Origin: Bacteroidales bacterium
Lineage (GTDB): Bacteria; Bacteroidota; Bacteroidia; Bacteroidales; UBA12077
DNA length: 64,000 nucleotides
Reading direction: 5' to 3'
NCBI GenBank assembly: GCA_050179935.1
Contig: JBFXEQ010000005.1
Location: 39,738-103,737, forward strand
Both the position numbers and the translations under genes were made by a program. Shown piece by piece: positions 1 to 64,000 of this stretch. Numbering within the stretch: position 1 is the first letter of the stretch; the number at the start of each line of letters is the position of its first letter. The notes beneath the pieces were generated by a model. The model saw only the letters and a list, made by a program, of their open reading frames with translations, did not search any database and was not told the origin of the DNA.

Positions 1-371
1 ATCGTTCTGTAGCACAACAACACGGATTAAAATATATTTTGCTCCCGGATTCAGTTAATTTAAAACTTCCTGAACTCAATGAATTTTATCAAACTGCAAG
101 TGTTGAGATCATAGGTAGCAAACCTGGTGAAAAACTAATGCAAACTGGGCAGGCTATGGTTTATGGAATTACCATTTTAAAAAATGCACCAAATAAAGAA
201 CTGGCTGAAAAATTCTTAAAGTTTGTACTGGATGATAATGGTGGTAGAAAAATTCTGGAAAATAATGGTCAACCAGCATTAAAGCAAACAATTCCCGAAC
301 AACTGAATAAAATACCTAGTAATATCAAAATCCTTTTAAACAGATATTTTTTTTTGAAAAATGCTTTGTAA
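1..371 (+). CDS. Tungstate/molybdate ABC transporter periplasmic substrate-binding protein (WtpA/ModA-like), C-terminal fragment; 5' end lies outside the window
   Basis: The reading frame is open from the window edge (frame of nt 3). The listed TTG at 39 is internal. The tail 'GQAMVYGITILKNAPNKELAEKFLKFVLDDNGGRKILENNGQ' resembles the C-terminal lobe of WtpA-type solute-binding proteins. Matching permease and ATPase genes lie downstream. Confidence 0.65.
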   Translation, partial: RSVAQQHGLKYILLPDSVNLKLPELNEFYQTASVEIIGSKPGEKLMQTGQAMVYGITILKNAPNKELAEKFLKFVLDDNGGRKILENNGQPALKQTIPEQLNKIPSNIKILLNRYFFLKNAL

Positions 372-386
372 TTCCAACTAGCTTAT

Positions 387-394
387 TACTTTTG
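387..394 (+). promoter_or_regulatory. Candidate Bacteroidota sigma-A -7 box (TAnnTTTG)
   Basis: 'TACTTTTG' sits 60 nt upstream of the ATG at 454 and immediately upstream of the palindrome at 399-422. Confidence 0.4.
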
Positions 395-398
395 CATG

Positions 399-422
399 CG
401 ATATGTTATTTGTAACATAACG
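399..422. promoter_or_regulatory. Candidate ModE-type operator (24-nt inverted repeat CGATATGTTA-TTTG-TAACATAACG)
   Basis: 10-nt arms with one mismatch. The half-sites resemble the E. coli modA operator (CGTTATAT...ACATAACG). A related 24-nt site with the same left arm 'GCGATATGTT' occurs at 35636-35659, upstream of the ModE-like gene. Confidence 0.5.
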
Positions 423-453
423 TAATAAAACAAAACCAAAATCTAATAAAATT

Positions 454-1047
454 ATGAAAAAAACTATTTATTTATTATTATTTGCTTTTATAGCAACAAC
501 AACTTTTGTATCGTGCGAAGACGAGGAAGAAACCAAATCACCATTTATAACAGTAAAAATGGGTGCTCAGTCGAATACAACTATTGGAGCATTTTATTCA
601 ATCGAAATGAATAGTGTTTACAATCAAGCTGTTGCATTTACAAAGCAAGACACAATTGATTTTCTTTGTTTTTATGAGCATGATGAAATCAACGACAGAA
701 TTAACGATATGACCTTGGCATCACCGGGAGCAAATATAACCGATATTTTTGTTGATGATATTACTACATCTCCTGATGTTTGGACAACCAAAAACTTAAC
801 CAAATTTCAAGAACCTAATCCAGCAATGACAGTAGCTCAGTTCGATTTATTAAAAGAAACTGATGCTATTATTGAAACCAGTTTTGACAATACAGTTCTC
901 AGTGGAAATAAAAAAGCAAAATTACTTGCTGTTAATGATATTTATGCTTTCAAAACTCATAACAATCAATATGGTTTGTTAAAAGTAACTGAAGTACTAG
1001 AAGGAAATGATGGATATATAAAATTTGTTTACATCATTAAAAAGTAA
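454..1047 (+). CDS. Lipoprotein, uncharacterised family (paralog 1 of 3 in this window)
   Basis: Signal peptide plus lipobox 'TTFVSC'. Its C-terminal block 'KKAKLLAVNDIYAFKTHNNQYGLLKVTEVLEGNDGYIKFVYIIKK' is shared with the ORFs at 1163-2065 and 37331-38275. It also carries the mid-block 'ASPGANI'. Confidence 0.7.
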   Translation: MKKTIYLLLFAFIATTTFVSCEDEEETKSPFITVKMGAQSNTTIGAFYSIEMNSVYNQAVAFTKQDTIDFLCFYEHDEINDRINDMTLASPGANITDIFVDDITTSPDVWTTKNLTKFQEPNPAMTVAQFDLLKETDAIIETSFDNTVLSGNKKAKLLAVNDIYAFKTHNNQYGLLKVTEVLEGNDGYIKFVYIIKK

Positions 1048-1067
1048 TTCTGATTAATTATAAAAAA

Positions 1068-1110
1068 TCCTACGTGAGTCTTTGTTATTCCCGTAGGGTT
1101 TTCCTTTTTT
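1068..1110 (+). terminator. Possible intrinsic terminator or attenuator hairpin
   Basis: 'CCTACG' (1069-1074) pairs with 'CGTAGG' (1092-1097) and is followed by 'TTTTCCTTTTTT'. The loop is long, so support is weak. Confidence 0.4.
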
Positions 1111-1162
1111 CCAATTATCCAAAAATAATTTATTGATTTTTTGAAAAGCTAACTATCAAACC

Positions 1163-2065
1163 ATGAAAACTAGTTGTATAATTGTAGTTACAGCTCTACT
1201 ATTCCTATTTACTCAATGTACTGAGGACGAAAATGTAACTTCGACTCCCTTTATTTTGCTAAAAACTGGGCTTTCCTATACAAATAATGAAGCTTACATT
1301 CCAGTTGGAGGTCAATTAAATTTTGGCATTTCAGCAGTAGGGGATGGATTTGAGATCACAAATCTTACTGTTAAACGCACCACAAATGCAGGTTCAGTAA
1401 CAGAGCTTGATAAAGGAATGTTTATTAAACAAGGTGGATTGGATACCATTCTGACTTATTACAAAGGTTATGCAGATCAGGAAACATGGGTTTTTTCGAT
1501 CATGAATAGTAATCGCGATACGGCTTCTGTTTCAATCATTGTTTATAAAGGTTCCGGAAGTGCTTATGGTGATATTGATTTTTTCCCTTCTATCACAATT
1601 GGATACCAAAACAATTCCTCTCTTCCTAATTTTGTTGATGTAAACACAGGATTGGCTTATACAGGTTCAACGGTATCAGGCAATGAATCTCTCATTGATT
1701 TAGTTAGTTATTATTACTTAAGTTCTGGATCATCATCTCCTACAATTTCATGTCCATCGTATAATACAGCAAAATCATATTATCCGGTAATGAACGACTG
1801 GGTAGTTCAAAATTCAACGGTTTATGATTATTATACTACAGATAATAACTTAATTTCTACAACTCAGTTTGATGCTGCACAAAATGATAGCTTGCTTATT
1901 AATGGATATAAACCCGAAAGCGTAAGTGGAACTTGTAAATTTTGTTTTGCTGATAAAGTGATTCCATTTAAAACAGGACAAGGGAAATACGGATTAATTA
2001 AAGTGATTCATGCTGACGAAACTGATACCGGGCACATTGAAATTGCAGTAAAAATTCAGAAATAA
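1163..2065 (+). CDS. Lipoprotein, uncharacterised family (paralog 2 of 3)
   Basis: Lipobox 'LFTQC'. Its C-terminal block 'KVIPFKTGQGKYGLIKVIHADETDTGHIEIAVKIQK' aligns with the tails of ORFs 454-1047 and 37331-38275. It lies directly upstream of the TBDR. Confidence 0.7.
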   Translation: MKTSCIIVVTALLFLFTQCTEDENVTSTPFILLKTGLSYTNNEAYIPVGGQLNFGISAVGDGFEITNLTVKRTTNAGSVTELDKGMFIKQGGLDTILTYYKGYADQETWVFSIMNSNRDTASVSIIVYKGSGSAYGDIDFFPSITIGYQNNSSLPNFVDVNTGLAYTGSTVSGNESLIDLVSYYYLSSGSSSPTISCPSYNTAKSYYPVMNDWVVQNSTVYDYYTTDNNLISTTQFDAAQNDSLLINGYKPESVSGTCKFCFADKVIPFKTGQGKYGLIKVIHADETDTGHIEIAVKIQK

Positions 2066-2075
2066 CGAATTGAAG

Positions 2076-4397
2076 ATGAAAAAACTAGTTGTACTTATTA
2101 TATTATTTACCTTATTTTCAGGAATTGTTTTTGCCCAATCGTCGATTAAGGGAACTATTGTTGATGAAGATACTTTTACAGCAATCAGTTTTGCTAATAT
2201 CTCTATTAATAAAGGGAAAGGTACTGTAAGTGACGAAAATGGAAATTTCATACTGAAAAACCTAAAACCAGGCAATTATACACTACAAATTTCATTTGTA
2301 GGATATGAATCAGTATTTCAAAATATTAAGGTAAATGACAACGAGATTCTTGAGCTTCAGATTAAACTAAAACCTTCTAATTATACAGCCGAAGATGTTG
2401 TAATTACTGCCACAAAGACTGAAAATTATATTAAAGATATTCCAACCCGCATAAACCTCATTTCGCCAAGGCAGATTGAAGCATTACCGGCTCAAACAAC
2501 CGACGAGTTACTGGCATTTGTACCTGGTGTAAATATTAACCGATCGTTTGGTATTTACTCGCATTCAGCTGCTGTAACCATGCGCGGACTAAACGGACAG
2601 GAACAAGGTCGTGTGTTGGTTATGATTGATGGAATTTCTGTTAATAAGTCTGATGGCGGATCGGTAAACTGGAATTTGTTAAATAATGATCAGATTGATC
2701 GTATTGAGGTAGTTAAAGGCCCCGGATCTTCACTTTATGGAGGAAATGCCATGGGTGGAGCAATAAATATCATCACCAAAAAACCTACAGAAAATATTCA
2801 GGGCAAATTAAGTGTTGATTATGGTACTTATAACACTATGCGAAGTCAATTGTATTTATCAGGTCGTTTAAATCCAGCTATTGATAAAGGTTTTTACTGG
2901 AATCTTAGTAGCTTTTACCGACAAAGCGATGGATATATGACCGCCTCGGAGGCAGATCAACTGGCAAACAAGTATCTTGTTAAATCAGATCTGAAAGAAT
3001 GGGCTGCAACCGCTAAAGTTGGTTACGACTTTAATCAAAACAATGGGCTGGAACTAGACATGCTTTATTATGATGATGATAGAGCTACCGGCGAAAAAGT
3101 TTTTCAACCCGAAGGAAATAATCGAGAGCATGATACCTATCAGATTAGGGCAAAGTATAATGGTCAGAAAAACAAGTTGAACTGGACTATTAATCTATTC
3201 TATCTAAACGAAGATTATAAAAGGATAAGCGAATATTATAAAGACGATTATACATTTTACAAAGTACTATCTGAAAGGGTTGATTTGGGTGCATTATCTT
3301 CCTTATCGTACAATTTGAAAAACCAAATAATAACAGGTGGTGTTGATCTTAAGCAAGGCCGTGTTGATGCAAAAGATATTTATTATACCTCATCCGATAT
3401 AGTTTATAACCGCGGTAAAATGAATACGCTGGGATTATTTATTCAGGACGAAATAAAATTACTGAATAATAAACTAAAAGTTATTGCAGGATTAAGATTT
3501 GATTATGCCAACTTCTTTGATGGAGGATTTGAGATTGAGAATCCTACTGCGGAAACTACTTTTATGTTAGCTTATCATGATGACAATTTAAAAGAAGATA
3601 CATGGAATGCATTAAGTCCTAAATTGTCGGTACAGTATGAATTTACAAATGATTACCGCATTTACGCCAGCTTTTCCAAAGGATTTAGACCTGCTGTTTT
3701 AGATGATATGTGTCGCTCAGGAAGAATAAAAGGCGGATTTAAAGTTGCCGATCCAGGTTTGCAGCCGGAATACCTAAGTAATTTTGAAATTGGTGCTGAT
3801 GCCAAATTCTTTCAGCGATTAAGAACATCATTATCTGCTTTTTATTCTATGGGTGATGATTTTATGTATTATGTTAATACCGGCGATTCTATTGATCTTG
3901 GCTTCGGTTTGCGTCCTATAATTAAAGCCTCCAATATCTCCGAAGTTGAGATTTATGGACTCGAGTTTGAAGCAAATTATCTGCTTACCGATTATATTAT
4001 TTTTAATGCGAATTATGCCTATTCTCATTCACAAATAAAAGATTTTACACCTTTGAATGTAAGTGATCCGGTTGATTTAACAGGTAAATATTTATCTGAT
4101 GTGCCAAGCCACTCAGGTTCGTTTTCTGTAAACTGGCGTAATAAAATAGTTAATGCAGGTATTAATGCAAAATATACTGGAAGCAGATGGGTAAATGATT
4201 TAAACCAGATGGATGAAATTATTCTGGATGATAAATACCCATCATTTACAACGCTTGATTTGAAATTATCAAAATCATTTAAAATGATTTTTACAACGCT
4301 AAGTATCCAGAATATTCTTGATACCAAGTTTTACGATAGCAAAGGAGCAGTCTGCCCCGGCAGATTTATTACACTTGAATTAGGTCTAAAGTTTTAA
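2076..4397 (+). CDS. TonB-dependent outer-membrane receptor with an N-terminal CarboxypepD_reg-like domain
   Basis: Signal peptide, then 'GTIVDEDTFTAISFANISI...NLKPGNYTLQISFVGY' and a plug block 'RIEVVKGPGSSLYGGNAMGGAINIITKK'. It ends with a C-terminal aromatic, 'LELGLKF'. I prefer the ATG at 2076 over the TTG at 2070. Confidence 0.9.
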   Translation: MKKLVVLIILFTLFSGIVFAQSSIKGTIVDEDTFTAISFANISINKGKGTVSDENGNFILKNLKPGNYTLQISFVGYESVFQNIKVNDNEILELQIKLKPSNYTAEDVVITATKTENYIKDIPTRINLISPRQIEALPAQTTDELLAFVPGVNINRSFGIYSHSAAVTMRGLNGQEQGRVLVMIDGISVNKSDGGSVNWNLLNNDQIDRIEVVKGPGSSLYGGNAMGGAINIITKKPTENIQGKLSVDYGTYNTMRSQLYLSGRLNPAIDKGFYWNLSSFYRQSDGYMTASEADQLANKYLVKSDLKEWAATAKVGYDFNQNNGLELDMLYYDDDRATGEKVFQPEGNNREHDTYQIRAKYNGQKNKLNWTINLFYLNEDYKRISEYYKDDYTFYKVLSERVDLGALSSLSYNLKNQIITGGVDLKQGRVDAKDIYYTSSDIVYNRGKMNTLGLFIQDEIKLLNNKLKVIAGLRFDYANFFDGGFEIENPTAETTFMLAYHDDNLKEDTWNALSPKLSVQYEFTNDYRIYASFSKGFRPAVLDDMCRSGRIKGGFKVADPGLQPEYLSNFEIGADAKFFQRLRTSLSAFYSMGDDFMYYVNTGDSIDLGFGLRPIIKASNISEVEIYGLEFEANYLLTDYIIFNANYAYSHSQIKDFTPLNVSDPVDLTGKYLSDVPSHSGSFSVNWRNKIVNAGINAKYTGSRWVNDLNQMDEIILDDKYPSFTTLDLKLSKSFKMIFTTLSIQNILDTKFYDSKGAVCPGRFITLELGLKF

Positions 4398-4416
4398 TAA
4401 AATAATAAAAGCAATT

Positions 4417-5490
4417 ATGAAAAAACTATTTACAATTATTCTTGTAGGAATAAGCATTACAGCATGTAATGTAAAACAAACTGACAGTACAGCTGAGAAC
4501 AAATATCAGCGACAATTAACTGCCGACACAATTGATGCAACAAATGATTTTTATGATAACGCTGAAACTCATTTATTACCAGCACAACAACTTACCGTTG
4601 AAGGTGAAATAAGCAATCCAGGAATTGTAGATTTTACAAAGCTTCCATTGCGCAGTGTTATTGTTAAAGAAACACTTTTATCTGACAGTGGTGATAAATT
4701 TATTGGCGCTTATCGATATGATGGATATGCGCTTTACGACATTCTAAATCAGGTAAAACTGAATAAAAAAAACAAAGAAGAATTTAACCCGATTATTGAT
4801 TTATATGTTCAGATCGAGAATAACAAAGGCGAAAAAGCAACTATAAGCTGGGGCGAAATTTTTTACCCAAACCACTTACAGGAGATTATTATTGCCACTC
4901 AGGTTATGCGTATTGTGCCTTCAAAAACCAACGATCTTTGGCCTTTGCCCGAAGAAAGCAAGTTAGTTGTTTCGAGAGATCTGATAACTGAAAGAAATAT
5001 TTCATCACCAGTTAAAATAATTGTAAAATCATATCCAAAATCATTCGAAACAATTAAAGGATTAAAACCACTATTTTCCCCAACTATCGATATTTATAAC
5101 GAAAACGAGAAAATAGAAACTCTTACAGAAAATCCAAAAGAGTTGCAGATAGAAAAATTCAACACTATTTTTTATGGCCGTGGCAGAGGAATCCATTCTA
5201 CACAACCATTTACAGGTGTATTATTAAAAGATGTTTTGTTAAAAAATACTACATTTGATCAGAAAAATATCCGTGAAGGAATTTTCGTTGTTGTAGCAAA
5301 AGATGGATATAGAACTGTATTTACGTTTAGCGAAATAATGAATCGAAACGATCAAGCAGAGGTTCTTTTGGTTTGTCGCCCAGAAACAACAGATGATGGA
5401 ATTTTTAGATTATTTCCTGCATGCGATTTCTTTTCCGATAGAGCAGTAAAAGGAATAAACGCTATTTATTTTTCGGCTAACGAACAATAA
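4417..5490 (+). CDS. Lipoprotein with two tandem domains that resemble the molybdopterin-oxidoreductase (SUOX/YedY-type) fold
   Basis: Lipobox 'SITAC'. Segments such as 'FTGVLLKDVLLKNTTFD..REGIFVVVAKDGYRTVFTFSEIMNRNDQAEVLLVC' and 'YRYDGYALYDILNQVKL' recall the 'W.GV.L.dLL....v.f.a.DGY....' pattern of that fold. The fold assignment is tentative. Confidence 0.55.
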   Translation: MKKLFTIILVGISITACNVKQTDSTAENKYQRQLTADTIDATNDFYDNAETHLLPAQQLTVEGEISNPGIVDFTKLPLRSVIVKETLLSDSGDKFIGAYRYDGYALYDILNQVKLNKKNKEEFNPIIDLYVQIENNKGEKATISWGEIFYPNHLQEIIIATQVMRIVPSKTNDLWPLPEESKLVVSRDLITERNISSPVKIIVKSYPKSFETIKGLKPLFSPTIDIYNENEKIETLTENPKELQIEKFNTIFYGRGRGIHSTQPFTGVLLKDVLLKNTTFDQKNIREGIFVVVAKDGYRTVFTFSEIMNRNDQAEVLLVCRPETTDDGIFRLFPACDFFSDRAVKGINAIYFSANEQ

Positions 5491-5492
5491 AA

Positions 5493-6287
5493 ATGTATAA
5501 AAACAGGCTAAGTAGATTAGATATTATATTCTTAATTCTTGGTGGACTAATATTACTTTTTATTATTAGTCCACTACTTGGTATGTTTTTAGCCACAACA
5601 CCTGCACAATTTTTCGAAACATCAAAAGATCCCGAAGTACTTAATAGTATTTGGTTAACACTTTGGGTTTCGTTTGTCGCTACCATTATTTTTGCGTTTG
5701 GCGCAATTCCTCTATCCTACTTTCTAGCCCGAACCAATTTTCGGTTTAAAGGAATAGTAAATGGAATAGTTGATTTACCAGTGGTAATACCACATTCGGC
5801 TGCAGGTATTGCTATTTTGGGGTTTGTATCGCGCGATTCGGTGCTTGGTAAAATTGGTTCATCGATGGGGCTTAACTTTGTTGGTCATCCGGCTGGAATA
5901 GCAGTTGCCATGGCCTTTGTAAGTATTCCGTTTTTAATTAACGCTGCCCGCGATGGATTCGAAAATGTTCCGGAACGACTCGAAAAGACAGCTCTTAATT
6001 TGGGAGCGTCTCCTGTTCGTGTTTTTTTTACTATTTCGTTGCCTCTGGCCTGGAAAAATGTGTTATCGGGATTAATTATGATGTTCGCTCGTGGATTAAG
6101 CGAATTTGGTGCCGTAATAATCATTGCATATCATCCAATGATTACGCCTGTACTTATATTTGAACGTTTTGGTGCTTTTGGTTTAAAATATGCCCGACCC
6201 GTTTCGGTTGTATTTATTATCGTTTGCCTTGTGTTTTTTGTTCTGCTAAGAAGTCTTGCCAAAGAAAGGAAATCAAACGATGCTTAA
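5493..6287 (+). CDS. Tungstate/molybdate ABC transporter permease (WtpB/ModB family)
   Basis: Multi-TM protein with 'DLPVVIPHSAAGIAILGF', the EAA-type loop 'ERLEKTALNLGASPVRVFFTISLP' and the 'IIIAYHPMITPVLIFERF' block typical of WtpB-like permeases. Confidence 0.85.
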   Translation: MYKNRLSRLDIIFLILGGLILLFIISPLLGMFLATTPAQFFETSKDPEVLNSIWLTLWVSFVATIIFAFGAIPLSYFLARTNFRFKGIVNGIVDLPVVIPHSAAGIAILGFVSRDSVLGKIGSSMGLNFVGHPAGIAVAMAFVSIPFLINAARDGFENVPERLEKTALNLGASPVRVFFTISLPLAWKNVLSGLIMMFARGLSEFGAVIIIAYHPMITPVLIFERFGAFGLKYARPVSVVFIIVCLVFFVLLRSLAKERKSNDA

Positions 6288-7320
6288 ATTAAAAGATATT
6301 TCGATTAAACTGGGCGATTTTAAGCTAAAGAACATTGATCTTGAGTTGGAAAAAGAGGATTACTATGTTTTATTAGGCAAATCAGGAGTTGGAAAAACGG
6401 TTCTGCTCGAAATTATTGCCGGATTAATAAATCCAGAATCAGGGCAGGTATTTTTAAATGATATTGATATTACCCACGAAAAAATTCAGAAGAGAAAAGT
6501 AGGCATTGTATTTCAGGACTATTCTATTTTTCCGCATTTATCAGTAAAGCAAAACATAGCCTACCCGTTAAAAGGAAAAAACCTGAACATCCAGCAGGCT
6601 GAAAAGCTTATAAATGAATTTGCTGAGTTAACCAATATTTCTCATTTACTAAACCGATCAACCAAAAAATTATCAGGAGGCGAACTACAACGTGTAGCGT
6701 TGGCCCGAACATTAATTACCAAACCCGATTGTCTTTTATTGGATGAACCACTGGCATCGCTAGATATACAACTAAAAGGTGATTTACGAAATTTACTTCG
6801 CAAAATAAACCAGAACGGAACAACCATTTTGCATGTAACCCACGATTATGAAGAAGCAATTGCGTTGTCGAATAAAGTAGCCGTAATGCATGAAGGTGAG
6901 ATTATTCAAAAAGGATTAACAAAAGAAGTATTTCAAAAACCTACTAATGAATTTGTGGCCAATTTTACCGGAATAAAAAACTTTTTTTATGCTGAGTTTA
7001 CGCCAATTAATACGGCCAAAATAAACGACAACGTTGAAATCCATATAAGCAATCATGAGCAATTAAAAACTGGCAAAATAATAATTCGAGGCGAAGAAAT
7101 TATTGTTTCAGAAAACTGCTTACAGTCAAGTGCTACCAATAATTTTAAAGGTAAAATACTCCAGATTATCCCCTATTTTTCGAATTACGAATTAATTGTT
7201 GATATAGGGATTGAACTATCGGTGGTAATATCCGAAGAGTCTTTTTCGAAATTTAATTTTAAAAATCATTCAGAGGCATGGGTTTCATTTAAATCAACAG
7301 CTATAAAAATCATCCCTTAA
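6280..7320 (+). CDS. Tungstate/molybdate ABC transporter ATP-binding protein with a C-terminal TOBE-like domain (WtpC/ModC family)
   Basis: Walker A 'GKSGVGKT', signature 'LSGGELQRVALAR', Walker B 'LLLDEP', and a C-terminal OB/TOBE-like tail. I prefer the ATG at 6280, which overlaps the permease stop by 8 nt, over the TTG at 6256. Confidence 0.9.
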   Translation: MLKLKDISIKLGDFKLKNIDLELEKEDYYVLLGKSGVGKTVLLEIIAGLINPESGQVFLNDIDITHEKIQKRKVGIVFQDYSIFPHLSVKQNIAYPLKGKNLNIQQAEKLINEFAELTNISHLLNRSTKKLSGGELQRVALARTLITKPDCLLLDEPLASLDIQLKGDLRNLLRKINQNGTTILHVTHDYEEAIALSNKVAVMHEGEIIQKGLTKEVFQKPTNEFVANFTGIKNFFYAEFTPINTAKINDNVEIHISNHEQLKTGKIIIRGEEIIVSENCLQSSATNNFKGKILQIIPYFSNYELIVDIGIELSVVISEESFSKFNFKNHSEAWVSFKSTAIKIIP

Positions 7321-7382
7321 GTATTTTAGCAAACATTTTTAACCAATTTTTGTTTTATTCCATATAACTAAAGCATGCAATT

Positions 7383-7796
7383 ATGGAATTAACATCAATA
7401 AATTTTATAGCGGTGCTAGTTTCAGCTCTATCTGCGTTTGCAATTGGCTCTGTTTGGTACAGCCCGCTTATGTTCAGTAAAGCCTGGCAAAATGCGTTAG
7501 GCTTATCAGAAAAAGATATAAAAGAAGCTAATATGGTTTTAATTTTTGGAACCAGCTTTTTATTAATGTTCGTAATGGCAATTGGTTTATCGGTACTTTT
7601 AAACGCTTTAAATCCTAACGGAATTAACTGGTTAACAGGATTGAAACAAGGATTATTTATTGGTTTATTTTTTATTGCCACTTCGTATGGGGTAAACATT
7701 CTTTACCAGCGCAAATCGTTTAAATTATGGCTAATTGATTCTGGATATCAGGTTCTGTTACTCGGTATTATGGGTTTAATTATCGGTGCATGGTAA
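7383..7796 (+). CDS. DUF1761-family membrane protein
   Basis: 4-TM protein with an N-terminus 'INFIAVLVSALSAFAIGSVWYSPLMFSKAW' typical of DUF1761. Confidence 0.7.
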   Translation: MELTSINFIAVLVSALSAFAIGSVWYSPLMFSKAWQNALGLSEKDIKEANMVLIFGTSFLLMFVMAIGLSVLLNALNPNGINWLTGLKQGLFIGLFFIATSYGVNILYQRKSFKLWLIDSGYQVLLLGIMGLIIGAW

Positions 7797-7910
7797 TATT
7801 AAATTGCTGTTTTCTTTTTTAAATCTTTACATTTGTTAATTGTATTTCATTTATTTGCAAAGATTTTTTTGAATGAGGTTGGGACTTATAATTATTTGTT
7901 TATTTGATTA

Positions 7911-9086
7911 ATGATAAGATCATTCGCTTATAGGAGCATCATGTTTTTTGCAGGTATTTTATTTTTCATACTTGCCACATCCTTTACATTTTATAATCAT
8001 CCTAACGAAAATCATGATTTTAAAAGCGAAGAGACTCATCGCCCTGCATTTTTTCGTAATAAAATAATTACCGATGGGCCTTATGTTTTTTACGAAAATA
8101 ACGAGATTGTTGTACGATGGATTAAGGGAAAGCAACTAATAACTAAGAATCTATCAGGCGAAAACACAAAATACCTTCGTAAAAAATTTGGATTAAACAT
8201 TCCCATTGAAAACATTAAAAATCCCAATTCTAAACCCATTAATTATATTCAACAATACACAAACGTTGATAATGTAGTAATTATAAGTGATCCGCATGGC
8301 CAATTTGATTTGTTTACCAGTCTGCTAAAAGATCATCAGGTATTAAACGCAAATCTTGATTGGATTTTTGAAACCGGGCATTTAGTAATTTTAGGTGATG
8401 TATTCGATCGTGGATCAAAAGTAACCGAGCTATTATGGTTGATTTATCAATTAGAACAACAAGCTGAAAAAGCGGGCGGAAAAGTTCATTATATACTTGG
8501 TAATCACGAATTAATGGTTTTGAATAATGATTTACGGTATATTAATGAAAAATATATCCATTCGAGCCAAAAAATGAATATGGTTTATACCCAGCTTTTT
8601 GATGTAAACACCTTTTTTGGACAGTGGTTGCGATCAAAACCTGTAATGGTAAGTATTAACGACATGCTCTTTGTGCATGCCGGAATATCACCCGAGTTTT
8701 TATCAGCAGAACTTACTATTGAAAAAACAAATCAGATTTTTCACCAAAAAATAATTGGCAGGTCTTGGGATGTTATTTTAAATGATTCGATTAGCACCTT
8801 TTTGCTTAGCGAAAATGGTCCTTTATGGTATCGTGGTTATTTTAAAGAAATTATACCGGATAAAGAAATTGATAAAATTCTGAACTTTTTTAATTCAAAC
8901 CATTTAATTATTGGACATACCTCAATGCCCAATATTATGGCACTAAAAAGCGGAAAGATAATTATTGTCGACTCAGGGATTAAAGACGGAATTTATGGCG
9001 AAATCCTAATTTATAAAAAGAATGATTTATTCAGAGGCACTTCAAATGGAATGATTCTAAAACTAGAACCTCAGACTGGTTACTAA
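7911..9086 (+). CDS. Calcineurin-like metallophosphoesterase with an N-terminal membrane anchor
   Basis: Motifs 'ISDPHG', 'GDVFDRG' and 'GNHE'. Confidence 0.85.
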   Translation: MIRSFAYRSIMFFAGILFFILATSFTFYNHPNENHDFKSEETHRPAFFRNKIITDGPYVFYENNEIVVRWIKGKQLITKNLSGENTKYLRKKFGLNIPIENIKNPNSKPINYIQQYTNVDNVVIISDPHGQFDLFTSLLKDHQVLNANLDWIFETGHLVILGDVFDRGSKVTELLWLIYQLEQQAEKAGGKVHYILGNHELMVLNNDLRYINEKYIHSSQKMNMVYTQLFDVNTFFGQWLRSKPVMVSINDMLFVHAGISPEFLSAELTIEKTNQIFHQKIIGRSWDVILNDSISTFLLSENGPLWYRGYFKEIIPDKEIDKILNFFNSNHLIIGHTSMPNIMALKSGKIIIVDSGIKDGIYGEILIYKKNDLFRGTSNGMILKLEPQTGY

Positions 9087-9088
9087 GT

Positions 9089-10156
9089 TTAAAAACAGGT
9101 ACTTTTAACATTTCGCTTGATAAAATTGGGCGATTTAATTTCTTTATAAAACTCTTTAATATAATAAGTTACCCATTTTTTTGATTTCTTATCTAATAAA
9201 TCAAACGAATTGATATACTTAAAAATCTCTTGCTCTTTATTTAGAAAATGATTAATAACCTGATTGTAAAGTGAATCGCTCCGGCAAACTCCATTATAAT
9301 ATCGTTCGGTAACTTTTGTAATTGGAAGAGCTTTAGTAGGTGCAGAGTAATGAGCATCAACCATTCCTGCATAATCAAAATCGTAGGGCACAGGAATTAA
9401 TAAAGGATAATGATGATCTTTAAGCTTAAGTAGTTTTAAATTATGTCTTCCGGCCAGTGAAAAGTCTGTATTACCGATCATATACTGAAAAAACACCATG
9501 ATGGTCGAATGTAGTGAATCTAAATGCGAATGACTTAGATTGTCCTGCTTAATTGGTAATGCATCTACTCTTTCGGCAAGCATGTCTTCTGGCTCAATTA
9601 AAATAGCCCATTCGGAATCGGTTTTGTTTTTTCTGCCTATATCAACATAAGTTATTCGGGCTAATCGTGTTTTAAAACTATAATCGGTTATAATATTAAA
9701 TAATTTATAAGCCAAATACTCTTTTAATAGTATAGATGTATATTCTTTTGTACTTATGCAATGCGTAACTACTTTGATTTTATCTATATCGGAAGGCAGA
9801 TCATCGGTAACATCTGACTTTTTAAAATTAAGTGTGTATGGGGGAAAATAGCAGATATCTTTTCGTGTATTCCCTCTGGGTTTTATTTTAACATTTTTAA
9901 TAATCTCAACCGAATCGTTTAAAGCAAATGCAATGGTGGCTGGCATATAATTATCTGAATCTTTATTTGATTCAAGCTTTTTAATATCAAAAGTAAGCTT
10001 AAAGATCAGAGGATTATTCGTATCAAAAAAATCTGCCTGAAAATGAATATCCTCACCCTCGGCAGAACTGGTATCTTTATCCTGGGCAATTAAATACTTT
10101 TCGGGTAAAAGAAATATATAGCTATATGTCAAAAAAAACAATAGAAACCGAAACAT
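9089..10156 (-). CDS. Secreted CotH-like (atypical kinase fold) protein
   Basis: Signal peptide. 'IKPRGNTRKD..PPYTLNFKK' resembles the CotH 'RGNSS...KKSYRLKF' block. It also carries 'NTDFSLAGRHN' and 'PYDFDYAG'. The gene order VTC / DUF4956 / CotH recurs in Bacteroidota. Confidence 0.55.
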   Translation of the reverse strand: MFRFLLFFLTYSYIFLLPEKYLIAQDKDTSSAEGEDIHFQADFFDTNNPLIFKLTFDIKKLESNKDSDNYMPATIAFALNDSVEIIKNVKIKPRGNTRKDICYFPPYTLNFKKSDVTDDLPSDIDKIKVVTHCISTKEYTSILLKEYLAYKLFNIITDYSFKTRLARITYVDIGRKNKTDSEWAILIEPEDMLAERVDALPIKQDNLSHSHLDSLHSTIMVFFQYMIGNTDFSLAGRHNLKLLKLKDHHYPLLIPVPYDFDYAGMVDAHYSAPTKALPITKVTERYYNGVCRSDSLYNQVINHFLNKEQEIFKYINSFDLLDKKSKKWVTYYIKEFYKEIKSPNFIKRNVKSTCF

Positions 10157-10180
10157 CCTATTTTAAATTTTAATTGGGCA

Positions 10181-10849
10181 TTACCTTGGAGCATCGTAAA
10201 AACGTATTCCTTTAGCTTCTTTAAAGAAAACCAGTATTTCAATACTATCACGGATTAAATCAGCCGGACCCATATAAACCTTTACAACCTCAACACCTAG
10301 TCTTTCGGAAAGATCTTTTTTCATTTCTTCGTAGTTTTCAGGCTTTGCCAAATCAAGCCTATCGTAAATGACTTTTTTGCGTTTTACGCTCATTCCTGTA
10401 ATATACGATTCGACTACAAATGCCACAAGGATTGTTAAAACATCAGCAGCAGCCAGCTCAATAAAACTAATATTCTCGTTTGACACTGCATTTTTAATCG
10501 AAATTCCTATTACGAGGAAAAGGTAAGTCATCTCACGCGGTGGTATCGGGTTTGTTCTGTACCTAAGGATGCCAAAAATAGCAAATAATCCTAGGGCAAA
10601 TCCTAACCGCAAACTAACTGATCCAAGTAATAAACAAATCTGAAAAACCATCATACTTACAATCATGTAAGTAAAGAAATACTCGCGGTAACCTCCTTTT
10701 CTGAAATATAAATAATAAGAAGGAATAAAAACCCAGAACAAATTATACCCAAACCTTGCAACCAGGTTTATAAAGCCTTCGGAGTTAAAAAAATCTAATC
10801 CAAAAACCTTAATGGGTTCAATAAAGTCGCTTATCATACTTAGTACCAT
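10181..10849 (-). CDS. DUF4956-family membrane protein
   Basis: Multi-TM N-terminal half plus a soluble C-terminal domain. It lies immediately downstream of the VTC gene and overlaps it. Confidence 0.7.
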   Translation of the reverse strand: MVLSMISDFIEPIKVFGLDFFNSEGFINLVARFGYNLFWVFIPSYYLYFRKGGYREYFFTYMIVSMMVFQICLLLGSVSLRLGFALGLFAIFGILRYRTNPIPPREMTYLFLVIGISIKNAVSNENISFIELAAADVLTILVAFVVESYITGMSVKRKKVIYDRLDLAKPENYEEMKKDLSERLGVEVVKVYMGPADLIRDSIEILVFFKEAKGIRFYDAPR

Positions 10850-11594
10850 AACATATTTGATTAATGGTTGTTATTTTTTTTATAAACCGATTGTGTTTAA
10901 TTGATGGATTAAGAACTATACTACCAAGAATATACTTGCTAAAACCATATGGTTTAATTTTTAAATCATGCAATACTTTTGACAGTGGGCTGGCAACCTG
11001 CGCTTTTTCTTTCTTGGTTTCAATAATAACAAGATCGGGAAGAATAATAGTTTGGTCATTCTTTTTAAACTGAATCTGAGTATCAATAGTTATTCTTTCG
11101 AAATGATTTTTCCCGGCCATGGTTATCCGGTTAAAATTTGTCCAGATTGTTGGTTGCAAACCCGATTCGGGAACATCGATGTATTTATTTAAAAAATCAA
11201 GATGTAATTTGTTTAGGCTCGTATCAAAACTAAATTCTTTTCTTTTTTTATCGGTTCGGGTATAGTTTTTTTTCTTTTTAATTTCGAGAAAAACATCGCC
11301 TGTATTCACATATTTGCGAAACCGAATTTTATACCTGATTCTTTTCCCCTGATGATGATCAAAATAAGTTTTTAAATCGGGAGTATCGAAATATAACGAT
11401 TCGTATGTGAATTGGCGTTCTTTACCAGAAGCCTGAATCCTGAAATGATCAGTAATGGCAGACAATATTTGTGGCAGTTGCGATTTATGACAGATATATT
11501 TTGTATCTATTCTGTTTAGCAGTTTGTATTCAATTAACTCGTCTAAGCTAATTGGTTCGAAATGTTGAAGCAAATCGTAAGCAATATCACTCAT
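10818..11594 (-). CDS. VTC-domain (polyphosphate-polymerase-like, triphosphate tunnel) protein
   Basis: 'RIDTKYI', 'YESLYFDTPDL' and 'RYKIRFRKY...FLEIKKK' are characteristic of CYTH/VTC tunnel strands. Confidence 0.75.
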   Translation of the reverse strand: MSDIAYDLLQHFEPISLDELIEYKLLNRIDTKYICHKSQLPQILSAITDHFRIQASGKERQFTYESLYFDTPDLKTYFDHHQGKRIRYKIRFRKYVNTGDVFLEIKKKKNYTRTDKKRKEFSFDTSLNKLHLDFLNKYIDVPESGLQPTIWTNFNRITMAGKNHFERITIDTQIQFKKNDQTIILPDLVIIETKKEKAQVASPLSKVLHDLKIKPYGFSKYILGSIVLNPSIKHNRFIKKITTINQICYGTKYDKRLY

Positions 11595-11738
11595 AAGCTT
11601 TGTTTCAAATTACCATCCCTCACATCCACAATGCATAAAAGTAATCAAATCCCATTAAATTAAAATATATTAAAAAGAAATATATTTACTAAACGATGAA
11701 TTTTTACTTATTTTACTAAAAATTAACATCTAATTATT

Positions 11739-12593
11739 ATGAAAACATTTATTATTCAGCTTATTTTAATATTCAGCCTGTTTCAAGGATTATCTCAGAA
11801 TAAAAACGCATATCAGATTTATACTACTAATGGCGAATTGGTTACGTACGAAAAAATGCTAAGTGAATTGAAAAATGCTGATATTATTTTATTTGGAGAA
11901 CTGCATAATAATCCTGTTTCGCACTGGTTACAGTACGAAACAACATTGGATCTATCGCAATCTGAACAACTTATTATGGGAGCCGAAATGTTCGAAGCCG
12001 ATAATCAGGACGAGCTCAATAAGTATTTAAAAGGAGAGATTGATCAAAAAGCATTAGATACCCTTGCCCGGCTTTGGCCAAACTACAAAACAGACTATGC
12101 CCCATTGGTAAATCTGGCCAAAGACAAACAGATAAGTTTTATTGCTACAAATATTCCTCGCCAATATGCCAATATGGTTTTTAAAAAAGGTTTCGAATCA
12201 CTTGAATCGCTCACAGATGAAGAAAAAAGCTGGATGGCACCTTTGCCAATTGAATACGATGCTGAATTACCAGGTTATAAAAACATGCAATCAATGATGG
12301 GTGGACACGGAGGTGAAAACCTACCAAAAGCACAAGCTATAAAAGATGCTACCATGGCCTATTTTATAAGTACCAGTTATTTGCCAGGTAACAAATTTAT
12401 GCATTACCATGGAACTTACCATACCGATAATTACGAGGGAATACTCTGGTATTTGAAAAAGCTGAAACCTGAATTAAAATATATTACCATTTCTACTGTA
12501 GTTCAGCCTGATGTTAATACATTACAGGACGAAAATAAGGGAAAAGCCGATTTTATTATTTGTGTTGATGAAAACATGACATCAACCTACTAA
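11739..12593 (+). CDS. ChaN-family (haem-binding uptake, DUF399-like) lipoprotein or secreted protein
   Basis: Signal peptide and the 'ADIILFGELHNNPVSHW' motif typical of ChaN/Cofac_haem_bdg proteins. Confidence 0.65.
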   Translation: MKTFIIQLILIFSLFQGLSQNKNAYQIYTTNGELVTYEKMLSELKNADIILFGELHNNPVSHWLQYETTLDLSQSEQLIMGAEMFEADNQDELNKYLKGEIDQKALDTLARLWPNYKTDYAPLVNLAKDKQISFIATNIPRQYANMVFKKGFESLESLTDEEKSWMAPLPIEYDAELPGYKNMQSMMGGHGGENLPKAQAIKDATMAYFISTSYLPGNKFMHYHGTYHTDNYEGILWYLKKLKPELKYITISTVVQPDVNTLQDENKGKADFIICVDENMTSTY

Positions 12594-13372
12594 ACCATCA
12601 TTATACCGGTAGCTAAGCGACCGGTTTTTTGTTTGTCTCTTCGGGCTGAATAAAAAAGATCAGAATTAGAAAAAGTGCACATTTCGGCAATTTCGATATT
12701 GCTTTCAGGTATTCCACTTTCAGTTAACACCATTTTATTTGCTTGCCACAGATCAAACAAGGCTTTTTCAGAACCAGTTATTTGCTTTAGTACATGATTA
12801 TTACCAAATGCTTTTATTACAAGATTTATAACATCGGGACCAACTTCGTACACATCAGGACTAATTGATGGCCCTATTCCTGCAATCATTTTTTTCGGAT
12901 TAGCGCCAAACTCGCTAACCATTATTTCAATTGTGTTTTTTGCAATTTTCTCAACAGTGCCTTTCCATCCCGAATGAACCGCTGCAATAATTCTTTTCTC
13001 GGGTTCATATATAATCACAGGAACACAATCGGCGGTTCGAACACCTATACAAATACCAGGAATATTAGTAATCAAGGCATCTGTATCAGAAAACACATCA
13101 TTTACCGATTTTACAATGGCTATATTCGTTCCGTTCGTTTGCTTCGGAAAAACCATACAACTTTTCGAGATTTGTGTTGCCTCGGCCAATAACTCAAGGT
13201 TTTTATCAACTAACTCAGGATTATCATTTACCGTGTAACCAAGATTCAAGCTTTCGAGATGATTCCTACTAACACCACCAAGCCGAGTGCTGGTAAAATG
13301 CTTTAATCCTTGAATTTTATGCAAATTCTGAAACTGATAAAAAGTTAGCTTGTTTACATTTCTGGTAATCAT
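12590..13372 (-). CDS. pgeF: Peptidoglycan editing factor PgeF (YfiH / laccase-domain, Cu-oxidase_4 family)
   Basis: 'FTSTRLGGVS', 'TADCVPV' and 'HSGWKGT' motifs. Confidence 0.9.
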   Translation of the reverse strand: MITRNVNKLTFYQFQNLHKIQGLKHFTSTRLGGVSRNHLESLNLGYTVNDNPELVDKNLELLAEATQISKSCMVFPKQTNGTNIAIVKSVNDVFSDTDALITNIPGICIGVRTADCVPVIIYEPEKRIIAAVHSGWKGTVEKIAKNTIEIMVSEFGANPKKMIAGIGPSISPDVYEVGPDVINLVIKAFGNNHVLKQITGSEKALFDLWQANKMVLTESGIPESNIEIAEMCTFSNSDLFYSARRDKQKTGRLATGIMMV

Positions 13373-13442
13373 ACAAAAGTTATTTTTGGCAAAAGAAGTA
13401 AAGTTTTGTTAGATTTAAAGCAGCAAATATAAAAACTATTAA

Positions 13443-14105
13443 GTGATAAAAATAACAATAGATAACAAGTTAAAGGAGAAATGGAGTTCCATTGCAATAG
13501 GTTCTGTTTGTGCAAATATAATCGTTAAACCTTCCGACAATGAACTGATAAATATGCTGGATAATTGTTGTATCGAATTTGCCAGTCATCATAGTGTTGA
13601 GGATATTTCGCAATTAAAACCCATTGCTGATTCACGAAAAGCATACCGAGCTTTGGGCAAAGATCCTGCCCGCTACAGAGTTTCATCGGAGGCATTACTA
13701 CGCAGAATTGTGAAAGATAAAGGAATTTATAAGATCAATAACATTGTAGATATTAATAATTTGTTATCAATCTCGTCCTATTATTCAATTTGTGCTTTTG
13801 ATGTTCTAAAGTTAAATCCGCCCATTCAGTTTACCATTGGAAGTAACGAAGACATTTATTACGGCATTGGGCGAGGGTTACTCAACATTGAAAACCTTCC
13901 GGTTTTCGAAGATCATCTTGGAAAATTTGGTAGTCCTACAAGTGATTCTGAAAGAGTTAAAATCACCAGCGAAACAACTCAACTATCGATGAATATCATT
14001 TCGTTTAGCGGTAAAGCTGATCTTGATTTTCAGTTGAACAAACTTGCAACTTTACTGCAACAATTTGCTGATGCAAAAAACATTGAAAAAATGATTATCA
14101 TCTGA
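13443..14105 (+). CDS. B3/B4 (PheT-like tRNA-binding) domain protein
   Basis: 'DSRKAYRALGKDPARYRVSSEALLRRI' and 'INNIVDINNLLS' motifs. GTG start. Confidence 0.75.
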   Translation: MIKITIDNKLKEKWSSIAIGSVCANIIVKPSDNELINMLDNCCIEFASHHSVEDISQLKPIADSRKAYRALGKDPARYRVSSEALLRRIVKDKGIYKINNIVDINNLLSISSYYSICAFDVLKLNPPIQFTIGSNEDIYYGIGRGLLNIENLPVFEDHLGKFGSPTSDSERVKITSETTQLSMNIISFSGKADLDFQLNKLATLLQQFADAKNIEKMIII

Positions 14106-14387
14106 TTTATAGTAAGTTTACAATTAGTTAGGTTTAAGTTTAGAATTTTTAGATTTTTTTCATTGTGTAACTAAATTCTTTTAAACAATGATTACAAGAA
14201 TGTATTTAGATAACAAATGTTTTTGTAATCCCAGAGGGATTGAATGTTTGTAGCAAATAATAAAGATTTTAAAATGCGTGTCAGTAAAAATAATAATCGA
14301 AGAAAGAATCTTGACAGGACACGCAATTGCAATTTGTTAAGATTAGGTTTTAAAAGCTAAATCTAAGATTATATTAATAATTCTGAT

Positions 14388-15059
14388 TTAAAAAAGTGCT
14401 ATACCAAGCCTTGCGCCAGCAACAAACTGAGTTCCGCTATAACCATAGTCGATATTTCCACGGTTGTATTTTATTGCTACTTTTTCGGGCGAACTGTGAG
14501 TGCTGTATTTTATGCCAAATCCAAGAAACAAATCGATATAAAACTTTGAAAATGGATTAAACTGCTGCCCTATTATTGCAAAACCATTATAGCTATTAAT
14601 ATTCACCGTGTACTTTAAATCCTGCATCTCGTAATAAGCAAGTCCATCTTCACCAGTTATTTCAACATAATTATAATTATCACCTTTTATTGCAAAATAC
14701 CGGTAAGTAACCCCTAATGATGCATACAATCCTTTATAGGAATGCTTGTTAACAAATATTTTTCGAGATATTCCCAAACCATAACCTTCCATTTTTTCGT
14801 AAGCATACGGATTATAATCATACTGACTTCCAGGGTTCAGCTCGCTCGATGAGGACCCGTCAGAATAATAATAAGGAGAAATAATCCACCACTTATTCGA
14901 ATCGGATTTACGAAGATCAATATCCAATCTAATACCATTGGTAACAAGGTATTGAGGAACAAAAAACAATACTGCGTTTTCGCCTTTTTGCTCCTGCGAC
15001 CAAGTATAGGTATTGCAGAAAGCCTGTATAACTATTAATAGCAAATATTTTATTTTCAT
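14388..15059 (-). CDS. Predicted outer-membrane beta-barrel protein (paralog of 15100-15738)
   Basis: Signal peptide, alternating aromatic/aliphatic strands and a C-terminal 'ARLGIALF'. It shares 'FVPQYL.(T/N).GIR(L/I)D' with its neighbour. Confidence 0.65.
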   Translation of the reverse strand: MKIKYLLLIVIQAFCNTYTWSQEQKGENAVLFFVPQYLVTNGIRLDIDLRKSDSNKWWIISPYYYSDGSSSSELNPGSQYDYNPYAYEKMEGYGLGISRKIFVNKHSYKGLYASLGVTYRYFAIKGDNYNYVEITGEDGLAYYEMQDLKYTVNINSYNGFAIIGQQFNPFSKFYIDLFLGFGIKYSTHSSPEKVAIKYNRGNIDYGYSGTQFVAGARLGIALF

Positions 15060-15099
15060 GGTGTAGCTTTTTTATAAATAGTAGAAAATAAATTGGTAA

Positions 15100-15738
15100 T
15101 TACAATATCAACCCAATCCTAACACCTCCATGCAGCAGGTTTCCATCATAACTATACCCAAAATATGTTGAGCTAAAACGATCTTTATCAGTTCCAGTTC
15201 CTGTCATATTGCTTATTCGAGTTCCAACACCGGTATAGATATCGAGTGATAGCTTATTTTTAAAAAAGAACTGGTAACCCAGCAATAAGTCGGCTCCATA
15301 TTTATTAATATATGCACTGGTACTAATGGTTTCGCCAAGATACTCCTCATAATAATCGATATCAAAATAGCTGTAACTTATACCATAACTAAAATATATT
15401 CCTCTTTTTAAGAAATTCTGATTAGCAAAAACTTTATGATAAATGTTTATTCCAAAACCTGAAATATTATTAAAATCATCATTGCTTGAACTTTCTGAGT
15501 AATAAGGATCATCTGTTCTGTTGCTTTTCTTTTCTCCTAAATAAAACTGAGGGCAAAACTGAATTAAACTTCTTGGGCTTATTTGTCGCTCATAATCAAT
15601 TCTAATTCCGTGATTAATAAGATATTGAGGTACAAACGAGTATATTGCACCCTTTAATTTTAACGAGTCGTTCTGCGAAAAAGACATCTGTCCAAAAGCC
15701 AAAATTAAGAGCAACGAAATCAGTATATTTTTTTTCAT
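15100..15738 (-). CDS. Predicted outer-membrane beta-barrel protein (paralog of 14388-15059)
   Basis: Signal peptide, 'FVPQYLINHGIRIDYE' and a beta-strand periodicity that ends in 'GGVRIGLIL'. Confidence 0.65.
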   Translation of the reverse strand: MKKNILISLLLILAFGQMSFSQNDSLKLKGAIYSFVPQYLINHGIRIDYERQISPRSLIQFCPQFYLGEKKSNRTDDPYYSESSSNDDFNNISGFGINIYHKVFANQNFLKRGIYFSYGISYSYFDIDYYEEYLGETISTSAYINKYGADLLLGYQFFFKNKLSLDIYTGVGTRISNMTGTGTDKDRFSSTYFGYSYDGNLLHGGVRIGLIL

Positions 15739-15742
15739 AATA

Positions 15743-16483
15743 TTAGTTGTTTGTATATAATGTACTTAATAAAGTTAACTCTCCAGTCGAATCAAATTCA
15801 TATTCGTATAACCCCGATTCGGCAACCACAATTAAAATGTTTTTAATTGGAATTACATCAAATGCATTTATCGATTCTTTTCGAATAAATACAGGTGTAA
15901 TAGGATCAGTAATATCGAACACTTTAATGCCATTATCGCAAACAAAGAGCAAATTGCCTGACACACCTAATCCTTTTGGACTATCCATGTTTACAACCGA
16001 AACCTCAACAGGATATGTTTTGTCACTAACATCGATAACACTCAACTGATTAAGCCCTCTACCACAACGACCTGAAGAATTTAAAGTTGCATAAGCATAA
16101 TTGCCCGAAACAACTACTGGGTCGCAACTGTAAATATGACTAAAAAGTGAAAGTCTAACAGGATTGTCCGGTATTGAAATATCATAAATATAAACACCCC
16201 ATCGCGATCCCAAAAACAAATACTGATCTTTGGCAAAAATCGTTTCTATTCCGAAATCAATATAAAGCTGCTTAATAAAAACAGGTTGAGTTTCGTTTGT
16301 AATATCAAATATCTTTAAATATTCCAGTTCAACTGTATAAAGGTAATTCCCCGCTATGCCAAAACGCGCTAAAGAACCTGCTGTTCCGGTATCACTTGAA
16401 TCATTGGTAGAATAATCCGATTCCTCGCATTGTACAAATACAAACAAGGTTAAAATCAGTAATATATAATAAATTTTTCTCAT
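15743..16483 (-). CDS. LVIVD-repeat (beta-propeller) lipoprotein
   Basis: Lipobox 'FVFVQC'. Repeated units of the type 'YLY.V....LKIFDITN.T.PVFI', 'GVYIYDISIPDNPVRL' and 'GIKVFDITDPITPVFI'. Confidence 0.75.
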   Translation of the reverse strand: MRKIYYILLILTLFVFVQCEESDYSTNDSSDTGTAGSLARFGIAGNYLYTVELEYLKIFDITNETQPVFIKQLYIDFGIETIFAKDQYLFLGSRWGVYIYDISIPDNPVRLSLFSHIYSCDPVVVSGNYAYATLNSSGRCGRGLNQLSVIDVSDKTYPVEVSVVNMDSPKGLGVSGNLLFVCDNGIKVFDITDPITPVFIRKESINAFDVIPIKNILIVVAESGLYEYEFDSTGELTLLSTLYTNN

Positions 16484-16500
16484 AATCAGGTCGTTTATTA

Positions 16501-17010
16501 TTAATTATCAGATTTTTTCCAGCCTACAATAATTGTATTTTCAGGCCTATTGTTATGATTGAAGATATAAGGAATATAATCTAGGTCAGGAGGGGTTGAT
16601 TCCGGAAAAACATTTCTTACTCTGCTTGTAACACTGAGATTCTGAGCTCCATTACTTAAATCGATTGTAACCAAATCGATAGCATTATCGGCCAAAAGAC
16701 TATTGTTTTTAATTGCTATATCGATACAGCCTGGTATGTTTATAAACCCAATATTTACAGGAGATTCAGGATTAGTGTTATCAATAACATGAATCCCTTT
16801 AAAGAGTTCGTTAAGATAGATCGTATTATCCTTATAATAAATTTTACCTGTGGTTTTTATTTCTTGTGTTTCTCTGAAAAAAACACTTTTTTCAAGCTCG
16901 CCCCTATCCATCAGTACGGGATAATACTCTGAGGGATTATTAAAATCATTGTCTGAGGTTGCAATAAGAAAGGGTAAGCTAAGAAGAAGAAAATATGCTA
17001 TTTTTCTCAT
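16501..17010 (-). CDS. Secreted protein with a single LVIVD-like repeat
   Basis: Signal peptide and 'GIHVIDNTNPESPVNIGFINIPGCIDIAIKNN'. It is the first gene of a 4-gene minus-strand operon. Confidence 0.65.
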   Translation of the reverse strand: MRKIAYFLLLSLPFLIATSDNDFNNPSEYYPVLMDRGELEKSVFFRETQEIKTTGKIYYKDNTIYLNELFKGIHVIDNTNPESPVNIGFINIPGCIDIAIKNNSLLADNAIDLVTIDLSNGAQNLSVTSRVRNVFPESTPPDLDYIPYIFNHNNRPENTIIVGWKKSDN

Positions 17011-17189
17011 AATTTGAGTGTTGGTTTATACCTAAGATGAAAGAATATGTCAGATCGTTGCTTTTTTAAAAAATACAATTTAGGCATTTTTTATCCTGAT
17101 ACGATCCAACCAATATTAAAGGTAAACAAAATTATAAGAAACTCCAGTTATGTTTTGAAAAAGAAGAGGAAAAATTCTTAAATAAAAAC

Positions 17190-17624
17190 TTATTTTCCCT
17201 TTTTCGGAATGAATATTAGCGATATTGAGTTTACACAATGGCGGGTATTTTTGAGTGTAAATCCTTCGTTTTTAAAAACATGGCCCAAATGAGCACCACA
17301 ATTGGCACAAACAATTTCTGTCCGAAAACCATCAGCATCAGTGATTCTTTTTACCGTCCCTTTTATTTCATCATCAAAACTTGGCCAACCGCAATTCGAA
17401 TCAAATTTATCCTCAGACCGAAATAAAACCGTTTCACAACGCTTGCAGACATAAACACCTGTATCTTTATGATTTGTATATTCACCTGTAAAAGGTCGTT
17501 CGGTTCCTTTATAAACAATAACTTGTTCTTCTTCCGGCGTAAGCTTATTAAAATGCATTGTGTTCTGCGATTTTACAAACAAAGAGATTGTTAAAAAATA
17601 TAAGATAATAATTACCTGCCTCAT
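17190..17624 (-). CDS. msrB: Peptide-methionine (R)-S-oxide reductase MsrB with an N-terminal signal/anchor sequence
   Basis: Zn-site 'CKRC' and 'CANC', plus 'CGWPSF' and 'GHVF' motifs. The N-terminus 'MRQVIIILYFLTISLFVKSQ' is hydrophobic. Confidence 0.9.
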   Translation of the reverse strand: MRQVIIILYFLTISLFVKSQNTMHFNKLTPEEEQVIVYKGTERPFTGEYTNHKDTGVYVCKRCETVLFRSEDKFDSNCGWPSFDDEIKGTVKRITDADGFRTEIVCANCGAHLGHVFKNEGFTLKNTRHCVNSISLIFIPKKGK

Positions 17625-17929
17625 TGTATAGTAGAAACAACATTAACTTAAAATAGTTCAGCATTTTAGTTTAATATTTTTCGGGTTTAGGTTGATTCTA
17701 ATTTTATAATCCTTTAAATTAGTATGAAATTAGGATTGTATGTTTTGATCAGATTGTAATAATTTAATAATTACCTGTTTTTCATTATACAATTTAATTG
17801 TTTTTTTGTTTATAAATTACAATCAGTTTGGATTTTAATTAACAATTACTTAATATTTAAAACTATATTTACCAATATAGATCGTTTTCTTTTGCTAAAT
17901 ACTATTTATAAAATATTAAACCAACCTTT

Positions 17930-19891
17930 ATGTCATACCTAAATATAAATAAAGACGAATTAATCAACCTCGAATATTCATTAAAAAAGGAGATTTTGAG
18001 CACAAATCGGGCAGGTGGATATTTGAGTACAACAATTATTTTATGTAATACCCGTAAATATCACGGATTAATGGTATTACCAATAAAAGAATTTGATGAC
18101 GAAAACCATGTACTACTTTCGTCTGTTGATGAAACAATAATTCAACGGGGTAAATTATTTAATTTAGGTATTCATAAGTTTCCTGGAGTTGGCATATACG
18201 AGCCCCATGGACACAAGTATATCGCTGATTTTGAGTATGATCCTACACCAACTATTATTTACCGAGTAGGCGGAGTAATTCTTAAAAAAGAACTTTTATT
18301 TGTGCATAACGAAGAGCATTTTATGATTCGTTATACTCTTTTAGATGCTCATTCACCAACCCGGATAAGAATAAAACCATTTCTTGCTTTTAGAAATATT
18401 CATAAACTATCTAAAGCAAATTTGTTTGCAAATACCAAGTATAAGACAATAAACAATGGTGTAAAATACAAACTTTATTCAGGGTTTCCCTACTTAAACA
18501 TGCAGTTAAACAAAACAAATGAGTTTGTTGCATCACCCGATTGGTATTATAACATAGAATATTTACAAGAATTAAACAGAGGATATGATTTTCAGGAAGA
18601 TCTATTTGTTCCGGGCTTCTTCGAGGTTCCGATAAAAAAAGGAGAATCAGTTATTTTCTCAGCATCAACCACCGAAATAAATCCTACAGGATTAACCCGT
18701 AAGTTTGAATCGGAGCTTAAACGCAGGCCACCAAAAGATAATTTCGAAAATTGTTTGAAAAATGCAGCACACCAGTTTTTAGTTCAACGCGAAAAAACTA
18801 CCGAAATAGTTGCAGGATATCCCTGGTTTGGTCGATGGGGCCGTGATACATTTATCTCATTGCCCGGACTTACAATCTGCACAGGCGATCTTAAATCGTG
18901 CAAACAGGTGCTCGATACCATGTCTCATGAGTTAAAAGGAGGTTTGTTTCCAAATATAGGCAAAAACAGTAATGCCGCATTTAACTCAGTGGATGCTCCA
19001 TTATGGTTTTTTTGGACTTTGCAGATGTATGCAAAAGCGTTAAACTCAGAAAAAACCATATGGGGTGATTATGGTAAAAAGATGAAACAGATTCTCGAAA
19101 ATTATCGCAAAGGTCTTGAGTACAATATAAAAATGCACGACAAAGGATTAATTTGGCAAGGTGAGCATGGCAGAGCTCTTACATGGATGGATGCTGTAGT
19201 TGATGGAAAACCAGTTACTCCTCGCATTGGATATGCTGTTGAAATAAACGCTCTCTGGTATAATGCTGTTTGTTATACCTTAAGACTAGCCAACGAATTT
19301 GGAGATAAAAATTTTGTAAATGAATGGAGAGATATTCCTGAATTAACAAAAAAATCGTTTAATGAACTGTTTTGGTTTGAAGAAAAAGGATATTTATATG
19401 ATCTTATAACAACTGAACCCTCCGACAAAGGGGTACGACCAAATCAGGTTTTTGCTGTATCGTTACCATTCAGTCCGCTCGATGAATCTCAGAAAAGGTC
19501 TGTGCTTACAGTTGTTGAAAAGGAATTGCTTACACCTAAAGGATTAAGAACTCTTTCGCCTAAAAACCACAACTATCATGGCCGATACGAAGGAAATCAG
19601 GCCGAAAGAGATAATGCATATCACCAGGGAACAGTTTGGCCATGGTTACTTGGCCATTTTGCCGAAGCAAACCTTGCAGTTTATGGCGACGATGCTATTC
19701 CGTTAATTGAAAATATCATTAACAACTTTAAGGAAGAAATGAATAAATACGGATTAAGCACCATTCCAGAGATTTATGATGGAGATCCACCTCAACACAG
19801 TAAAGGTGCTATTTCACAAGCATGGAGTGTCGGCGAAATATTACGAATATATTGTATGTTAAAAGAATATAAAAAGAGTAAACACTTATAA
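17930..19891 (+). CDS. Glycogen debranching enzyme (amylo-alpha-1,6-glucosidase, GDE_N + GDE_C type)
   Basis: N-terminal 'NRAGGY.STTI..CNTRKYHGL', then 'GYPWFGRWGRDTFISLPGL' and 'QGTVWPWLLGHF'. Confidence 0.9.
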   Translation: MSYLNINKDELINLEYSLKKEILSTNRAGGYLSTTIILCNTRKYHGLMVLPIKEFDDENHVLLSSVDETIIQRGKLFNLGIHKFPGVGIYEPHGHKYIADFEYDPTPTIIYRVGGVILKKELLFVHNEEHFMIRYTLLDAHSPTRIRIKPFLAFRNIHKLSKANLFANTKYKTINNGVKYKLYSGFPYLNMQLNKTNEFVASPDWYYNIEYLQELNRGYDFQEDLFVPGFFEVPIKKGESVIFSASTTEINPTGLTRKFESELKRRPPKDNFENCLKNAAHQFLVQREKTTEIVAGYPWFGRWGRDTFISLPGLTICTGDLKSCKQVLDTMSHELKGGLFPNIGKNSNAAFNSVDAPLWFFWTLQMYAKALNSEKTIWGDYGKKMKQILENYRKGLEYNIKMHDKGLIWQGEHGRALTWMDAVVDGKPVTPRIGYAVEINALWYNAVCYTLRLANEFGDKNFVNEWRDIPELTKKSFNELFWFEEKGYLYDLITTEPSDKGVRPNQVFAVSLPFSPLDESQKRSVLTVVEKELLTPKGLRTLSPKNHNYHGRYEGNQAERDNAYHQGTVWPWLLGHFAEANLAVYGDDAIPLIENIINNFKEEMNKYGLSTIPEIYDGDPPQHSKGAISQAWSVGEILRIYCMLKEYKKSKHL

Positions 19892-19902
19892 ATAAATTAG
19901 TC

Positions 19903-20115
19903 ATGGCAAAAAAAGAAGAAAAAACCAAATCAAAAGCTGCTCCCAAAAAACCGGTAGCAAAAAAAGTAACTGAAAAACCAAAAGTTAAAAAGACACAAGT
20001 TACAGACGAAGAAATAAAAGCCAGAGCATATGAGATTTATGTTGAAAACGGTTATCAGGGAAGTGAATTGGAAAATTGGATAAAAGCTGAAAAAGAGCTA
20101 ACAGGTAGAAAATAG
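19903..20115 (+). CDS. DUF2934-family small protein with a lysine-rich N-terminal tail
   Basis: 'IKARAYEIYVENGYQGSELENWIKAEKEL' is DUF2934-like. It is preceded by 'AKKEEKTKSKAAPKKPVAKKVTEKPKVKK'. Confidence 0.7.
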   Translation: MAKKEEKTKSKAAPKKPVAKKVTEKPKVKKTQVTDEEIKARAYEIYVENGYQGSELENWIKAEKELTGRK

Positions 20116-20174
20116 ATAAGTATTAATTTGCTTTGTTACCGGAATGATTAATTAAAAATGTAATTTCAAAACGG

Positions 20175-21458
20175 ATGAGAGTACTCATGTTTGGATGGGA
20201 GTTTCCGCCACATATTACGGGTGGATTAGGAACAGCCTGCTATGGCCTGGTAAAAGGCCTTGCAAAAAATGGTGTCGATGTTTTATTTGTTGTTCCAAAA
20301 GCTTTTGGCGATGAAGACAATCAGGTTGCACGAATTATAAATGCATCTGATGTTGAAATTAACAAGGAGACTCTTTTAATTGAAGATTTTTGGAAAAAAA
20401 TAACCTTAATGGAAATTGGTTCAAACCTTATACCATATGTTTCGCCCGAGGAATTTAAGCGCATTGTTGATCAAACACTATTAGACAAAACTGATATTGA
20501 GCATTCTATTTACAGAACCAAATACACCTTTTCGGGAAAATACGGAAAGGATTTGATGGAAGAAGTTTCAAGATATGCTCTGATAGCTTCTGTACTTGCA
20601 TCAAAAAATAATTTTGATATTATTCATGCTCACGACTGGCTTACATATCCTGCAGGAATTGCAGCAAAATCGGTATCGGGCAAACCACTAGTTATTCATG
20701 TACATGCCACTGAATTCGACAGATCCGGCGAAAACATCAATCAAAATGTTTATGACATTGAACGCAAAGGAATGGAAGCTGCAGACAGAGTTATTTGCGT
20801 TAGCAATTATACCCGAAACATTGTAATTAATCGTTATAATATTGATGAATCAAAGGTATTTACTGTACATAATGCTGTTGAATTTGAAAAGGAGGATAAT
20901 GCCCACGAATGGCAAAAATCGGTTCCTGAAAAAGTAGTTACCTTCTTGGGTAGAGTTACTTTTCAGAAAGGCCCCGATTATTTTGTTGAAGCAGCAAATA
21001 GGGTTTTACAAAAAGATCCAAATGTTCGATTTGTGATGGCCGGCAGTGGCGATATGCTAAATCGCATGATACGGCGTGTTGCCGAATTGCGCATTAGCGA
21101 AAAGTTCCATTTTACTGGATTTTTAAAAGGTGATGATGTCAATCGGCTTTTTATGCAAAGTGATTTATATGTTATGCCTTCGGTATCAGAGCCTTTTGGA
21201 ATTTCGCCACTCGAAGCAATGAGAGCAAGCGTTCCAGTAATTATATCTAAGCAATCAGGAGTATCTGAAGTGCTAAAACATGCCATAAAAATCGATTTTT
21301 GGGATATCGATGCAATGGCCGATGCAATTTACGGAATCATTAACTACGATGCTTTGTCTAGATTTTTCAGGCGTAATGGACAGGAAGAAGTATTGCATCT
21401 TAAATGGGAGAACGCAGCTTTTCAGGTTAATTCAATTTATCGATCCATATTTAATTGA
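20175..21458 (+). CDS. Glycosyltransferase family 4/5-like alpha-glucan (glycogen) synthase
   Basis: 'MRVLMFGWEFPPHITGGLGTACYGL' N-terminus and the GT-B C-terminal motif 'PSVSEPFGISPLEAM'. Confidence 0.85.
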   Translation: MRVLMFGWEFPPHITGGLGTACYGLVKGLAKNGVDVLFVVPKAFGDEDNQVARIINASDVEINKETLLIEDFWKKITLMEIGSNLIPYVSPEEFKRIVDQTLLDKTDIEHSIYRTKYTFSGKYGKDLMEEVSRYALIASVLASKNNFDIIHAHDWLTYPAGIAAKSVSGKPLVIHVHATEFDRSGENINQNVYDIERKGMEAADRVICVSNYTRNIVINRYNIDESKVFTVHNAVEFEKEDNAHEWQKSVPEKVVTFLGRVTFQKGPDYFVEAANRVLQKDPNVRFVMAGSGDMLNRMIRRVAELRISEKFHFTGFLKGDDVNRLFMQSDLYVMPSVSEPFGISPLEAMRASVPVIISKQSGVSEVLKHAIKIDFWDIDAMADAIYGIINYDALSRFFRRNGQEEVLHLKWENAAFQVNSIYRSIFN

Positions 21459-21478
21459 AATTTTAAGATTACAACTAT

Positions 21479-22963
21479 ATGAGAACTATCTGTTTTTACT
21501 TTCAGGTTCATCAACCATTCAGATTAAAACGTTACCGATTTTTTGATATTGGTGCCCGACATAATTATTTCGATGATTATGCCAACCGATCAATCATGCG
21601 AAAAGTATCTGAAAAATGCTATTTACCCACAAATCAATTATTTCTTGATTTGATAAAAGAATATGGTTACAGATTTAAAATAAGTTATTCACTTTCAGGC
21701 ACTTTAATTGATCAACTTGAAATGTATGCTCCCGATGTGCTGGATAGCTTTAAACGACTTGCCGAAACCGGTTGTGTTGAGTTTCTTTCCGAAACCTATT
21801 CGCACTCTTTATCATCATTAAAAAGCCGTGAGGAATTTGAGAAACAAGTAGCCATGCATGATGAAAAAATAAAAGAACACTTTAATCAAACGCCCAAAGT
21901 ATTTCGTAATACTGAGTTAATTTATTCTGATACTATTGGTGCAATGGTTTCGGAGATGGGATTTAAAGCCATGCTTTGCGAAGGAGCCAAACATGTGCTG
22001 GGATGGAAAAGCCCCAATTATGCATATACCAATGCCATTGACCCTAAACTTAAACTTCTGTTAAAAAACTTTAAGTTAAGCGATGATATTGCTTTTCGTT
22101 TCTCGAACAGAGCTTGGGATGAGTGGCCTTTAACAACAGAAAAGTATGTCGATTGGCTCAATGCTGTCGATAAAAAAGAAGAGATTATAAATTTATTTAT
22201 GGATTACGAAACATTTGGCGAGCATCAATGGGCCGAAACGGGAATCTTTGAGTTTATGCGTCATTTGCCCAACAGAATCTTTTCACATTCTGATTACGAG
22301 TTCCTTACACCTTCTGAGGCTGCTGAAAAACATCAGCCAGTAGCCATGATGCATGTTCCACATCCTATTTCGTGGGCCGACGAAGAACGCGACCTTACAG
22401 CCTGGCTTGGTAATGATTTACAGGATGATGCATTCGATAAACTTTATTCTATTCGCGAAAAGATGAAACTGGTTACCGACGAAAACATTCTACGCGACTG
22501 GAAATACCTGCAAACCAGCGATCATTTTTATTATATGTGTACCAAATGGTTCTCCGATGGTGATGTTCATAAATACTTTAATCCGTACGACTCGCCATAC
22601 GATGCATTTATAAATTTTATGAATGCTTTAAGTGATTTTATGCTTCGTGTTGATGAGCATCTGGATCAACAAAACTTAAAACAATTTTTACCCGAAGAAA
22701 TAAATAAACTAATTTCGGAATACGAACTAAAAATCAATGAGTTAAAAGCTATTTCAAAAGAGAAACCAACTAATAAACTCAAAGCAAAAGCCACATCAGC
22801 TAAGAAAAAGGTTGCTATACAAAAAAAATCTACAAAACAAACAACACTAAAAAAAGCAACTCTAAAAAACACAACCAAAGCCGTGGAAAAAACAACAAAA
22901 GCTAAGGTTCCATCAAAAAATAAGGTAAAAAAAACTAACATAAAAACCAAAAAACAAGGATAA
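21479..22963 (+). CDS. Glycoside hydrolase family 57 protein (alpha-amylase / branching-type) with a lysine-rich C-terminal tail
   Basis: 'FYFQVHQPFRLKRY' and 'MDYETFGEHQW' are GH57 signatures. The last ~70 aa are K/T-rich and low-complexity. Confidence 0.85.
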   Translation: MRTICFYFQVHQPFRLKRYRFFDIGARHNYFDDYANRSIMRKVSEKCYLPTNQLFLDLIKEYGYRFKISYSLSGTLIDQLEMYAPDVLDSFKRLAETGCVEFLSETYSHSLSSLKSREEFEKQVAMHDEKIKEHFNQTPKVFRNTELIYSDTIGAMVSEMGFKAMLCEGAKHVLGWKSPNYAYTNAIDPKLKLLLKNFKLSDDIAFRFSNRAWDEWPLTTEKYVDWLNAVDKKEEIINLFMDYETFGEHQWAETGIFEFMRHLPNRIFSHSDYEFLTPSEAAEKHQPVAMMHVPHPISWADEERDLTAWLGNDLQDDAFDKLYSIREKMKLVTDENILRDWKYLQTSDHFYYMCTKWFSDGDVHKYFNPYDSPYDAFINFMNALSDFMLRVDEHLDQQNLKQFLPEEINKLISEYELKINELKAISKEKPTNKLKAKATSAKKKVAIQKKSTKQTTLKKATLKNTTKAVEKTTKAKVPSKNKVKKTNIKTKKQG

Positions 22964-22965
22964 CT

Positions 22966-25900
22966 ATGCAACATCAGATAATAAACGTTCCGGATTACCT
23001 CTTCGAAGTAAGCTGGGAGGTTTGCAATAAAGTTGGTGGAATACATACTGTTATTTCAACAAAAGCTTTGTCGTTGTCAAAGGTTTTAAAAAACAACCAT
23101 ATTTTTATCGGCCCTGATATTATTCGTCATGCGACTGATCATCCCGAGTTTATCGAAGATCGGCAAATGCTAAAATCATGGCGTGAAAGAACAGCCTCCG
23201 AAGGATTAAGAATAAGAATAGGGCATTGGGATATTGTGGGTAAACCAGTTGCTATCCTGGTCGATTTTTCAACTTTTATTTCGCAAAAAGATGAAATATT
23301 TAAGGTTTTTTGGGAGAAATTCAAACTTGATTCACTTGCTGGCCAATGGGATTATATCGAACCAGCTTTATTCGGATATGCCGCAGGTAAAGTAATCGAG
23401 AGCTATTCGAGGTATTTTTTAAGTCGCAGCCATAAAGTCGTGGCCCATTTTCACGAATGGATGACAGGCTCTGGATTACTTTATCTTGATTACGCTGCAC
23501 CACAGATTGCAACTATCTTCACAACTCACGCAACGGTTTTAGGCCGATCAATAGCTGGAAACGGATATCCATTATACGATAATACCGACAAATATAATCC
23601 GGACATTAAGGCCCTTGAATTTAATGTTGTATCAAAACAATCGCTCGAAAAACTTTCAGCGAATGTAGCCGATTGCTTTACTACTGTTAGTGAGATTACA
23701 TCAAAAGAGTGTGCTGCTTTTCTGGGCAAAAATGTCGATCTGGTAACTCCAAATGGGTTTGAAAATAGTTTTGTTCCTTCGGGCGAAGAGTTTAAACTCG
23801 AAAGAGTCGAAGCACGAATTAAGTTTTATGAGCTGGCAGAAGCCCTTTTAACATGCGAAGTTCCCAAAGACAGCATATTTATTGGAATGGGTGGTCGATA
23901 CGAATTTAAGAACAAAGGAATTGATGTGTTTCTAGATGCCTTGGGAGAACTAAATAAGAGCAAAGAACTTAAAAAAAACATCCTTGCTTTTATCATGGTT
24001 CCTGCCGGTCATCACGGTCCTCGAAAAGATGTATTTCACAATCTTATGGATAAAGATAGTGAAAACGTGATTGTGCTTAGCAACAAACATATTACCCATT
24101 ATTTACTCGATCCTGAATCTGATCCGATTCTTCGAAAAGCCCGCGAACTAGGGTTAAATAATAGCGAAACCGATAAGGTGAAATTGTTTTTTGTTCCTTG
24201 CTATCTCGATGGCAACGATGGAATAATAAACAAAACCTATTATCAGATGCTTATAGGTCTCGATTTAACAGTTTTTCCTTCGTATTACGAGCCTTGGGGT
24301 TATACTCCACTCGAAAGTCTTGCGTTCGAAGTTCCAACAATTACCACAACACTTGCCGGATTTGGATTATGGGTTAATAACTATTACAAAAAAGACCATC
24401 CAGGAATTGAAGTCATTAATCGAACTGATACTAACGATAGCCTCGTAGTTGATTCAATGATTAAGTACATTAGTAATTTTGCCGATCTAGATAGTGCATC
24501 GCGTGAGATCTACAAAAAAAATGCTGTAGATGTTTCAGCCATTGCTTTGTGGGAGAACTTAATCGAACATTATTACAAAGCCTATCACATCGCGTTAAGC
24601 AAAGTAAACGAAAGAATTGACAAGTTACTCGATTATGACAGGCAAGAACAAATACCTTATGTTGATCAATTAGTTACTATAAACAAGCCCAATTGGATAA
24701 GGTTAATGATTCAAAAGAACATTCCAAAAAAACTCGAAGCCCTTGATCAAATTTCAAGAAACTATTGGTGGAGCTGGAATCATGAAGCCATTGAGCTTTT
24801 CGAGAGCATCGATCCTGAATTATGGAAAGAAAGTGGCCACAATGCATTTCTTTTTCTCGAGAAGATATCTTTTAAAAAATATCAGCTATTAGAAAAAGAT
24901 GAGGCGTTTATAAAAAAACTAGAAGAAGTATATCAGAGTTTCCTTGCCTACATCAATAAAAAAGAAGGACGCAACGGGCCCAAGATTGCCTATTTTTCGA
25001 TGGAATTTGGTATACACAGTTCACTTAAAATATATTCTGGAGGCTTAGGCATCCTTGCCGGTGATTATTTAAAAGAAGCCAGCGACAAAAACACCGATAT
25101 TATTGGCGTTGGGTTGTTATATCGTTATGGGTATTTTTCTCAGCAAATATCAACCACCGGAATGCAAATTGCTGTTTACGATCCTCAGGATTTTTCAAAA
25201 ATTCCGGCAATTCCTGTGCGCGACGATAAAGGCAACTGGGTTACTGTTTCTATTTCTCTCCCCGGAAGAACATTGTATGCTCGTGTTTGGAAGATACAAA
25301 TCGGACGTACTGATTTGTTATTACTCGATACTGATTTTGAAGATAATTTGCCCGAAGATCGTTCAATTACACATCACTTATACGGAGGAAATCTCGAAAA
25401 CAGGTTAAAACAAGAGTTATTGCTTGGCGTTGGCGGTATAAGAGTGCTTAATGCTCTCGGTATTAGTCCCGATGTTTACCATTGTAACGAAGGTCATGCA
25501 GCGTTTATCGGTATTGAAAGAATAAATAGATTAATTAATAAAGAAAAACTTTCATTCGCTGAATCTTTAGAAGTGGTAAGATCTACATCATTATTTACTA
25601 CTCATACACCGGTTCCTGCAGGACATGATGCCTTCCCCGAAAATCTGCTCCGTACTTATATTGCGCATTATCCGGAAAGATTAAAGATTCCATGGGAACA
25701 GTTTATCGATTTGGGTAAAATAAATTTTGATAATCCAAACGAAAAATTCTCAATGAGTTTTTTGGCAGCCAATTTATCGCAGGAAGTAAACGGAGTAAGT
25801 ATGTTGCACGGAAAAGTGAGTCAGGATATTTTCAAAAATATGTGGCCCGGATATTTCCCCGATGAGTTACATATTGGTTATGTTACCAATGGAGTACATT

Positions 25901-27222
25901 TCCCAACATGGGCTTCGGCTGAATGGAAGAACCTCTGCAATTTAGAATTGGGTTCCGATTTTGCTGATCACAACTATTCCCCTGAGTGCTGGAACAAAGT
26001 TTATGAACTGGGAGATAGTAAGATTTGGGAGATTAGGCAGATACAAAAGAAAAACCTTGTAAATTATATCCGTGCTCGGTTGCTCGAACCCGAAACCATG
26101 AAGTACGATAATCCGAAACAGATTATCGAGATTCGTGAAAAACTACGCGAGAATGTATTAACAATTGGTTTTGCTCGTCGGTTTGCAACCTATAAAAGAG
26201 CATATCTGTTATTCAGAAACATAGAAAGGTTAAGTAAGATTGTAAATCATCCCGAAAAACCTGTTCAGTTTATTTTTGCAGGCAAAGCACATCCAAATGA
26301 TTTAGCCGGACAAGAAATGATTAAGAAGATTGTTGAGGTTTCGAAAAGGCCCGAATTTATTGGAAAAGTTATTTTTCTACAGAATTATGACATGGAACTT
26401 GCCCGAAATATGGTACAGGGTGTAGATATCTGGCTTAATAACCCAACACGCCCGCTCGAAGCATCAGGAACAAGTGGTATGAAAGCAGTAATGAATGGAG
26501 TTCTCCATTTTAGTGTTCTTGATGGATGGTGGGTTGAAGGTTACAAACCCGATGCCGGATGGGCTCTACCCGAAGAGCAAACCTACGAAAATAACGATTA
26601 CCAGGATGAGCTTGATGTGGAAACTATTTATAACATTATTGAAAATGAAATAATTCCTGCCTATTACAGTCGAAATAAAAACGGATTACCCGAGAAATGG
26701 GTTGGATTTATTAAAAATTCTATTGTAAAAGTAGCATCGGAGTTTACCACACATCGAATGATAACCGATTACGAAAACAAATATTATCATAAACTGGCCG
26801 AAAGAGGAAAGCAGATAATTGATAATGATTTTCAGATGGCTAAAGATTTAGCTGCCTGGAAAAAGAATGTGTCACGAAATTGGGAAAACATCGAGATCGT
26901 CTCCATAAAACAATTTGATGTTTCGAAAGAACCTATCGTAATTGGCAAAAAATACAGTACTACAGTAGAAGTAAGATTAAACGGACTAAGTGTAAACGAC
27001 ATCGGAATTGAGCTTGTTGTAGCCGAACCAATCGACAGCGAGAATGTAAAAATTACACATACTCAGGATTTTGAGATGGTAAAAATTGAAGACTCTATTG
27101 CAACATTTACAATGGATATTGTTCCTACTGAGCCCGGAGTATTTGATGCAGGAATAAGAATGTACGCCAAACATCCTGATTTGCCTCACCGACAGGATTT
27201 TTGCCTGGTTAAATGGTTATAG
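22966..27222 (+). CDS. Fusion protein: N-terminal eukaryote-type (GT3-like) glycogen synthase plus C-terminal alpha-glucan phosphorylase (GT35 with a DUF3417 N-domain)
   Basis: N-terminal half: 'LFEVSWEVCNKVGGIHTVI' and 'FPSYYEPWGYTPLESL'. C-terminal half: 'YWWSWNHEAIELFESIDPELW', 'GGLGILAGDYLKEASD' and the PLP-lysine motif 'EASGTSGMKAVMNG'. It is a single uninterrupted 1418-codon ORF. Confidence 0.9.
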   Translation: MQHQIINVPDYLFEVSWEVCNKVGGIHTVISTKALSLSKVLKNNHIFIGPDIIRHATDHPEFIEDRQMLKSWRERTASEGLRIRIGHWDIVGKPVAILVDFSTFISQKDEIFKVFWEKFKLDSLAGQWDYIEPALFGYAAGKVIESYSRYFLSRSHKVVAHFHEWMTGSGLLYLDYAAPQIATIFTTHATVLGRSIAGNGYPLYDNTDKYNPDIKALEFNVVSKQSLEKLSANVADCFTTVSEITSKECAAFLGKNVDLVTPNGFENSFVPSGEEFKLERVEARIKFYELAEALLTCEVPKDSIFIGMGGRYEFKNKGIDVFLDALGELNKSKELKKNILAFIMVPAGHHGPRKDVFHNLMDKDSENVIVLSNKHITHYLLDPESDPILRKARELGLNNSETDKVKLFFVPCYLDGNDGIINKTYYQMLIGLDLTVFPSYYEPWGYTPLESLAFEVPTITTTLAGFGLWVNNYYKKDHPGIEVINRTDTNDSLVVDSMIKYISNFADLDSASREIYKKNAVDVSAIALWENLIEHYYKAYHIALSKVNERIDKLLDYDRQEQIPYVDQLVTINKPNWIRLMIQKNIPKKLEALDQISRNYWWSWNHEAIELFESIDPELWKESGHNAFLFLEKISFKKYQLLEKDEAFIKKLEEVYQSFLAYINKKEGRNGPKIAYFSMEFGIHSSLKIYSGGLGILAGDYLKEASDKNTDIIGVGLLYRYGYFSQQISTTGMQIAVYDPQDFSKIPAIPVRDDKGNWVTVSISLPGRTLYARVWKIQIGRTDLLLLDTDFEDNLPEDRSITHHLYGGNLENRLKQELLLGVGGIRVLNALGISPDVYHCNEGHAAFIGIERINRLINKEKLSFAESLEVVRSTSLFTTHTPVPAGHDAFPENLLRTYIAHYPERLKIPWEQFIDLGKINFDNPNEKFSMSFLAANLSQEVNGVSMLHGKVSQDIFKNMWPGYFPDELHIGYVTNGVHFPTWASAEWKNLCNLELGSDFADHNYSPECWNKVYELGDSKIWEIRQIQKKNLVNYIRARLLEPETMKYDNPKQIIEIREKLRENVLTIGFARRFATYKRAYLLFRNIERLSKIVNHPEKPVQFIFAGKAHPNDLAGQEMIKKIVEVSKRPEFIGKVIFLQNYDMELARNMVQGVDIWLNNPTRPLEASGTSGMKAVMNGVLHFSVLDGWWVEGYKPDAGWALPEEQTYENNDYQDELDVETIYNIIENEIIPAYYSRNKNGLPEKWVGFIKNSIVKVASEFTTHRMITDYENKYYHKLAERGKQIIDNDFQMAKDLAAWKKNVSRNWENIEIVSIKQFDVSKEPIVIGKKYSTTVEVRLNGLSVNDIGIELVVAEPIDSENVKITHTQDFEMVKIEDSIATFTMDIVPTEPGVFDAGIRMYAKHPDLPHRQDFCLVKWL

Positions 27223-27251
27223 GCTATTTAAATTAAGGTTTACAATTAAAA

Positions 27252-27290
27252 GAATATCCTACGAGGGTTTAAAACCCTCGTAGGATATTC
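27252..27290. terminator. Bidirectional intrinsic terminator between convergent genes
   Basis: A perfect long inverted repeat, 'GAATATCCTACGAGGGTTT / AAACCCTCGTAGGATATTC'. Confidence 0.8.
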
Positions 27291-27319
27291 ATGTTAATGT
27301 TTATCAAATAACTTTCAAC

Positions 27320-28018
27320 TTAATCGGTAATACTTAGAATTACTCCAACAGTAGGAATTGTTTCTATTTTAATTCGTGGTTCGTCGTGCAGGTATCGTCG
27401 TATTTTAGAAATAAATACATCAAGGCTTCGTCCGATAAAATAATCTGTTTCGCCCCATACCTCTTTCATAATTTCATCGCGGTTAACTATTTTATTCTGC
27501 GACCGGGCAAGCATAGCCAATATTTTACTTTCCTTAGTTGTCAAACGCCTTGATTCATTATTAATTTTTAATACCTGATTCGGTACATCAAATACTATTT
27601 TTCCAAGAATGTACTCCAGTTTATTGTCCTCAACCAGTACATTGTTTACCCTGTTTAGTATTGATCGTATCCGAAGCAATAGTTCGTCTTCGTCGAAAGG
27701 TTTGGTAATATAGTCGTCTATTCCTATCCCAAAACCTTTTACTTTGTCTTCTTTTAAAGAGCGTGCAGTAAGAAAAATTACAGGTATTCTTTTGTTTATT
27801 GCTCTTATTTGTCCTGCAAGCGTAAAACCATCCATTTGTGGCAACATTACATCTAGTATGCAAAAATCAAATTCAGACGATTTAAATCCATTTAATCCTG
27901 AAACACCATCTCTGTAAAGTTTTACATCAAAACCATTTGATTCTAAAAACTCAAACAACAAAAATCCCAGGTTGGTATCATCCTCAACAAGTAATATTTT
28001 TATTTTTTTATCTTTCAT
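27320..28018 (-). CDS. OmpR/PhoB-family response regulator
   Basis: Receiver domain ('ILLVEDD', 'DFCILDVMLPQMDG', 'LTA', 'KPF') plus a winged-helix Trans_reg_C domain. Confidence 0.9.
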   Translation of the reverse strand: MKDKKIKILLVEDDTNLGFLLFEFLESNGFDVKLYRDGVSGLNGFKSSEFDFCILDVMLPQMDGFTLAGQIRAINKRIPVIFLTARSLKEDKVKGFGIGIDDYITKPFDEDELLLRIRSILNRVNNVLVEDNKLEYILGKIVFDVPNQVLKINNESRRLTTKESKILAMLARSQNKIVNRDEIMKEVWGETDYFIGRSLDVFISKIRRYLHDEPRIKIETIPTVGVILSITD

Positions 28019-28020
28019 AG

Positions 28021-29280
28021 TTATTCACTACACAATGGAATTTTTACCGAAAATGTTGATCCTTTACCGGGCTTGCTCAAAACATTTATTTCGCCATTTA
28101 GCGAATCGACAATTGCTTTAACAGTTGACAATCCAATACCAAAACCCTTTACATTATGCATATCGCCGGTAGGTACGCGATAATATTTTTCAAAAATCTG
28201 TTTCTGATGTTCAGGTTTTATGCCTATTCCATTATCTTCAATTTCAACAACTACAAAGTTTCCCTTATTAAAAATACGTACTTCTATTTCGGGTTCATTA
28301 TCGCAATATTTAATGGCATTATCAATAAGATTCGAAATTACAATCTGAAGCTGTTCTTTATCGGCATGTACAAGGCATTTTTCGGCAGTTTTATTCATTA
28401 TCAACCGTCCATTAAGTTGCTGAATTTGTACTTGATACGATTCGGCTGAACAAGAGATTATATTACAAATATCTATTGTTTCGCATAATCCGGATTTGCC
28501 ATTCTCAATGCGGGCAACATCGAGCAGAGCTTCCACCCGGTTTTGGAGTTTTTTGTGCTCGGCTTTAATAATTCCCGAATATTGTTTTAGTTTTTCGTCG
28601 CCAGCTAGTAATTGATTTTTAGAAATCATACTGTTTGCTAAGGCTATATTGGTGAGTGGAGTTTTAAACTCGTGAGTAATATTATTAATAAAATCGCGGG
28701 TTCCATTATACAAAGCCTTTTCTCGTCGGTAAAAAAACAATATGATGTAAAACGAAATACTTATTAATATGATCAAAATTACCGATGTAATAAAAAGAGT
28801 ACCAATCTGTGCAGCAATAAACTCGCTCTTTTTCGGGAATTTAACTTTTAACTCCACTCCATTCTTTAACAATGCGTTTTCGAGATTTGTTGAAAAATAG
28901 GTTTTATTACACACATTAAAATCTGCATCTTTTTGGGTGTCAACAATATCAAACTCGTATTTTATATTTATCTGATAATCTTTTAATGCCTTTTTAATAA
29001 TCGAATCTACCTTATGCCATTGATTATTCATGTACATTTTCTGATAACACGAAAAAGCATTGCCTTTACCTAAACAATTTACAACCTCGTTACAAATGAG
29101 AGTATCTTCGACCATTTGGTCAACAACTTGTTTTAATGCACTATTAACACTATAACTAAATTGCTTTTCCTGTATAGTTGCCGCTTTATAAATCCATGTT
29201 ACCTGAATAACCAGTAAAGCAACCAACGCAAAAGAAGTTATTACAATAAAGATAAGCTGTAGTTTTTTATTTTTCATCAT
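28021..29280 (-). CDS. Sensor histidine kinase with two TM segments flanking a periplasmic domain
   Basis: H-box 'HEFKTPLT', N-box 'NLIDNAIKY' and G-boxes 'DNGIGI' and 'GFGIGL'. Confidence 0.9.
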   Translation of the reverse strand: MMKNKKLQLIFIVITSFALVALLVIQVTWIYKAATIQEKQFSYSVNSALKQVVDQMVEDTLICNEVVNCLGKGNAFSCYQKMYMNNQWHKVDSIIKKALKDYQINIKYEFDIVDTQKDADFNVCNKTYFSTNLENALLKNGVELKVKFPKKSEFIAAQIGTLFITSVILIILISISFYIILFFYRREKALYNGTRDFINNITHEFKTPLTNIALANSMISKNQLLAGDEKLKQYSGIIKAEHKKLQNRVEALLDVARIENGKSGLCETIDICNIISCSAESYQVQIQQLNGRLIMNKTAEKCLVHADKEQLQIVISNLIDNAIKYCDNEPEIEVRIFNKGNFVVVEIEDNGIGIKPEHQKQIFEKYYRVPTGDMHNVKGFGIGLSTVKAIVDSLNGEINVLSKPGKGSTFSVKIPLCSE

Positions 29281-29317
29281 TGCAAAGGTAATCAGAAATT
29301 TATGCGATCCATAAACT

Positions 29318-29343
29318 TTAACATCATGTTAACACGATTTACA
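29318..29343 (+). promoter_or_regulatory. Candidate response-regulator box: TTAACA direct repeats at 11-nt spacing
   Basis: 'TTAACAtcatgTTAACAcgatTTACA' lies 97 nt upstream of the ATG at 29415, in the divergent region next to the HK/RR operon. It is nearly identical to the box at 29716. Confidence 0.5.
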
Positions 29344-29414
29344 GAAACCCGACAAAAAACAAATTTTTTGTGTCTTTATTTTTTGTAATTTAGTATTCTA
29401 TAATTGAAAAGAAA

Positions 29415-29624
29415 ATGTCAATAAGTGAAAGTGGAAATAAATTGCGAAAGTTAATAAACAAAGCAATAGAGGACTGCACCATTACTCCCGAAGAATACGA
29501 AGAAATTATTAATCTCTCTTTAAAAGATGGATTTGTTGATCCTCAGGAGCGTGCTCTTTTACGTGAGCTGCAGCAAATGATTGAGCACAAAGAAATTCGG
29601 TTTTCCAAAAAGGATAATAAATAA
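29415..29624 (+). CDS. Small hypothetical cytoplasmic protein (69 aa)
   Basis: ATG-initiated ORF in an otherwise empty intergenic region, preceded by the direct-repeat box. I recognise no family. Confidence 0.5.
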   Translation: MSISESGNKLRKLINKAIEDCTITPEEYEEIINLSLKDGFVDPQERALLRELQQMIEHKEIRFSKKDNK

Positions 29625-29715
29625 ATTCGATCAATAACCAGAAATTTTAATCTTTCTACCCAGCATAACAAGAACAAATCTCTTTTCGAGAAATTTGCAT
29701 TCAACCTTTCGTATT

Positions 29716-29742
29716 TTAACATCGCCTTAACACGATTTAACA
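29716..29742 (+). promoter_or_regulatory. Candidate response-regulator box: TTAACA direct repeats (three units)
   Basis: 'TTAACAtcgccTTAACAcgatTTAACA' lies 100 nt upstream of the ATG at 29816. This is the same orientation and distance as the box at 29318. Confidence 0.5.
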
Positions 29743-29774
29743 TGTATATAACTTACAAGACTGTGAGTATTAGA

Positions 29775-29782
29775 TATATTTG
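29775..29782 (+). promoter_or_regulatory. Candidate Bacteroidota -7 promoter box (TAnnTTTG)
   Basis: 'TATATTTG' lies 34 nt upstream of the ATG at 29816 and ~35 nt downstream of the direct-repeat box. Confidence 0.4.
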
Positions 29783-29815
29783 CTTTTATAAATTAACAAA
29801 CAAAAACTAAAAATC

Positions 29816-30043
29816 ATGAAAAAAGTATTCGCATTATTATCAGCAATAGCTTTCGTAAGCGTAATGTCATTATCAGTTGCAAACGCACAGGAACCAGAGA
29901 AAAAATGTAACGAAAAAGCAAAAACAGAAAATTGCTGCTCAAAAGAGCAATCAAAAGATTGCTCAAAAGCTTGCGATAAAAAAGCTCCTGAAAAGAAAAC
30001 TACCGAAGTTAAGAAAGAAACTGTAAAAACGGATAAAAAGTAA
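29816..30043 (+). CDS. Small secreted Cys/Lys-rich protein (75 aa)
   Basis: Signal peptide 'MKKVFALLSAIAFVSVMSLSVANA'. The mature part, 'QEPEKKCNEKAKTENCCSKEQSKDCSKACDKK...', has 5 Cys and many Lys/Glu. A strong terminator follows. Confidence 0.7.
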   Translation: MKKVFALLSAIAFVSVMSLSVANAQEPEKKCNEKAKTENCCSKEQSKDCSKACDKKAPEKKTTEVKKETVKTDKK

Positions 30044-30072
30044 TTGGGTAATTTTAGGTAATCAGGTTATTG

Positions 30073-30102
30073 AAAACCGACATCGCAAAGTGTCGGTTTT
30101 TT
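30073..30102 (+). terminator. Rho-independent terminator
   Basis: 'AAAACCGACA-tcgcaaag-TGTCGGTTTT' followed by TT. Confidence 0.85.
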
Positions 30103-30187
30103 ATTTCTACCACGCTAATTGGTTTTATTCCTAAAAAATTTTATTTTTAGTTGATTTTTATTTCCCATTAAAAAGTAATTTACTACT

Positions 30188-30907
30188 ATGAAGCCAATTA
30201 TAGCTTTAATATTAATAACAATTATCGCTTTATCATGTAACCAGCAACCATCTGGTTTAACTGAAAAATCTATAATAGGAAGTTGGGAATGCATTTCGGG
30301 TTGCAGTACTGAATTTTATACATTTACTAAATCAAAAAACGGATATAGCTATGTTTCCTATAAGAATGAGAAAATTTTTAAGGCAGGTGATTATCAATTA
30401 ACTGATTCAGTTCTCGCTTTAACATCGGCTGATGGTACTTCAAAAAATTATATTGTTGAATTGATTAACGATAGTTTAATACTCGATAAAGGAAATTATA
30501 TCTTAAAAAAACAGATCGAAAAAACAGATTTTTCGAATCATACCGAAGAACTAATTGTTGGAATGGAAGATTTTTTGGCTGTTTTTCCCGATTTTGATTT
30601 TGCCGATCAAAAACCTGTAGATTTTATATACCAAGCAAAAGTTGTTGAAGATCAGTACGAGCCAATTAGCATTGAAGGCATTGGTGTAGTTACTACTGTA
30701 CCGTTAGGTGGCGATTTTATTACTGCTGATGATGTAATGAAAAGCATTGCAAATGTAATTCGTGAACAAGGTTTTACTCCCGATCCACAGAATGAATCAG
30801 AAAATTGCCGTGCATTTATTAATGAAAACATGGTTGTGATGGTTCGTACATCCGAAAATGAACCCAATAAATTAACCATGGAAATAACCTTTGGGTTTAT
30901 TGATTAG
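30188..30907 (+). CDS. Hypothetical lipoprotein
   Basis: Signal peptide plus lipobox 'IALSC'. I recognise no family. Confidence 0.6.
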   Translation: MKPIIALILITIIALSCNQQPSGLTEKSIIGSWECISGCSTEFYTFTKSKNGYSYVSYKNEKIFKAGDYQLTDSVLALTSADGTSKNYIVELINDSLILDKGNYILKKQIEKTDFSNHTEELIVGMEDFLAVFPDFDFADQKPVDFIYQAKVVEDQYEPISIEGIGVVTTVPLGGDFITADDVMKSIANVIREQGFTPDPQNESENCRAFINENMVVMVRTSENEPNKLTMEITFGFID

Positions 30908-31902
30908 TGTAATTTGATTTCTTTGGTTGTTTTGGATTCTTTCCAACGCGAATTTCTCCAACCATTTTGTAGTTCTTTTGAGAGAAATGTCCATGCAATA
31001 ATACGGCTGGTCTTATTTCCCTGCCCCATAGGTATCGTTCTGATATCAACCGCTTCGGCTTTTTCTAGAACCCGGTATGCGGAGTTTAGGTTGGATTGTT
31101 TTGAGATCAGGGATGAAAACCAGAAACAGGAAGATCCGAATTTCTTACTTTCCCGAATCATTTCACGAACAAACCTTTCTTCTCCCCCTTCGCACCACAA
31201 CTCACTACTCTGGCCTCCAAAATTCAAAACAGGTGTAATATTTTTCTGTTTATTTAAATTATTTATTTTACGCATAGTTCCCGATTGGGCATCGGCTAAA
31301 GAAGCATGAAAAGGAGGATTACAAATAGACAAATCAATAAGCTCATCCTTTTTAATAACTCCATAAAAAAAATCTTTCGGATTGTTTTGAAATCTCAACT
31401 CAATTTGTCCTTTTAGATTGGAATTTTGTTCAATTATTTTATTGCCATTTTCAATTGCGGGTGGATCAATATCAGAACCGATAAACGACCAGCCATATTC
31501 TTTGTTCCCAATAATTGGATAAACACAATTTGCACCCACACCAATATCAAAACATTTTACTTTATTACCTGTAGGTATTTTTCCATAATTGAACAAACGC
31601 AATAAATCAGCTATGTGATGAATATAATCGGCCCTTCCCGGAATTGGTGGACACAAATACCCTTCGGGAATATCCCAGTAATCAATACTATAATATTGCT
31701 TTAATAATGATTTGTTTAGCATTTTTACTGCTTCGGGATCAGAGAAATCAATGGATTCGTCGTTATATAAATTTAACTTAACAAACTGAGCCAATTCAGG
31801 ACATGACTCAATTAAAAGTCTGAAATCGTATCGTTCCCGGTGCTTATTTCGTGGGTGTAACCGGGTTTTTTCTTTCGGATGTTCCTTCTTTTCTTGAAGC
31901 AT
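30904..31902 (-). CDS. rlmF: 23S rRNA (adenine1618-N6)-methyltransferase RlmF
   Basis: 'LHPRNKHRERYDF', 'WDIPEGYLCPPIPGRADYIHHIADLL' and catalytic 'NPPFH'. Confidence 0.9.
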   Translation of the reverse strand: MLQEKKEHPKEKTRLHPRNKHRERYDFRLLIESCPELAQFVKLNLYNDESIDFSDPEAVKMLNKSLLKQYYSIDYWDIPEGYLCPPIPGRADYIHHIADLLRLFNYGKIPTGNKVKCFDIGVGANCVYPIIGNKEYGWSFIGSDIDPPAIENGNKIIEQNSNLKGQIELRFQNNPKDFFYGVIKKDELIDLSICNPPFHASLADAQSGTMRKINNLNKQKNITPVLNFGGQSSELWCEGGEERFVREMIRESKKFGSSCFWFSSLISKQSNLNSAYRVLEKAEAVDIRTIPMGQGNKTSRIIAWTFLSKELQNGWRNSRWKESKTTKEIKLH

Positions 31903-31944
31903 TTAGTTAAAATCAACTTGTAATTATAACAATTATGAATTGAA

Positions 31945-32412
31945 TTATTTTTTCTTGTTGTGATATACAATCTGCATACCCTGAAGGAAGTTACGTAAAA
32001 ACTGATCCTTGCATGGGCGATATTGTGACTGATTTGGACTTCGGAAAAATGCGCTTAATTCGTGTTTACTTAAACGCATATCAACAAGATTAAAAATATC
32101 AAGAATGTCTTCATCTTTAAGATTTAAAGCAATCTTCAATTTCCTAAAAACGATATTATTATTCAATATTTTTTCAGGTACTGGTTGTGGCCCCTCTTTT
32201 TTGCCACGTTTCTCAATAATAAATCCATTTAGGAAAGCTGACATCTGTTCGTCTGAAAGCTCCTGAAAAGCAGGATCATCATCTTTTTTTAACCAATCGC
32301 TAATTTGCGCTCTTGTTACATTTAAATCGGCTAAACCAAAAATATTAATCATTTTCGTATCGTTAAGATCGAATGTATATCGTATACGGCGTAAGATGTC
32401 GTTATTACTCAT
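31945..32412 (-). CDS. DUF1456 (YehS-like) family protein
   Basis: Two repeats of the 'NDILRRIRYTFDL' / 'NIVFRKLKIALNL' type, characteristic of DUF1456. Confidence 0.8.
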   Translation of the reverse strand: MSNNDILRRIRYTFDLNDTKMINIFGLADLNVTRAQISDWLKKDDDPAFQELSDEQMSAFLNGFIIEKRGKKEGPQPVPEKILNNNIVFRKLKIALNLKDEDILDIFNLVDMRLSKHELSAFFRSPNQSQYRPCKDQFLRNFLQGMQIVYHNKKK

Positions 32413-32580
32413 AAATTGTTTTTTTTTGTCAGAAAAGTTATTTGTAGAATTAATAGGTTAAAATACCCAAAGCCAAAGTTAACAAAACTAATAATAATGT
32501 GAGCTGATAATAAACTAAAATACTATAAGACAGAGGTATTTCTAACTCCAGTGAGTTCTATATTCAAATCTATAAATAAA

Positions 32581-32636
32581 AATTGGTGATTTGAAGTCCT
32601 CCCTTAGCTCTAAGGTAAAAACTCCAATCACCAATT
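32581..32636 (-). terminator. Long bipartite hairpin downstream of mscL (possible terminator)
   Basis: Outer stem 'AATTGGTGATT'/'AATCACCAATT' and inner stem 'CCTTAG'/'CTAAGG'. On the minus strand it is followed by a T-rich run. Confidence 0.5.
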
Positions 32637-32690
32637 ATACGATTTGGAAAAATCAATTAAAACAGAAAAACAATATGATTGCTTATTGTT

Positions 32691-33104
32691 TTATTTCTTT
32701 AATAAATCTCTTATTTCGGTTAATAAAACCTCTTCTTTTGTTGGTGCTGGTGGAGCTGCAATAGCTGCTTCTTTTTTCTTCATCTTATTCATTGCTTTAA
32801 TTAATAAGAACATAAAGAAAGCAACTAAAAGAAAATCGATAAAAATTGTGATAAAAGACCCATATTTAATTGCAGCTTCGGGAGAAATTAATTTTCCGGC
32901 GGCATCATATTGAGCTTCACTCATGACAAACTTGAGAGCCTGAAAATCTACACCAGCGGTTATTTTACCGACAACAGGCATAACTAATCCATCAATAAAT
33001 CCGGAAACAACTTTTCCAAAAGCAGCTCCCATAACAAATGCTATTGCCATATCAACAAGGTTTCCCTTCATGGCAAAATCTTTAAATTCTTTTACAAAAC
33101 TCAT
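32691..33104 (-). CDS. mscL: Large-conductance mechanosensitive channel MscL
   Basis: 'FKDFAMKGNLVDMAIAFVMGAAFGKVV' and 'FLLVAFFMFLLIKAMNK'. Confidence 0.93.
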   Translation of the reverse strand: MSFVKEFKDFAMKGNLVDMAIAFVMGAAFGKVVSGFIDGLVMPVVGKITAGVDFQALKFVMSEAQYDAAGKLISPEAAIKYGSFITIFIDFLLVAFFMFLLIKAMNKMKKKEAAIAAPPAPTKEEVLLTEIRDLLKK

Positions 33105-33196
33105 AGTTGTATTTTTTTAGGTTAATATAATTCTGAAAACAGAAAAATGTATTTTAATTATTAGGTAATTTAAGAAAATCATTTTAAAACCAAAAT

Positions 33197-33233
33197 AAAA
33201 ACCCTGAAACAACATAATATTTCAGGGTTTTTA
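33197..33233 (-). terminator. Intrinsic terminator downstream of pruA (T/A runs on both sides)
   Basis: 'AAAAACCCTGAAA...TTTCAGGGTTTTT'. The stem sequence is the same as in the terminator at 47594-47630. Confidence 0.8.
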
Positions 33234-33250
33234 TTAAAAATTGTATTTGG

Positions 33251-34879
33251 TTACTCCTCTAAAAATGGATATTTATAACTCACAGGTGGTACAAAGCATT
33301 CTTTAATTGTGCGTGGTGAAACCCAACGCAATAAGTTCAGATACGATCCTGCTTTATCATTTGTACCCGACCCACGGGCGCCTCCAAATGGTTGTTGACT
33401 AACAACCGCACCTGTTGGTTTGTCGTTAATATAGAAATTACCGGCAGCATGTTTCAATCGTTCCATAGCTCTTTCTATAACATATCTGTCTTTGGAGAAT
33501 ATCGATCCGGTTAAAGCATAAATGGATGTTGTATCGATTAATTCCAATGTTTCTTCAAACTTGGATGGATCATATAAATAAATGGTCAAAACCGGCCCAA
33601 ATAATTCTTCCTCCATGGTTACATAATGAGGATCTTTAGTAAGAATTATAGTCGGTTCAATAAAATATCCTTTTGACTTATCGTAGTTTCCGCCATGTAT
33701 GATTTCGACATTTTTATCTTGTTTTGCACGATCAATATAACCAGCAAGTTTAGTAAAGGATGCTTCATCAATAACAGCATTCATAAAATTGGTGAAATCT
33801 TCAACCGGACCAACTTTAATGGTTTCCATATCGCATTTTATCTCACATAAAACTTCATCCCATTTGTTTTTTGGAATATAAGCCCTGGAAGCAGCAGAAC
33901 ATTTTTGTCCCTGGTATTCGAATGCCCCGCGAGTTAATGCAGTTGCTACTTGAGTTGCATTTGCTGATTCATGCATTAACACAAAGTTCTTCCCTCCGGT
34001 TTCACCAACTATGCGCGGATATGATTTATATTTTGAAATATTATTTCCAATCTCTTTCCAGATATTTTGAAATACAGCTGTTGATCCTGTAAAATGAATT
34101 CCTGCAAAATCGGGATGCGAGAAAATTACATTACCTGCTACAGGCCCTGAAACAAACACCAGGTTTATAACACCATCGGGCAATCCAGCCTCCATAAATA
34201 TTTCCATAATAACACGCGCTGAATATATCTGAGCATTCGAAGGTTTCCAAACTACGGTATTTCCCATCATGGCTGGAGCCGCAGGCAAGTTAGCTGCAAT
34301 AGCTGTAAAATTAAATGGTGTTAACGCAAATACAAATCCTTCGAGTGGGCGTTGTTCTAATCTGTTCCATACTAACTCACTTGAATTGGGTTGTTGATTG
34401 TAAATCTCTGTCATGTACTGCACATTAAATCGCAGAAAATCTGCAAACTCACAAGCAGCATCAATCTCAGCCTGATGTACCGATTTTGACTGGCCCAACA
34501 TGGTTGCCGCATTAATACGTGCACGATAAGGACCTGCAATCATTCCGGCAGCTTTCAAAAAGATTGACGCACGTTGTTTCCACGACATGTTTGCCCATTT
34601 CTCTCTGGCTGCTAATGCAGCATCAATTGCATTTTTAACATGGCTTTCGTCTCCACGATAGTAATATCCTAATAAGTGCTTGTGATCATGTGGAGGATGA
34701 ATTTCAATCTTTTTATCTGTTCGCACTTCTTTTCCATCAATGATCATCGGTATGTCGACAACATGGGAGCGTGCCCATTCAATGGCTTTCATTACTTGAT
34801 CCCTCTCAGGAGAACCTTTTACATACGATTTGACAGGTTCGTTCTTTGCCGGTGGCGCAAAATATAAGTTTTGTTGCAT
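33251..34879 (-). CDS. pruA: L-glutamate gamma-semialdehyde (1-pyrroline-5-carboxylate) dehydrogenase
   Basis: ALDH-family motifs 'GETGGKNF' and 'YQGQKCSAASR', with the length and N-terminus typical of stand-alone PruA. Confidence 0.9.
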   Translation of the reverse strand: MQQNLYFAPPAKNEPVKSYVKGSPERDQVMKAIEWARSHVVDIPMIIDGKEVRTDKKIEIHPPHDHKHLLGYYYRGDESHVKNAIDAALAAREKWANMSWKQRASIFLKAAGMIAGPYRARINAATMLGQSKSVHQAEIDAACEFADFLRFNVQYMTEIYNQQPNSSELVWNRLEQRPLEGFVFALTPFNFTAIAANLPAAPAMMGNTVVWKPSNAQIYSARVIMEIFMEAGLPDGVINLVFVSGPVAGNVIFSHPDFAGIHFTGSTAVFQNIWKEIGNNISKYKSYPRIVGETGGKNFVLMHESANATQVATALTRGAFEYQGQKCSAASRAYIPKNKWDEVLCEIKCDMETIKVGPVEDFTNFMNAVIDEASFTKLAGYIDRAKQDKNVEIIHGGNYDKSKGYFIEPTIILTKDPHYVTMEEELFGPVLTIYLYDPSKFEETLELIDTTSIYALTGSIFSKDRYVIERAMERLKHAAGNFYINDKPTGAVVSQQPFGGARGSGTNDKAGSYLNLLRWVSPRTIKECFVPPVSYKYPFLEE

Positions 34880-34958
34880 AATTTATTGTTTTAATTTTTT
34901 GTGTTTATTTATCTTATTTTTTTCATTCTATAGCCTTATTTACAATCTTATTTATTAT

Positions 34959-34987
34959 ATAACCCCAGACCATAAGGCTGGGGTTAT
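34959..34987. other. Orphan stem-loop in the pruA / ppnP divergent intergenic region
   Basis: 'ATAACCCCAG-accataagg-CTGGGGTTAT' followed by TTTTTAT on the plus strand. No upstream plus-strand gene is available for it to terminate. Confidence 0.4.
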
Positions 34988-35151
34988 TTTTATAATCCAA
35001 AAACCTTTGAGCTGGTGTTTTGAATTAAATTTTGGAAAATACGTTATGCAAATATAAACATATCGCTTTAATATAAAACAAGATTTTTATCATGTTATAG
35101 CAAAAATTTAAATCACTATTTTTGTACATTAATAACAAAAAAGGATAAGCT

Positions 35152-35433
35152 ATGTTTAAAACAAACGAATATTTCGATGGAAAAGTAAAATCAATAGCTT
35201 TCGAAACAAACGAAGGTCCAGCAACAGTTGGTGTTATGGCAAAGGGTGAGTATGTATTTGGAACATCAACAGTAGAATTTATGACTGTAACATCAGGTAA
35301 TATGACCATTCAGCAACCAGGAGAAACAGAATGGAAATCATACAAAGAGTTTGAAACATTTAAAGTTGCTAAAGATGTTAAATTCAAAGTTAAAGTAGAT
35401 AGCGATACTTCTTATCGTTGTCTTTACAAATAG
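35152..35433 (+). CDS. ppnP: Pyrimidine/purine nucleoside phosphorylase PpnP (YaiE, DUF1255)
   Basis: 'NEYFDGKVKSIAFE...ATVGVMAKGEYVFGT...SYRCLY' is collinear with E. coli PpnP. Confidence 0.9.
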   Translation: MFKTNEYFDGKVKSIAFETNEGPATVGVMAKGEYVFGTSTVEFMTVTSGNMTIQQPGETEWKSYKEFETFKVAKDVKFKVKVDSDTSYRCLYK

Positions 35434-35456
35434 TTGAATTTTTTGATCTTTGATAA

Positions 35457-35542
35457 TTGATTTTTTCATTTGCCCCTTCCCTAAAGGGTGTGAAAAAATC
35501 AATTTGCTCCCTTCAGGGTATGAGGCAAACAAATTGATTTTT
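35457..35542. repeat. Twin-hairpin intergenic repeat, copy A (~86 bp)
   Basis: It contains 'CCCTAAAGGG' and 'CCCTTCAGGG' hairpins 30 nt apart inside flanking stems ('GATTTTTTCA'/'TGAAAAAATC'). Its reverse complement aligns almost base-for-base with 53574-53663. It has the same orientation as 58170-58260. Confidence 0.85.
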
Positions 35543-35595
35543 AAATAAATAGAAATTTATTAAAATTTTAAAATAATCAAATTTTTAAATTAATG

Positions 35596-35620
35596 CTATG
35601 AAGTTTTTTTAACTTCATGG
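35596..35620 (+). terminator. Hairpin plus T-run (ppnP terminator or attenuator upstream of the ModE-like gene)
   Basis: 'CTATGAAGTT-ttttt-AACTTCATGG' followed by 'TATTTTTTTA'. Confidence 0.5.
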
Positions 35621-35635
35621 TATTTTTTTACTTTG

Positions 35636-35659
35636 CGATATGTTTTTTATATCATATTG
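35636..35659. promoter_or_regulatory. Candidate ModE-type operator, second copy
   Basis: 'CGATATGTTTTTTATATCATATTG'. The left arm and the preceding 'TTACTTTGC' match the site at 399-422, and the right arm is 'CATATTG'. It ends 17 nt upstream of the ATG of the ModE-like gene. Confidence 0.45.
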
Positions 35660-35675
35660 ATTAATAAAAATTCTT

Positions 35676-36053
35676 ATGGCAGGCTCAAAAGGTTCAAAAT
35701 ATTATGATATTTTTTTGAAATTCAAAGTATGGCTTGAAAATACAAAAGGACAGGGTATTTTAGGCGATGGTAAATTTGAATTACTCGAAATGATCGATAA
35801 ACATGGGTCATTAAGTGCTGCAGCTGATAAAATGGGAATAAGTTATCGCAAAGCTTGGGGTAATGTGAAGGAGGCCGAAGAAAAACTAGGATTTATACTG
35901 GTTGAGAAACATCGTGGAGGAGCGCAAGGTGGAAATTCAGTTTTAACACCCGAAGGTAAAAGACTAATTGAAGCTTACAAAGAGCTTTTAGTTGAATTTG
36001 ATGAATCCATTCATCAAATAACTAAAAAATTCTTCAATAAAATTAATTCGTAG
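35676..36053 (+). CDS. ModE N-terminal-domain-like winged-helix regulator (125 aa, no Mop/TOBE molybdate-binding domains)
   Basis: 'GSLSAAADKMGISYRKAWGNVKEAEEKLGFILVEKHRGGAQGGNSVLTPEGKRLIEAY' matches the ModE/LysR-type HTH_1 N-domain pattern. Confidence 0.8.
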   Translation: MAGSKGSKYYDIFLKFKVWLENTKGQGILGDGKFELLEMIDKHGSLSAAADKMGISYRKAWGNVKEAEEKLGFILVEKHRGGAQGGNSVLTPEGKRLIEAYKELLVEFDESIHQITKKFFNKINS

Positions 36054-36056
36054 ATT

Positions 36057-36797
36057 ATGAGATTCTTTGTGGCAATTGATGATACTGACAATTTAGAATC
36101 AAGAGGCACCGGTTTTAGGGCACGCGAAATGGGGAAACTAATTGTTGAACAAGGCGTTGGTGATGTTGAGTCGATTTCGAGACATCAATTGTATGTTCAT
36201 AAAAATATTCCATATACATCGCACAACAGCTCAGCTTGCTTAATTGTGAATACTGATAAATTTGATGCTTTACAAAAGCTATGCTCTGAATATCTTATTC
36301 GTGAAGCTGCCGAAGGTTCTGATGCAGGATTATGTATTGCCAGAGAAGATTTAATTAACGATGAAATTATAGATTGGGGAATCAGAGCTAAAATAGAGAT
36401 TCTTACAAAAGAAAACGCACATAAACTAGCCAATGAAAGAGGTATTTTTCTTGAAGGATATACAGGAACAAAAATTGGTGTTATTGGATCTCTTGCAGCT
36501 GTGGGATTAAGAAAAGCAGGAAACGACGGAAGAAATATCTGGGTAAAAGGAAAAGAATTACGCGAAATATGTGGCATTTTTTCCGGATCAGAATTAAAAA
36601 CGATTAGTCACATACAGGTTATTAAATCTGTTGATGGCAAATTAATAAATGATAATGAACGAATTGATGTTGGAAATTGGTTAAGGCCGGTTATCCAGAA
36701 TAAAGAAATAACTGTAATTGTAGAAAAAACTAAAAAAAATGAAAACCATGAATGGCAGCACGTATCAAAAGAGTATATCAAGAACATTTCAAACTAA
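36057..36797 (+). CDS. Hypothetical cytoplasmic protein with an N-terminus resembling the TiaS kinase-like (TCKD) domain
   Basis: The N-terminal 'MRFFVAIDDTDNLESRGTGF' resembles the TiaS start motif 'GIDDTDS..GMCTT'. I recognised no OB or Zn-ribbon part. It starts 3 nt after the ModE-like gene. Confidence 0.45.
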   Translation: MRFFVAIDDTDNLESRGTGFRAREMGKLIVEQGVGDVESISRHQLYVHKNIPYTSHNSSACLIVNTDKFDALQKLCSEYLIREAAEGSDAGLCIAREDLINDEIIDWGIRAKIEILTKENAHKLANERGIFLEGYTGTKIGVIGSLAAVGLRKAGNDGRNIWVKGKELREICGIFSGSELKTISHIQVIKSVDGKLINDNERIDVGNWLRPVIQNKEITVIVEKTKKNENHEWQHVSKEYIKNISN

Positions 36798-37317
36798 TAC
36801 ACTTACATTAGTTCTTGAGATATTATTATTGTTAGCATTAGGAATCGGTGCAATTGTATTGCGTTCAAACCTCCGTATTCCATTAAACATACCCGGCCGT
36901 CATGGATTGGAGTTTATGGCAATTATTATGATTGGACGCAGGATTTCTAAGTTGCCATTTGCAACCATAATTATGATGCTGGGAGCATCAAGCTTTATGT
37001 TTTTCCCATTTATAGGAATCAAAGATCCATTTTTGCCAATAATTTATGTTGTTATGGGAGTTGTAGTTGATACTTTGTATTTATTATTCCGAAATCCCGC
37101 TAAAAGACTGGCAATTCTTACTCTAATTGGAGGTTTAGCCTATATGGTAATACCAATTAGTCGTTTAACCATTTATCTTTTTACAGGCGTTCTTGAATCT
37201 TCATTTATTAAGTGGGGATTTGTTGTCCCTGTTTTATCTCACTTTGTATTCGGAATTGCCGGTGCATTATTAGGAGCCGGATTCGTTTATTCAATCAATA
37301 GAATTATAAAAAAATAA
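36739..37317 (+). CDS. Small polytopic inner-membrane protein (about 5-6 TM), unknown family
   Basis: Hydrophobic segments occur throughout. It overlaps the upstream gene by 50-59 nt (ATG at 36739 or 36748), which suggests translational coupling. Confidence 0.6.
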   Translation: MKTMNGSTYQKSISRTFQTNTLTLVLEILLLLALGIGAIVLRSNLRIPLNIPGRHGLEFMAIIMIGRRISKLPFATIIMMLGASSFMFFPFIGIKDPFLPIIYVVMGVVVDTLYLLFRNPAKRLAILTLIGGLAYMVIPISRLTIYLFTGVLESSFIKWGFVVPVLSHFVFGIAGALLGAGFVYSINRIIKK

Positions 37318-37330
37318 AAAATCGCTTTTT

Positions 37331-38275
37331 ATGAAGATTATTAAACCTATGGTTGGCGATATGAAAAAAAGAACCTGTCGGTACTTTTATAACTCACTAT
37401 TTGTATTGTTACTTATACTTCTTACAATTAATTATTCATGTAACGAAGAAGACAAAAACGATTTTTCGGATCCGGAAATAAATATCATAAATCTACCTGG
37501 GCATGTTTTCTCTGACTCGACAATTTCTGCAGGACAAAAATTTATTGTAGGTGTAGAAGCTACATCAAACGGGCATAATAAACTAACCAATTTTATTGCA
37601 AAAGTAAACGGTGAAAGATATTTGGATCTGGGAATTTTTTCAGAAACCTTTAATAAAGAAATTGAAATTACCAAAGGACTTAGCGAAACGGATGTTTGGG
37701 AATTTATAATTCGAGATATTGAAGGAAATTGGGCAAGCAAGAGCATAACAATTACTCAAGGTGATTCAACTGGATTTGGCGAAATTGATACGTACTTAAA
37801 TGTTTATTTGGGAGCTCAAAATAGCACTCTTTACGGAAGTTTCTTTTCTTTAGGTACTGGTACTGTTTATAATTTGCAAGATGCATTTACAAATTCAGCC
37901 CTTATTGATTTAGTATATTATTATGATGATTTTGATAAGCTAGAGAAATGTATCATGGCATCGCCAGGAGCAAATATTGGTGAAACAGCCTTTCCGGGTG
38001 AATTTGCCATAGCTAATTGGGAAACAATTAATACAACCCGATACAGCAAAGAAAAGCTCTCCCTTTCAATTGAAGAATTTGACAATGCTTTAAATGATAG
38101 CATTTTAATAGCAAACACATTTGCTTTCGAAACCGGTGGGCGTAAAGCAAAACTCCTACAAACTGGCGATATGTTTGCATTTGTAAGAGATAACAAAACA
38201 GGAATATTTAAAGTGGTGAATACATTGGAATCAAATAGCGGTTATATTGTTGTTGATATAAAAATTCAAAAATAA
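37331..38275 (+). CDS. Lipoprotein, uncharacterised family (paralog 3 of 3)
   Basis: Lipobox 'TINYSC'. The true start may be the ATG at 37361, 'MKKRTC..'. It shares the mid-block 'ASPGANI' and the C-terminal 'RKAKLLQTGDMFAFVRDNKTGIFKVVNTLESNSGYIVVDIKIQK' with ORFs 454-1047 and 1163-2065. Confidence 0.7.
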   Translation: MKIIKPMVGDMKKRTCRYFYNSLFVLLLILLTINYSCNEEDKNDFSDPEINIINLPGHVFSDSTISAGQKFIVGVEATSNGHNKLTNFIAKVNGERYLDLGIFSETFNKEIEITKGLSETDVWEFIIRDIEGNWASKSITITQGDSTGFGEIDTYLNVYLGAQNSTLYGSFFSLGTGTVYNLQDAFTNSALIDLVYYYDDFDKLEKCIMASPGANIGETAFPGEFAIANWETINTTRYSKEKLSLSIEEFDNALNDSILIANTFAFETGGRKAKLLQTGDMFAFVRDNKTGIFKVVNTLESNSGYIVVDIKIQK

Positions 38276-38280
38276 GTTGC

Positions 38281-40569
38281 ATGATGATTTCAAAAAAAAT
38301 AATTCAAATAGTACTCGTTCTTTTTCTATTCCCCATTTCGGTTTTTGCTCAAATCGAATTATCGGGAAAAATTATTGACTCAGTTACGAATGAATCATTA
38401 TCAGGGGCCAATATTGTTTTGCTAGAAATACAGCACGGTGTTTCCAGTAATAAAAATGGTGAGTTTACGGTTCTAAATATTAACCCCGGAACTTACACTA
38501 TACTTGTTTCATTTGTAGGTTATTACAATCAAGAACTAACACTTTTGGTTGATGAAAACAATAATCATGTTATAATTAAATTGAATCCATCTGTTATTGA
38601 AATGGAAAAGGTAATAATTACAGCAACTTTAACAGAACGAAAGATTGAAGATTTACCTGGTCAGAATGAAATTATCGAAAAGAACACGATAGAAGGTTAT
38701 CCTGTTTCCAATACTGATGATCTTCTTCAATCCATTTCAAATATTAATGTTAACCGCAGCTGGGGGATTTTTTCCAAAAATTCATCAGTAACTATGCGTG
38801 GTTTGGAATCGGCTCAAGGAACGTTGATTCTTTATAATGGTGTTCCCCTGAACAAAACTGCTGGAGGTTCAATTAACTGGCATATGATTTCTCCTGACCG
38901 GATTGAACGAATTGAAATAATAAAGGGTCCAAGCTCTGCTCTATATGGAAATAATGCTATGGGCGGAGTTATTAATATCATCACAAAAAAAACAAACGAA
39001 GAGATTTCGGGAGATATAAGAGCATTTGGTGGTACTTATGGCACTTATGGCGGAAAACTGAATCTTGAAGGAAATCAAAAGCTATTTGGGAAAAAATTTT
39101 ATTGGGGTGTTAATGGATTTTATCGACAAGGTGATGGGTATATTATAGAGCCGTTAAATCTTCGAGATTCAACAGATGTTAAGGTTTACCTTAAAGAAAA
39201 CCGCTTAGGAGCGATGGTTGGCTATGAGTTTAATCAAAACAATAAACTTGAAGTTGAATATAGCTATTATGACGATAAACGAGGCGACGGAAAACAGGTT
39301 TATTTCGACGATGGTGGTTATGTTAAGTACACAACAAATTTTGTGCGCGCAAAATACAACACACAGATTGCTTCTTTTAAGATTGAAGCAAACGCATATT
39401 TTCAGAACGAAGATTTTTACCAGTTTACCGAATCTATAAATGATGATGGCAATTATAAGCTCTCGTACAAAGATCAAATTTCAAGAGATTACGGGATTTG
39501 GACAAATGCTACAAAAAATTTTGGCGAACACAACTGGCTTACATTTGGAGTTGATTTTAAACAGGGATTTATGGATGCATCAGATGTTTACCTAACATCA
39601 ACAGATACTGTTTTGCGCGATGGCAAAATTCAATCGTATGCTGCTTTTATTCAAGATGAACATCGATTTTTTAATGAAAAACTAAAGATTATTGCCGGAT
39701 TGCGATTTGATTATTCACGTTTCTATAATGCTTCGATTTATGTTGGCGATCCATCAGTAAATACAGGATTTGAAGAATCCTTTTCAGAAAATTATAAAAA
39801 CTCCGATTGGACTGCATTAAGTCCAAAGCTTGCTATTCAATATGACATTTCAAAATCAATTAAGTCTTATATTTCAGCATCATCAGGCTTTATGCCGGCT
39901 ATTATAGACGATATGATTTCGTCTCGAAAAATAAATAAAGGGTTTAAGCAAGCTAACCCTGAATTGCAGCCTCAAACTTTATACAATTACGAAATAGGGT
40001 TTAACACAAAACCATTTAAAAAGGCACAATTAAAAACAGCCGCCTATTATTCGAAAGGTAAAGATTTTCAATATTTTGTCGGTACCGGCAATTATATTGA
40101 CGGACAGCCTGAACTGATGCGAGAAAACATTGCTGAAGTTGAAATTATTGGTGCAGAAATATCATTCCAATACGATTTTACGAATCAATTAATTTTTAAA
40201 ACAAATTACACTTATAATAGCTCAATTATTAAAGATTTTGATTTAACCAATTATACAGGCGATGATTTATCAGGCAAACAGCTTATAGATATTCCCTGGC
40301 ATCAGGCTTTTGCAGGGTTCTTTTGGAAAAACAGGTTCATCAATACAACTCTTACAGCTAATTATATTGGTAAAGAATATTCAGACGAACAAAATATTCT
40401 TATTATTGATGATTATGTAACAATTGATCTAAACCTATCAAAGACTATTTATCGTAATTACTCCTTATCACTGGATATTCAGAATCTATTCGACAAGGTG
40501 TATATTGATAAAAAAGACAGACTATCACCTGGAAGATTTATTGTTTTTGAATTTGGGTATAAGTTTTGA
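38281..40569 (+). CDS. TonB-dependent outer-membrane receptor with a CarboxypepD_reg-like N-domain (paralog of 2076-4397)
   Basis: 'GKIIDSVTNESLSGANI..NINPGTYTILVSFVGY', 'RIEIIKGPSSALYGNNAMGGVINIITKK', 'LKIIAGLRFDY' and a C-terminal 'FEFGYKF'. It is collinear with the first TBDR. Confidence 0.9.
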   Translation: MMISKKIIQIVLVLFLFPISVFAQIELSGKIIDSVTNESLSGANIVLLEIQHGVSSNKNGEFTVLNINPGTYTILVSFVGYYNQELTLLVDENNNHVIIKLNPSVIEMEKVIITATLTERKIEDLPGQNEIIEKNTIEGYPVSNTDDLLQSISNINVNRSWGIFSKNSSVTMRGLESAQGTLILYNGVPLNKTAGGSINWHMISPDRIERIEIIKGPSSALYGNNAMGGVINIITKKTNEEISGDIRAFGGTYGTYGGKLNLEGNQKLFGKKFYWGVNGFYRQGDGYIIEPLNLRDSTDVKVYLKENRLGAMVGYEFNQNNKLEVEYSYYDDKRGDGKQVYFDDGGYVKYTTNFVRAKYNTQIASFKIEANAYFQNEDFYQFTESINDDGNYKLSYKDQISRDYGIWTNATKNFGEHNWLTFGVDFKQGFMDASDVYLTSTDTVLRDGKIQSYAAFIQDEHRFFNEKLKIIAGLRFDYSRFYNASIYVGDPSVNTGFEESFSENYKNSDWTALSPKLAIQYDISKSIKSYISASSGFMPAIIDDMISSRKINKGFKQANPELQPQTLYNYEIGFNTKPFKKAQLKTAAYYSKGKDFQYFVGTGNYIDGQPELMRENIAEVEIIGAEISFQYDFTNQLIFKTNYTYNSSIIKDFDLTNYTGDDLSGKQLIDIPWHQAFAGFFWKNRFINTTLTANYIGKEYSDEQNILIIDDYVTIDLNLSKTIYRNYSLSLDIQNLFDKVYIDKKDRLSPGRFIVFEFGYKF

Positions 40570-40632
40570 TTGTTCTTTTACAAAAAAATGGTGCAATTTT
40601 GCAATATAATTGGTTGGATTATAACTTAACAA

Positions 40633-41430
40633 ATGAATCACTCTGATACTTTTTCTTTATATTCACGATGGTTTTCAGCATATATAAACCATTTCCTGGT
40701 ATTACATCCCGATTTGGCAGAAAATATCCAGATTAAAGCCGATCACAGCAGAAAAGTACACCACGAAATCCTTGGATTAGCAAAAAACATAAAACTTACC
40801 GAAGGAGATACATTTATAGCCGAGACCATTGGACTTTTTCATGATATCGGCCGGTTTAAACAATATGTAAAATACCAGACTTTTTCCGATTCAAAATCGC
40901 AAAACCATGCTGAGTTAGGCGTTGATGTTCTTAAAGAAAATAATGTTTTAAAAAATCTTACCCCAGAACAGCAAGAAATTATTTATAAATCAATTCTTAA
41001 TCATAGCAGAGCCGAGATTGCTCCTGATACTAATGAAAAAGTGATTTCCTTTTCAAAAATGATTCGCGATGCAGACAAACTCGATATCTGGCGACTAATT
41101 ACCGAATACTATATGGTAAAAGAGCAAAATGAAAACAAAACACTTGAGCTCGAATTGCCGGATAACGAAGAAATTTCGGACGAAGTTCTGCAGGCAATTT
41201 TAAACCACCAATTAATATTAAAAGAATCGTTGAAAACCCTCAATGATTTTAAACTGTTGCAGATAGCTTGGATTTTTGATCTGAATTTCGATTATTCAAT
41301 CCAACGGCTTTTTGAAAAAAAATATCTCGAAAAAATAATTAGAACTTTGCCACAGAACAACAAGGTAAATAAGGTTAAAACCTTGGTAGATTCTTATTTT
41401 AGGGAGCATATTAAAACATTTGCCCAATAA
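40633..41430 (+). CDS. HD-domain phosphohydrolase-like protein
   Basis: 'H...GLFHDIGR' HD motif and a downstream 'DADKLD'. Confidence 0.75.
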   Translation: MNHSDTFSLYSRWFSAYINHFLVLHPDLAENIQIKADHSRKVHHEILGLAKNIKLTEGDTFIAETIGLFHDIGRFKQYVKYQTFSDSKSQNHAELGVDVLKENNVLKNLTPEQQEIIYKSILNHSRAEIAPDTNEKVISFSKMIRDADKLDIWRLITEYYMVKEQNENKTLELELPDNEEISDEVLQAILNHQLILKESLKTLNDFKLLQIAWIFDLNFDYSIQRLFEKKYLEKIIRTLPQNNKVNKVKTLVDSYFREHIKTFAQ

Positions 41431-41478
41431 TAACTGATATAAAACCAAAGAATAACTATTTTTGTAAAAATTTTGTAG

Positions 41479-42651
41479 ATGATAACCATAGAAAAAGCAT
41501 ATCAAACAGTTATAGGAAAATCATACACACTGGAAACAGAGAAGATTGATTTTATTGATTCTGTAGGGAGAATACTTGCTGAAGATGTAACTTCGGATAT
41601 TGAAATGCCTCCATTTGATAAATCATCGATGGATGGATATGCTTGCCGGCGAGCAGATGTTGATAATACACTCGAAATTATAGAAATTATTCCAGCAGGA
41701 AAAACACCAACCAAAAGAATTGGTCCAAATCAGTGTGCAAAAATAATGACCGGAGCGCCCGTTCCAGAAGGAGCCGATTTTATTGCAATGGTCGAATACG
41801 CCGAAGAGATTGATGATAAATATGTAAAAATCAACAAAATAACTCAGCGCAATAATATAAGCTATCGTGCCGAAGATGTTAAGATTGACCAATTGGTATT
41901 GCAGAAAGGTATAAAAATTAAACCTCAGCATATTGCCGTTTTTGCTTCGGTTGGATATACCAATGTTTTGGTAACAAAACAACCTAGAGTTGCAATTATT
42001 TCTACTGGCGATGAGTTGGTTGAGCCGCATAAAAAACCGGGTATTTCGCAGATCAGAAACAGTAATGGTTATCAACTAATTACACAAGTAAAATCGTGTG
42101 GAGCTATTGCAAATTATATTGGAATTGCAGATGATACTCCTGAAGATACTTTCAATAAAGTAAGTAAAGCATTATCTGAGAATGATTTGGTGCTTTTAAC
42201 CGGTGGTGTCTCTATGGGTTCGTTCGATTTTGTTCCCGAAGTATTGAAAAAAGCAGGAATAGAAATTTTGTTCGATTCTATAGCAGTAACACCTGGGAAA
42301 CCAACAACATTTGGTGTTACTGGTAAAAAATTCTGTTTTGGATTACCCGGAAACCCAGTTTCATCATTCATACAATTTGAATTATTAGTAAAACCATTAA
42401 TTTATAAGTTGATGGGATTTGATTTTCAACCATTGGATATACAAATGCCTATGGGTATTGAATTTAAACGCAAAAAGACAGATCGTAAAGCATATATCCC
42501 CGTGTTTATTAAAGATGGAGAAGTTTTTCCTGTTGAATATCATGGATCAGCGCATATACATGCTTTATCGTTTGCACACGTAATAATTGCTTTTCCAATC
42601 GGAGTTGATACGTTATTAAAAGGAGAAATCGTTCATGTACGACAAATATAA
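41479..42651 (+). CDS. moeA: Molybdopterin molybdenumtransferase MoeA
   Basis: 'PPFDKSSMDGYA', 'IMTGAPVPEGAD', 'TGDEL' and 'LTGGVSMGSFDF' motifs. Confidence 0.92.
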   Translation: MITIEKAYQTVIGKSYTLETEKIDFIDSVGRILAEDVTSDIEMPPFDKSSMDGYACRRADVDNTLEIIEIIPAGKTPTKRIGPNQCAKIMTGAPVPEGADFIAMVEYAEEIDDKYVKINKITQRNNISYRAEDVKIDQLVLQKGIKIKPQHIAVFASVGYTNVLVTKQPRVAIISTGDELVEPHKKPGISQIRNSNGYQLITQVKSCGAIANYIGIADDTPEDTFNKVSKALSENDLVLLTGGVSMGSFDFVPEVLKKAGIEILFDSIAVTPGKPTTFGVTGKKFCFGLPGNPVSSFIQFELLVKPLIYKLMGFDFQPLDIQMPMGIEFKRKKTDRKAYIPVFIKDGEVFPVEYHGSAHIHALSFAHVIIAFPIGVDTLLKGEIVHVRQI

Positions 42652-43435
42652 TCGCAAAATAAATTATCTGAGAATTTCAGTAACAGATCGCTGTAACTTG
42701 CGATGTGTATATTGCATGCCCGAAGGTGGTGTTACATTACTCAAACACGAAGAAATTCTGAATTTTGAAGAAATCGTACAAGTTACCAAAACTGCTGTTC
42801 GCAAAGGAGTTAATAAAATACGAATTACAGGTGGTGAGCCATTAGTACGAAAAGGGATTATTGAACTGATCAGCATGATTGGAAAAATTGATGGAATAGA
42901 TGACTATTCAATGACTACAAATGGTATTTTATTGGAACAGTTTGCCGAGGAACTTAAAAAAGCAGGATTGCACAGAGTAAATATAAGTCTCGACTCAATG
43001 GATCCTGAACGATACAGACAAATAACCCGGGGTGGTGATATTACTAAGGTTTTTGCAGGAATTGAAGCGGCAAAAAAAGTAGGGCTGGAACCTATAAAAA
43101 TAAATTGTGTAATAAAAAAGAGCGAAGAGGAGCCTGATGCTGTTGAGGTTGCTAAATTTTGCAAAGAAAATGGACTGTTTGTTCGTTTTATTACGGAAAT
43201 GGATCTTGAAAAAGGAGAGTTCTCAATAGTGCATGGTGGGTCAGGTGGCGATTGTGTACATTGTAATCGCATTCGTTTAACAGCCAATGGAATGATAAAA
43301 CCATGTTTGTTTAGTGATATTCAATATAGCGTAAGAGAACTTGGTGCTGATAAAGCAATAGATATGGCTATTGCGAATAAGCCAAAAAATGGACATACTA
43401 ATGTTACCGGGAAGTTTTATAATATAGGTGGATAG
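42635..43435 (+). CDS. moaA: GTP 3',8-cyclase MoaA (compact form, radical SAM)
   Basis: 'LRISVTDRCNLRCVYCMPE' (CxxxCxxC), 'ITGGEPL', a second cluster 'CVHCNRIRLTANGMIKPCLF' and a C-terminal Gly-Gly. It overlaps moeA by 17 nt. Confidence 0.9.
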   Translation: MYDKYNRKINYLRISVTDRCNLRCVYCMPEGGVTLLKHEEILNFEEIVQVTKTAVRKGVNKIRITGGEPLVRKGIIELISMIGKIDGIDDYSMTTNGILLEQFAEELKKAGLHRVNISLDSMDPERYRQITRGGDITKVFAGIEAAKKVGLEPIKINCVIKKSEEEPDAVEVAKFCKENGLFVRFITEMDLEKGEFSIVHGGSGGDCVHCNRIRLTANGMIKPCLFSDIQYSVRELGADKAIDMAIANKPKNGHTNVTGKFYNIGG

Positions 43436-43440
43436 AAGAA

Positions 43441-43525
43441 GCTGTGAGCTATGAGCTATGAGCCGTGAGTTTTTAGCTGTTAGTCCTTTAATTTTAAATT
43501 TTCAAGTTTCAAATTTCAAATTTCG
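43441..43525. repeat. Two short heptamer tandem arrays in the moaA-moaC spacer
   Basis: 'CTGTGAG CTATGAG CTATGAG CCGTGAG' (43441-43469) and 'TTTCAAG TTTCAAA TTTCAAA TTTCG' (43500-43525). Confidence 0.8.
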
Positions 43526-43530
43526 TTCTT

Positions 43531-43992
43531 ATGAGCAAATTAAGTCATGTTGATGATAAAGGAAAGGCCAATATGGTTGATGTTGGTAAGAAACCCGATC
43601 AGAGCCGGGTGGCAATAGCCACTGGACACATTACTTTGGCTAAGGAAACTGTTAAACTTATAAAAGAGAACTCCATGAAAAAAGGTGATGTGCTTACCAT
43701 TGCCGAAATTGCAGGAATACAGGGTGGTAAGCGAACCAGCGAATTAATTCCATTGTGTCATCCATTGCAAATTACTAAAATGGATGTGAAAGCCAAGATT
43801 GATAAAACAGGTGTTAGAGTTAATTCTGAAGCACGATGTGTTGGAAAAACCGGTATCGAAATGGAAGCTTTGACTGCTGTTTCTGTTGCTTTGCTTACCG
43901 TTTACGACATGTGCAAAGCAGTTGATAAATCAATGCGTATAGATGAAATTACACTTGTCGAAAAAACAAAAACAGATATAATAGAACGCTGA
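43531..43992 (+). CDS. moaC: Cyclic pyranopterin monophosphate synthase MoaC
   Basis: 'LSHVDDKGKANMVDV', 'KGDVL..A.IAGI..GKRTSELIPLCHPL' and 'GIEMEALTAVSVALLTVYDMCKA'. Confidence 0.93.
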   Translation: MSKLSHVDDKGKANMVDVGKKPDQSRVAIATGHITLAKETVKLIKENSMKKGDVLTIAEIAGIQGGKRTSELIPLCHPLQITKMDVKAKIDKTGVRVNSEARCVGKTGIEMEALTAVSVALLTVYDMCKAVDKSMRIDEITLVEKTKTDIIER

Positions 43993-44276
43993 CCTGCCCG
44001 TCCGGCAGGCGAGTAATGCGGATATCCTAACGCTGATTTACACAGACTAAAATTTTATCTTTGATAATCTGCGTTCTGCCAATAGCAGATCTGCGTCACC
44101 TGACTACCGGCCAATGTCGATAAGTTACGGAATATTCACCCTCTGCCCTGCGGGCATCTCCCTCAAGGGAGAAAATGTCTAATTTTGTCCTCCCTCGAGG
44201 GAGGTGGTCGAAGACCGGAGGGTGAAAAATAAAAAGTTTAAACTAATTGATACTGGACTTCCTGCAGGCAGGTCAG
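43989..44276. mobile_element. GC-rich MITE-like composite element bounded by 10-nt terminal inverted repeats
   Basis: 'CTGACCTGCC' (43989-43998) pairs with 'GGCAGGTCAG' (44267-44276). The interior is visibly more GC-rich than the flanks. It contains 'ATCTGCGT' repeats and a twin-hairpin sub-element (44136-44225) with the perfect palindrome 'CCTCCCTCGAGGGAGG' (44189-44204). No ORF. Confidence 0.6.
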
Positions 44277-44295
44277 TGTTCCATTTTTTTTTAGA

Positions 44296-45216
44296 TTAGA
44301 GAATACTTAGAATTGCTTTCCCTTTACGCACTCCTTCCACCAAGCAATGCAAATATTCGGGCATGGGTTTGTTAAAGATCTCAGGTTTAAATGAACTTAC
44401 CTTAGTTTCAATACCAAATACATCAATCACAATAATTATTTTTGAGTTCTTATCCAACAAATCAGGATCGTTCTCGATTCGTAAAAACTTAAATGGGTAG
44501 GTTTTTCCAATTTTATAATGAGGATGGTTCGGTTCAATTTTTAGCTGTCCATCGGTGTCGAATTTGGTTACAGTACATTCAACCTGTCGGCCAATACAAA
44601 GGTTATAATGTTTGTACATATCCATTTTTAATGAATATGAATTACCAAAACCATCATGCAAAATGTAATACTTAACACCGTTTAAATCTTTTAATTCATA
44701 TACAGTGAACGCATATTTTTCGCCAATCTGCAAAAGCTTTCTTGTGTTTTCTGTTTCAGAATGAATTAAAAATAACTGTCCTTTTTTAATCCGCACAACT
44801 TTACATTTTATTCTTTCTCCAATATCTTCCGGATTTAAATTTTCAGGCATAGAACAACTGTTTTCATGTCCAAACCTATCCTTTACAATAATGATACTTT
44901 CCTTTTCGCCCACTGAGTTTGTGTGTGTTGAGAAACGAATCACATCAAAATCGTAAATCTCACCCGGCTTGTAAAAAGGATTTTCGGGTTCGAGAAATAT
45001 CTTACCACTGCAATTTATTTTATCAATTCTACAAGTAATATCAATTCCAACCGTTAGATTATAATGCTTAAAAGGAAAAGCTTTTAGCAAGTGCTTGCCT
45101 CCCCATTGGTTTTTGAGGATAAAGAAAGAATCATTTGTATCTGGAATCTCAGTATAATCAATAATTTTAAATTGATAAAAATCACCTTCGGTAAATTTAT
45201 ATTGGTTTTGATTCAA
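44296..45216 (-). CDS. Hypothetical protein built from four tandem OB/S1-like repeats (A-B-A-B pattern)
   Basis: Internal repeats start at 'GDFYQFKII', 'GEIYDFDVIRF', 'GEKYAFTVYEL' and 'GKTYPFKFLRI'. Repeats 1 and 3 share 'KHYNL.(V/I)G..(I/V).C...K' and '(L/I)EPN(P/H)P.Y'. Confidence 0.65.
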   Translation of the reverse strand: MNQNQYKFTEGDFYQFKIIDYTEIPDTNDSFFILKNQWGGKHLLKAFPFKHYNLTVGIDITCRIDKINCSGKIFLEPENPFYKPGEIYDFDVIRFSTHTNSVGEKESIIIVKDRFGHENSCSMPENLNPEDIGERIKCKVVRIKKGQLFLIHSETENTRKLLQIGEKYAFTVYELKDLNGVKYYILHDGFGNSYSLKMDMYKHYNLCIGRQVECTVTKFDTDGQLKIEPNHPHYKIGKTYPFKFLRIENDPDLLDKNSKIIIVIDVFGIETKVSSFKPEIFNKPMPEYLHCLVEGVRKGKAILSIL

Positions 45217-45271
45217 TTTTTATGAGTTTTATCTATATTTGTCAATATTTTTTTAAAATACTATAATATTT

Positions 45272-47575
45272 ATGAGACAATTTTACCTTAAAAAAACTAA
45301 TTATGCAATTACGGTAATTTTATTACTTCTAACATGTAAGCCATTAACAACTTTTTCTCAAAAGATACAGACAATAGTACATAGTTCTTCCACAGTATCT
45401 ACTTTTGTAGTAAAAAATGACACAATATGGATGGGAACAACTTCAGGAATAGTTATTATGGGTAAAAACAAAGAAATAATATCTACCTATCCCACCATAA
45501 ATGGCATTAACAACATAAACTTTTTTTCATCAGCTATTGATAATTCAGGCGATTTATGGTTTGGTTCAGACAAAGGTATTTTTGTATTTAGTGAAGGTAA
45601 CTGGAATAATTATTATCAAGATAGATGGGTTTTGGATATCGAAGTAGATATTGAAGGAAACATTTGGTTTGGAACCAATGGTGGCATTTTAAAATATAAA
45701 AATGGGTGGTCTTCAATTACAGAAGGTCTTTCTGAGCAAATAGTTTGGGCAATATTTAATGATTCAAATAATAATCTATGGGCCGGAACAACTTTGGGTT
45801 TAGATAAATTTAATGGGGTTAGTTGGGAAAATTTTAATACATCTGATGGTTTAACTGATAATAACATTCTGGATATTAATGAAGATAAATCCGGGAATTT
45901 ATGGGTTGGAACATCTAATGGTGGGGTATCAAAATACGATGGAACCAATTGGCAAAGTTATTTGGAATCTGAACAAATATTTTCAGTTGAAATAATAAAT
46001 GACACTGTTTGGTTTGGATCACATAATGGAGCATTTAAATTTTCAGAGATTGATACTATAAATTTTAAAACATCTGAAGGGCTCCTGGACAATTATGTAA
46101 AATCTATATTTATTGATGAAAATAGTTCTGTTTGGTTTAATAATTTAATAGGTATAACTGAATACGACTATATAAGCTTAGAAACCTATTCAATTACAAA
46201 TAACTTAGCCAATAACTTCGTTAGAAGTATTGCTATAGACACACTAAATAATACTAAATGGATTGGAACTGACAATGGAATCTCTGTTTTTGATGGCATT
46301 AACTGGACAACTTTTAATACATCGGATGGATTAACGGCAAATTTCATTAAGAATATAAAAATTGATTCAGACAATAATAAATGGATTGCAACAAATAATG
46401 GAGTTTCATTTTATGATGGAAATACATGGACTAATTATAATGCTGAACTGATTACAAATGATACCAGAAGCATTTCTATTGATACTTCAGGCAATGTTTG
46501 GATCGGCACATACTTAGGATTAAATAAATTCAATGGTTCAACATGGTCTTCTTATACTGTAAATGAGGGAATTATTGATAATAATATTATTACTACCTAT
46601 ATCGATAAAAATGACGATTTGTGGCTTGGAACTATAAGCGGGGTTTCGTTACTTAAAGATGAAAATTGGACAAATTATACAACTAGTGATGGATTAGTAA
46701 GCAATTATGTGAGTGCAATTATACAGGATACTTTAGGAAACTATTGGTTTGGAACAGATAATGGATTTTCAAAATTTGATGGAACAGATTGGACCTCCTA
46801 TGGAAACGATTTAGAAACAATTTTTTGTTTAGAAATTGACAAACTTAACAATTTATGGATTGGAACACTAGATGGTGTTTATGTTTTAGAAAAGGATTCA
46901 CTTAAACATTATAATGAATTTGATAATCTTGCTGGCAATAATATTTTTGCAATAGAGGTAGATAAGGAAGGTTTTAAATGGATTGGATGTAATAAGGGGC
47001 TCACATTCTTTAACTATTATCCAGAAAGTTCCGATACAACTTTAACATATGAATCAGGTTCAAAAAATTTGTCAGAAAGTTCTATTCTAAAAATAAAGGC
47101 AAAGGATGCTGATGGCAATAATTTAAAATTCTCGATTGAGGATAACTCAAATACACAAAATATTTTTAAAATTAATCAATTGACAGGTGATATAACCACC
47201 AATAACGTTGATACCCTAACAAAAACATATGTTTTAGACATAAAAATAACTGATGGTAAAGCATCAACTAATTCAAAAGTAACTTTAACGTTCATTAACT
47301 CATCTAATAATATCGAAAACAATAATAAGATAAGCGAGTATAGGATCTTTCCAAATCCTGCAATAAATTATATCATTATTGATAAAAGCAATAATGATGA
47401 AGCTGTGGCTATCCAATTGATTGATATGACTGGCAAAACAATCCTTAGAAAAGCTATAAAGGATGGGGAGTCAGGACAAATAAAACTTGATTTGCCTGAT
47501 TTAAAAATTGGTACATATATCTTAAACCTAAAGCATGCTGACAAATCAGTTACTCATAAGCTTATAATTAACTAG
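45272..47575 (+). CDS. Secreted two-component-regulator-propeller (Reg_prop) repeat protein with a cadherin-like module and a T9SS C-terminal sorting domain
   Basis: Many 'W.GT..G...(F/Y)(D/N)G..W..(F/Y)' repeats. The C-terminus 'YRIFPNPAINYIIID...GTYILNLKH....HKLIIN' is Por_Secre_tail-like. Confidence 0.85.
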   Translation: MRQFYLKKTNYAITVILLLLTCKPLTTFSQKIQTIVHSSSTVSTFVVKNDTIWMGTTSGIVIMGKNKEIISTYPTINGINNINFFSSAIDNSGDLWFGSDKGIFVFSEGNWNNYYQDRWVLDIEVDIEGNIWFGTNGGILKYKNGWSSITEGLSEQIVWAIFNDSNNNLWAGTTLGLDKFNGVSWENFNTSDGLTDNNILDINEDKSGNLWVGTSNGGVSKYDGTNWQSYLESEQIFSVEIINDTVWFGSHNGAFKFSEIDTINFKTSEGLLDNYVKSIFIDENSSVWFNNLIGITEYDYISLETYSITNNLANNFVRSIAIDTLNNTKWIGTDNGISVFDGINWTTFNTSDGLTANFIKNIKIDSDNNKWIATNNGVSFYDGNTWTNYNAELITNDTRSISIDTSGNVWIGTYLGLNKFNGSTWSSYTVNEGIIDNNIITTYIDKNDDLWLGTISGVSLLKDENWTNYTTSDGLVSNYVSAIIQDTLGNYWFGTDNGFSKFDGTDWTSYGNDLETIFCLEIDKLNNLWIGTLDGVYVLEKDSLKHYNEFDNLAGNNIFAIEVDKEGFKWIGCNKGLTFFNYYPESSDTTLTYESGSKNLSESSILKIKAKDADGNNLKFSIEDNSNTQNIFKINQLTGDITTNNVDTLTKTYVLDIKITDGKASTNSKVTLTFINSSNNIENNNKISEYRIFPNPAINYIIIDKSNNDEAVAIQLIDMTGKTILRKAIKDGESGQIKLDLPDLKIGTYILNLKHADKSVTHKLIIN

Positions 47576-47593
47576 AAATAAATACTATTTTTT

Positions 47594-47630
47594 AAAACCC
47601 TGAATAGTAATATTTCAGGGTTTTCTATTT
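47594..47630 (+). terminator. Rho-independent terminator
   Basis: 'AAAACCCTGAA-tagtaatat-TTCAGGGTTTT' followed by a T-rich tract. Confidence 0.8.
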
Positions 47631-47696
47631 TATTAACATAAATAACAAGTAAGTATTTTGTTTTGCTATTTTTGCATTTTATAAATTAAACTTATT

Positions 47697-48143
47697 ATGA
47701 ATTCTATAAAAGTAGTTTCAGTAAATATATCCGAAAAAAAAGGAACCATAAAAAAACCTGTTGATGGTATTAATTTAACAGAATTAGGTGTTGAACGTGA
47801 TGCACATGCCGGTGAATGGCATAGGCAGGTTAGTTTGCTGGCAAAAGAAAGTATTGAGAAATTTGAAAAAGTACTAGGTAGAAAACTTGAATATGGCGAA
47901 TTTGCTGAAAATATTACCACCGAGGGAATTACCTTACATACAAAAAAACCAGGAGATAAGATTATTATAGGAGAAGTTGAGCTTGAGATAACCCAAATAG
48001 GTAAGGAATGTCATGGTACAGGTTGTGCTATTTTTAGTCAGGTGGGCCAGTGCGTAATGCCAAAGGAAGGAATATTTGCAAAAGTGATAAAAACAGGCAA
48101 AATTAAAGCCAACGATACCATTGTATATATTGAAAACAAATAA
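47697..48143 (+). CDS. MOSC-domain protein (stand-alone)
   Basis: 'ERDAHAG.WHRQVSLL', 'GEFAENITTEG' and the Cys-rich block 'IGKECHGTGCAIFSQVGQCVMPKEGIF'. Confidence 0.85.
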   Translation: MNSIKVVSVNISEKKGTIKKPVDGINLTELGVERDAHAGEWHRQVSLLAKESIEKFEKVLGRKLEYGEFAENITTEGITLHTKKPGDKIIIGEVELEITQIGKECHGTGCAIFSQVGQCVMPKEGIFAKVIKTGKIKANDTIVYIENK

Positions 48144-48151
48144 CTACAAAC

Positions 48152-49069
48152 ATGATAAAAGGCAAGGTATTATCAGTTAGTTTTTCGTCAGAACGCGGAC
48201 CTAAAAAGCCGGTAAATGAATTAAATCTGAACGAAAAAGGTATTGTCGGTGATGTGCATGCAGGAACAGGAAGACAAGTAAGTATTATCGATATTTATCA
48301 TATTAATCGTTTTAAAGAAATTACCAGCTCACGAGATACTGAGTTTGGCGAGTTTGCCGAAAATATTACAGCCGAAGGTTTGCAGGAGATCGATTTTCGG
48401 GTTTTCGATCAATTAAAAATAGGAACTTCAGTTTTAGAAGTTACACAAGTTGGAAAACCTTTTCATGATCAGTTTCGCGAACTTGGAAATTATGTAATGC
48501 CACGGGTTGGTATATTTTGTAGAGTAAAAGTTAAAGGTATTATTAAACCCGGAGATGAAATCGCATATATTCCCAAGCTATTTAAGGTTCTTGTAATAAC
48601 ATTAAGTGACAGAGCCAGCGCTGGAGAATATGAAGATAAAAGCGGTCCAAGAATAATTGAACTATTGAACTCCTATTTAAAGAAGATTAATGTTAACCAT
48701 CAGATTAATAGTGATATAATTCCTGACAACAAAGAAAAACTTACCGAATTAATTTTAAAAGCAAAAAAAGAATCAATCGATATAATAATTACCACCGGTG
48801 GAACAGGAATTGGTCCGAGAGATATAACTGTCGAAACAATTAAACCAATGCTCGACAAAGAGATACCGGGTATTATGGAAATGATTCGTATGAAATACGG
48901 TCTGGAGAAACCAAATGCCTTATTAAGCCTTGGCGTTGCCGGAGTTATGGGACAAAGTCTAGTTTATACCTTACCCGGAAGTGTTAAAGCGGTTGATGAA
49001 TACATGACCGAAATTTTAAAAACATTACAGCATCTTATTTATATGCTACATGGAATAGATGTTCATTAA
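48152..49069 (+). CDS. Fusion of a MOSC-like domain and the MogA/MoaB molybdopterin adenylyltransferase domain
   Basis: The N-terminal half is paralogous to the preceding ORF ('GEFAENITAEG') but lacks its Cys block. The C-terminal half has 'ITLSDRASAGEYEDKSGP' and 'TTGGTGIGPRDITVE'. Confidence 0.85.
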   Translation: MIKGKVLSVSFSSERGPKKPVNELNLNEKGIVGDVHAGTGRQVSIIDIYHINRFKEITSSRDTEFGEFAENITAEGLQEIDFRVFDQLKIGTSVLEVTQVGKPFHDQFRELGNYVMPRVGIFCRVKVKGIIKPGDEIAYIPKLFKVLVITLSDRASAGEYEDKSGPRIIELLNSYLKKINVNHQINSDIIPDNKEKLTELILKAKKESIDIIITTGGTGIGPRDITVETIKPMLDKEIPGIMEMIRMKYGLEKPNALLSLGVAGVMGQSLVYTLPGSVKAVDEYMTEILKTLQHLIYMLHGIDVH

Positions 49070-49080
49070 TAATTACTTTT

Positions 49081-49635
49081 ATGAATAGAGATCAAGCCGA
49101 AGAACTTTTAAAATCATATATCAAGAACGAAAAAATGCTATATCACAGCTATTCTTCAGAGGCAGTATTGCGTGCATTAGCAAAACGATTGGGCCGCGAT
49201 GAGGAAAAATGGGGATTAGCAGGCTTACTTCACGATATTGACAGCGAAATAACCAATGGCGATTCTAAGAGACATGCCTTAGAAGCTGTTGAGATTCTTC
49301 GTAAGCATGGTATTGATGAAGAAATAATTGATGCCATAAAAATGCATAACGAACATGCCACAGGTATGGAACGCACAACAGAATTTCAACATGCATTAGC
49401 GGCCGGTGAAACAATTACCGGATTAATTTATGCTACAGCCCTTGTTTATCCAGATAAGAAAATTAAAGATGTTCAAACCAAATCGGTTACAAAGCGAATG
49501 AATCAATCGGCTTTTGCTGCATCAGTAAATCGAACTACCATAATGGAGTGCGAAAAAATTGGACTGCCATTAAATGAATTTGCAGAAATTTCTATTAACG
49601 CGATGAAACAAATTGCAGAAAAAATTGGATTATAG
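49081..49635 (+). CDS. HD-domain protein (small, stand-alone)
   Basis: 'H......AGLLHDID' HD motif and a further 'H..H' block. Confidence 0.75.
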   Translation: MNRDQAEELLKSYIKNEKMLYHSYSSEAVLRALAKRLGRDEEKWGLAGLLHDIDSEITNGDSKRHALEAVEILRKHGIDEEIIDAIKMHNEHATGMERTTEFQHALAAGETITGLIYATALVYPDKKIKDVQTKSVTKRMNQSAFAASVNRTTIMECEKIGLPLNEFAEISINAMKQIAEKIGL

Positions 49636-49974
49636 TCGCCTCCTCTCAACTTTCCTTATCTTAATCGCCTATAATACAATCTTTTAGATTATATTTTTTA
49701 AACTATTCAAATCAGACAAATTGTTAATCAACACATTAGAACAGAAAACATGTTTTAAAGCATCTGTTTTTAATGAGACTCATTCTAAAGTATGGCTAAA
49801 AAATCTGGTAATATAAAATCTATCAGTAGCTTACAAGGCTGTTCATAACCAATTTTGGAGAAATGGTTGTAGATTTCAATTTTTTAATAAATTTGACCGT
49901 CATTAACTTAGAGGGAATGTTCCCATATTAAATAGTTTTACTACTAGTTCTTTTATTAATTAAACTCAACTATT

Positions 49975-50598
49975 ATGATACCATCAAAAGAAGAAATTAA
50001 AATTTCGGCAGCGATACTCGCAGGTGGTGCGAATAAGCGGTTTAATGGAAAAACAAAAGCAAACATCCAGATTAGTGGTGTTCGAATAATAACCCGCGCC
50101 ATTAAAACTCTCTATGATATTTTTAATGATATCGTAATTGTAACCAATACACCAGAAGAGTTCAAAACCTGCCAGCAGTTTACGATCGTTCCTGATAAAA
50201 TTAAAAATGTTGGTCCTCTTGGAGGTATTCATGCAGCACTTAATGCTGCTAAACACGAGGCTGTATTTGTATTTGCCAGCGATATGCCTTGTCTCTCAGG
50301 AGATCTTATTAAAGAGCACATTGAGTTTTATTTAAAACACAGATGTGATGCGGCTATACCTGCAATTAAAAAAACGATTGAGCCACTGCATGCAATTTAC
50401 AACAAACGCATTGAAGACCAGCTGTTTGATTTTTTAGGTACTGCAGATAAATACTCAGTTGAAACTTTTTTAAGCCAGATAAATACCAAATATCATAAAT
50501 TGGCTGATACAGACCAAAATAGAAAAGCATTTATAAATATTAATACACCCGAGGAACTTTCGAACATAGAACTTTTAACCGAAAGTGGTTACAGATAG
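49975..50598 (+). CDS. mobA: Molybdenum cofactor guanylyltransferase MobA
   Basis: 'AAILAGGANKRF', 'GPLGGIHAAL', 'ASDMP' and 'FININTPEE'. Confidence 0.88.
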   Translation: MIPSKEEIKISAAILAGGANKRFNGKTKANIQISGVRIITRAIKTLYDIFNDIVIVTNTPEEFKTCQQFTIVPDKIKNVGPLGGIHAALNAAKHEAVFVFASDMPCLSGDLIKEHIEFYLKHRCDAAIPAIKKTIEPLHAIYNKRIEDQLFDFLGTADKYSVETFLSQINTKYHKLADTDQNRKAFININTPEELSNIELLTESGYR

Positions 50599-50655
50599 AG
50601 CAACTAAACAAAATCTATTGAAATGCTATTGTATGAATAAGTGCAATAGCATTTT

Positions 50656-51588
50656 TTATTCTTTTTGCTCACCAAAATCAATTTTTGCAAAAATTGATTT
50701 CCAACTCCCCCAATTGTATTTTTTGGATACGATCACTAAAAATATAATTACGGCAAATCCAAGTATTAGAAATTCAAATTCCGGATTTATTACGGTAGTT
50801 TTAAAAATGGCAGGAGTTTGCAAAACAGCACTTTTATGAGTAATAAAAAGCGAACTGAAAATATTGTTTATTGCATGAACACCAATAGCGAGTTCAAGTC
50901 CATCATCCATAATAACCAATATTCCGAAAAACAAACCCAGTAATATATATTGCGGAAGCATAATGCCAACTCCAAATTCTTTAATCTCAGGATTTGCCAG
51001 ATGCATAACCCCGAATAAAATAGAAGTTATGAGTAATGGAATCCATTTGTTTTTAAACAATAGCGAAGTACCTTGCATCAGATAACCTCTGAAAAACACT
51101 TCTTCGAAAGTGGTTTGAAAAGGCAATAATAGAAAAGCTACAAACAAAAGTATAATAAATTTTGCAGGCTGAAACTGAAACTCAAAAGCATCGGGATTAT
51201 TCAGATAACTGACAAAAGAGGAAATTAAGAACAAAATTCCCCAAATCATTGCTGCAAAGAAAACCCTTTTCCAGTCAAACTTATTGCGACCGGTAATTAT
51301 GTCGAGCATTTTTTTCTTATGCAATGAGTCGGCACACACCCATAAACCGAGCAATCCCATGGCAAAAGGGAGAATCATAAGTGCTAAAAACACATTCAAA
51401 TCAATGCCCAGGCTTACCGGATTAAGAATACTTGCATCATGAGCAACATTACCAGACGATTTAGCAAAAGAAACCACAATTGCCAATGGTACAGCACCCA
51501 ACAATTGTATAAAAGCTATAATAATTAGTATGGAAAAAAAATATCTCCAAAACTGATTTTTACCTAAAATTGATTTTTCGAAATACAT
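50656..51588 (-). CDS. CPBP-family (CAAX) intramembrane metalloprotease
   Basis: Polytopic protein with 'EEVFFRGYL', 'FGVMH' and 'HAINN' motifs. Confidence 0.85.
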   Translation of the reverse strand: MYFEKSILGKNQFWRYFFSILIIIAFIQLLGAVPLAIVVSFAKSSGNVAHDASILNPVSLGIDLNVFLALMILPFAMGLLGLWVCADSLHKKKMLDIITGRNKFDWKRVFFAAMIWGILFLISSFVSYLNNPDAFEFQFQPAKFIILLFVAFLLLPFQTTFEEVFFRGYLMQGTSLLFKNKWIPLLITSILFGVMHLANPEIKEFGVGIMLPQYILLGLFFGILVIMDDGLELAIGVHAINNIFSSLFITHKSAVLQTPAIFKTTVINPEFEFLILGFAVIIFLVIVSKKYNWGSWKSIFAKIDFGEQKE

Positions 51589-51699
51589 AATTCGTTTATT
51601 TTATTTAACCATTAATTTTTTTCATCATTATGTCAGCATCTCATTACGCATACAAAATCAGAAACCTCATAATTCCCTTATGAATTAAAGCATACAGTG

Positions 51700-52683
51700 T
51701 TATTGACTAGGCTTTTTATTTCTTAATATCCCGAACAAATCACGAACGCGTTGTACCCAATTCTTTTCAGGTTCTTTTTCGTTTATAAAATCAAGCAACA
51801 CCTTCGAAAACTCAGGTGCTCGGAGGTAACCAAATGATTTGTGCGGATTTGATTTTTTATTAATCTCATAATCATTATGTACAATATAATCAATAGGTTG
51901 TATGCCGTATTTATTAGCATCAAAATCTTTGTTCAGACTATAGTTTATTGCTACATCATCTTCGATATCGGAAAAATTAAACCAGTTTTTTTGCACACCA
52001 GGTGGCGTTTTAAGTTTAATATCGTTTAAAATAATCTTTTTTTCAAGTGCGATTTTACTCCTTACAAATGGGATTCCGAGTGGAGAACCTATTGTAGCAA
52101 ATGTATGAATCTTAAAATCGGGTAAATTAAAGGTTAAAATATCGTATGCAACAATTGACCCCATGCTATGTGAAACCATAAAAATATCATCACCTCTATG
52201 TTTTATAAGTGTTTTTCTAAGACGCTCTCTAATCTGATCACGTGCAAAGCTCACGATTCCGTTTTTTATTATTTTATCATTCAGATAATAAGCCTCAAGA
52301 TCTTTAAAATAATTATGAATGATTGCATCTGAGATAAATGAATAATTAACCGTCATATCATTATTTAAGAAAATCTTATCAGCAGCCTCGTCAAACCAAT
52401 CGAGCACTTTTTTACGTACAGAAATGTCTTTTTTAATTAGTGTTTTTTTAGCTTGCACATAAGGCTCATCAATAAAAGAAAGGTCGTTTGGATTAGTAAT
52501 CGTTTCGTCTGTTGGCTTTTCATGTAAAATATCGGCCCAATAAACCAACTCAAACTTAGGCATTGTATAATCAACACCTGTTTTATCAAGGCCTTCGATA
52601 ATAGCCATTCTCCACCAATCTTGGAGTAGCTCTTTTCGGGGTTTATTACCCAATCCGTGTATACCTATAATTACTTTTGCCAT
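51700..52683 (-). CDS. Alpha/beta-hydrolase (lipase/esterase-like) protein
   Basis: Nucleophile elbow 'SHSMGS' and the N-terminal 'IGIHGLG'. Confidence 0.7.
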   Translation of the reverse strand: MAKVIIGIHGLGNKPRKELLQDWWRMAIIEGLDKTGVDYTMPKFELVYWADILHEKPTDETITNPNDLSFIDEPYVQAKKTLIKKDISVRKKVLDWFDEAADKIFLNNDMTVNYSFISDAIIHNYFKDLEAYYLNDKIIKNGIVSFARDQIRERLRKTLIKHRGDDIFMVSHSMGSIVAYDILTFNLPDFKIHTFATIGSPLGIPFVRSKIALEKKIILNDIKLKTPPGVQKNWFNFSDIEDDVAINYSLNKDFDANKYGIQPIDYIVHNDYEINKKSNPHKSFGYLRAPEFSKVLLDFINEKEPEKNWVQRVRDLFGILRNKKPSQ

Positions 52684-52692
52684 TCAATTTTT

Positions 52693-53442
52693 CTAGTTTA
52701 ATTCCGAAATAACAAATCCCGCTTTGTCTGTTGTTATTCCATCCACTCCAAAATTAATAAGTTCTTTTATTCTTTTAATATCATTCACTGTCCAAACATA
52801 TAATCTTAGATTTACTGATTTTATTCTCGAAATATTTCTTTGTGTAAGATGAATTCCATCGTTCAGGTTTAATCCGTTTAACTTATTTTTCATTGTTTGT
52901 TCAATGATTTTATGTATTGATGATTGAAAAAACCTAAATATTTTATAATTACTAATAGCAACAATCCAATAAGCGTGGTATTGAGGTAGTTTTTTTCTGA
53001 TCTCTTTTAAGACATTTAATTTAAAACTGATAATTTCGATTTGATTTGGCTGCAATCCTGCATTTAACAAATCGTTCATAAGCAATGGAACTATTTCCTT
53101 TCCACATTTAATCTCGATAATGATTTTTTTGTTAGCAGGAACCGTATTTAGCACTTCGGTTAGCTCAGGTATCTTTTCTTCTTCGTACTTTTTATCTTTA
53201 AATCTACCAACATCAAGTTTCTTTAGATCTTTGAGCATTGATTTCCTAACCCATTTAAATCTACCCGAAACACGAATTGTATTAGCATCGTGAATCACAA
53301 CTATTCGATTATCTTTTGTTAAACGAATATCTATTTCAACTGCATCGCTCCCATTTGCCCAGGCCAAATTAATTGATGACAAGGTATTTTCGGGAGCCAA
53401 AAACGATTCGCCTCGGTGAGCAATAACAAAATAATTTTTCAT
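52693..53442 (-). CDS. Glycerophosphodiester phosphodiesterase
   Basis: 'VIAHRGES..APENTL' and 'AVEIDIRLTKD...VVIHD'. I prefer the ATG at 53442 over the upstream TTG at 53451. Confidence 0.85.
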   Translation of the reverse strand: MKNYFVIAHRGESFLAPENTLSSINLAWANGSDAVEIDIRLTKDNRIVVIHDANTIRVSGRFKWVRKSMLKDLKKLDVGRFKDKKYEEEKIPELTEVLNTVPANKKIIIEIKCGKEIVPLLMNDLLNAGLQPNQIEIISFKLNVLKEIRKKLPQYHAYWIVAISNYKIFRFFQSSIHKIIEQTMKNKLNGLNLNDGIHLTQRNISRIKSVNLRLYVWTVNDIKRIKELINFGVDGITTDKAGFVISELN

Positions 53443-53573
53443 AACAGACAAATTTATGCCTTAAAGACTTAATAAAATTAAACTATTTTATCAGGAATTG
53501 CATTGGATTATCAGTTACAACTAAAAACTATTTGAATGTCCGTTTTATGTCATAAATATTATGTAAATAAATT

Positions 53574-53663
53574 GAAAATCAATTTGTTTGCCCCAAACCC
53601 CTAAAGGGTGCAAATTGATTTTCTTCACACCCTTCAGGGACGGGGCAAATGAAGAAAATCATT
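53574..53663. repeat. Twin-hairpin intergenic repeat, copy B (inverted relative to copy A)
   Basis: '...AAAATCAATTTGTTTGCCCCAAACCCCTAAAGGGTGCAAATTGATTTTCTTCACACCCTTCAGGGACGGGGCAAATGAAGAAAATCA...' matches the reverse complement of 35457-35542 at most positions. Confidence 0.85.
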
Positions 53664-53861
53664 AACAACAATTATGAATAAAAGCGGACGATCGTTAAAA
53701 ACTATTTATTACCTTATGATCTGCAAAAAAAATATTTGTTTCATTCCTCTTTTTTCGCAACATTTTTACATTTACATAATGGAGCTTAATTCTATTCTTG
53801 ATTAAAGAATAACCGGCACAAAAATCTCTTAAAATTAATACCTTTGAACAAAACAAAAATA

Positions 53862-54305
53862 ATGGAGCTTTACACCGACGAATATTTTATGAAAGAGGCT
53901 TTGAAAGAAGCACAAAAGGCATTGGCTAAAGATGAGATTCCGATTGGAGCAGTTATTGTTTCGAAAAATCAAATCATTGCACGGGCTCATAATCTTACTG
54001 AAACATTAAATGATGTAACTGCTCACGCTGAGATGCAAGCAATTACCTCAGCAGCAAATGCTATTGGCGGAAAATATTTAATCGATTGCACGCTGTATGT
54101 AACCGTTGAACCTTGCCTTATGTGTGCAGGAGCTTTGTACTGGTCGCAGATAAGTAAAATTGTTTATGGCGCTTCTGACAATAAAAGAGGTTACTCACTA
54201 TCCAAGAGCAATGTATTGCATCCCAAAACACAAGTAGAAAAAGGAATTATGGAAGACGAATGCAGTAACTTGCTAATTGATTTTTTTAAGAAAAAAAGGC
54301 AGTAA
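53862..54305 (+). CDS. tadA: tRNA adenosine(34) deaminase TadA
   Basis: 'HAEMQAI' and 'PCLMCAGAL' zinc motifs. I prefer the ATG at 53862 over the upstream TTG at 53844. Confidence 0.92.
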   Translation: MELYTDEYFMKEALKEAQKALAKDEIPIGAVIVSKNQIIARAHNLTETLNDVTAHAEMQAITSAANAIGGKYLIDCTLYVTVEPCLMCAGALYWSQISKIVYGASDNKRGYSLSKSNVLHPKTQVEKGIMEDECSNLLIDFFKKKRQ

Positions 54306-54344
54306 AAAGTTTACTGCACTACGAATTTATAATCAAATCGATTT

Positions 54345-56315
54345 TTAGAACGCTTCCTGATTAGGTTCTCGCCACAAAAATTCTTTTACCATTTCGATTT
54401 CATCAACCGATGAGCCCTTTTCGAGAACAATCTTTCTGAGCCTCATCCCAGTGTTTTTATCCATAACACCATTTTGCAAAAATAGAGAGAACATATCTTC
54501 GGAAAAAACCTTTGCCCATAGATAACTGTAATAACCTGCAGCATAACCACTTAAATGACCAAATCCAGCTTCAAAATGGGTTTCTTCCTGAAACTTATAA
54601 AGAGTAATTTCATTTTGCAGTTTTTTAACAATATCAGTAGTTGATTCTGCCCCCTTTGGGTTGTACCCATCGTGGAAATTCATATCGAGGGTTCCATAAA
54701 AAATCTGCTGCAACGTATGTAAGCCTGATCCAACATTTCGTGCTGCAATCATTTTATCAAAAATCTCTTTTGGCAGCACTTCATGGGTTTTATAATGATG
54801 AGCAAAAAGTTGGAGTGCCTGATAATCCCAGGCCCAGTTTTCGAAAATCTGCGAAGGCATTTCGACAAAATCGCGAGCCACATTTGTTCCTGCCTGCGAC
54901 GAAAGCTCTGTTCTGGTTAACAGATCATGCATTAAATGTCCAAATTCATGAAAAAAAGTAACTACATCATCATGAATCAATAATGCAGGTAATTCGTTGG
55001 TTGGTTTTGGAAAATTACAAACCAAACTTGCCATTGGAATTTGATACTCAAATTCTAGCTTCTTTCCTGGAACCATTCCAAACATAGCGGCATGGCCATA
55101 TTTATTTTTACGTGGATGCAAATCAAGGTAAAACTTGGCAATTATTTTATCATTTTCCAGAACATGGTAAGTCCTAACTTCCTCGTGCCATACATTCGCC
55201 GACTTAACCTCATTAAACGTTAACCCATATAAATGCTGGGTAATCTGAAAAAGACCATTCACAACACGATTAAGCTCAAAATATGCTTTAAGTTTTTCGT
55301 TGTCGAGTTCGTATTTTTCTTTCAACAAAATATTATCGTAAAATGCAGCTTCCCACGATTCGATCTCAGTTATAGCAACATCATCTTTATATTTTCTTTT
55401 AACCTCAAGCAACTCATTATAATCGATTTCTGCTTTTCTCCGAACCTTTTCCTTTAACTCATTCTCAAACCTCCAAACAGTCTGTGGATTTTTTGCCATT
55501 CGGTTTACTGTTATATAATGAGCAAAAGTTTTAAAACCAAGCAGATGCGCCATTTTCTCGCGCTCAACAAGTATTTGTTTTAATATTTCGAGATTTTTAT
55601 CGGCTGCTTTGTTTTTATATTTTTTGGCAAGCTCTCTCCTAGCCTCATCCGAAACAGAATATTTCATAAAAGGAATATACGATGGATATTCAAGGGTAAT
55701 TTTGTACAACCCGTCCTCGGTTCGGTGTTCCTTTTTGTAATCATCGGGAAGGCCGACAATCTGATCTTCGGTAACCATAAGAGAATCCTCGTATGTACTA
55801 ATATTCGACTCGAACTGTATTTCGAGCTCAGAAAGCTTATCCTGAATTACTTTTAAAACATCTCTTTTTTCTTTCGGCAATGCAAATCCGTTCCTTTCAA
55901 ACTCTTCGATTGTTTCTTTCAGGTATTTTTTTCGGTGATCGGCTAACTTGTTTACCTCTTCTGTTTTCGAGAATTCTTTTACCGCATTGTAAAGATTTTC
56001 GCTCAGAGCAATCTCATTAAAAAACTTGCCTAGTTCCGTAATACTACTCAAGCACTCATTTCTAATTTCATCAACAGGATGCACATAGGCTAATAACGAA
56101 ATTAATTCGTTTGTTTTTACCAGATGATTTTGCATATTATCAAGAGCAAGCATCGTATTTTCAAAAGTTCTTTTATTTGGTTCAATTTTATAAATTAATT
56201 CCAGATCTGATTTAGCCTTTTCGATGATTGTATTTTTAGCGTCAGTCACATTTTTTTTTGTGATAGATCGAAAATCGATTTCCTGATTGTTTTCTGTAAA
56301 AAAAGGATTCTGCAT
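54345..56315 (-). CDS. M3-family zinc metallopeptidase (oligopeptidase A / peptidyl-dipeptidase Dcp-like)
   Basis: 'FFHEFGHLMH' HExxH motif and a downstream 'E'. I prefer the start at 56315 (MQNPFF...). The longest ORF extends to 56405. Confidence 0.88.
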   Translation of the reverse strand: MQNPFFTENNQEIDFRSITKKNVTDAKNTIIEKAKSDLELIYKIEPNKRTFENTMLALDNMQNHLVKTNELISLLAYVHPVDEIRNECLSSITELGKFFNEIALSENLYNAVKEFSKTEEVNKLADHRKKYLKETIEEFERNGFALPKEKRDVLKVIQDKLSELEIQFESNISTYEDSLMVTEDQIVGLPDDYKKEHRTEDGLYKITLEYPSYIPFMKYSVSDEARRELAKKYKNKAADKNLEILKQILVEREKMAHLLGFKTFAHYITVNRMAKNPQTVWRFENELKEKVRRKAEIDYNELLEVKRKYKDDVAITEIESWEAAFYDNILLKEKYELDNEKLKAYFELNRVVNGLFQITQHLYGLTFNEVKSANVWHEEVRTYHVLENDKIIAKFYLDLHPRKNKYGHAAMFGMVPGKKLEFEYQIPMASLVCNFPKPTNELPALLIHDDVVTFFHEFGHLMHDLLTRTELSSQAGTNVARDFVEMPSQIFENWAWDYQALQLFAHHYKTHEVLPKEIFDKMIAARNVGSGLHTLQQIFYGTLDMNFHDGYNPKGAESTTDIVKKLQNEITLYKFQEETHFEAGFGHLSGYAAGYYSYLWAKVFSEDMFSLFLQNGVMDKNTGMRLRKIVLEKGSSVDEIEMVKEFLWREPNQEAF

Positions 56316-56493
56316 ATGGTTTCTATTTTTCGAAATTTTATTATTGAATAATTGAACAATGCTAACACTTAAAAGTTTATGAATACTCAATAATCTGTAT
56401 AACATTTACTAAATTGGAGCTTCAAATTTACTATTTTAAAATTAGGGAATCTTAAAAAAACTTTTTATCTCTGTAACAATTAAAATTAGGTTA

Positions 56494-57282
56494 GTGAACG
56501 AATTTCTCAAAAAAATTAACTCCGCTCTCGTTTTGCAAAAGATGCAATATACCTCTGATCAGCAAGGGATTATAAAAAGATATCTGCGCGAAAAAGAGGG
56601 CTGGGATATTCATATTTCCAAAACAAAACAAGCTGTTCTTCAATCATCTAACACAAAGGAAAAAGGGAAAGTGCTAATTCTAGGCAGCGGCTGGCTGCTC
56701 GATTGCCCAATTAATGAGCTATCACAAAGCTTTGATGAAGTAATTTTGGCCGATATAATCCATCCAAAACAAATCGTTAAAAAATACAAAAATCTTCGAA
56801 ATGTTACCTTTTTAAAAATTGATTTAACAGGTGGTTTAATCGAATATATTCATAAAAACATTAAACCCGGCAAAAAGTATTTATTAAGCTCGGTATTAAC
56901 CGAAATCAGGTCTTTTTCGTATTTAATACCCGAAGAGATGGATTTTGTAATCTCTCTAAATATTTTAAGTCAGCTAAGTATTATTATTACTGATTATCTA
57001 AAGAAGGTTTCTACTTTTTCCGAAAATGAATTAAAAGAGATTGCAACAGTAATTCAGCAAAATCATATTAATAGCCTACCGAAAAACAAATGTATTTTAA
57101 TCTCTGATTTTGAGGAAGAACTATACGACGAAGATAATAGGCTGCTCGGGGTGAACCCATTGCTTTTTACTGATCTGCCAAAAGGAAACTCAACTGAAAA
57201 ATGGCAATGGAAATTCGATTCGTCCATGACTTATCGTGATGATATTAAAACCTATTTTAACGTAATTGCTATTGATTTTTAA
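56494..57282 (+). CDS. Hypothetical protein with a Rossmann-like motif (possible SAM-dependent methyltransferase)
   Basis: 'KVLILGSGWLLD' followed by 'VILADI'. GTG start. Its stop overlaps the HAD gene start (TAATG). Confidence 0.5.
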   Translation: MNEFLKKINSALVLQKMQYTSDQQGIIKRYLREKEGWDIHISKTKQAVLQSSNTKEKGKVLILGSGWLLDCPINELSQSFDEVILADIIHPKQIVKKYKNLRNVTFLKIDLTGGLIEYIHKNIKPGKKYLLSSVLTEIRSFSYLIPEEMDFVISLNILSQLSIIITDYLKKVSTFSENELKEIATVIQQNHINSLPKNKCILISDFEEELYDEDNRLLGVNPLLFTDLPKGNSTEKWQWKFDSSMTYRDDIKTYFNVIAIDF

Positions 57283-58127
57283 TGATTAAACCAATGGGAA
57301 AAAGCTGGAAAATGGTAATTACAGATCTTGATGGTACTCTTTTTAACGACAACAAAGAAGTGAGCCTTACCGACATGAAAAGTCTATATTGGTTAGGCGA
57401 GAACAACATCTTGCGCGTTATTGCTACCGGTCGTAATTTTTATTCATTTTCAAAAGTTATAAAACCTTCATTCCCTATCGATTACCTAATCTTTTCATCA
57501 GGAGCAGGCATATATAACTGGAAAAACAAATCAATAATTCATTCTGAATATTTACCAGATATTGAAGTAGCCCAAATCTCAAAAATTCTAATTGACCATA
57601 AGGTTGATTTTATGATTCATGAGATTATCCCTGATAATCATAAGTTTATTTATCATCGCTCCGGAAAACCAAACCCAGATTTTGAAAAAAGAATTCAGGT
57701 TTATTTCGATTTTGCTGTAGAAATGGATAAATCAAATACAAAACATTCACATGCATGTCAAATAATAGCTGTTTTTCCAAACGATATAAAGCTATTCGAA
57801 AGTATTAGTAAAAATTTTAATGATATCAAGATTATCCGAACAACATCACCACTTGATGGAGAATCTATCTGGATGGAAATTTTTCCCAAGAATGTATCCA
57901 AAGGACACGCCATTAAATGGTTGTGCAAAAAGCTCAACCTATCAATTGAAAAAACCATAAGCGTAGGCAACGACTATAATGATTTGGATATGCTTGAATT
58001 TACAGACCAAAGCTACATTGTAGCCAATGCACCTGCTGATTTACAAAAAAAATTCCCGGTATGCAGCAGCAACCAGAATCATGCATTTAGCGATGTCGTA
58101 AGCAGGTATTTTGATATTGGGTTTTAA
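57282..58127 (+). CDS. HAD-IIB (Cof-type) phosphatase
   Basis: 'VITDLDGTLF', 'ATGR' and 'GNDYNDLDM' motifs. Confidence 0.85.
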   Translation: MIKPMGKSWKMVITDLDGTLFNDNKEVSLTDMKSLYWLGENNILRVIATGRNFYSFSKVIKPSFPIDYLIFSSGAGIYNWKNKSIIHSEYLPDIEVAQISKILIDHKVDFMIHEIIPDNHKFIYHRSGKPNPDFEKRIQVYFDFAVEMDKSNTKHSHACQIIAVFPNDIKLFESISKNFNDIKIIRTTSPLDGESIWMEIFPKNVSKGHAIKWLCKKLNLSIEKTISVGNDYNDLDMLEFTDQSYIVANAPADLQKKFPVCSSNQNHAFSDVVSRYFDIGF

Positions 58128-58169
58128 GTTAGTCTTTTTGAGTTTTGTCCATAATAAAGAAAACTCCTA

Positions 58170-58260
58170 TTTTTCAGTTTTTTGCCCCTACCCTAAAGGG
58201 TGAAAACTGAAAAATCAAGCTGCTCCCTTTAGGGATTAAGGGCAATACAGATTGATTTTT
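58170..58260. repeat. Twin-hairpin intergenic repeat, copy C
   Basis: 'TTTTCAGTTTTTTGCCCCTACCCTAAAGGGTGAAAACTGAAAAATCAAGCTGCTCCCTTTAGGGATTAAGGGCAATACAGATTGATTTTT' is collinear with copy A. Confidence 0.8.
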
Positions 58261-58281
58261 CTATAATTTTAAATTAATTTC

Positions 58282-58755
58282 CTACTTAAAAAAAGCATCT
58301 TTACCAGGATAATTGTATTTTTCTTTAGCTACCGATTGTGAGAAAATAAAATACTTTACTTCAGCATCGGTGCAAACAACTCCATTAGCATTTATCAATT
58401 CGGAATAAATAGTAGCTAGTTTTCGGCTATGATCCAACAATTTAGCCCTAATGGTTATACTTCCCTTATTTGCTTCAACGGGTTTTCTGAAATTTACATT
58501 TATGTTTGCAGTTACTCCGGCAGTCTCGAGTTTAATATATAACAACCAGCTGGCAATTTCGTCCAGTAAAGTAGTCTGAATACCACCATGCAATATATTT
58601 TCATATCCGGTTAAGTGCATTTTAGGTTCCCAGTTGCAAATAATCCATTCACCTTCTTCGTAAAACTGCATTTGCAGTCCCAGTGAGTTTTTAGGAGAAC
58701 AACCGAAGCAGTTATATCCTTCGAGATGTGTATAAGGATTTTTTATTTTTTTCAT
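58282..58755 (-). CDS. PaaI-family hotdog-fold thioesterase
   Basis: N-terminal 'CFGCSPKN..GL' and the 'HGG....LLDE' hotdog motif. Confidence 0.8.
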   Translation of the reverse strand: MKKIKNPYTHLEGYNCFGCSPKNSLGLQMQFYEEGEWIICNWEPKMHLTGYENILHGGIQTTLLDEIASWLLYIKLETAGVTANINVNFRKPVEANKGSITIRAKLLDHSRKLATIYSELINANGVVCTDAEVKYFIFSQSVAKEKYNYPGKDAFFK

Positions 58756-58770
58756 AAATCAATAACTTGA

Positions 58771-59244
58771 TTAATACTCAAAAGATCGCCCTGTGATTGA
58801 TTCAACTGGAACTTTAATAATCAGGATATTATCCACGGAGGGTTTTGAATATTCGAAATCTTTATCGGAATAATTTTTCATAAAAATATTTAATCCCTTT
58901 AATTTTTCTTCATAATCATCAACAAAAAGAGCATGCCCATTGATAAGCACGCTTCTGTATGCAAATCGCCATGAGCAGGCAACGTGTTCGTGTCGGGCAA
59001 ATAATTTATGATCGGTATCAAATTCGATACAAACCTTGTTGTTATGTTTCAGAATATCAACCTTCTTGCCTTCTTTAGCACAATGCAGCCATACCGTTTG
59101 ATCCTCGTATCCAAAGTTCATAGCTAACACATAAGGCACATCAACATCAACCATTCCTAACCGACAAATTTTGCATTTTTTTATAATTGTTTCGAGTTCA
59201 TCAAGCTCTATAATGTCTTTTATTGCGTTATCTCTCTTTGCCAT
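58771..59244 (-). CDS. Pyridoxamine 5'-phosphate oxidase-family (flavin-binding split-barrel) protein
   Basis: Size and the pattern 'CRLGMVD...PYVLAMNFGY' are typical of the Pyridox_ox_2 family. Confidence 0.7.
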   Translation of the reverse strand: MAKRDNAIKDIIELDELETIIKKCKICRLGMVDVDVPYVLAMNFGYEDQTVWLHCAKEGKKVDILKHNNKVCIEFDTDHKLFARHEHVACSWRFAYRSVLINGHALFVDDYEEKLKGLNIFMKNYSDKDFEYSKPSVDNILIIKVPVESITGRSFEY

Positions 59245-59285
59245 AATCTATTCATTATCTATTTAATATGTTTATATTACTTTTT

Positions 59286-59687
59286 TTACAATTGTTTTTT
59301 AATTCTTTTTTCAAGTTGTTCCTTAAGCCATTTTATAGCTTCATCCTCTTTTGTAAAGAGTCTTGTAGGCACCTTTGGCCTGCTAAAAGTTAAAAATAGG
59401 TTAGCAAAATTACTCGATATTCTTGATTCAACAAGTATTGCTTGACCTGCAACATGAGGTCTAAACTGTGCTGCTGCATATTCTCTGGTTTTTGAGTCAA
59501 CAAAAAAAAGCTTTCGCACATCAATCAGGTTTGCACACAATCGGTCGCCATTCCAGGTATCGCCTACCTTGGTCATTTTTTCGAGAGTATCCATATCGAG
59601 CGTACAATTTTCGAGAGCTATATATTTGTATATCTGATCATCGCCCTGAACAACTTTTAACCGGTTGTTAACTATTGTACTTTGCAT
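59286..59687 (-). CDS. Hypothetical small protein, possibly STAS/SpoIIAA-like, downstream of the TPR histidine kinase
   Basis: ORF with good coding look. I have no firm family assignment. Confidence 0.5.
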   Translation of the reverse strand: MQSTIVNNRLKVVQGDDQIYKYIALENCTLDMDTLEKMTKVGDTWNGDRLCANLIDVRKLFFVDSKTREYAAAQFRPHVAGQAILVESRISSNFANLFLTFSRPKVPTRLFTKEDEAIKWLKEQLEKRIKKQL

Positions 59688-59805
59688 TTTTATATGTGTT
59701 TAGTTTATTGAACTTCTTTTACTAATTTATTGAAAATTTGATCCTCATAAATAGAAAAAACAAATTATTTTCAGATACAGCTAAAAAAAGTGAATATAAA
59801 ATAAA

Positions 59806-61899
59806 TTAATTTGCATGAAAATTTCTGGCAGGTAATGTAAAAGTAATTGTAGTTCCTTTACCTAATTCGCTATCAATAAATATATCTCCTTTATTTATGG
59901 TAACAAATTCCTTACAAAAAAATAGACCAAGCCCCTTACCCATTTCTCCCTTAGTTCCCTTAGATGATCTATTTGCTATTTCGAAGATTCTTTTTTGACT
60001 ATCTTCAGAGAAACCAATACCATCATCCTTTACCCACACATGAGCAACTGCATTCTCGATATTAGAACCAACAGTAATTGACCCATTTTCGGATGTAAAC
60101 TTTATTGCATTATTAATAAGATTACGAAGAATAGCCGAAACCATGTTGCGATCAGCATCAACATAAGCATTTTCACTTATATCGCATAATATTTGAATTT
60201 TCTTAAGTTCTGCAATAGGTTTATACATCTCCATTATCTCATTTGAAATATCAGCCAGATTTATTGTTTCGGGTTTATATGGAAATTTCCCCTGCTGATT
60301 TAATGCCCAGTTTAATAAATTATCAATGAGTGATAATAAATTACTAATTGAAACTTCGAGTGATTTTGATAATTTTAAAATTGAATTATAATCCTGATCT
60401 TCAATCCAAAATGGTATTAATTGAACCAGACTATCAACAGAAACCAACGGACTTCGCAAATCATGTGCAATAATTTGAAATAACCGGTCTTTTGTATTAT
60501 TTGCTTCGAGTAGCTCTTCGTTTTGTTTTACAATCTGGACTCTTTGATTAAGTATATGATTATTCTGTCTTTTCAAAACACTATTTAACCTTTTTCTTCT
60601 TCGATTTTCAAAGGCCATATAGAGCAAAAAAGCGGTGATAAAAAGGACAGTAAGTATTAAAATATTCCTTTGAAGCATTTTTCTTTCTGAATCTTGTTTA
60701 GCCTTGGCAAGTTGGAGGTTTTGTATCTCTTTTTGCTTTTCTAAGAATGATATTTGCTGCAGTTGTTTTTCTGATTCATATTTTTGTTCTAACTCAAGTA
60801 TTTGTTTTTTTCTCTCCAAACTGTATATACTATCTTCTAAAACAACAAATTCTTTTAAATACGAAAAAGCTCTCCTGTAATTACCTTCTTTTTCATAAAC
60901 TAGGTAAAGATTTTTTGATAATAGATGTTGCTTTCTTATATCGCTTATTCGGTTTGCAAGATTATAACTCTCTTCCAGGTATTTTATTCCGATGCTTTTA
61001 TCCCCATTTTTAATAAATGTATTGCCCAATCCTTGTAACGAAAGCACTAGCATTTCATTTTCACAAATTTCCTTTTCAAGCAAAATGGCTTTTTGATAAT
61101 AATTTTTTGCTTCTAAAAAGTTACCTGTTTCTTCATAACTTCTTCCAATATTATGAAGGAGCAAAAGGTAATCATATTTATCATTAGGTTTTATTATATG
61201 TTGTAATGCCTGTTTATAATACTTTGTAGCTGAAGTAAAATCTTCTTTTTGATTGTAAATATTACCAATATTCATGTAAACGATATGAATATCTTTTACA
61301 TGATTTATTTTTTTCCGGATTTCTAAATTTGAAAAATAATATTCAAGTGATTTATCATAATATCCCATATCGTAATATAATACACCTAAATTATTCAGAA
61401 CATCACTCATATGAGTTGAATCATTTATGTTTTGATAAATCCTAAGGCAGTTTAAAAAACAATCGATTGATTTGTTAAATTCGCCATAGCGTTTATATAC
61501 GTTTCCTATTCTATTTAAAACCTTTGCTTTTTCGAAATCGTTTTCTAAACTGTCAAACAAATGATAAGACTCGTTATAATAATACAACGAAGAATCGAAG
61601 TTGGCAAGATATTTATGAACTAATCCCAGCTGATTTAATGCAGAAGCTCGTCCAAATTTATAATTAAGTTTTTGTGATAATTCCAAGGCTTTCCAACCAT
61701 AAATAAGCGAAGTGTCAATTTGATATTTTATGCACCTGTAAGAAAAATCTGTAAACCTTAAAACCTTATTGGTATCATTTGGGGTTTGAGCTAATAAAAC
61801 TCGAATGCTATCAATTTCTGAATTTTGGCAAAATGCTTTCTTTTCTACTTTTATTAGTAGAATAAAAAAACATAATATAAACACAATCAGATATTTCAA
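59806..61899 (-). CDS. TPR-repeat sensor histidine kinase (periplasmic TPR array, one TM, coiled coil, HisKA + HATPase_c)
   Basis: Repeated TPR units ('LN.LG..Y...G.Y.KS..Y'), H-box 'IAHDLRSPL', N-box 'NLINNAIKF', and 'DDGIGF' and 'GKGLGL'. Confidence 0.88.
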   Translation of the reverse strand: MKYLIVFILCFFILLIKVEKKAFCQNSEIDSIRVLLAQTPNDTNKVLRFTDFSYRCIKYQIDTSLIYGWKALELSQKLNYKFGRASALNQLGLVHKYLANFDSSLYYYNESYHLFDSLENDFEKAKVLNRIGNVYKRYGEFNKSIDCFLNCLRIYQNINDSTHMSDVLNNLGVLYYDMGYYDKSLEYYFSNLEIRKKINHVKDIHIVYMNIGNIYNQKEDFTSATKYYKQALQHIIKPNDKYDYLLLLHNIGRSYEETGNFLEAKNYYQKAILLEKEICENEMLVLSLQGLGNTFIKNGDKSIGIKYLEESYNLANRISDIRKQHLLSKNLYLVYEKEGNYRRAFSYLKEFVVLEDSIYSLERKKQILELEQKYESEKQLQQISFLEKQKEIQNLQLAKAKQDSERKMLQRNILILTVLFITAFLLYMAFENRRRKRLNSVLKRQNNHILNQRVQIVKQNEELLEANNTKDRLFQIIAHDLRSPLVSVDSLVQLIPFWIEDQDYNSILKLSKSLEVSISNLLSLIDNLLNWALNQQGKFPYKPETINLADISNEIMEMYKPIAELKKIQILCDISENAYVDADRNMVSAILRNLINNAIKFTSENGSITVGSNIENAVAHVWVKDDGIGFSEDSQKRIFEIANRSSKGTKGEMGKGLGLFFCKEFVTINKGDIFIDSELGKGTTITFTLPARNFHAN

Positions 61900-61911
61900 T
61901 ATTATTAAGTT

Positions 61912-62253
61912 TTATTCAAGTTCTCCATTTCCCAAACCTGTTTTTCCTTCACCATCAGCTTCATCTGTCTTTAATAAATTATCGTAATTTTTAACAACAA
62001 TTTTAATTTTATCAAGTTGCTTAAGATCAGTAGGTTTTAAAGGAATTTCAAATTCTTTAACTTGTTCTTTAACAATTTCAGATAGCGTTTTATTCTCTTT
62101 AAGCTTAATTCTAACTTCCCAATAATCGTTAACATAGCCCTGTTCAATACCTTCAAGTATACAATTTCCTGGTATTTTTACCATTGTGTCTAAACGATAA
62201 TTGCTTGTTCCAGCCTTATAGAACAAATTAAAGTAAGGATAATAAAGTTTCAT
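61912..62253 (-). CDS. Hypothetical protein (113 aa)
   Basis: ATG ORF 12 nt upstream of the kinase gene on the same strand. I recognise no family. Confidence 0.5.
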   Translation of the reverse strand: MKLYYPYFNLFYKAGTSNYRLDTMVKIPGNCILEGIEQGYVNDYWEVRIKLKENKTLSEIVKEQVKEFEIPLKPTDLKQLDKIKIVVKNYDNLLKTDEADGEGKTGLGNGELE

Positions 62254-62357
62254 AATTGATTTTTTTGTTTAACAATAGGTGCCTAAAGTTAACAAAATTT
62301 AAATTCTATAGAAAAAATACAACTAAAAACAATAAGTATTGATTATTAATATGTTAT

Positions 62358-62876
62358 CTAATAGTTATAGGTTTGCTTACGGAACCATTCGAACAAAGCA
62401 ACAGCTAATGCATGCGACACATTCATTGAAGTGTTATGTCCTAATAAGGGAATATGAACAATTTGATCTGACTTGTTTAGAATTTCATCATCAATTCCAA
62501 CTATTTCGTTGCCAACTATTATGGCAACTTTTTCTGGGAGGTTTGATGTAAAAATATTTTCGGAGTCGCTTGAAGTTTCTACTGAAACTATTTTATAACC
62601 CGCAGGGATTTTATTAAGAACTTCAAAAGTTGGGCAAATCTCCCAAGACATGGAATCAAAACTTAAACCGGCTGTTTTTCTTACTTTTGAAATTCGTATG
62701 TTTTCATCATCTGTAGCAATAATTACCTTTTTACAACCGGCATTGTCGGCAAGGCGAATAATATTACCAATATTTTCGGGTGTTTTTATTTGGTAAGCAA
62801 TAACAATAGTTTGATTTTGAGCCAAATCATGGTTTTTATTAAAAAGATTTTTTGAATGGACTGTTCGTTTCTTCAT
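62358..62876 (-). CDS. SpoU/TrmH-family RNA 2'-O-methyltransferase
   Basis: 'NIGNIIRLADNAG', 'IVGNEIVGI' and 'IPLLGHNTSMNVSHALAVALFE'. Confidence 0.85.
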   Translation of the reverse strand: MKKRTVHSKNLFNKNHDLAQNQTIVIAYQIKTPENIGNIIRLADNAGCKKVIIATDDENIRISKVRKTAGLSFDSMSWEICPTFEVLNKIPAGYKIVSVETSSDSENIFTSNLPEKVAIIVGNEIVGIDDEILNKSDQIVHIPLLGHNTSMNVSHALAVALFEWFRKQTYNY

Positions 62877-62880
62877 AAAA

Positions 62881-63420
62881 CTAATTGGTAACTACACAAT
62901 CCATTTTTACATCGAACTCGTTCGTTGGGACATGCTCAACAAGCTGAAAATCAAAACACGCACCTACTTTATAAGCTTTTGTACCTTTTAGCAACTTATC
63001 ATAATAAGCTTTTCCACGTCCCAAACGGTTTTTATTTTTGTCGAATGCCACTCCTGGAACAACTACTAAATCAATCTTATCAACAGAATCGGTGTACAAT
63101 TTTATTGGTTCCGAAATTCCAAATGAACTGCCCGTTGCCATATTTTGTATCCCGGTAAACTCTCTTAGTTCAAGCTCATCGCCTTTAACCGAAGGCAAAA
63201 CAAATCTTTTTTCAGAATACCATTTTAAAATAAAATCATGGGTATTTACTTCGTCGTCCATCGACCAGTAAGCCATGACAACTTGTGATTTAGTAAATTC
63301 AGGAAGCTTTTCCAATGTTTCGAATATCTTAATCGATTTTGCTTTCTTCTCTTCGAATAAATACTTCTTTTTTAACTCTTTTATTTGTTTTCGAAGTTCT
63401 TTTTTATCCTGATCGATCAT
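62881..63420 (-). CDS. 5-formyltetrahydrofolate cyclo-ligase
   Basis: 'VVPGVAFDKNKNRLGRGKAYYDKLL' and 'E.D..MD'. Confidence 0.88.
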   Translation of the reverse strand: MIDQDKKELRKQIKELKKKYLFEEKKAKSIKIFETLEKLPEFTKSQVVMAYWSMDDEVNTHDFILKWYSEKRFVLPSVKGDELELREFTGIQNMATGSSFGISEPIKLYTDSVDKIDLVVVPGVAFDKNKNRLGRGKAYYDKLLKGTKAYKVGACFDFQLVEHVPTNEFDVKMDCVVTN

Positions 63421-63453
63421 AATTCAGTTCTTTATTTTATCATTAACAAATCG

Positions 63454-64000
63454 CTAAACAATAAGTTTATAACCCTTACCATGAATATTTAATATCTGTA
63501 TCGATGAATCATCTTTTAAATACTTGCGGAGTTTTGTAATATAAACATCCATGCTGCGTGCATTAAAATAACTATCCTCCTGCCATATTGTTTTAAGAGC
63601 AAAATTTCGCTCAAGAACATTGTTTTTATTATTACACAACAACTTAAGCAACTCCGATTCTTTGGTTGTAAGTTTTAATTGCTTTTTATTGTACTCAAGG
63701 AGTTGTTTTTGAGAATCAAAAATATACTCCCCTATCTGATAGGTTTCGTTAATTTCGGAGCTATTATTTGTACTTAACCTTCGCAAAATGGCTTTTATCC
63801 TGAACATAAGCTCCTCCATGCTAAAAGGTTTGGTTATGTAATCATCGGCTCCGATCGCAAAACCTTCGAGAACATCTTCTTTTAACGATTTCGCCGTTAA
63901 GAAAATGTAGGGCATGGCATTATTTATTTTCTTTATTTCGCGGGCCAGCGTAAAGCCATCCATCTTTGGCATCATCACATCAAGAATACAAATGTCGTAT
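63454..64000 (-). CDS. OmpR-family response regulator, N-terminus truncated by the window edge
   Basis: The reading frame stays open to nt 64000 ('..YDICILDVMMPKMDG'). It has 'LTA' and 'KPF' receiver motifs and a winged-helix C-domain. Confidence 0.85.
   Translation of the reverse strand, partial: YDICILDVMMPKMDGFTLAREIKKINNAMPYIFLTAKSLKEDVLEGFAIGADDYITKPFSMEELMFRIKAILRRLSTNNSSEINETYQIGEYIFDSQKQLLEYNKKQLKLTTKESELLKLLCNNKNNVLERNFALKTIWQEDSYFNARSMDVYITKLRKYLKDDSSIQILNIHGKGYKLIV

Follow-up and report, generated by a model that had tools for sequence, protein, structure and literature searches.

Why should an operon for the import of tungstate and molybdate contain the gene for a TonB-dependent outer membrane receptor? 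Both oxyanions are small enough for porins, so an energized step across the outer membrane needs a rationale, such as extreme scarcity of the metal or its presence in a bulky or complexed form. The question is raised by a window of 64,000 nt of Bacteroidales DNA, the whole stretch that we analyzed here, in which the original prediction had placed a receptor and three lipoproteins inside such an operon and had read them as a route for TonB-dependent acquisition of molybdenum or tungsten (Mo/W). The layout was confirmed in our analysis. All seven genes lie on the plus strand where they had been placed, in the order wtpA, Lp1, Lp2, receptor (here TBDR1), Lp3, wtpB, and wtpC, with gaps of 10 nt (Lp2/TBDR1), 19 nt (TBDR1/Lp3), and 2 nt (Lp3/wtpB), and an 8-nt overlap between wtpB and wtpC if the latter begins at the ATG at 6280.

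The genes at either end of this arrangement are of Mo/W type rather than sulfate or iron type, as had been proposed. The 3' part of wtpA occupies positions 1 to 371 (open reading frame, 3 to 371); its 5' part was taken from locus L001, on the same contig in the public assembly, where the full gene spans L001:4966-5955. The full-length WtpA, a solute-binding lipoprotein of 329 amino acids (aa), scores 400.9 bits against the NCBIfam WtpA equivalog (cut-off, 355) and aligns with crystal structures of archaeal WtpA/ModA (3CFZ, 2ONK, and 3CG1) at E values of 1e-78 to 2e-68. For the ABC permease (5493 to 6287), the best NCBIfam match is the WtpB model, at 278 bits and under its cut-off of 340. The ATPase (6256 to 7320) likewise best matches the WtpC model, with an end-to-end alignment and 345 bits, under the cut-off of 440; its TOBE-like C-terminal tail is weak in Pfam (19.2 bits versus a cut-off of 22.3). 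The ATG at 6280 is its likely start, and the TTG at 6256 is the other option.

Between these genes lie TBDR1 and three lipoproteins; Lp1, Lp2, Lp3, and WtpA all carry a lipoprotein signal peptide with a lipobox cysteine. TBDR1 (2076 to 4397; 773 aa, with an alternative start possible at a TTG at 2070) has the Pfam domains CarboxypepD_reg, Plug, and TonB_dep_Rec_b-barrel, and a TonB-box-like EDVVITA is visible in its translation. Lp2 (1163 to 2065; 300 aa), which has 369 homologs, was modeled by AF2 (pLDDT 90) as an Ig-like N-terminal domain followed by a DUF4466-like C-terminal domain, and the top Foldseek match of the model is 4EI0 (DUF4466; E value, 2.5e-10). For Lp1 (454 to 1047; 197 aa), neither Pfam nor NCBIfam gave a family; the protein is equivalent to the C-terminal domain of Lp2-type proteins, and its identity with the C-terminal half of the Lp2 paralog described below is 33%. 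The Lp1 lipobox leads into CEDEEE, and acidic residues after the lipobox cysteine are conserved in Lp2. Both are predicted to be surface exposed, as such an acidic stretch is typical of Bacteroidota surface lipoproteins.

Lp3 (4417 to 5490; 357 aa) is a different kind of protein. It has no Pfam match itself, its distant relatives match PF00174, and with 2095 homologs and 521 species genomes it is a new family. Its AF2 model (pLDDT 84) consists of two sulfite-oxidase-like domains, and the top Foldseek match is YedY (1XDY; E value, 1.6e-4). The fold of YedY/MsrP, a member of the sulfite-oxidase family, is thus predicted twice within Lp3. Unlike YedY/MsrP, Lp3 lacks a conserved cysteine to act as Mo ligand: its homologs share none beyond the lipobox, and its signal peptide is of the lipoprotein type, not the Tat type. 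We therefore predict a binding or hand-over protein rather than a molybdoenzyme and consider a cofactor-containing enzyme unlikely. The acidic surface-export signal is absent from Lp3, which is predicted to face the periplasm, and one of its relatives occurs as a fusion with an SBP_bac_11 solute-binding protein. No metal-binding motif was detectable and verifiable in Lp1, Lp2, or Lp3.

The association of these genes extends well beyond the window. In other species, 42 loci found with Lp3 as the seed had flanks long enough for comparison. Of these, 30 have wtp genes, 25 have a receptor gene immediately 5' of Lp3, and 21 have both, which bears out the expectation of conserved synteny with Mo/W genes; 8 of the 42 had neither nearby. 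An arrangement that recurs in so many species is no chance juxtaposition. In the remaining 9 loci with wtp genes, no receptor lies directly upstream of Lp3, and several of these are plain wtpA-Lp3-wtpB-wtpC operons with receptor-free flanks. Lp3 thus keeps its place beside wtpABC where the receptor is missing. The three lipoproteins predicted to accompany the receptor are all present, and their grouping can now be refined: Lp1 and Lp2 form the receptor cassette, and Lp3 is the partner of the ABC transporter. Other Mo/W genes recur at these loci, with moeA-moaA-moaC directly 3' of wtpC in L031, L070, and L078 and the order Lp3, TupA-like, TupB-like, ATPase, MoeA, MoaA in L075. Four sister loci encode an AlgE-family outer membrane barrel within the wtp operon, which suggests that the outer membrane step is dedicated there too. 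In each of the six distinct contexts sampled at receptor identities of 49 to 57%, the Lp1-Lp2-TBDR cassette lies apart from wtp genes, and four of the six lack Lp3 as well. The Mo/W link of these distant cassettes consists only of the operator described below, plus a ModE-like neighbor in one case, and a T9SS-secreted protein is added in distant cassette loci.

A second, paralogous cassette resides in the window itself, at 35.6 to 44 kb on the plus strand, in the order ModE-like regulator, two unknown genes, lipoprotein, receptor, unknown gene, and moeA-moaA-moaC. The lipoprotein (37331 to 38275; 314 aa) is 27% identical to Lp2 (E value, 2e-25), and the receptor, TBDR2 (38281 to 40569; 762 aa), is 41% identical to TBDR1 over its full length and has the same domain set. 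The moeA (41479 to 42651), moaA (42635 to 43435), and moaC (43531 to 43992) genes serve molybdenum/tungsten cofactor synthesis; MoaA and MoaC exceed their cut-offs (291.9 versus 284 and 187.5 versus 141.5), and the moeA product is best matched by MoeA-type models at 292 to 306 bits, under their cut-offs. The two conserved genes after the regulator (36057 to 37317) encode a 246-aa soluble protein (36057 to 36797) and a 192-aa membrane protein (36739 to 37317); the pair accompanies second-type cassettes in 9 loci and has only weak family matches. No ABC transporter is encoded within this second cassette.

Both cassettes appear to be linked to molybdenum-type regulation by a 24-bp palindrome, CGnTATG-N10-CATAnCG, which has the frame of the Escherichia coli ModE box (consensus ATCGNTATATA-N6-TATATANCGAT; PMC545781). 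The 1.25 Mb of loci contain 40 copies, compared with about 1.5 expected and 0 to 2 in shuffled sequence, and the window has three where 0.05 would be expected. Nearly all sites lie 30 to 76 nt upstream of wtpA, Lp1, Lp2, or Lp3; Lp1 is preceded by one in 15 of 17 loci, and in the loci scanned the palindrome never stands upstream of the TBDR, wtpB, or wtpC. It also precedes cassettes distant from wtp (L082, L084, L086, L088, and L089). In the window, the ModE-box-like operator CGATATGTTATTTGTAACATAACG (399 to 422; no strand assigned, as for the other two) matches 12 of 12 specified positions, and Lp1 starts 31 nt further on. Just before it on the plus strand, TACTTTTG (387 to 394) could be an internal promoter driving the cassette; as read from the sequence, it fits the Bacteroides-type -7 element, which Bayley et al. 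reportedly gave in 2000 as TAnnTTTG. The whole operon is apparently under one molybdenum-type repressor site.

The second operator (35042 to 35065; 12 of 12 positions) is followed, after about 87 nt, by a ppnP-like gene (35152 to 35433, plus strand; 93 aa; Pfam Ppnp, E value 1.4e-32), which may belong to the same regulon and whose gene neighborhood is found again in L030. The third (35636 to 35659; 11 of 12 positions) stands 17 nt before the gene for the ModE-like regulator (35676 to 36053, plus strand; 125 aa), which is predicted to control its own gene through this site. The regulator matches Pfam HTH_1 and TIGR00637 (ModE_repress; 81.7 bits, E value 3e-23, under the cut-off of 98.5); it comprises the N-terminal DNA-binding domain only, the Mop domains being absent, and homologs adjoin the system in 9 other distinct loci. 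Mo/W-responsive control of the cassette is predicted from the operator.

Taken together, synteny, the shared operator, and the second cassette support the original reading, and we think it probable that the system serves Mo/W acquisition, a TonB-dependent outer membrane module having been added to a WtpABC importer. Under Mo/W scarcity, the ModE-like repressor would leave its operators before wtpA, before Lp1, and before its own operon. Lp1 and Lp2 may then capture a Mo/W species outside the cell, which could be free tungstate or molybdate, a thio- or poly-oxo form, or a chelate. TBDR1, as its family membership suggests, would move this species into the periplasm by means of the proton-motive force delivered via TonB; that its cargo is Mo/W we infer from association, predicted regulation, and predicted structure. 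Lp3 would take the cargo and pass the oxyanion to WtpA, from which WtpB/WtpC would import it at the expense of ATP; WtpA is a clear family member, and WtpB and WtpC are best matches only. The imported metal would feed MoeA, MoaA, and MoaC, encoded beside the second receptor cassette. These uncultured Bacteroidales may thus actively pump Mo/W through the outer membrane rather than relying on diffusion. We found no earlier description of such a TonB-dependent Mo/W system in the literature, in keeping with the earlier statement that none had been characterized in Bacteroidota.

The most conventional alternative is that TBDR1 is an ordinary iron, heme, or corrinoid receptor whose operon position has no functional meaning. 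Source databases do call its relatives "iron complex outer membrane receptor," its best NCBIfam receptor models are the TonB-hemin, siderophore, and B12 subfamilies, and its best solved relative is the heme receptor PhuR (E value, 1e-28). Yet all of these NCBIfam scores fall far below their cut-offs, and the matches, including that to PhuR, run mainly over the generic plug; TBDR1 is not close to any characterized receptor. With synteny with wtp, Lp3, moeA, and moaA repeated in many species, the same ModE-type operator before wtpA and the cassettes, and both paralogous cassettes of the window in Mo/W gene clusters, we regard this explanation as highly improbable.

Two further readings keep the cassette within the Mo/W regulon and differ as to cargo. 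An organic molecule, such as a pterin or a cofactor fragment or precursor for salvage, might be imported, with Lp3 as its periplasmic binder: the Lp3 fold is that which binds molybdopterin cofactor in sulfite-oxidase-family enzymes, the second cassette has its conserved 192-aa membrane protein and no ABC transporter, and the nucleoside-related ppnP-like gene bears the same operator. We judge this distinctly unlikely, as Lp3 is tied most tightly to the oxyanion importer WtpABC and is in one case fused to a binding protein, and the genes for de novo pterin synthesis (moaA and moaC) and metal insertion (moeA) in the same clusters suggest that the cell requires metal rather than cofactor. As a variant of Mo/W acquisition itself, the cargo may be a chelator complex (a "molybdophore" or "tungstophore") or a thiometalate, which Lp3 would release or convert before WtpA. 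The extra periplasmic protein between receptor and binding protein suits such a release step, and TonB-dependent receptors typically import complexes whose size or scarcity makes porins inadequate (PMC11658791). Where a source is indicated, the metagenome-assembled genomes appear to come from settings such as digesters, an anaerobic membrane bioreactor, a fen, and biofilm, which are likely anoxic and in which thiometalates would be plausible. No chelator biosynthesis genes were seen adjoining the loci, however, and Lp3 also accompanies wtpABC at loci with no receptor gene in the vicinity; we hold this variant to be possible and rather unlikely.

Seen in this light, the system resembles several known ones in part. 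As in BtuB-BtuG (vitamin B12), SusC-SusD (glycans), and HmuR-HmuY (heme), the receptor gene adjoins genes for surface-type lipoproteins; together with the T9SS-secreted protein of distant loci, this points to capture outside the cell followed by transfer to the barrel. No homology to SusD, BtuG, or HmuY was found for the cassette, and unlike those systems, Lp2 is modeled as DUF4466-like and the genomic and regulatory context is Mo/W rather than B12, glycan, or heme. Pseudomonas aeruginosa, according to work cited in PMC11734730, employs a T6SS-secreted ModA and the outer membrane protein IcmP in molybdate acquisition. That system, too, would have a dedicated outer membrane protein for molybdate; as far as that account goes, it differs in using a secreted ModA and a non-TonB outer membrane protein, with no homology to the cassette. 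The ModE regulons of E. coli, other Proteobacteria, and green sulfur bacteria have the same 24-bp frame (CGnTAT...ATAnCG) before transporter genes and a regulator with the same type of N-terminal DNA-binding domain. In contrast to E. coli ModE, the regulator here lacks the molybdate-binding Mop domains, and its half-site reads TATG, not TATATA. The predicted regulon also takes in TonB-dependent receptor cassettes, unlike known ModE regulons; we found no description of such cassettes in a ModE regulon in the literature. Finally, WtpA aligns with the solved archaeal proteins of the WtpABC type (Pyrococcus furiosus WtpA; Archaeoglobus fulgidus ModA/WtpA-ModBC, PDB 2ONK), and the permease and the ATPase with its TOBE-like tail best match WtpB and WtpC. 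Unlike its archaeal counterparts, this WtpA belongs to a diderm bacterium and is a lipoprotein, and unlike the described Wtp, Mod, and Tup systems, its operon is interrupted by an outer membrane receptor cassette and Lp3.

An ORF listing of window positions 1-12000 places seven co-directional genes, from wtpA to wtpC, at the start of the window: the 3' end of wtpA (3-371), the lipoprotein genes Lp1 (454-1047) and Lp2 (1163-2065), the gene for a TonB-dependent receptor, TBDR (2076-4397), a third lipoprotein gene, Lp3 (4417-5490), the permease gene wtpB (5493-6287), and the ATPase gene wtpC, which starts at 6256 or 6280 and ends at 7320. From Lp2 onward, the listing gave the same spacings as the original prediction, namely gaps of 10, 19, and 2 nt before a final overlap of 8 nt. 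That prediction had also taken the flanking ABC genes to be of the molybdenum/tungsten (Mo/W) type, and this assignment held. The complete WtpA sequence, taken from the same contig in the public assembly (L001), scores above the NCBIfam WtpA equivalog cut-off (400.9 bits versus 355) and aligns with solved archaeal WtpA/ModA structures (PDB 3CFZ, 2ONK, and 3CG1; E values of 1e-78 to 2e-68). The best NCBIfam models for the permease and the ATPase are WtpB (278 bits, below the cut-off of 340) and WtpC (345 bits, below the cut-off of 440), which score well above the ModB/CysT and ModC models, respectively. These matches therefore mark the ABC genes as Mo/W-type. The Pfam domains are SBP in WtpA, BPD_transp_1 in the permease, and ABC_tran with a weak TOBE match in the ATPase.

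The receptor has the hallmarks of a TonB-dependent transporter, with a CarboxypepD_reg domain, a plug domain (E = 2.4e-25), a 22-strand TonB barrel domain (E = 4.5e-48), and a TonB-box-like stretch, EDVVITA, upstream of the plug. By NCBIfam cut-offs, it lies outside the characterised substrate classes (haem, siderophore, B12, and SusC-type). Its best models, for haem, siderophores, and B12, fall far under their cut-offs (TonB-hemin, 235 versus 317; BtuB, 149 versus 600), and no SusC/RagA model is among the 25 best NCBIfam matches. The nearest PDB chain is PhuR (E = 1e-28), with an alignment mainly over the plug. The receptor is thus not close to any characterised one; clustering with such receptors, in the absence of conserved Mo/W synteny, would have counted against a role in Mo/W acquisition.

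The synteny comparison covered 80 loci with Lp3, drawn from different species; counts refer to the 42 with at least 4 kb upstream and at least 3.5 kb downstream. The wtp genes are within reach of Lp3 in 30 of the 42, and a receptor gene is directly upstream of Lp3 in 25. Both are present in 21, such that the receptor's synteny with Mo/W genes, on which the original prediction depended, is conserved in relatives. Nine loci have wtp and no receptor directly upstream of Lp3, several of them being plain wtpA-Lp3-wtpB-wtpC operons with receptor-free flanks; four have only the receptor, and eight have neither. Gene order differs among loci (for example, the Lp1-Lp2-TBDR cassette followed by Lp3-wtpABC, or wtpCBA divergent from the cassette), which argues for selection on proximity rather than shared descent of a single arrangement. 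The genes moeA-moaA-moaC directly follow wtpC in L031, L070, and L078, and in L075, an Elusimicrobia-labelled MAG, Lp3 is followed by TupA-like, TupB-like, ATPase, MoeA, and MoaA genes.

A sample taken from the receptor side comprised six relatives at 49-57% identity. The Lp1-Lp2-TBDR trio is intact in all six and is followed by Lp3 in two; in the other four, neither Lp3 nor wtp is nearby, and one of these four cassettes adjoins a ModE-like gene. In none of the six is the cassette linked to wtp. As the trio occurs intact without Lp3 or wtp, and Lp3 with wtp occurs without the receptor, there are two modules, often joined yet separable: Lp1-Lp2-TBDR, and Lp3 with wtpABC. In four loci from Rikenellaceae-labelled MAGs (L072, L077, L079, and L080), Lp3 is on its own: a gene for a Gate-domain membrane protein flanks it on one side and a GntP-like permease/glycerate-kinase-like gene on the other, and neither wtp nor a receptor is found within 10 kb. 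The upstream neighbours are the same in L090, but a full Lp1-Lp2-TBDR-Lp3 cassette is kept there, which suggests that the cassette was lost in the Rikenellaceae-labelled loci.

Four loci carry extra DNA between Lp3 or wtpA and wtpB. This is not an IS element but a gene for an AlgE-family (PF13372) outer-membrane beta-barrel, located within the wtp operon immediately before wtpB (L002:4855-6096, L005:5518-6759, L007:4726-5967, and L029:12177-13415). No receptor is near this gene in L005 and L007. The barrel may serve as a passive outer-membrane channel specific to Mo/W, and its presence inside wtp operons therefore makes a dedicated outer-membrane step a recurring theme for the Wtp importer.

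In aligned wtpA upstream regions, we recognised by eye a 24-bp ModE-box-like palindrome, CGnTATG-N10-CATAnCG, here called the operator. A scan requiring at least 11 of 12 positions identified 46 sites in 1.35 Mb of loci, nearly all of them 30-76 nt ahead of wtpA, Lp1, Lp2, or Lp3 starts. After duplicate removal, 40 sites remained, versus 0-2 in shuffles and about 1.5 expected; the window itself has 3, versus 0.05 expected. Lp1 has the operator ahead of it in 15 of 17 loci and wtpA in 8 of 39 (a further 8 match at 10 of 12 positions), and in the loci scanned the operator is never found ahead of TBDR, wtpB, or wtpC. It is also present ahead of cassettes away from wtp (L082, L084, L086, L088, and L089). 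Its frame is the same as that of the E. coli ModE consensus, ATCGNTATATA-N6-TATATANCGAT (PMC545781).

One of the window's sites (399-422) resides between wtpA and Lp1. Just before it, at 387-394, TACTTTTG fits the Bacteroides -7 promoter consensus; such elements were identified by eye. With this element next to the operator, the cassette seems to have a regulated promoter of its own. Scans for sigma-70 promoters and terminators gave counts not above shuffles, a null result to be expected in Bacteroidota. Control by a riboswitch or another RNA was rejected: Rfam models matched neither window 1-12000 nor the region ahead of wtpA in L001 above noise level, and no Moco riboswitch was detected. Between Lp1 and Lp2, the 115-nt gap harbours a CCTACG...CGTAGG inverted repeat and then a run rich in T (1069-1097), which may be a partial terminator that raises Lp1 abundance over the downstream genes; the terminator scan made no call there. 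Downstream of wtpC are DUF1761 and metallophosphoesterase genes (7383-9086), as in L002, L003, and L016; L004 and L012 have the metallophosphoesterase alone. Neither an operator nor a functional link was found for the genes at 7383-9086.

The two further operator sites in the window (35042-35065 and 35636-35659) pointed to a second cluster at 35042-43992. It begins with a ppnP-like gene with an upstream operator (35152-35433) and a regulator gene (35676-36053), followed by genes for a 246-aa uncharacterised protein (36057-36797), a multi-pass 192-aa membrane protein (36739-37317), an Lp2 paralog (37331-38275; 27% identity to Lp2), a second receptor, TBDR2 (38281-40569; 41% identity to the first, TBDR1), and a 265-aa uncharacterised protein (40633-41430), and ends with moeA, moaA, and moaC (41479-43992). 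This second cassette has no ABC transporter of its own. The 125-aa regulator consists of the ModE N-terminal domain alone (TIGR00637, E = 3e-23; 81.7 versus a cut-off of 98.5); no Mop or TOBE domain was matched in it by Pfam, leaving no recognisable metal sensor. ModE-like regulators are beside the system in 9 further distinct loci, and in 9 other loci the 246-aa/192-aa pair likewise occurs alongside a cassette of the second type. This pair could partner the Mop-less regulator as its sensor or serve the second cassette as an inner-membrane carrier; the 246-aa protein has weak similarity to methanogenesis marker 11 and to the TiaS TCKD domain. The operator of the PpnP-family (pyrimidine/purine nucleoside phosphorylase-like) gene is perfect and about 87 nt upstream, and this gene neighbourhood is kept in L030.

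These data bear on whether TBDR might be an iron or haem receptor that is adjacent to wtp by coincidence. In view of synteny and the common operator, we rejected this reading. Moreover, with two paralogous receptor cassettes amid Mo/W genes in one 64-kb window, coincidental placing of both is very unlikely.

No Pfam family was found for Lp1, Lp2, or Lp3, nor any NCBIfam family for Lp1 and Lp2. The AlphaFold model of Lp2 (pLDDT 90) matches 4EI0 (E = 2.5e-10), a structural-genomics protein of the DUF4466 family from Parabacteroides; a literature search found no paper on DUF4466. Sequence comparison indicates that Lp1 is the counterpart of the C-terminal domain in Lp2-type proteins. Two or three acidic residues directly follow the lipobox Cys in Lp1 and Lp2, and mostly none do so in Lp3 homologs. 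Acidic residues after this Cys were reportedly tied to surface exposure in work on Bacteroidota lipoprotein sorting by Lauber and colleagues in 2016. By this pattern, Lp1 and Lp2 are predicted to be exposed at the surface and Lp3 to face the periplasm. In distant loci (L020:4542-5423, L078:6731-7600, L038:6180-7586, L050:6705-7562, and others), the gene between Lp2 and the receptor encodes a secreted protein, about 290 aa long (468 aa in L038), that ends in a C-terminal T9SS sorting domain, and Lp1 is undetected in most of these loci. Such a protein is consistent with extracellular capture.

Lp3 has about 2,100 homologs, all unnamed and without Pfam domains, and among the species genomes scanned, 521 encode it, most of these being Bacteroidales MAGs. 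The sole significant PDB match to its AlphaFold model (pLDDT 84, pTM 0.82) is E. coli YedY/MsrP (1XDY; E = 1.6e-4), which has the sulfite-oxidase cofactor-binding fold. Searching PDB sequences with a profile built from the Lp3 alignment gave no matches, so this lead comes from fold comparison; distant Lp3 relatives, though not Lp3 itself, match PF00174. A periplasmic molybdoenzyme would be one reading of this fold. However, the lipobox Cys is the only invariant Cys across 32 Lp3 homologs, and the signal peptide is of the lipoprotein type with no twin-arginine. Lp3 therefore lacks both a conserved Mo-ligand Cys and Tat export, from which we infer that it is probably not a cofactor-bearing enzyme. 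In one 623-aa relative, Lp3 is fused with a binding protein of the SBP_bac_11 type. At the edge of the family, P0215, P0222, and P0253 (about 590 aa) have two Oxidored_molyb-like domains and a tetrapyrrole methylase (TP_methylase) domain. The motif DTxDATNDFYDNAET (Lp3 residues 37-51; window 4525-4569) is nearly invariant in Lp3 homologs, falls in a low-confidence, seemingly unstructured N-terminal tail of the model, and may serve as a peptide that docks a partner, for instance WtpA or the receptor.

Taken together, the gene content, homology, predicted folds, synteny, and operator best support a putative Mo/W transport route, in which the ligand, the preference for W or Mo, how regulation is directed, and the protein-protein contacts are likewise putative. 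Mo/W-responsive de-repression would switch on the cassette and wtp genes; Lp1 and Lp2 would capture a metal species at the cell surface; the receptor would pass it inward, driven by TonB; Lp3 would pass the cargo to WtpA; and import by WtpBC would feed cofactor synthesis. Against this route count the regulator's want of a recognisable metal sensor, the receptor cassettes at 49-57% identity that are away from wtp, and the Lp3 genes in surroundings unconnected with Mo/W. We think it moderately likely that environmental Bacteroidales and some neighbouring lineages have such a dedicated TonB-energised W/Mo pathway, made up of surface lipoproteins with a DUF4466-like fold, a novel clade of receptors, and a novel family of cofactor-less sulfite-oxidase-fold periplasmic lipoproteins feeding WtpA, all under a Mop-less ModE-type repressor.

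Molybdate and tungstate are generally assumed to enter the periplasm by diffusion, and key enzymes of anaerobic metabolism, among them formate dehydrogenases and aldehyde oxidoreductases, need W/Mo. If passage across the outer membrane were regulated and energised, the view of how anaerobes compete for trace W/Mo would change. As the original prediction had held for Bacteroidota, no such system appears to have been characterised: in our literature search, no paper described a TonB-dependent receptor in connection with Wtp, Tup, Mod, or a ModE regulon, and a 2024 review of TonB-dependent transporter substrates names neither metal (PMC11658791). If the pathway is real, the substrates of TonB-dependent transport would gain Mo/W as a new class, and Lp3 would represent a novel type of periplasmic protein that hands over metal oxyanions. 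A function would also be assigned to three sizeable protein families now labelled "hypothetical", that of Lp3 alone with its roughly 2,100 homologs in 521 species genomes. The model can be tested directly, as it predicts that the operator is bound, that scarcity of Mo/W induces the system, that Lp1, Lp2, and Lp3 bind metal, and that mutants are impaired in uptake.

A receptor and surface lipoproteins that feed an ABC importer are a well-known architecture; what appears new is the class of substrate, the family of Lp3, and the composition of the regulon. Sulfite-oxidase-family molybdoenzymes have a conserved Mo-ligand Cys and are exported by Tat once folded and loaded with cofactor, whereas Lp3 has neither feature. 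The general layout is like that of SusCD and BtuBG-type pairs, in which a receptor gene adjoins surface-type lipoprotein genes. The adjacent lipoprotein in those pairs is SusD or BtuG, however, and Lp1 and Lp2 have no homology to either by Pfam or NCBIfam, the Lp2 model matching DUF4466 (4EI0) rather than SusD or a BtuG propeller. While ModE of known regulons joins its DNA-binding domain to two Mop molybdate-binding domains and the regulator here is without Mop, the putative ModE-type palindromic operator is located ahead of transporter genes, as in the ModE regulon.

Follow-up and report, generated by a model that had tools for sequence, protein, structure and literature searches.

We found that the window (the whole 64-kb stretch of Bacteroidales DNA that we analysed) carries three intergenic copies of one 24-bp dyad, and that related genomes keep this dyad at the promoters of molybdenum and tungsten (Mo/W) uptake genes. 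Judged by sequence and conservation, these boxes are real, conserved ModE-type operator sites, for which binding is predicted. The explanation that we favour, and regard as highly probable, is that they are bound by the 125-aa ModE-like protein encoded in the window, which would repress a single Mo/W regulon. This regulon would comprise the tungstate/molybdate uptake genes, the regulator gene with the cofactor-synthesis genes downstream of it, and a P5C (L-glutamate gamma-semialdehyde) dehydrogenase gene.

ModE-type boxes in the window

An earlier note on this DNA had pointed to two sites, at 399–422 (box 1) and 35636–35659 (box 2), and both positions were confirmed; the two fit one 24-bp dyad with the consensus CGWTATG-N10-CATAWCG. 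For box 1 the coordinates were right, but the string quoted for it really covers 386–422. Box 1 (CGATATGTTA-TTTG-TAACATAACG) is indeed an inverted repeat with 10-nt arms and one mismatch. The linking of the two sites also stood, though the set was incomplete, since box 3 (35042–35065) and a decayed internal box (37357–37380) had been missed. Both original sites had been placed in front of operons of a lipoprotein and a TonB-dependent receptor. This is correct for box 1, which occupies part of the 82 nt that separate the wtpA-like gene from the operon of the 197-aa lipoprotein, whereas box 2 fronts the regulator gene, the first of the second operon, and ends 16 nt 5' of it (Table 1).

The pattern CGWTATG-N10-CATAWYG matched the window three times (at 399, 35042 and 35636) and was not found in 100 dinucleotide-preserving shuffles, and three sites had at most one mismatch to CGATATG-N10-CATATCG, against 0.005 expected. 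Boxes 1, 2 and 3 are all intergenic. The decayed box has two mismatches, both in the right arm, and overlaps the codon (37361) at which the 314-aa lipoprotein gene probably starts. Its equivalent over this start codon is perfect in nine relatives (L004, L007, L009, L010, L011, L012, L016, L018 and L019) and has no -7 box upstream; such an internal box may act as a roadblock or a looping partner. A fifth box (CGATATGATTATATTTGCATCTCG) was found to the left of the window, 15 nt 5' of the wtpA ATG (positions 4891–4914 of the source contig, L081). Finally, three sites with three mismatches (16011, 34524 and 61468) were rejected; they showed no link to the regulon and their number was about that given by chance.

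Table 1. Boxes, predicted promoter elements and genes discussed in the text, in window coordinates.
Feature	Position	Strand	Basis or remark
WtpA-like tungstate/molybdate binding-protein gene, 3' end	3..371	+	NCBIfam WtpA, E 1e-30
-33-like TTTG, predicted promoter of the lipoprotein operon	365..368	+	inferred; -34 to -31 if G394 = -5
-7 box TACTTTTG, matches TAnnTTTG	387..394	+	TAyTTTTG in orthologues
ModE-type box 1 CGATATGTTATTTGTAACATAACG	399..422	.	predicted +1 to +24; sequence and conservation
First operon: 197-aa lipoprotein, 300-aa protein, TonB-dependent receptor 1, 357-aa lipoprotein, WtpB, WtpC	454..7320	+	
P5C dehydrogenase gene	33251..34879	-	TIGR01236, 786.7 bits, above cut-off
ModE-type box 3 CGTTATGCAAATATAAACATATCG	35042..35065	.	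sequence and conservation
-7 box TATATTTG of the predicted P5C dehydrogenase promoter, in the box 3 spacer	35049..35056	-	sequence and conservation
PpnP-like gene	35152..35433	+	conserved neighbour of the regulator; box 3 centre about -75 from predicted start
Terminator-like hairpin with T-run, between ppnP and the regulator promoter	35592..35624	+	
-7-like box TTACTTTG, near-match, abuts box 2	35628..35635	+	sequence and relatives
ModE-type box 2 CGATATGTTTTTTATATCATATTG	35636..35659	.	predicted -4 to +20; autoregulatory position
125-aa regulator, winged-helix, ModE N-domain only	35676..36053	+	PF00126; TIGR00637
Second operon, remainder: 246-aa protein, 192-aa membrane protein, 314-aa lipoprotein, TonB-dependent receptor 2, HD protein, MoeA, MoaA, MoaC	36057..43992	+	
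Decayed internal box CGATATGAAAAAAAGAACCTGTCG	37357..37380	.	2 mismatches, both in the right arm

Conservation of the boxes in related genomes

We examined 80 loci (927 kb) anchored on regulator orthologues of 54–98% identity, all of them from uncultured Bacteroidales, Marinilabiliales and relatives. These loci contained 39 perfect boxes, where shuffles gave 0.02, and 86 boxes with at most one mismatch, where shuffles gave 0.64. A box lay at most 60 nt from the regulator ATG in 25 out of the 29 loci with at least 70% identity, which supports the proposal, already made from the two original sites, of a single putative regulon under the adjacent ModE-like protein. The same was seen in 14 of the 51 more distant loci, and 23 of those 51 had no box at up to two mismatches. 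The box in front of the regulator has constant half-sites, CGATATG and CATAT(A/C/T)G, and a variable 10-nt spacer, with no covariation; this autoregulatory box is systematically imperfect, its right arm reading CATATAG or CATATTG.

Other boxes of the relatives precede the 197-aa lipoprotein gene, wtpA and wtpB, and four genomes have one before an aldehyde:ferredoxin oxidoreductase (AOR) gene that diverges from a DUF364 gene. The presence of the box before wtpA, wtpB, the lipoprotein/TonB-receptor operons and the AOR gene of relatives likewise fits one putative regulon. The AOR gene under the box encodes 717 aa with AFOR_N and AFOR_C domains (L072, 2815–6074; also L074, L076 and L077), and its divergent partner is a DUF364/DUF4213 gene ('putative heavy-metal chelation'). 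In another locus (L058, 2272–3166) a box precedes a DUF364 gene that is followed by an NTPase gene.

An independent set of 60 metagenomic loci was obtained by alignment of homologues of the 197-aa lipoprotein, and 54 of them have upstream sequence. A box with at most one mismatch was present directly 5' of the lipoprotein gene in 43 of these 54, down to about 36% protein identity.

In some of the regulator loci (L043, L051, L052, L063, L071, L080 and L030–L041), which are distant ones, the box is variant or missing. Some distant clades have the variant CGTTATG-N10-CCRTTCG, with an asymmetric right arm, and no box with up to two mismatches was found in loci of the Rikenellaceae/Tenuifilaceae type, which have regulator-wtpABC operons. 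The operator may have diverged in these distant regulator clades.

The first operon and its predicted promoter

The genes of the first operon were assigned with Pfam, NCBIfam and synteny. The earlier note had proposed that this operon has its own promoter, separate from the binding-protein gene, and the metagenomic loci bear this out: a TAnnTTTG, about 4 nt and the box accompany the lipoprotein gene whatever gene is upstream, and the wtpA gene upstream has a second box of its own. In particular, TAnnTTTG followed by 3–5 nt and the box occurred in 22 out of 25 unique metagenomic contexts. In the five loci where wtpA is the upstream gene, a box lies between both genes in all five, and a second box precedes wtpA in all three of the wtpA-lipoprotein loci that have that region. 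The source contig is organised like these loci, with its own box before wtpA in addition to box 1. No terminator-like structure was called between wtpA and the lipoprotein gene, and there is no T-run after site 1, so that transcription may read through; even if it does, the pattern of conservation clearly points to a promoter-operator unit belonging to the lipoprotein operon itself.

The two TonB-dependent receptors, at 2070–4397 and 38281–40569, are paralogues (41% identical). Their location within WtpABC/cofactor operons under ModE-type boxes suggests that they bring tungstate, molybdate or a metallophore across the outer membrane. The NCBIfam models nearest to both receptors are heme/hemoglobin receptors, below the cut-off. 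The 357-aa lipoprotein (4417–5490) has no family match; its gene always stands between TonB-dependent receptor 1 and wtpB in L034, L037, L050 and L051, and homologues are found near AOR in L072, L074 and L077.

Promoter geometry and proposed mechanism

The Bacteroidetes sigma-A -7 box, TAnnTTTG, spans positions -12 to -5 (PMC9723704), and we predicted start sites by applying this geometry to the TAnnTTTG positions; sigma-70 promoter scans are uninformative for Bacteroidetes. Both original sites lie just 3' of a -7-like box, as had been noted, with TACTTTTG (387–394) and a TTTG (365–368) ahead of box 1 and the near-match TTACTTTG (35628–35635) ahead of box 2. Box 3 and the wtpA box contain TATATTTG in their spacers, oriented to P5C dehydrogenase and wtpA, respectively, and each is predicted to cover about -21 to +3. 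The AOR boxes are placed differently, ending 20 nt before a TATATTTG, with the centre of the box at about -44.

We propose that a dimer of the 125-aa protein most likely occupies each 24-bp dyad. Boxes 1 and 2 would begin at about +1, after the -7 box, and the boxes of wtpA and P5C dehydrogenase would enclose it; since the boxes overlie the -7/+1 region, the bound regulator would occlude RNA polymerase, i.e. act as a repressor. The earlier suggestion of a repressor that blocks initiation is thus supported as likely by the overlap of the boxes with predicted core promoters of the Bacteroidetes type. From homology and regulon content we infer that the 125-aa protein binds the boxes and that this binding tracks tungsten/molybdenum sufficiency; binding would repress, with occlusion as the likely mechanism. 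Two points sit less easily with repression. The AOR boxes (about -44) and box 3 with respect to ppnP (about -75) have positions that would suit activation, and E. coli ModE activates at some promoters (PMC12327845). Moreover, co-repression of moeA, moaA and moaC with the regulator under plentiful metal is counter-intuitive.

The regulator and the second operon

Both sequence and predicted structure identify the 125-aa protein as a homologue of the ModE N-domain. Against TIGR00637 (ModE_repress) it gave E 3e-23 and 81.7 bits, which is below the curated cut-off of 98.5 bits, and its best sequence matches in the PDB were 2ijl (E 9e-12) and E. coli ModE (1b9m, E 5e-11). The best fold matches of its AF2 model (pLDDT 85) were 1b9m, 1o7l and 2ijl, and LysR DNA-binding domains ranked below them; 2ijl, a 135-aa putative ModE from A. 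tumefaciens, was the best full-length one (TM-score 0.79 normalised to target).

PF00126 (LysR/ModE-type helix-turn-helix) was the only domain of the protein, and the C-terminal di-Mop/TOBE part that characterises full-length ModE is absent. Among the 120 closest of the 513 homologues found, those listed being 109–148 aa long, none had a Mop/TOBE domain. phmmer searches with two queries, the C-terminal part of E. coli ModE and the TOBE domain of WtpC (the first-operon WtpC carries one), matched only WtpC proteins. As neither the window nor about 140 related loci yielded a stand-alone TOBE ORF, a separate Mop/TOBE sensor near the regulator was rejected. Because the regulator has no Mop domain, molybdate or tungstate may not alter DNA binding by the regulator alone.

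At the place of the terminator-like hairpin between ppnP and the regulator promoter, relatives also have a hairpin, with differing stem sequences. In the window, the T-run of this hairpin (35592–35624) continues into the regulator's -7 box.

Homology between the proteins of 197 aa and 192 aa was looked for and rejected, as none was detected; the latter is in fact a polytopic membrane protein. The 300-aa and 314-aa proteins of the two operons are 27% identical. The 246-aa, 192-aa and 314-aa genes (36057–38275) form a module with TonB-dependent receptor 2 and are absent from relatives without this receptor. The 246-aa protein is cytoplasmic and weakly resembles the TiaS TCKD domain and methanogenesis marker 11; it was rejected as an obligate partner of the regulator, since it goes with the receptor 2 module and is missing from many regulator loci. 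On the 3' side of the second operon (47697–49635) there are genes for a MOSC-domain protein, a 305-aa MoaB/MogA-like fusion and an HDIG protein, with no box in front.

The spacer between P5C dehydrogenase and ppnP

Box 3 has a perfect or one-mismatch counterpart at the equivalent place in most relatives. The box in this spacer is most often the perfect CGATATGCAAATATATACATATCG, and the P5C dehydrogenase promoter box is the best conserved of all. Its distance to the P5C dehydrogenase ATG is 31–66 nt in relatives, or 133–163 nt where an insert is present. The gene is apparently under the control of box 3, judging from the position and conservation of the box. We know of no link of P5C dehydrogenase to tungsten or molybdenum. 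The idea of a metal-free aldehyde dehydrogenase that backs up tungsten-dependent AOR was demoted to a weak guess, the gene being a clear P5C dehydrogenase. A second aldehyde dehydrogenase paralogue lies downstream of it in many relatives. The 5' leader of the window gene (about 34880–35040) is lengthened by about 100 nt of inserted sequence, which contains a GC-rich hairpin (AACCCCAGACC...GGCTGGGGTT, about 34961–34987); of the relatives, only the closest one (L001) has this insert, and others have unrelated inserts there.

On the other side of box 3 is the PpnP-like gene, which encodes 93 aa. In 35 of 71 loci, drawn from several families, such a gene immediately precedes the regulator in the same orientation, with a gap of only 3 nt in three loci. 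The protein matches the solved PpnP 7eyp over its full length (E 1e-29) and is probably a real nucleoside phosphorylase by this similarity. A role of this cupin as an oxyanion sensor was rejected on the same match, and only the synteny was kept. Nearly all close relatives share the element AAAACAAGATTTTTRTCATGTTT (35070–35100), located between box 3 and the -7 box of ppnP. It probably holds the -33 regions of both divergent promoters, and it could be a second protein-binding site, with the imperfect dyad ACAAGAT-N4-ATCATGT.

Alternative explanations

The strongest competitor, which we consider possible though unlikely, is that the ModE-like protein does bind the boxes, yet without being a repressor that senses the metal itself. 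It could bind constitutively, be set by its own level, or be controlled in trans by a partner or another signal (e.g. the cofactor), and at the AOR (about -44) and ppnP (about -75) promoters it may activate rather than repress. The lack of Mop/TOBE in the protein and its listed homologues, together with the lack of a stand-alone TOBE ORF nearby, speaks for this, as does the M. acetivorans ModE, which does not respond to molybdate in vitro (PMC12327845); so do the AOR boxes, which stop short of the -7 box. Against it, the content of the regulon (wtpABC, cofactor genes, AOR) indicates a tungsten/molybdenum signal, and most boxes overlap -7 or +1, which fits repression. A partner in trans is hard to place among the neighbours, as the 246-aa protein is missing from many loci and the PpnP-like protein resembles solved PpnP enzymes.

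We consider it quite improbable that a different transcription factor recognises the boxes and that the ModE-like gene merely shares their neighbourhood. Binding by ModE is predicted from sequence, and co-occurrence is partly built into loci that were selected by the regulator. Yet the dyad matches two experimentally defined ModE operators, the autoregulatory box is present in 25 of the 29 close loci, and no other regulator gene was consistently present.

Still less probable is that the palindromes are RNA hairpins, whether they form structure in the 5'-UTR, attenuate, terminate transcription after wtpA or hide a start codon in a stem. Site 1 does fold at -8.4 kcal/mol (z = -2.6), and the internal box could pair its AUG with CAU, but the other sites fold weakly (-1.8 to -6.6 kcal/mol, z 0 to -1.8). 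The half-sites are kept as sequence, with no compensatory changes, and decay hits one arm only. Several boxes hold the -7 box and are thus mostly upstream of the predicted transcript. At site 1 there is neither a T-run nor a terminator call. A known RNA family was also rejected, as no Rfam family, the Moco riboswitch included, reached its gathering score in the window. Finally, chance AT-rich palindromes, for which a 33% G+C genome with many weak inverted repeats around the sites might speak, are excluded for practical purposes by box counts far above those of shuffles, both in the window and in the related loci, and by a position kept down to 36% protein identity.

Implications

Returning to ModE-type operators bound by the 125-aa protein, the operator is precise and easily scanned, and it can be sought in a widespread group of uncultured anaerobic Bacteroidales. 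It ties unannotated genes to tungsten/molybdenum homeostasis, namely those of two TonB-dependent receptors, four lipoproteins/membrane proteins and the TiaS-like protein. A wider reading, which we put forward as speculative and rather doubtful, is that of a sensor-less ModE whose metal response comes from a partner in trans, and whose regulon amounts to an outer-membrane route of tungstate/molybdate uptake. If so, two paralogous TonB-dependent receptors and dedicated surface lipoproteins would feed WtpABC in anaerobic Bacteroidales, and the regulator would also couple metabolism to metal status by repressing P5C dehydrogenase and, in some genomes, activating the tungsten-dependent AOR. The four or five operators in one genome would make a clean system for the question of how a sensor-less ModE works.

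Comparison with known systems

The boxes have the form of a Mo-box, CGnTAT...ATAnCG, with outer CG pairs spanning 24 bp. They lie at or over the putative core promoters of wtpA, wtpB and the lipoprotein/TonB-receptor/wtpBC operon, and a ModE-family regulator gene is nearby, with a box in autoregulatory position.

TaoR and TunR are tungstate-responsive regulators. Both resemble the present system in governing AOR and tungstate/molybdate transport genes. TaoR, however, is built of HTH_17 and a PBP-like domain (PMC11980592), and both the HTH_17 and the PBP-like sensor are absent from the 125-aa regulator. The Moco riboswitch, which sits 5' of cofactor genes and genes for molybdate transport (PMC2408646), is a structured RNA. 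Its length exceeds 100 nt, whereas the leaders here are only about 35–55 nt long.

The half-sites had been likened to the E. coli modA operator, and rightly so: the MG1655 operator (CGTTATATTGTCGCCTACATAACG) agrees at 13 of the 14 specified consensus positions. It is likewise a 24-bp dyad with outer CG pairs (CGTTATA-N10-CATAACG) that overlaps the promoter of a molybdate transporter, and the N-domain of E. coli ModE is homologous to the 125-aa regulator in sequence and fold. The E. coli consensus is ATCGNTATATA-N6-TATATANCGAT (PMC545781). The two differ in that the E. coli half-site ends in TATA and the Bacteroidales one in TATG, that the E. coli promoter is of the sigma-70 -35/-10 type and the Bacteroidales promoter of the Bacteroidetes -33/-7 type, and that E. 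coli ModE has 262 aa with two molybdate-binding Mop/TOBE domains, while the Bacteroidales protein has 125 aa and none.

The archaeal motif is closer still to the Bacteroidales box than the modA operator is, as far as the sequences go. ModE of M. acetivorans binds RTTATGT-N8-RCATAAY in gel shifts and adjoins a WtpABC-type transporter (PMC12327845). The half-site core (GTTATG / CATAAC) and the spacing are the same, but the protein is archaeal, has one Mop domain and governs alternative nitrogenases. The nearness of the operator to those of E. coli and Methanosarcina indicates that ModE recognition is conserved across domains of life.

Single-domain ModE proteins, as in Desulfovibrio and A. tumefaciens (2ijl), share with our regulator the restriction to a DNA-binding domain. 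The site predicted in Desulfovibrio (CGGTCACG-N14-CGTGACCG) is unlike the Bacteroidales box, and 2ijl has no described operator. How the Desulfovibrio protein senses metal with a DNA-binding domain alone was acknowledged as unknown in 2004 (PMC545781), and the Bacteroidales boxes sharpen this old question. In the literature that we searched, no ModE regulon is described for Bacteroidetes. The ModE type of switch is already well known, and what is new is its occurrence in Bacteroidales, with a regulator that lacks the usual metal-sensing domain.

Follow-up and report, generated by a model that had tools for sequence, protein, structure and literature searches.

Lipoproteins paired with TonB-dependent receptors under a putative ModE-type operator in Bacteroidales: candidates for a molybdate/tungstate uptake route through the outer membrane

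ModABC, WtpABC and TupABC, the transporters of molybdate and tungstate, start in the periplasm, and passage of molybdenum/tungsten (Mo/W) oxyanions through the outer membrane is generally assumed to be passive; to our knowledge, this crossing has been largely left unaddressed. A literature search for a TonB-dependent Mo/W transporter, or for a Wtp-linked TonB-dependent receptor (TBDR), returned no description. Lipoprotein 'lids' distinct from SusD have already been published for TonB-dependent transporters (TBDTs) of Bacteroides, several of them with genetic support, and include BtuG, XusB/DUF4374, DUF4249 BT2173, DUF4625 BT1419 and DUF4876 (Price, Deutschbauer & Arkin, bioRxiv 10.1101/2023.03.17.533168). 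Several of the putative lids enclose no cavity, and their roles are unknown (bioRxiv 10.1101/2023.03.17.533168).

The window analysed here, a stretch of 64,000 nucleotides from a Bacteroidales bacterium, carries two cassettes in which lipoprotein genes precede a TBDR gene (Table 1). The first is embedded in a wtp operon, in the order wtpA-[LpA-LpB-TBDR1-Lp357]-wtpB-wtpC, which is also observed at loci L040 and L043 of our survey of relatives; at L036, an LpA-type cassette is followed by wtpABC. The wtpA gene, cut by the window start, is complete upstream of LpA in relatives L014, L043, L048 and L057. The second cassette is embedded in an operon of molybdenum cofactor (Moco) biosynthesis, the order modE-...-LpC-TBDR2-HD-moeA-moaA-moaC being found in 14 loci.

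Table 1. Genes of the two cassettes and putative operators in the window.
Feature	Position	Strand	Evidence and remarks
Putative ModE-type operator CGATATGttatttgtaaCATAACG, 1 mismatch	399..422	.	32 bp upstream of LpA ATG, just after TACTTTTG -7-like element; same position in 70/90 loci
3' end of wtpA (tungstate/molybdate ABC substrate-binding protein)	39..371	+	Cut by window start; NCBIfam WtpA NF003196 E=1.5e-22, profile positions 243-333
LpA, 197-aa lipoprotein, family C-domain only	454..1047	+	AF2 pLDDT 85.4
LpB, 300-aa lipoprotein, Ig-like N-domain and Cys-containing C-domain variant (xCPxY, CKFC)	1163..2065	+	
TBDR1, TonB-dependent receptor (CarboxypepD_reg + Plug + barrel)	2070..4397	+	Start 4 bp after LpB
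Lp357, fourth cassette gene, lipoprotein without K-(D/E)2 export signal	4417..5490	+	
wtpB-like ABC permease	5493..6287	+	NCBIfam WtpB NF040839 E=6.8e-83, 278 bits (< 340-bit cutoff)
wtpC-like ABC ATPase, C-terminal TOBE domain	6256..7320	+	NCBIfam WtpC NF040840 E=6.8e-103, 345 bits (< 440-bit cutoff); Pfam TOBE E=0.0014
Putative ModE-type operator, 1 mismatch	35042..35065	.	Between divergent aldehyde dehydrogenase and ppnp genes
Putative ModE-type operator, 1 mismatch	35636..35659	.	17 bp upstream of modE-like gene
ModE N-terminal-domain-only HTH regulator, 125 aa, no Mop domain	35676..36053	+	NCBIfam TIGR00637 ModE_repress E=3.1e-23, 81.7 bits (< 98.5-bit cutoff); Pfam HTH_1
246-aa TiaS-TCKD / methanogenesis-marker-11-like protein	36057..36797	+	NCBIfam TIGR03280 E=1e-9 (sub-cutoff)
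192-aa integral membrane protein, no family match	36739..37317	+	Overlaps 246-aa TiaS-TCKD-like gene
Putative degenerate ModE-type operator, 2 mismatches	37357..37380	.	Overlaps LpC start codon; perfect palindrome in most orthologous loci
LpC, 304-aa lipoprotein, Ig-like N-domain and LpA-like C-domain	37361..38275	+	AF2 pLDDT 89.8; 314 aa if start 37331
TBDR2, TonB-dependent receptor, TBDR1 paralogue (41% identity)	38281..40569	+	Start 5 bp after LpC
HD-domain protein, moeA, moaA, moaC (molybdenum cofactor biosynthesis)	40633..43992	+	Pfam matches on orthologues; synteny in 14 loci

LpA, LpB and LpC are paralogous lipoproteins on the basis of BLASTP comparisons, with 33% identity over 160 aa between LpA and LpC (E=1e-24), 27% over 285 aa between LpB and LpC (E=2e-25) and 21% between LpA and LpB (E=1e-6), and all three have a C-terminal domain of ~165 aa in common. 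The features that a sequence-only reading of this DNA had assigned to them are largely borne out. All three ORFs, on the + strand, begin with a hydrophobic segment followed by a lipobox cysteine (in the contexts VSC, TQC and YSC), as expected of the lipoprotein signal peptides it had described; the mid-block '(L/M)ASPGANI' is present in two members, LpA and LpC (LpB shows 'ISCPSYNT' there), and the tail 'KAKLL...AF...G(L/I)(L/F)KV...G(Y/H)I....I(K/Q)K' is shared by LpA, LpB and LpC. The Ig-like N-domain proposed for the two longer members is predicted as a β-sandwich in LpB and LpC (AF2 pLDDT 89.8), with generic Ig/FN3/CARDB/SoxZ Foldseek matches. LpC most likely starts at 37361 (MKKRT...), matching its orthologues of 300-305 aa, rather than at 37331.

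As judged from sequence searches, the three proteins belong to a sizeable family of Bacteroidota lipoproteins that has no name. Family searches returned 77, 89 and 276 matches, none of which has a Pfam domain in the region that defines the family (a few LpA-type matches bear an added N-terminal PF18998 only), and a metagenome profile search recovered 2056 cluster representatives at E<=1e-3, including 298 at E<=1e-30. Named matches belong to Bacteroidota and are labelled "hypothetical proteins". Scans of LpA, LpB and LpC against Pfam and NCBIfam identified no family, those of 37+8 relatives gave sub-threshold noise only (DUF4625, DUF4466 and LptF_LptG), and the profile matched nothing among PDB sequences. 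The family thus has no curated Pfam or NCBIfam match, in line with the first reading, which could not place it in any named domain. As it is large (>2000 cluster representatives) and wholly unannotated, a name and a function would propagate widely.

Like the non-SusD lids, the Lp family has a lipobox and the Bacteroidota export signal, is confined to Bacteroidota, and has a presumed role in substrate capture at the outer face of the barrel. It differs from them by its sequence (no lid Pfam family scores above threshold), by the presence of two paralogous lipoproteins (LpA and LpB) per receptor, and by its genetic setting, as ModE-operator control and embedding among wtp and Moco genes suggest that the cargo is Mo/W, a substrate not discussed for the known lids. 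For DUF4625 (PF15418), no match was found in LpA, LpB or LpC, and the matches in 5 of 37 family members concern the Ig-like N-domain only and fall below the gathering score (best E=0.012).

The predicted fold (AF2 models) combines an Ig-like β-sandwich N-domain with a small mixed α/β C-domain. The top Foldseek match of both models, LpA and the two-domain LpC, is a Parabacteroides merdae crystal structure, 4ei0 (PARMER_03218; DUF4466, PF14725), at 8-13% identity: E=1.4e-10, whole-chain TM 0.38 and rmsd ~19 Å for LpC, and E=2e-3 and TM 0.47-0.50 for LpA. LpC is similar to DUF4466 in size (~300 aa) and Bacteroidales origin, but the relative orientation of its domains in the model is different from that in 4ei0. 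By profile-sequence search DUF4466 is undetectable. Its Pfam HMM matches none of the three window proteins and only two family members, both under the gathering score: one of 37 at E=0.016, and P0267 at E=0.031 and 14.4 bits (cutoff 25). Moreover, all of the 120 matches listed for a diverse C-domain profile are unannotated family members, and there is therefore no sequence bridge to DUF4466 among them. Insofar as the models can be trusted, these comparisons suggest a probable remote relationship with DUF4466, not membership. The function of DUF4466 is itself uncharacterised, and a literature search gave no paper mentioning it.

The folds of SusD (all-α, TPR-like) and BtuG (β-propeller) have no entry among the best 50 Foldseek matches listed for either model. 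The lipoproteins had been likened by position, and not by sequence, to SusD, HmuY and BtuG; this view is supported or at least not contradicted. Confident homology to a characterised family with an unrelated ligand, which would have told against the sequence-only reading, was not revealed by Foldseek on the predicted structures; the only characterised relative, HmuY, is a marginal fold match, and the family has no invariant His.

A heme-related function has nevertheless to be weighed, in which the lipoproteins would bind heme or a different tetrapyrrole and pass it on to a heme-type TBDR, as in a HmuY/HmuR-like hemophore system. BfrB (8b6a), Tfo (6eu8), HmuY (3h8t), PinO and BVU_2192 are among the top Foldseek matches of the LpA model, one LpA homologue (Williamwhitmania taraxaci) is named 'HmuY protein' in UniRef, and a small lipoprotein gene directly upstream of a TBDR gene equals the hmuY-hmuR order. 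In addition, both window receptors are nearest to heme-type ones, with TonB-hemin TIGR01785 as best curated model (235 bits) and PhuR as best PDB match (E=1e-28). However, the receptor scores are under the curated cutoffs, and the resemblance of the C-domain to HmuY-type structures is faint (E 0.014-0.9, probability 0.09-0.87, TM 0.27-0.36) and without counterpart in sequence, as neither Pfam HmuY (PF14064) at E<=1, nor any NCBIfam model, nor a PDB sequence searched with the profile gave a match. HmuY ligates heme through two His, whereas the residues that are invariant in the C-domain alignment are P, K and G, and none is a His, Met or Tyr; the conserved heme-ligating His pair is lacking. Finally, the operon partners and the regulation are different: the cassettes have ModE-type operators and lie inside wtpABC and Moco operons, and no hmuSTUV-like genes are conserved nearby. 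We consider a hemophore role very improbable.

The N-termini of the family provide information on location. In 451 unique family lipoproteins (Cys = 0), K occupies position +2 in 50%, D/E position +3 in 80% and position +4 in 75%; two or more acidic residues occur within +1..+5 in 83% of members. This consensus fits C-x-K-(D/E)2, the optimal Bacteroidota signal, experimentally shown to drive surface exposure (PMC5080379). LpA, LpB and LpC are thus probably exported to the cell surface, a location that we infer from in silico evidence only.

The lipoprotein genes are tightly associated with TBDR genes. The sequence-only reading placed them directly upstream of each TBDR, and both downstream ORFs are indeed receptors with CarboxypepD_reg, Plug and barrel domains, of the non-SusC type, separated from the lipoprotein genes by gaps of 4-5 bp. 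It had also proposed to look for this pairing in other genomes, where its absence would have been fatal; we observed it to be conserved across 77 non-redundant loci, with LpA preceding LpB in 39 of 40, LpA preceding a TBDR in 24 of 24 and LpC preceding a TBDR in 14 of 15. No other neighbour is conserved in more than nine loci. The pairing is seen, among others, in Williamwhitmania, Draconibacterium, Prolixibacteraceae, Marinilabiliales and Lentimicrobium.

Proteins encoded next to a TBDR may be associated with it without binding its substrate, either in a structural or shielding role (barrel stability, or blocking of phages and colicins) or as periplasm-facing partners. Published lids without an enclosed cavity (bioRxiv 10.1101/2023.03.17.533168) offer a precedent, no ligand-like residue constellation has been verified, and no gene of the LpC operon is less conserved than LpC itself (46-85% identity, versus 65-87% for TBDR2), as expected of a surface protein under diversifying pressure. 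On the other hand, the motifs LGAQ, SPG.NI, W..N.T, (R)KAK and G.YG..KV are kept across three deeply diverged subfamilies, a persistence that argues for a conserved functional site and not for a shield alone, and the export-signal (LES) consensus speaks against a periplasmic location. A purely non-binding role, while it deserves to be kept in mind, appears rather unlikely.

Evidence on the cargo comes from a palindrome newly found here, CGATATG-N10-CATATCG. In 70 of 90 loci it precedes the first family gene by no more than 160 bp, 23 copies being perfect. Of the 119 sites present in 1.03 Mb, these 70 are confined to regions that make up 1.5% of the total length (binomial P ~1e-94); in the window, three sites with at most one mismatch are observed versus 0.01 expected. 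The palindrome is also found upstream of modE and, in relatives, of wtpA, as well as at loci without a nearby Mo/W gene. It closely resembles the EMSA-validated ModE site of M. acetivorans, RTTATGT-N8-RCATAAY (PMC12327845), and its outer CG dinucleotides span 24 bp, equal to the E. coli ModE consensus ATCGNTATATA-N6-TATATANCGAT (PMC545781). It closely matches, in sequence, a ModE-type operator, which would place the cassettes in a ModE regulon; binding of ModE and Mo/W-dependent expression are inferred, and as the regulator has no molybdate-sensing Mop domain, its responsiveness to Mo/W is assumed. The cassettes thus share with ModABC, WtpABC and TupABC under ModE the same palindromic regulon signal and the same operons, but those systems act at the inner membrane only, while here a TonB-energised receptor and lipoproteins are added upstream.

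The claim that the family always occurs in a Mo/W context has to be qualified. Judged by neighbouring genes, it fails for the LpA/LpB type, as a Mo/W gene is nearby in only 7 of the 27 LpA-type loci that are 8 kb or longer, and it largely holds when the operator is taken as the sign of that context. About 20 of the 90 loci have no recognisable operator, and some of these adjoin LytTR two-component systems; given this and the rare Mo/W adjacency, substrates may therefore differ between subfamilies.

Besides, ModE control is no proof of a Mo/W cargo, as ModE regulons elsewhere include iron transporters; the validated regulon of M. acetivorans contains genes unrelated to Mo, among them those of Fe ABC transporters (PMC12327845). 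The cassettes could accordingly import something else that is needed under Mo/W scarcity, such as iron, another metal or a cofactor for Mo-independent backup enzymes, or serve to salvage a pterin/Moco-type precursor. A ModE box also precedes the NAD-type aldehyde dehydrogenase/ppnp pair (perfect copies occupy this position in L001, L002, L006, L009, L010 and L012-L016), and the TiaS-kinase-like enzyme and small membrane protein encoded before LpC might serve in the processing or import of an organic compound. These points are countered by the insertion of the LpA cassette between wtpA and wtpB, or its fusion upstream of wtpABC, in several lineages, the simplest reading of which is one pathway with one substrate. 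Similarly, MoaA, MoaC and MoeA are encoded in the LpC operon, which implies that the cell synthesises the pterin de novo and lacks nothing but the metal. We regard a cargo other than Mo/W as unlikely.

The position of the lipoproteins before TBDRs, together with the ModE-type operator, suggests an undescribed outer-membrane route for Mo/W uptake. The explanation towards which we lean is that the lipoproteins are surface 'lid' or capture proteins of ModE-regulated, TonB-dependent Mo/W uptake systems, their ligand and its binding being inferred. LpA, LpB and LpC would be found at the extracellular face of a dedicated TBDR of the non-SusC type, either on it or next to it, as its accessory 'lid' or substrate-capture subunits. 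The cassette promoters would be overlapped by the ModE-type operator, so that the cassettes should be on when molybdate or tungstate is scarce. The TBDR would then move a Mo/W species over the outer membrane, whether as oxyanion, thio-form or small chelate, for periplasmic hand-over to WtpA/WtpBC and inner-membrane transport, and the imported Mo/W would feed Moco/Wco synthesis by MoeA, MoaA and MoaC. Against this scenario, our analysis provides no experimental or predicted-complex evidence for TBDR contact or ligand binding, and contact and transported species are both inferences. If the scenario is correct, Mo/W uptake would gain an energised first step of high affinity (a ModE-controlled TBDR with its own surface lipoproteins), which would help explain how anaerobic Bacteroidales acquire Mo/W from sediments and digesters that are sulfidic and poor in metals. 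The Lp family would also become the seventh or later family of non-SusD TBDT 'lids', with a 24-bp operator as regulatory handle and a ligand hypothesis.

More tentatively, and with more doubt than belief on our part, the system may be a dedicated ModE-repressed, TonB-energised uptake of tungstate/molybdate through the outer membrane of anaerobic Bacteroidota, in which these unrecognised surface lipoproteins capture the anion directly and feed it to the receptor. The cargo would possibly be thio-oxyanions, which are dominant in sulfidic habitats. In LpA/LpC-type proteins the invariant Lys of '(R)KAK' would be used, and in LpB-type proteins the cysteines of the CxxC/CP set. Such a system would represent the first protein-based machinery for Mo/W capture at the outer membrane and a new oxyanion-binding fold.

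Several neighbouring genes were also characterised. Lp357, present in 14 of 20 non-redundant loci, is probably periplasm-facing, as far as its sequence indicates; its identification as a molybdopterin-binding (SUOX-like) protein was dropped, as Oxidored_molyb is detected in just 1 of 10 members (E=0.011), without a PDB match. Two other candidates were ruled out: a 271-aa ORF preceding the TBDR in L019, which is a CDP-alcohol phosphatidyltransferase and not a family member, and a 767-aa ORF (45272-47575), which is a Reg_prop/T9SS-tail protein and not a third window TBDR. No Rfam model matched anywhere in the window, so that there is no Moco riboswitch. PDB searches with the TiaS-like and membrane proteins encoded upstream of LpC retrieved TiaS at E~0.5 only. 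The TiaS-TCKD-like gene is always upstream of LpC and is kept throughout L001-L019, even in the distant L003 and L019. The organisms are uncultured MAGs, and the loci recovered in this study come mostly from anaerobic-digester, sludge and sediment metagenomes.

Pairwise comparison connects the three window lipoproteins (LpA and LpC, 33% identity, E = 1e-24; LpB and LpC, 27% identity over full length, E = 2e-25; LpA and LpB, 21% identity, E = 1e-6), which on sequence grounds are homologous, far above chance level. The sequence-only reading had described three ORFs with lipoprotein signal peptides and shared motifs but no named domain. All of this holds: each forward-strand ORF encodes a hydrophobic N-terminus running up to a lipobox Cys, the quoted motifs are found in the window proteins, and searches of Pfam-A and NCBIfam returned no match for LpA, LpB or LpC. 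In a collection of 5.8 billion proteins, LpC, LpA and a profile of their C-terminal domain retrieved 77, 89 and 276 relatives, respectively, all from Bacteroidales/Bacteroidota genomes or metagenomes. In none of them does Pfam recognise the part that belongs to the family itself, the only Pfam domain being an extra N-terminal PF18998 in a few LpA-type matches. All are named 'hypothetical protein' except for three automatic labels: 'HmuY protein' (UniRef, Williamwhitmania taraxaci) and, at JGI, 'co-chaperonin GroES (HSP10)' and 'WD40 repeat protein'. An exhaustive profile search recovered 2056 cluster representatives at E <= 1e-3 (298 at E <= 1e-30). At the level of sequence families, we regard this one as new.

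The family-defining unit is a C-terminal domain of ~165 aa common to all three proteins, with the signature LGAQ.N ... NQ..IDL..FY ... (A)SPG.NI ... W...N.T ... FD.A.NDS ... (R)KAK.L ... FKT..GKYGL.KV ... G..E...KIQ. LpA has no N-terminal extension, LpB and LpC have one Ig-like β-sandwich, and other members carry a Flg_new_2 (PF18998) domain or several repeats. The Ig-like-looking domain proposed for the two longer members is borne out by structure prediction, its structure matches being generic only (Ig/FN3/CARDB/SoxZ), with weak DUF4625 matches in 5 of 37 relatives. The LpB subfamily has xCP(G/A/S)Y in place of SPG.NI and xCK(F/Y)C in place of RKAK. Its Cys residues are conserved in xCP(G/A/S)Y and SGxCK(F/Y)C(Y/F) (homologues in fetched loci L020-L098), both Cys of the CKxC pair being lost together in some lineages (SKFAY, SKYAY); this pair may be disulfide-bonded or bind a thiophilic metal. 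The LpA gene is tandemly duplicated in locus L049 (6581-7747). In L094 (992-1556) the LpA match is broken into two adjoining pieces, which may reflect a frameshift or an assembly error in this metagenome contig.

Predicted structures were compared by Foldseek, as suggested in the sequence-only reading. Confident AlphaFold2 models of LpC and LpA (pLDDT 89.8 and 85.4) both had as best PDB match 4ei0, an uncharacterised DUF4466 protein of Parabacteroides merdae (E = 1.4e-10 for LpC; E = 2e-3 and TM about 0.5 for LpA). The Pfam DUF4466 HMM remained sub-threshold in two relatives (E = 0.016 and 0.031), and a profile search against PDB sequences gave no match for the family. Judging from the models, a remote structural relationship to DUF4466 is probable. 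HmuY-type hemophores (BfrB, Tfo, HmuY, PinO) ranked after 4ei0 with marginal scores (E 0.014-0.9, TM 0.27-0.36), a relation that is at most distant. These matches, the single 'HmuY protein' label and the nearest curated neighbours of the receptors (TIGR01785, below cutoff; PhuR, E = 1e-28) would be compatible with HmuY-like capture of heme/tetrapyrrole by the lipoproteins, but the family alignment contains no conserved His and the cassettes have ModE operators and a wtp/Moco context, and we consider this very improbable.

Features of the window discussed in the text
Feature	Position	Strand	Remarks
ModE-type operator	399-422		1 mismatch; 32 bp 5' of LpA ATG, directly after -7-like element TACTTTTG
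LpA	454-1047	+	197 aa
LpB	1163-2065	+	300 aa
TBDR1	2070-4397		directly 3' of LpB; CarboxypepD_reg + Plug + β-barrel TonB-dependent receptor
Lp357	4417-5490		fourth gene of LpA cassette
WtpC	6256-7320		C-terminal TOBE domain
Glycogen debranching enzyme	17930-19891
Fusion ORF	22966-27222		1418 aa
Aldehyde dehydrogenase	33251-34879	-	542 aa; NAD-type, PF00171-like
ModE-type operator CGTTATGCAAATATAAACATATCG	35042-35065		1 mismatch; intergenic, aldehyde dehydrogenase/ppnp
ppnp	35152-35433	+
ModE-type operator	35636-35659		1 mismatch; 17 bp 5' of modE
ModE-like regulator	35676-36053		125 aa
TiaS-TCKD/methanogenesis-marker-11-like protein	36057-36797		246 aa; weak similarity (NCBIfam E=1e-9)
Membrane protein	36739-37317		192 aa; overlaps 246-aa gene; no family match
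LpC	37331-38275	+	314 aa with the start of the sequence-only reading
ModE-type operator	37357-37380		2 mismatches; spans LpC start codon
TBDR2	38281-40569		directly 3' of LpC; CarboxypepD_reg + Plug + β-barrel TonB-dependent receptor
MOSC+MoCF_biosynth	48152-49069		Moco gene continuing past operon
HD-domain protein	49081-49635		Moco gene continuing past operon
MobA-like NTP transferase	49975-50598		Moco gene continuing past operon

The two receptors of the window (41% identity) follow their lipoprotein genes at a spacing of 4-5 bp. Gene order was counted by mapping the window proteins onto 98 fetched loci (77 non-redundant) from GTDB genomes, metagenomes and individual-protein look-ups. Among non-redundant loci, LpA is followed by LpB in 39 of 40, by a TBDR1-like receptor in 24 of 24 and by an Lp357-like lipoprotein in 14 of 20; LpC is followed by a TBDR2-like receptor in 14 of 15. 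The exception is a Draconibacterium orientale MAG (L019), where the receptor precedes the LpC-like gene by ~3.4 kb. The claimed position of the lipoproteins directly upstream of a receptor is thus kept elsewhere. All-against-all clustering of every ORF found just LpA, LpB, TBDR and Lp357 conserved in LpA-type loci, any other neighbour recurring in at most 9 loci. The 246-aa and overlapping 192-aa proteins are always encoded 5' of LpC, down to 35% LpC identity and also in the distant loci L003 and L019; their function is unknown, but they might contribute a component of the system in the inner membrane or cytoplasm.

A Mo/W role is best supported by a ModE-type operator, absent from the sequence-only reading. 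Aligning modE- and wtpA-upstream regions revealed the palindrome CGATATG-N10-CATATCG, of which the window contains three copies with at most one mismatch (0.01 expected under a first-order Markov model of the window). Across all loci, a copy is located no more than 160 bp 5' of the first family gene in 70 of 90 cases; 23 of these copies are perfect, 30 have a single mismatch and 17 have two. These upstream regions, 1.5% of 1.03 Mb, hold 70 of all 119 sites. The palindrome is nearly identical to the EMSA-validated Methanosarcina acetivorans ModE site RTTATGT-N8-RCATAAY (PMC12327845), and its outer CG dinucleotides span the same 24 bp as in the E. coli consensus ATCGNTATATA-N6-TATATANCGAT (PMC545781). 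We conclude that most cassettes of the family are members of a ModE-type regulon.

The palindrome of LpC orthologues runs across the start codon (CGAT-ATG-AAA-AAx-...-xCA-TAT-CG; L001, L002, L007, L015 at 9997-10020), and the conserved 'MK...YR' signal-peptide start is therefore set by the DNA operator. Because of this overlap, and because orthologues measure 300-305 aa, the most probable start of LpC is 37361 (MKKRT...). The right half of the window copy is degenerate (CCTGTCG). The operator beside the divergent aldehyde dehydrogenase gene has perfect copies in many orthologous loci; a Mo-independent enzyme may there be under Mo/W-responsive control, as backup for a W/Mo aldehyde oxidoreductase. 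The ModE-like regulator of the window consists of the DNA-binding domain alone, without a Mop/TOBE molybdate-binding domain, and the sole nearby TOBE domain is that of WtpC.

The operator is missing in about 20 of 90 loci, some of them adjoining LytTR two-component systems, and the family may therefore not serve one single substrate. The cassettes of L069-L071, L084, L085 and L003 lack the palindrome and are preceded instead by a His_kinase and LytTR response-regulator pair (with a MacB-type ABC exporter as well in L069), which suggests that these subfamilies are regulated differently and possibly take another substrate.

Operon embedding is observed for both cassette types. In the window, LpA-LpB-TBDR1-Lp357 sits between wtpA and wtpBC (tungstate/molybdate ABC transporter), as in L040 and L043, and in L036 the cassette immediately precedes wtpABC; LpC-TBDR2 lies within modE(N-domain)-...-HD-moeA-moaA-moaC in 14 loci. 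The Moco gene set downstream has the same order in L001 and L002. The claim that the family 'always' occurs in a Mo/W context fails as gene adjacency for the LpA type, since a Mo/W gene is present in only 7 of the 27 loci that measure 8 kb or more and the neighbours in W. taraxaci and others are unrelated, but stands in most loci through the operator, also present in many without a nearby Mo/W gene (e.g. L060, L068, L072, L073, L082, L087, L090, distant L003). As Fe transporters occur in ModE regulons (PMC12327845), a ModE-controlled cassette with non-Mo cargo cannot be excluded, but fusion of the cassette with wtpABC makes it unlikely.

After the lipidated Cys (position 0), 451 unique family lipoproteins show K at +2 (50%) and D/E at +3 (80%) and +4 (75%). 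This consensus exactly equals C-x-K-(D/E)2, the optimal export signal experimentally shown to give surface exposure in Capnocytophaga and conserved in Bacteroidetes (PMC5080379). From such signals (C-EDEEE, C-TEDEN and C-NEEDK in the window) we infer a surface location for LpA, LpB and LpC. Lp357 (C-NVKQTDS) lacks K-(D/E)2 and by inference probably faces the periplasm. It has many invariant G/Y/R/D/N residues and no family name, a weak Oxidored_molyb match (E=0.011) occurring in only 1 of 10 family members.

In the mechanism we propose, Mo/W scarcity would release a ModE-type repressor from its operators and the cassette would be expressed. LpA and LpB (or LpC) would be flipped to the surface, join the receptor's extracellular face, capture Mo/W species there and hand them over to the TonB-energised barrel; WtpA and WtpBC would take over in the periplasm, the metal then being used by MoeA/MoaA/MoaC. 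The family itself, its gene order, the enrichment of the operator, the embedding in operons and the consensus of the export signal are observed; the surface location, physical complex, cargo identity and direct ligand binding are inferred, the invariant Lys of '(R)KAK', conserved Q/N/T/W positions and LpB Cys being only weakly suggestive. A purely structural or shielding role of the lipoproteins remains possible, if rather unlikely.

Six non-SusD lipoprotein 'lid' families are known for Bacteroides TBDTs (Price, Deutschbauer and Arkin, bioRxiv 10.1101/2023.03.17.533168). The present system is of the same kind, but its family is not among the six, and neither two paralogous lipoproteins per receptor nor a ModE/Mo-W linkage is described for them. 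In full-text literature searches, neither a Bacteroidota TonB-dependent Mo/W transporter nor a TBDR placed inside wtpABC was found described. Only tentatively do we advance the possibility that a new binding fold serves in protein-based capture of tungstate/molybdate, or of thio-oxyanions, at the outer membrane.

Elsewhere in the window, glycogen synthase-like, DUF3417 and glycogen phosphorylase domains are fused in a single very large ORF, which adjoins the glycogen debranching enzyme gene; it has no relation to the lipoprotein finding.
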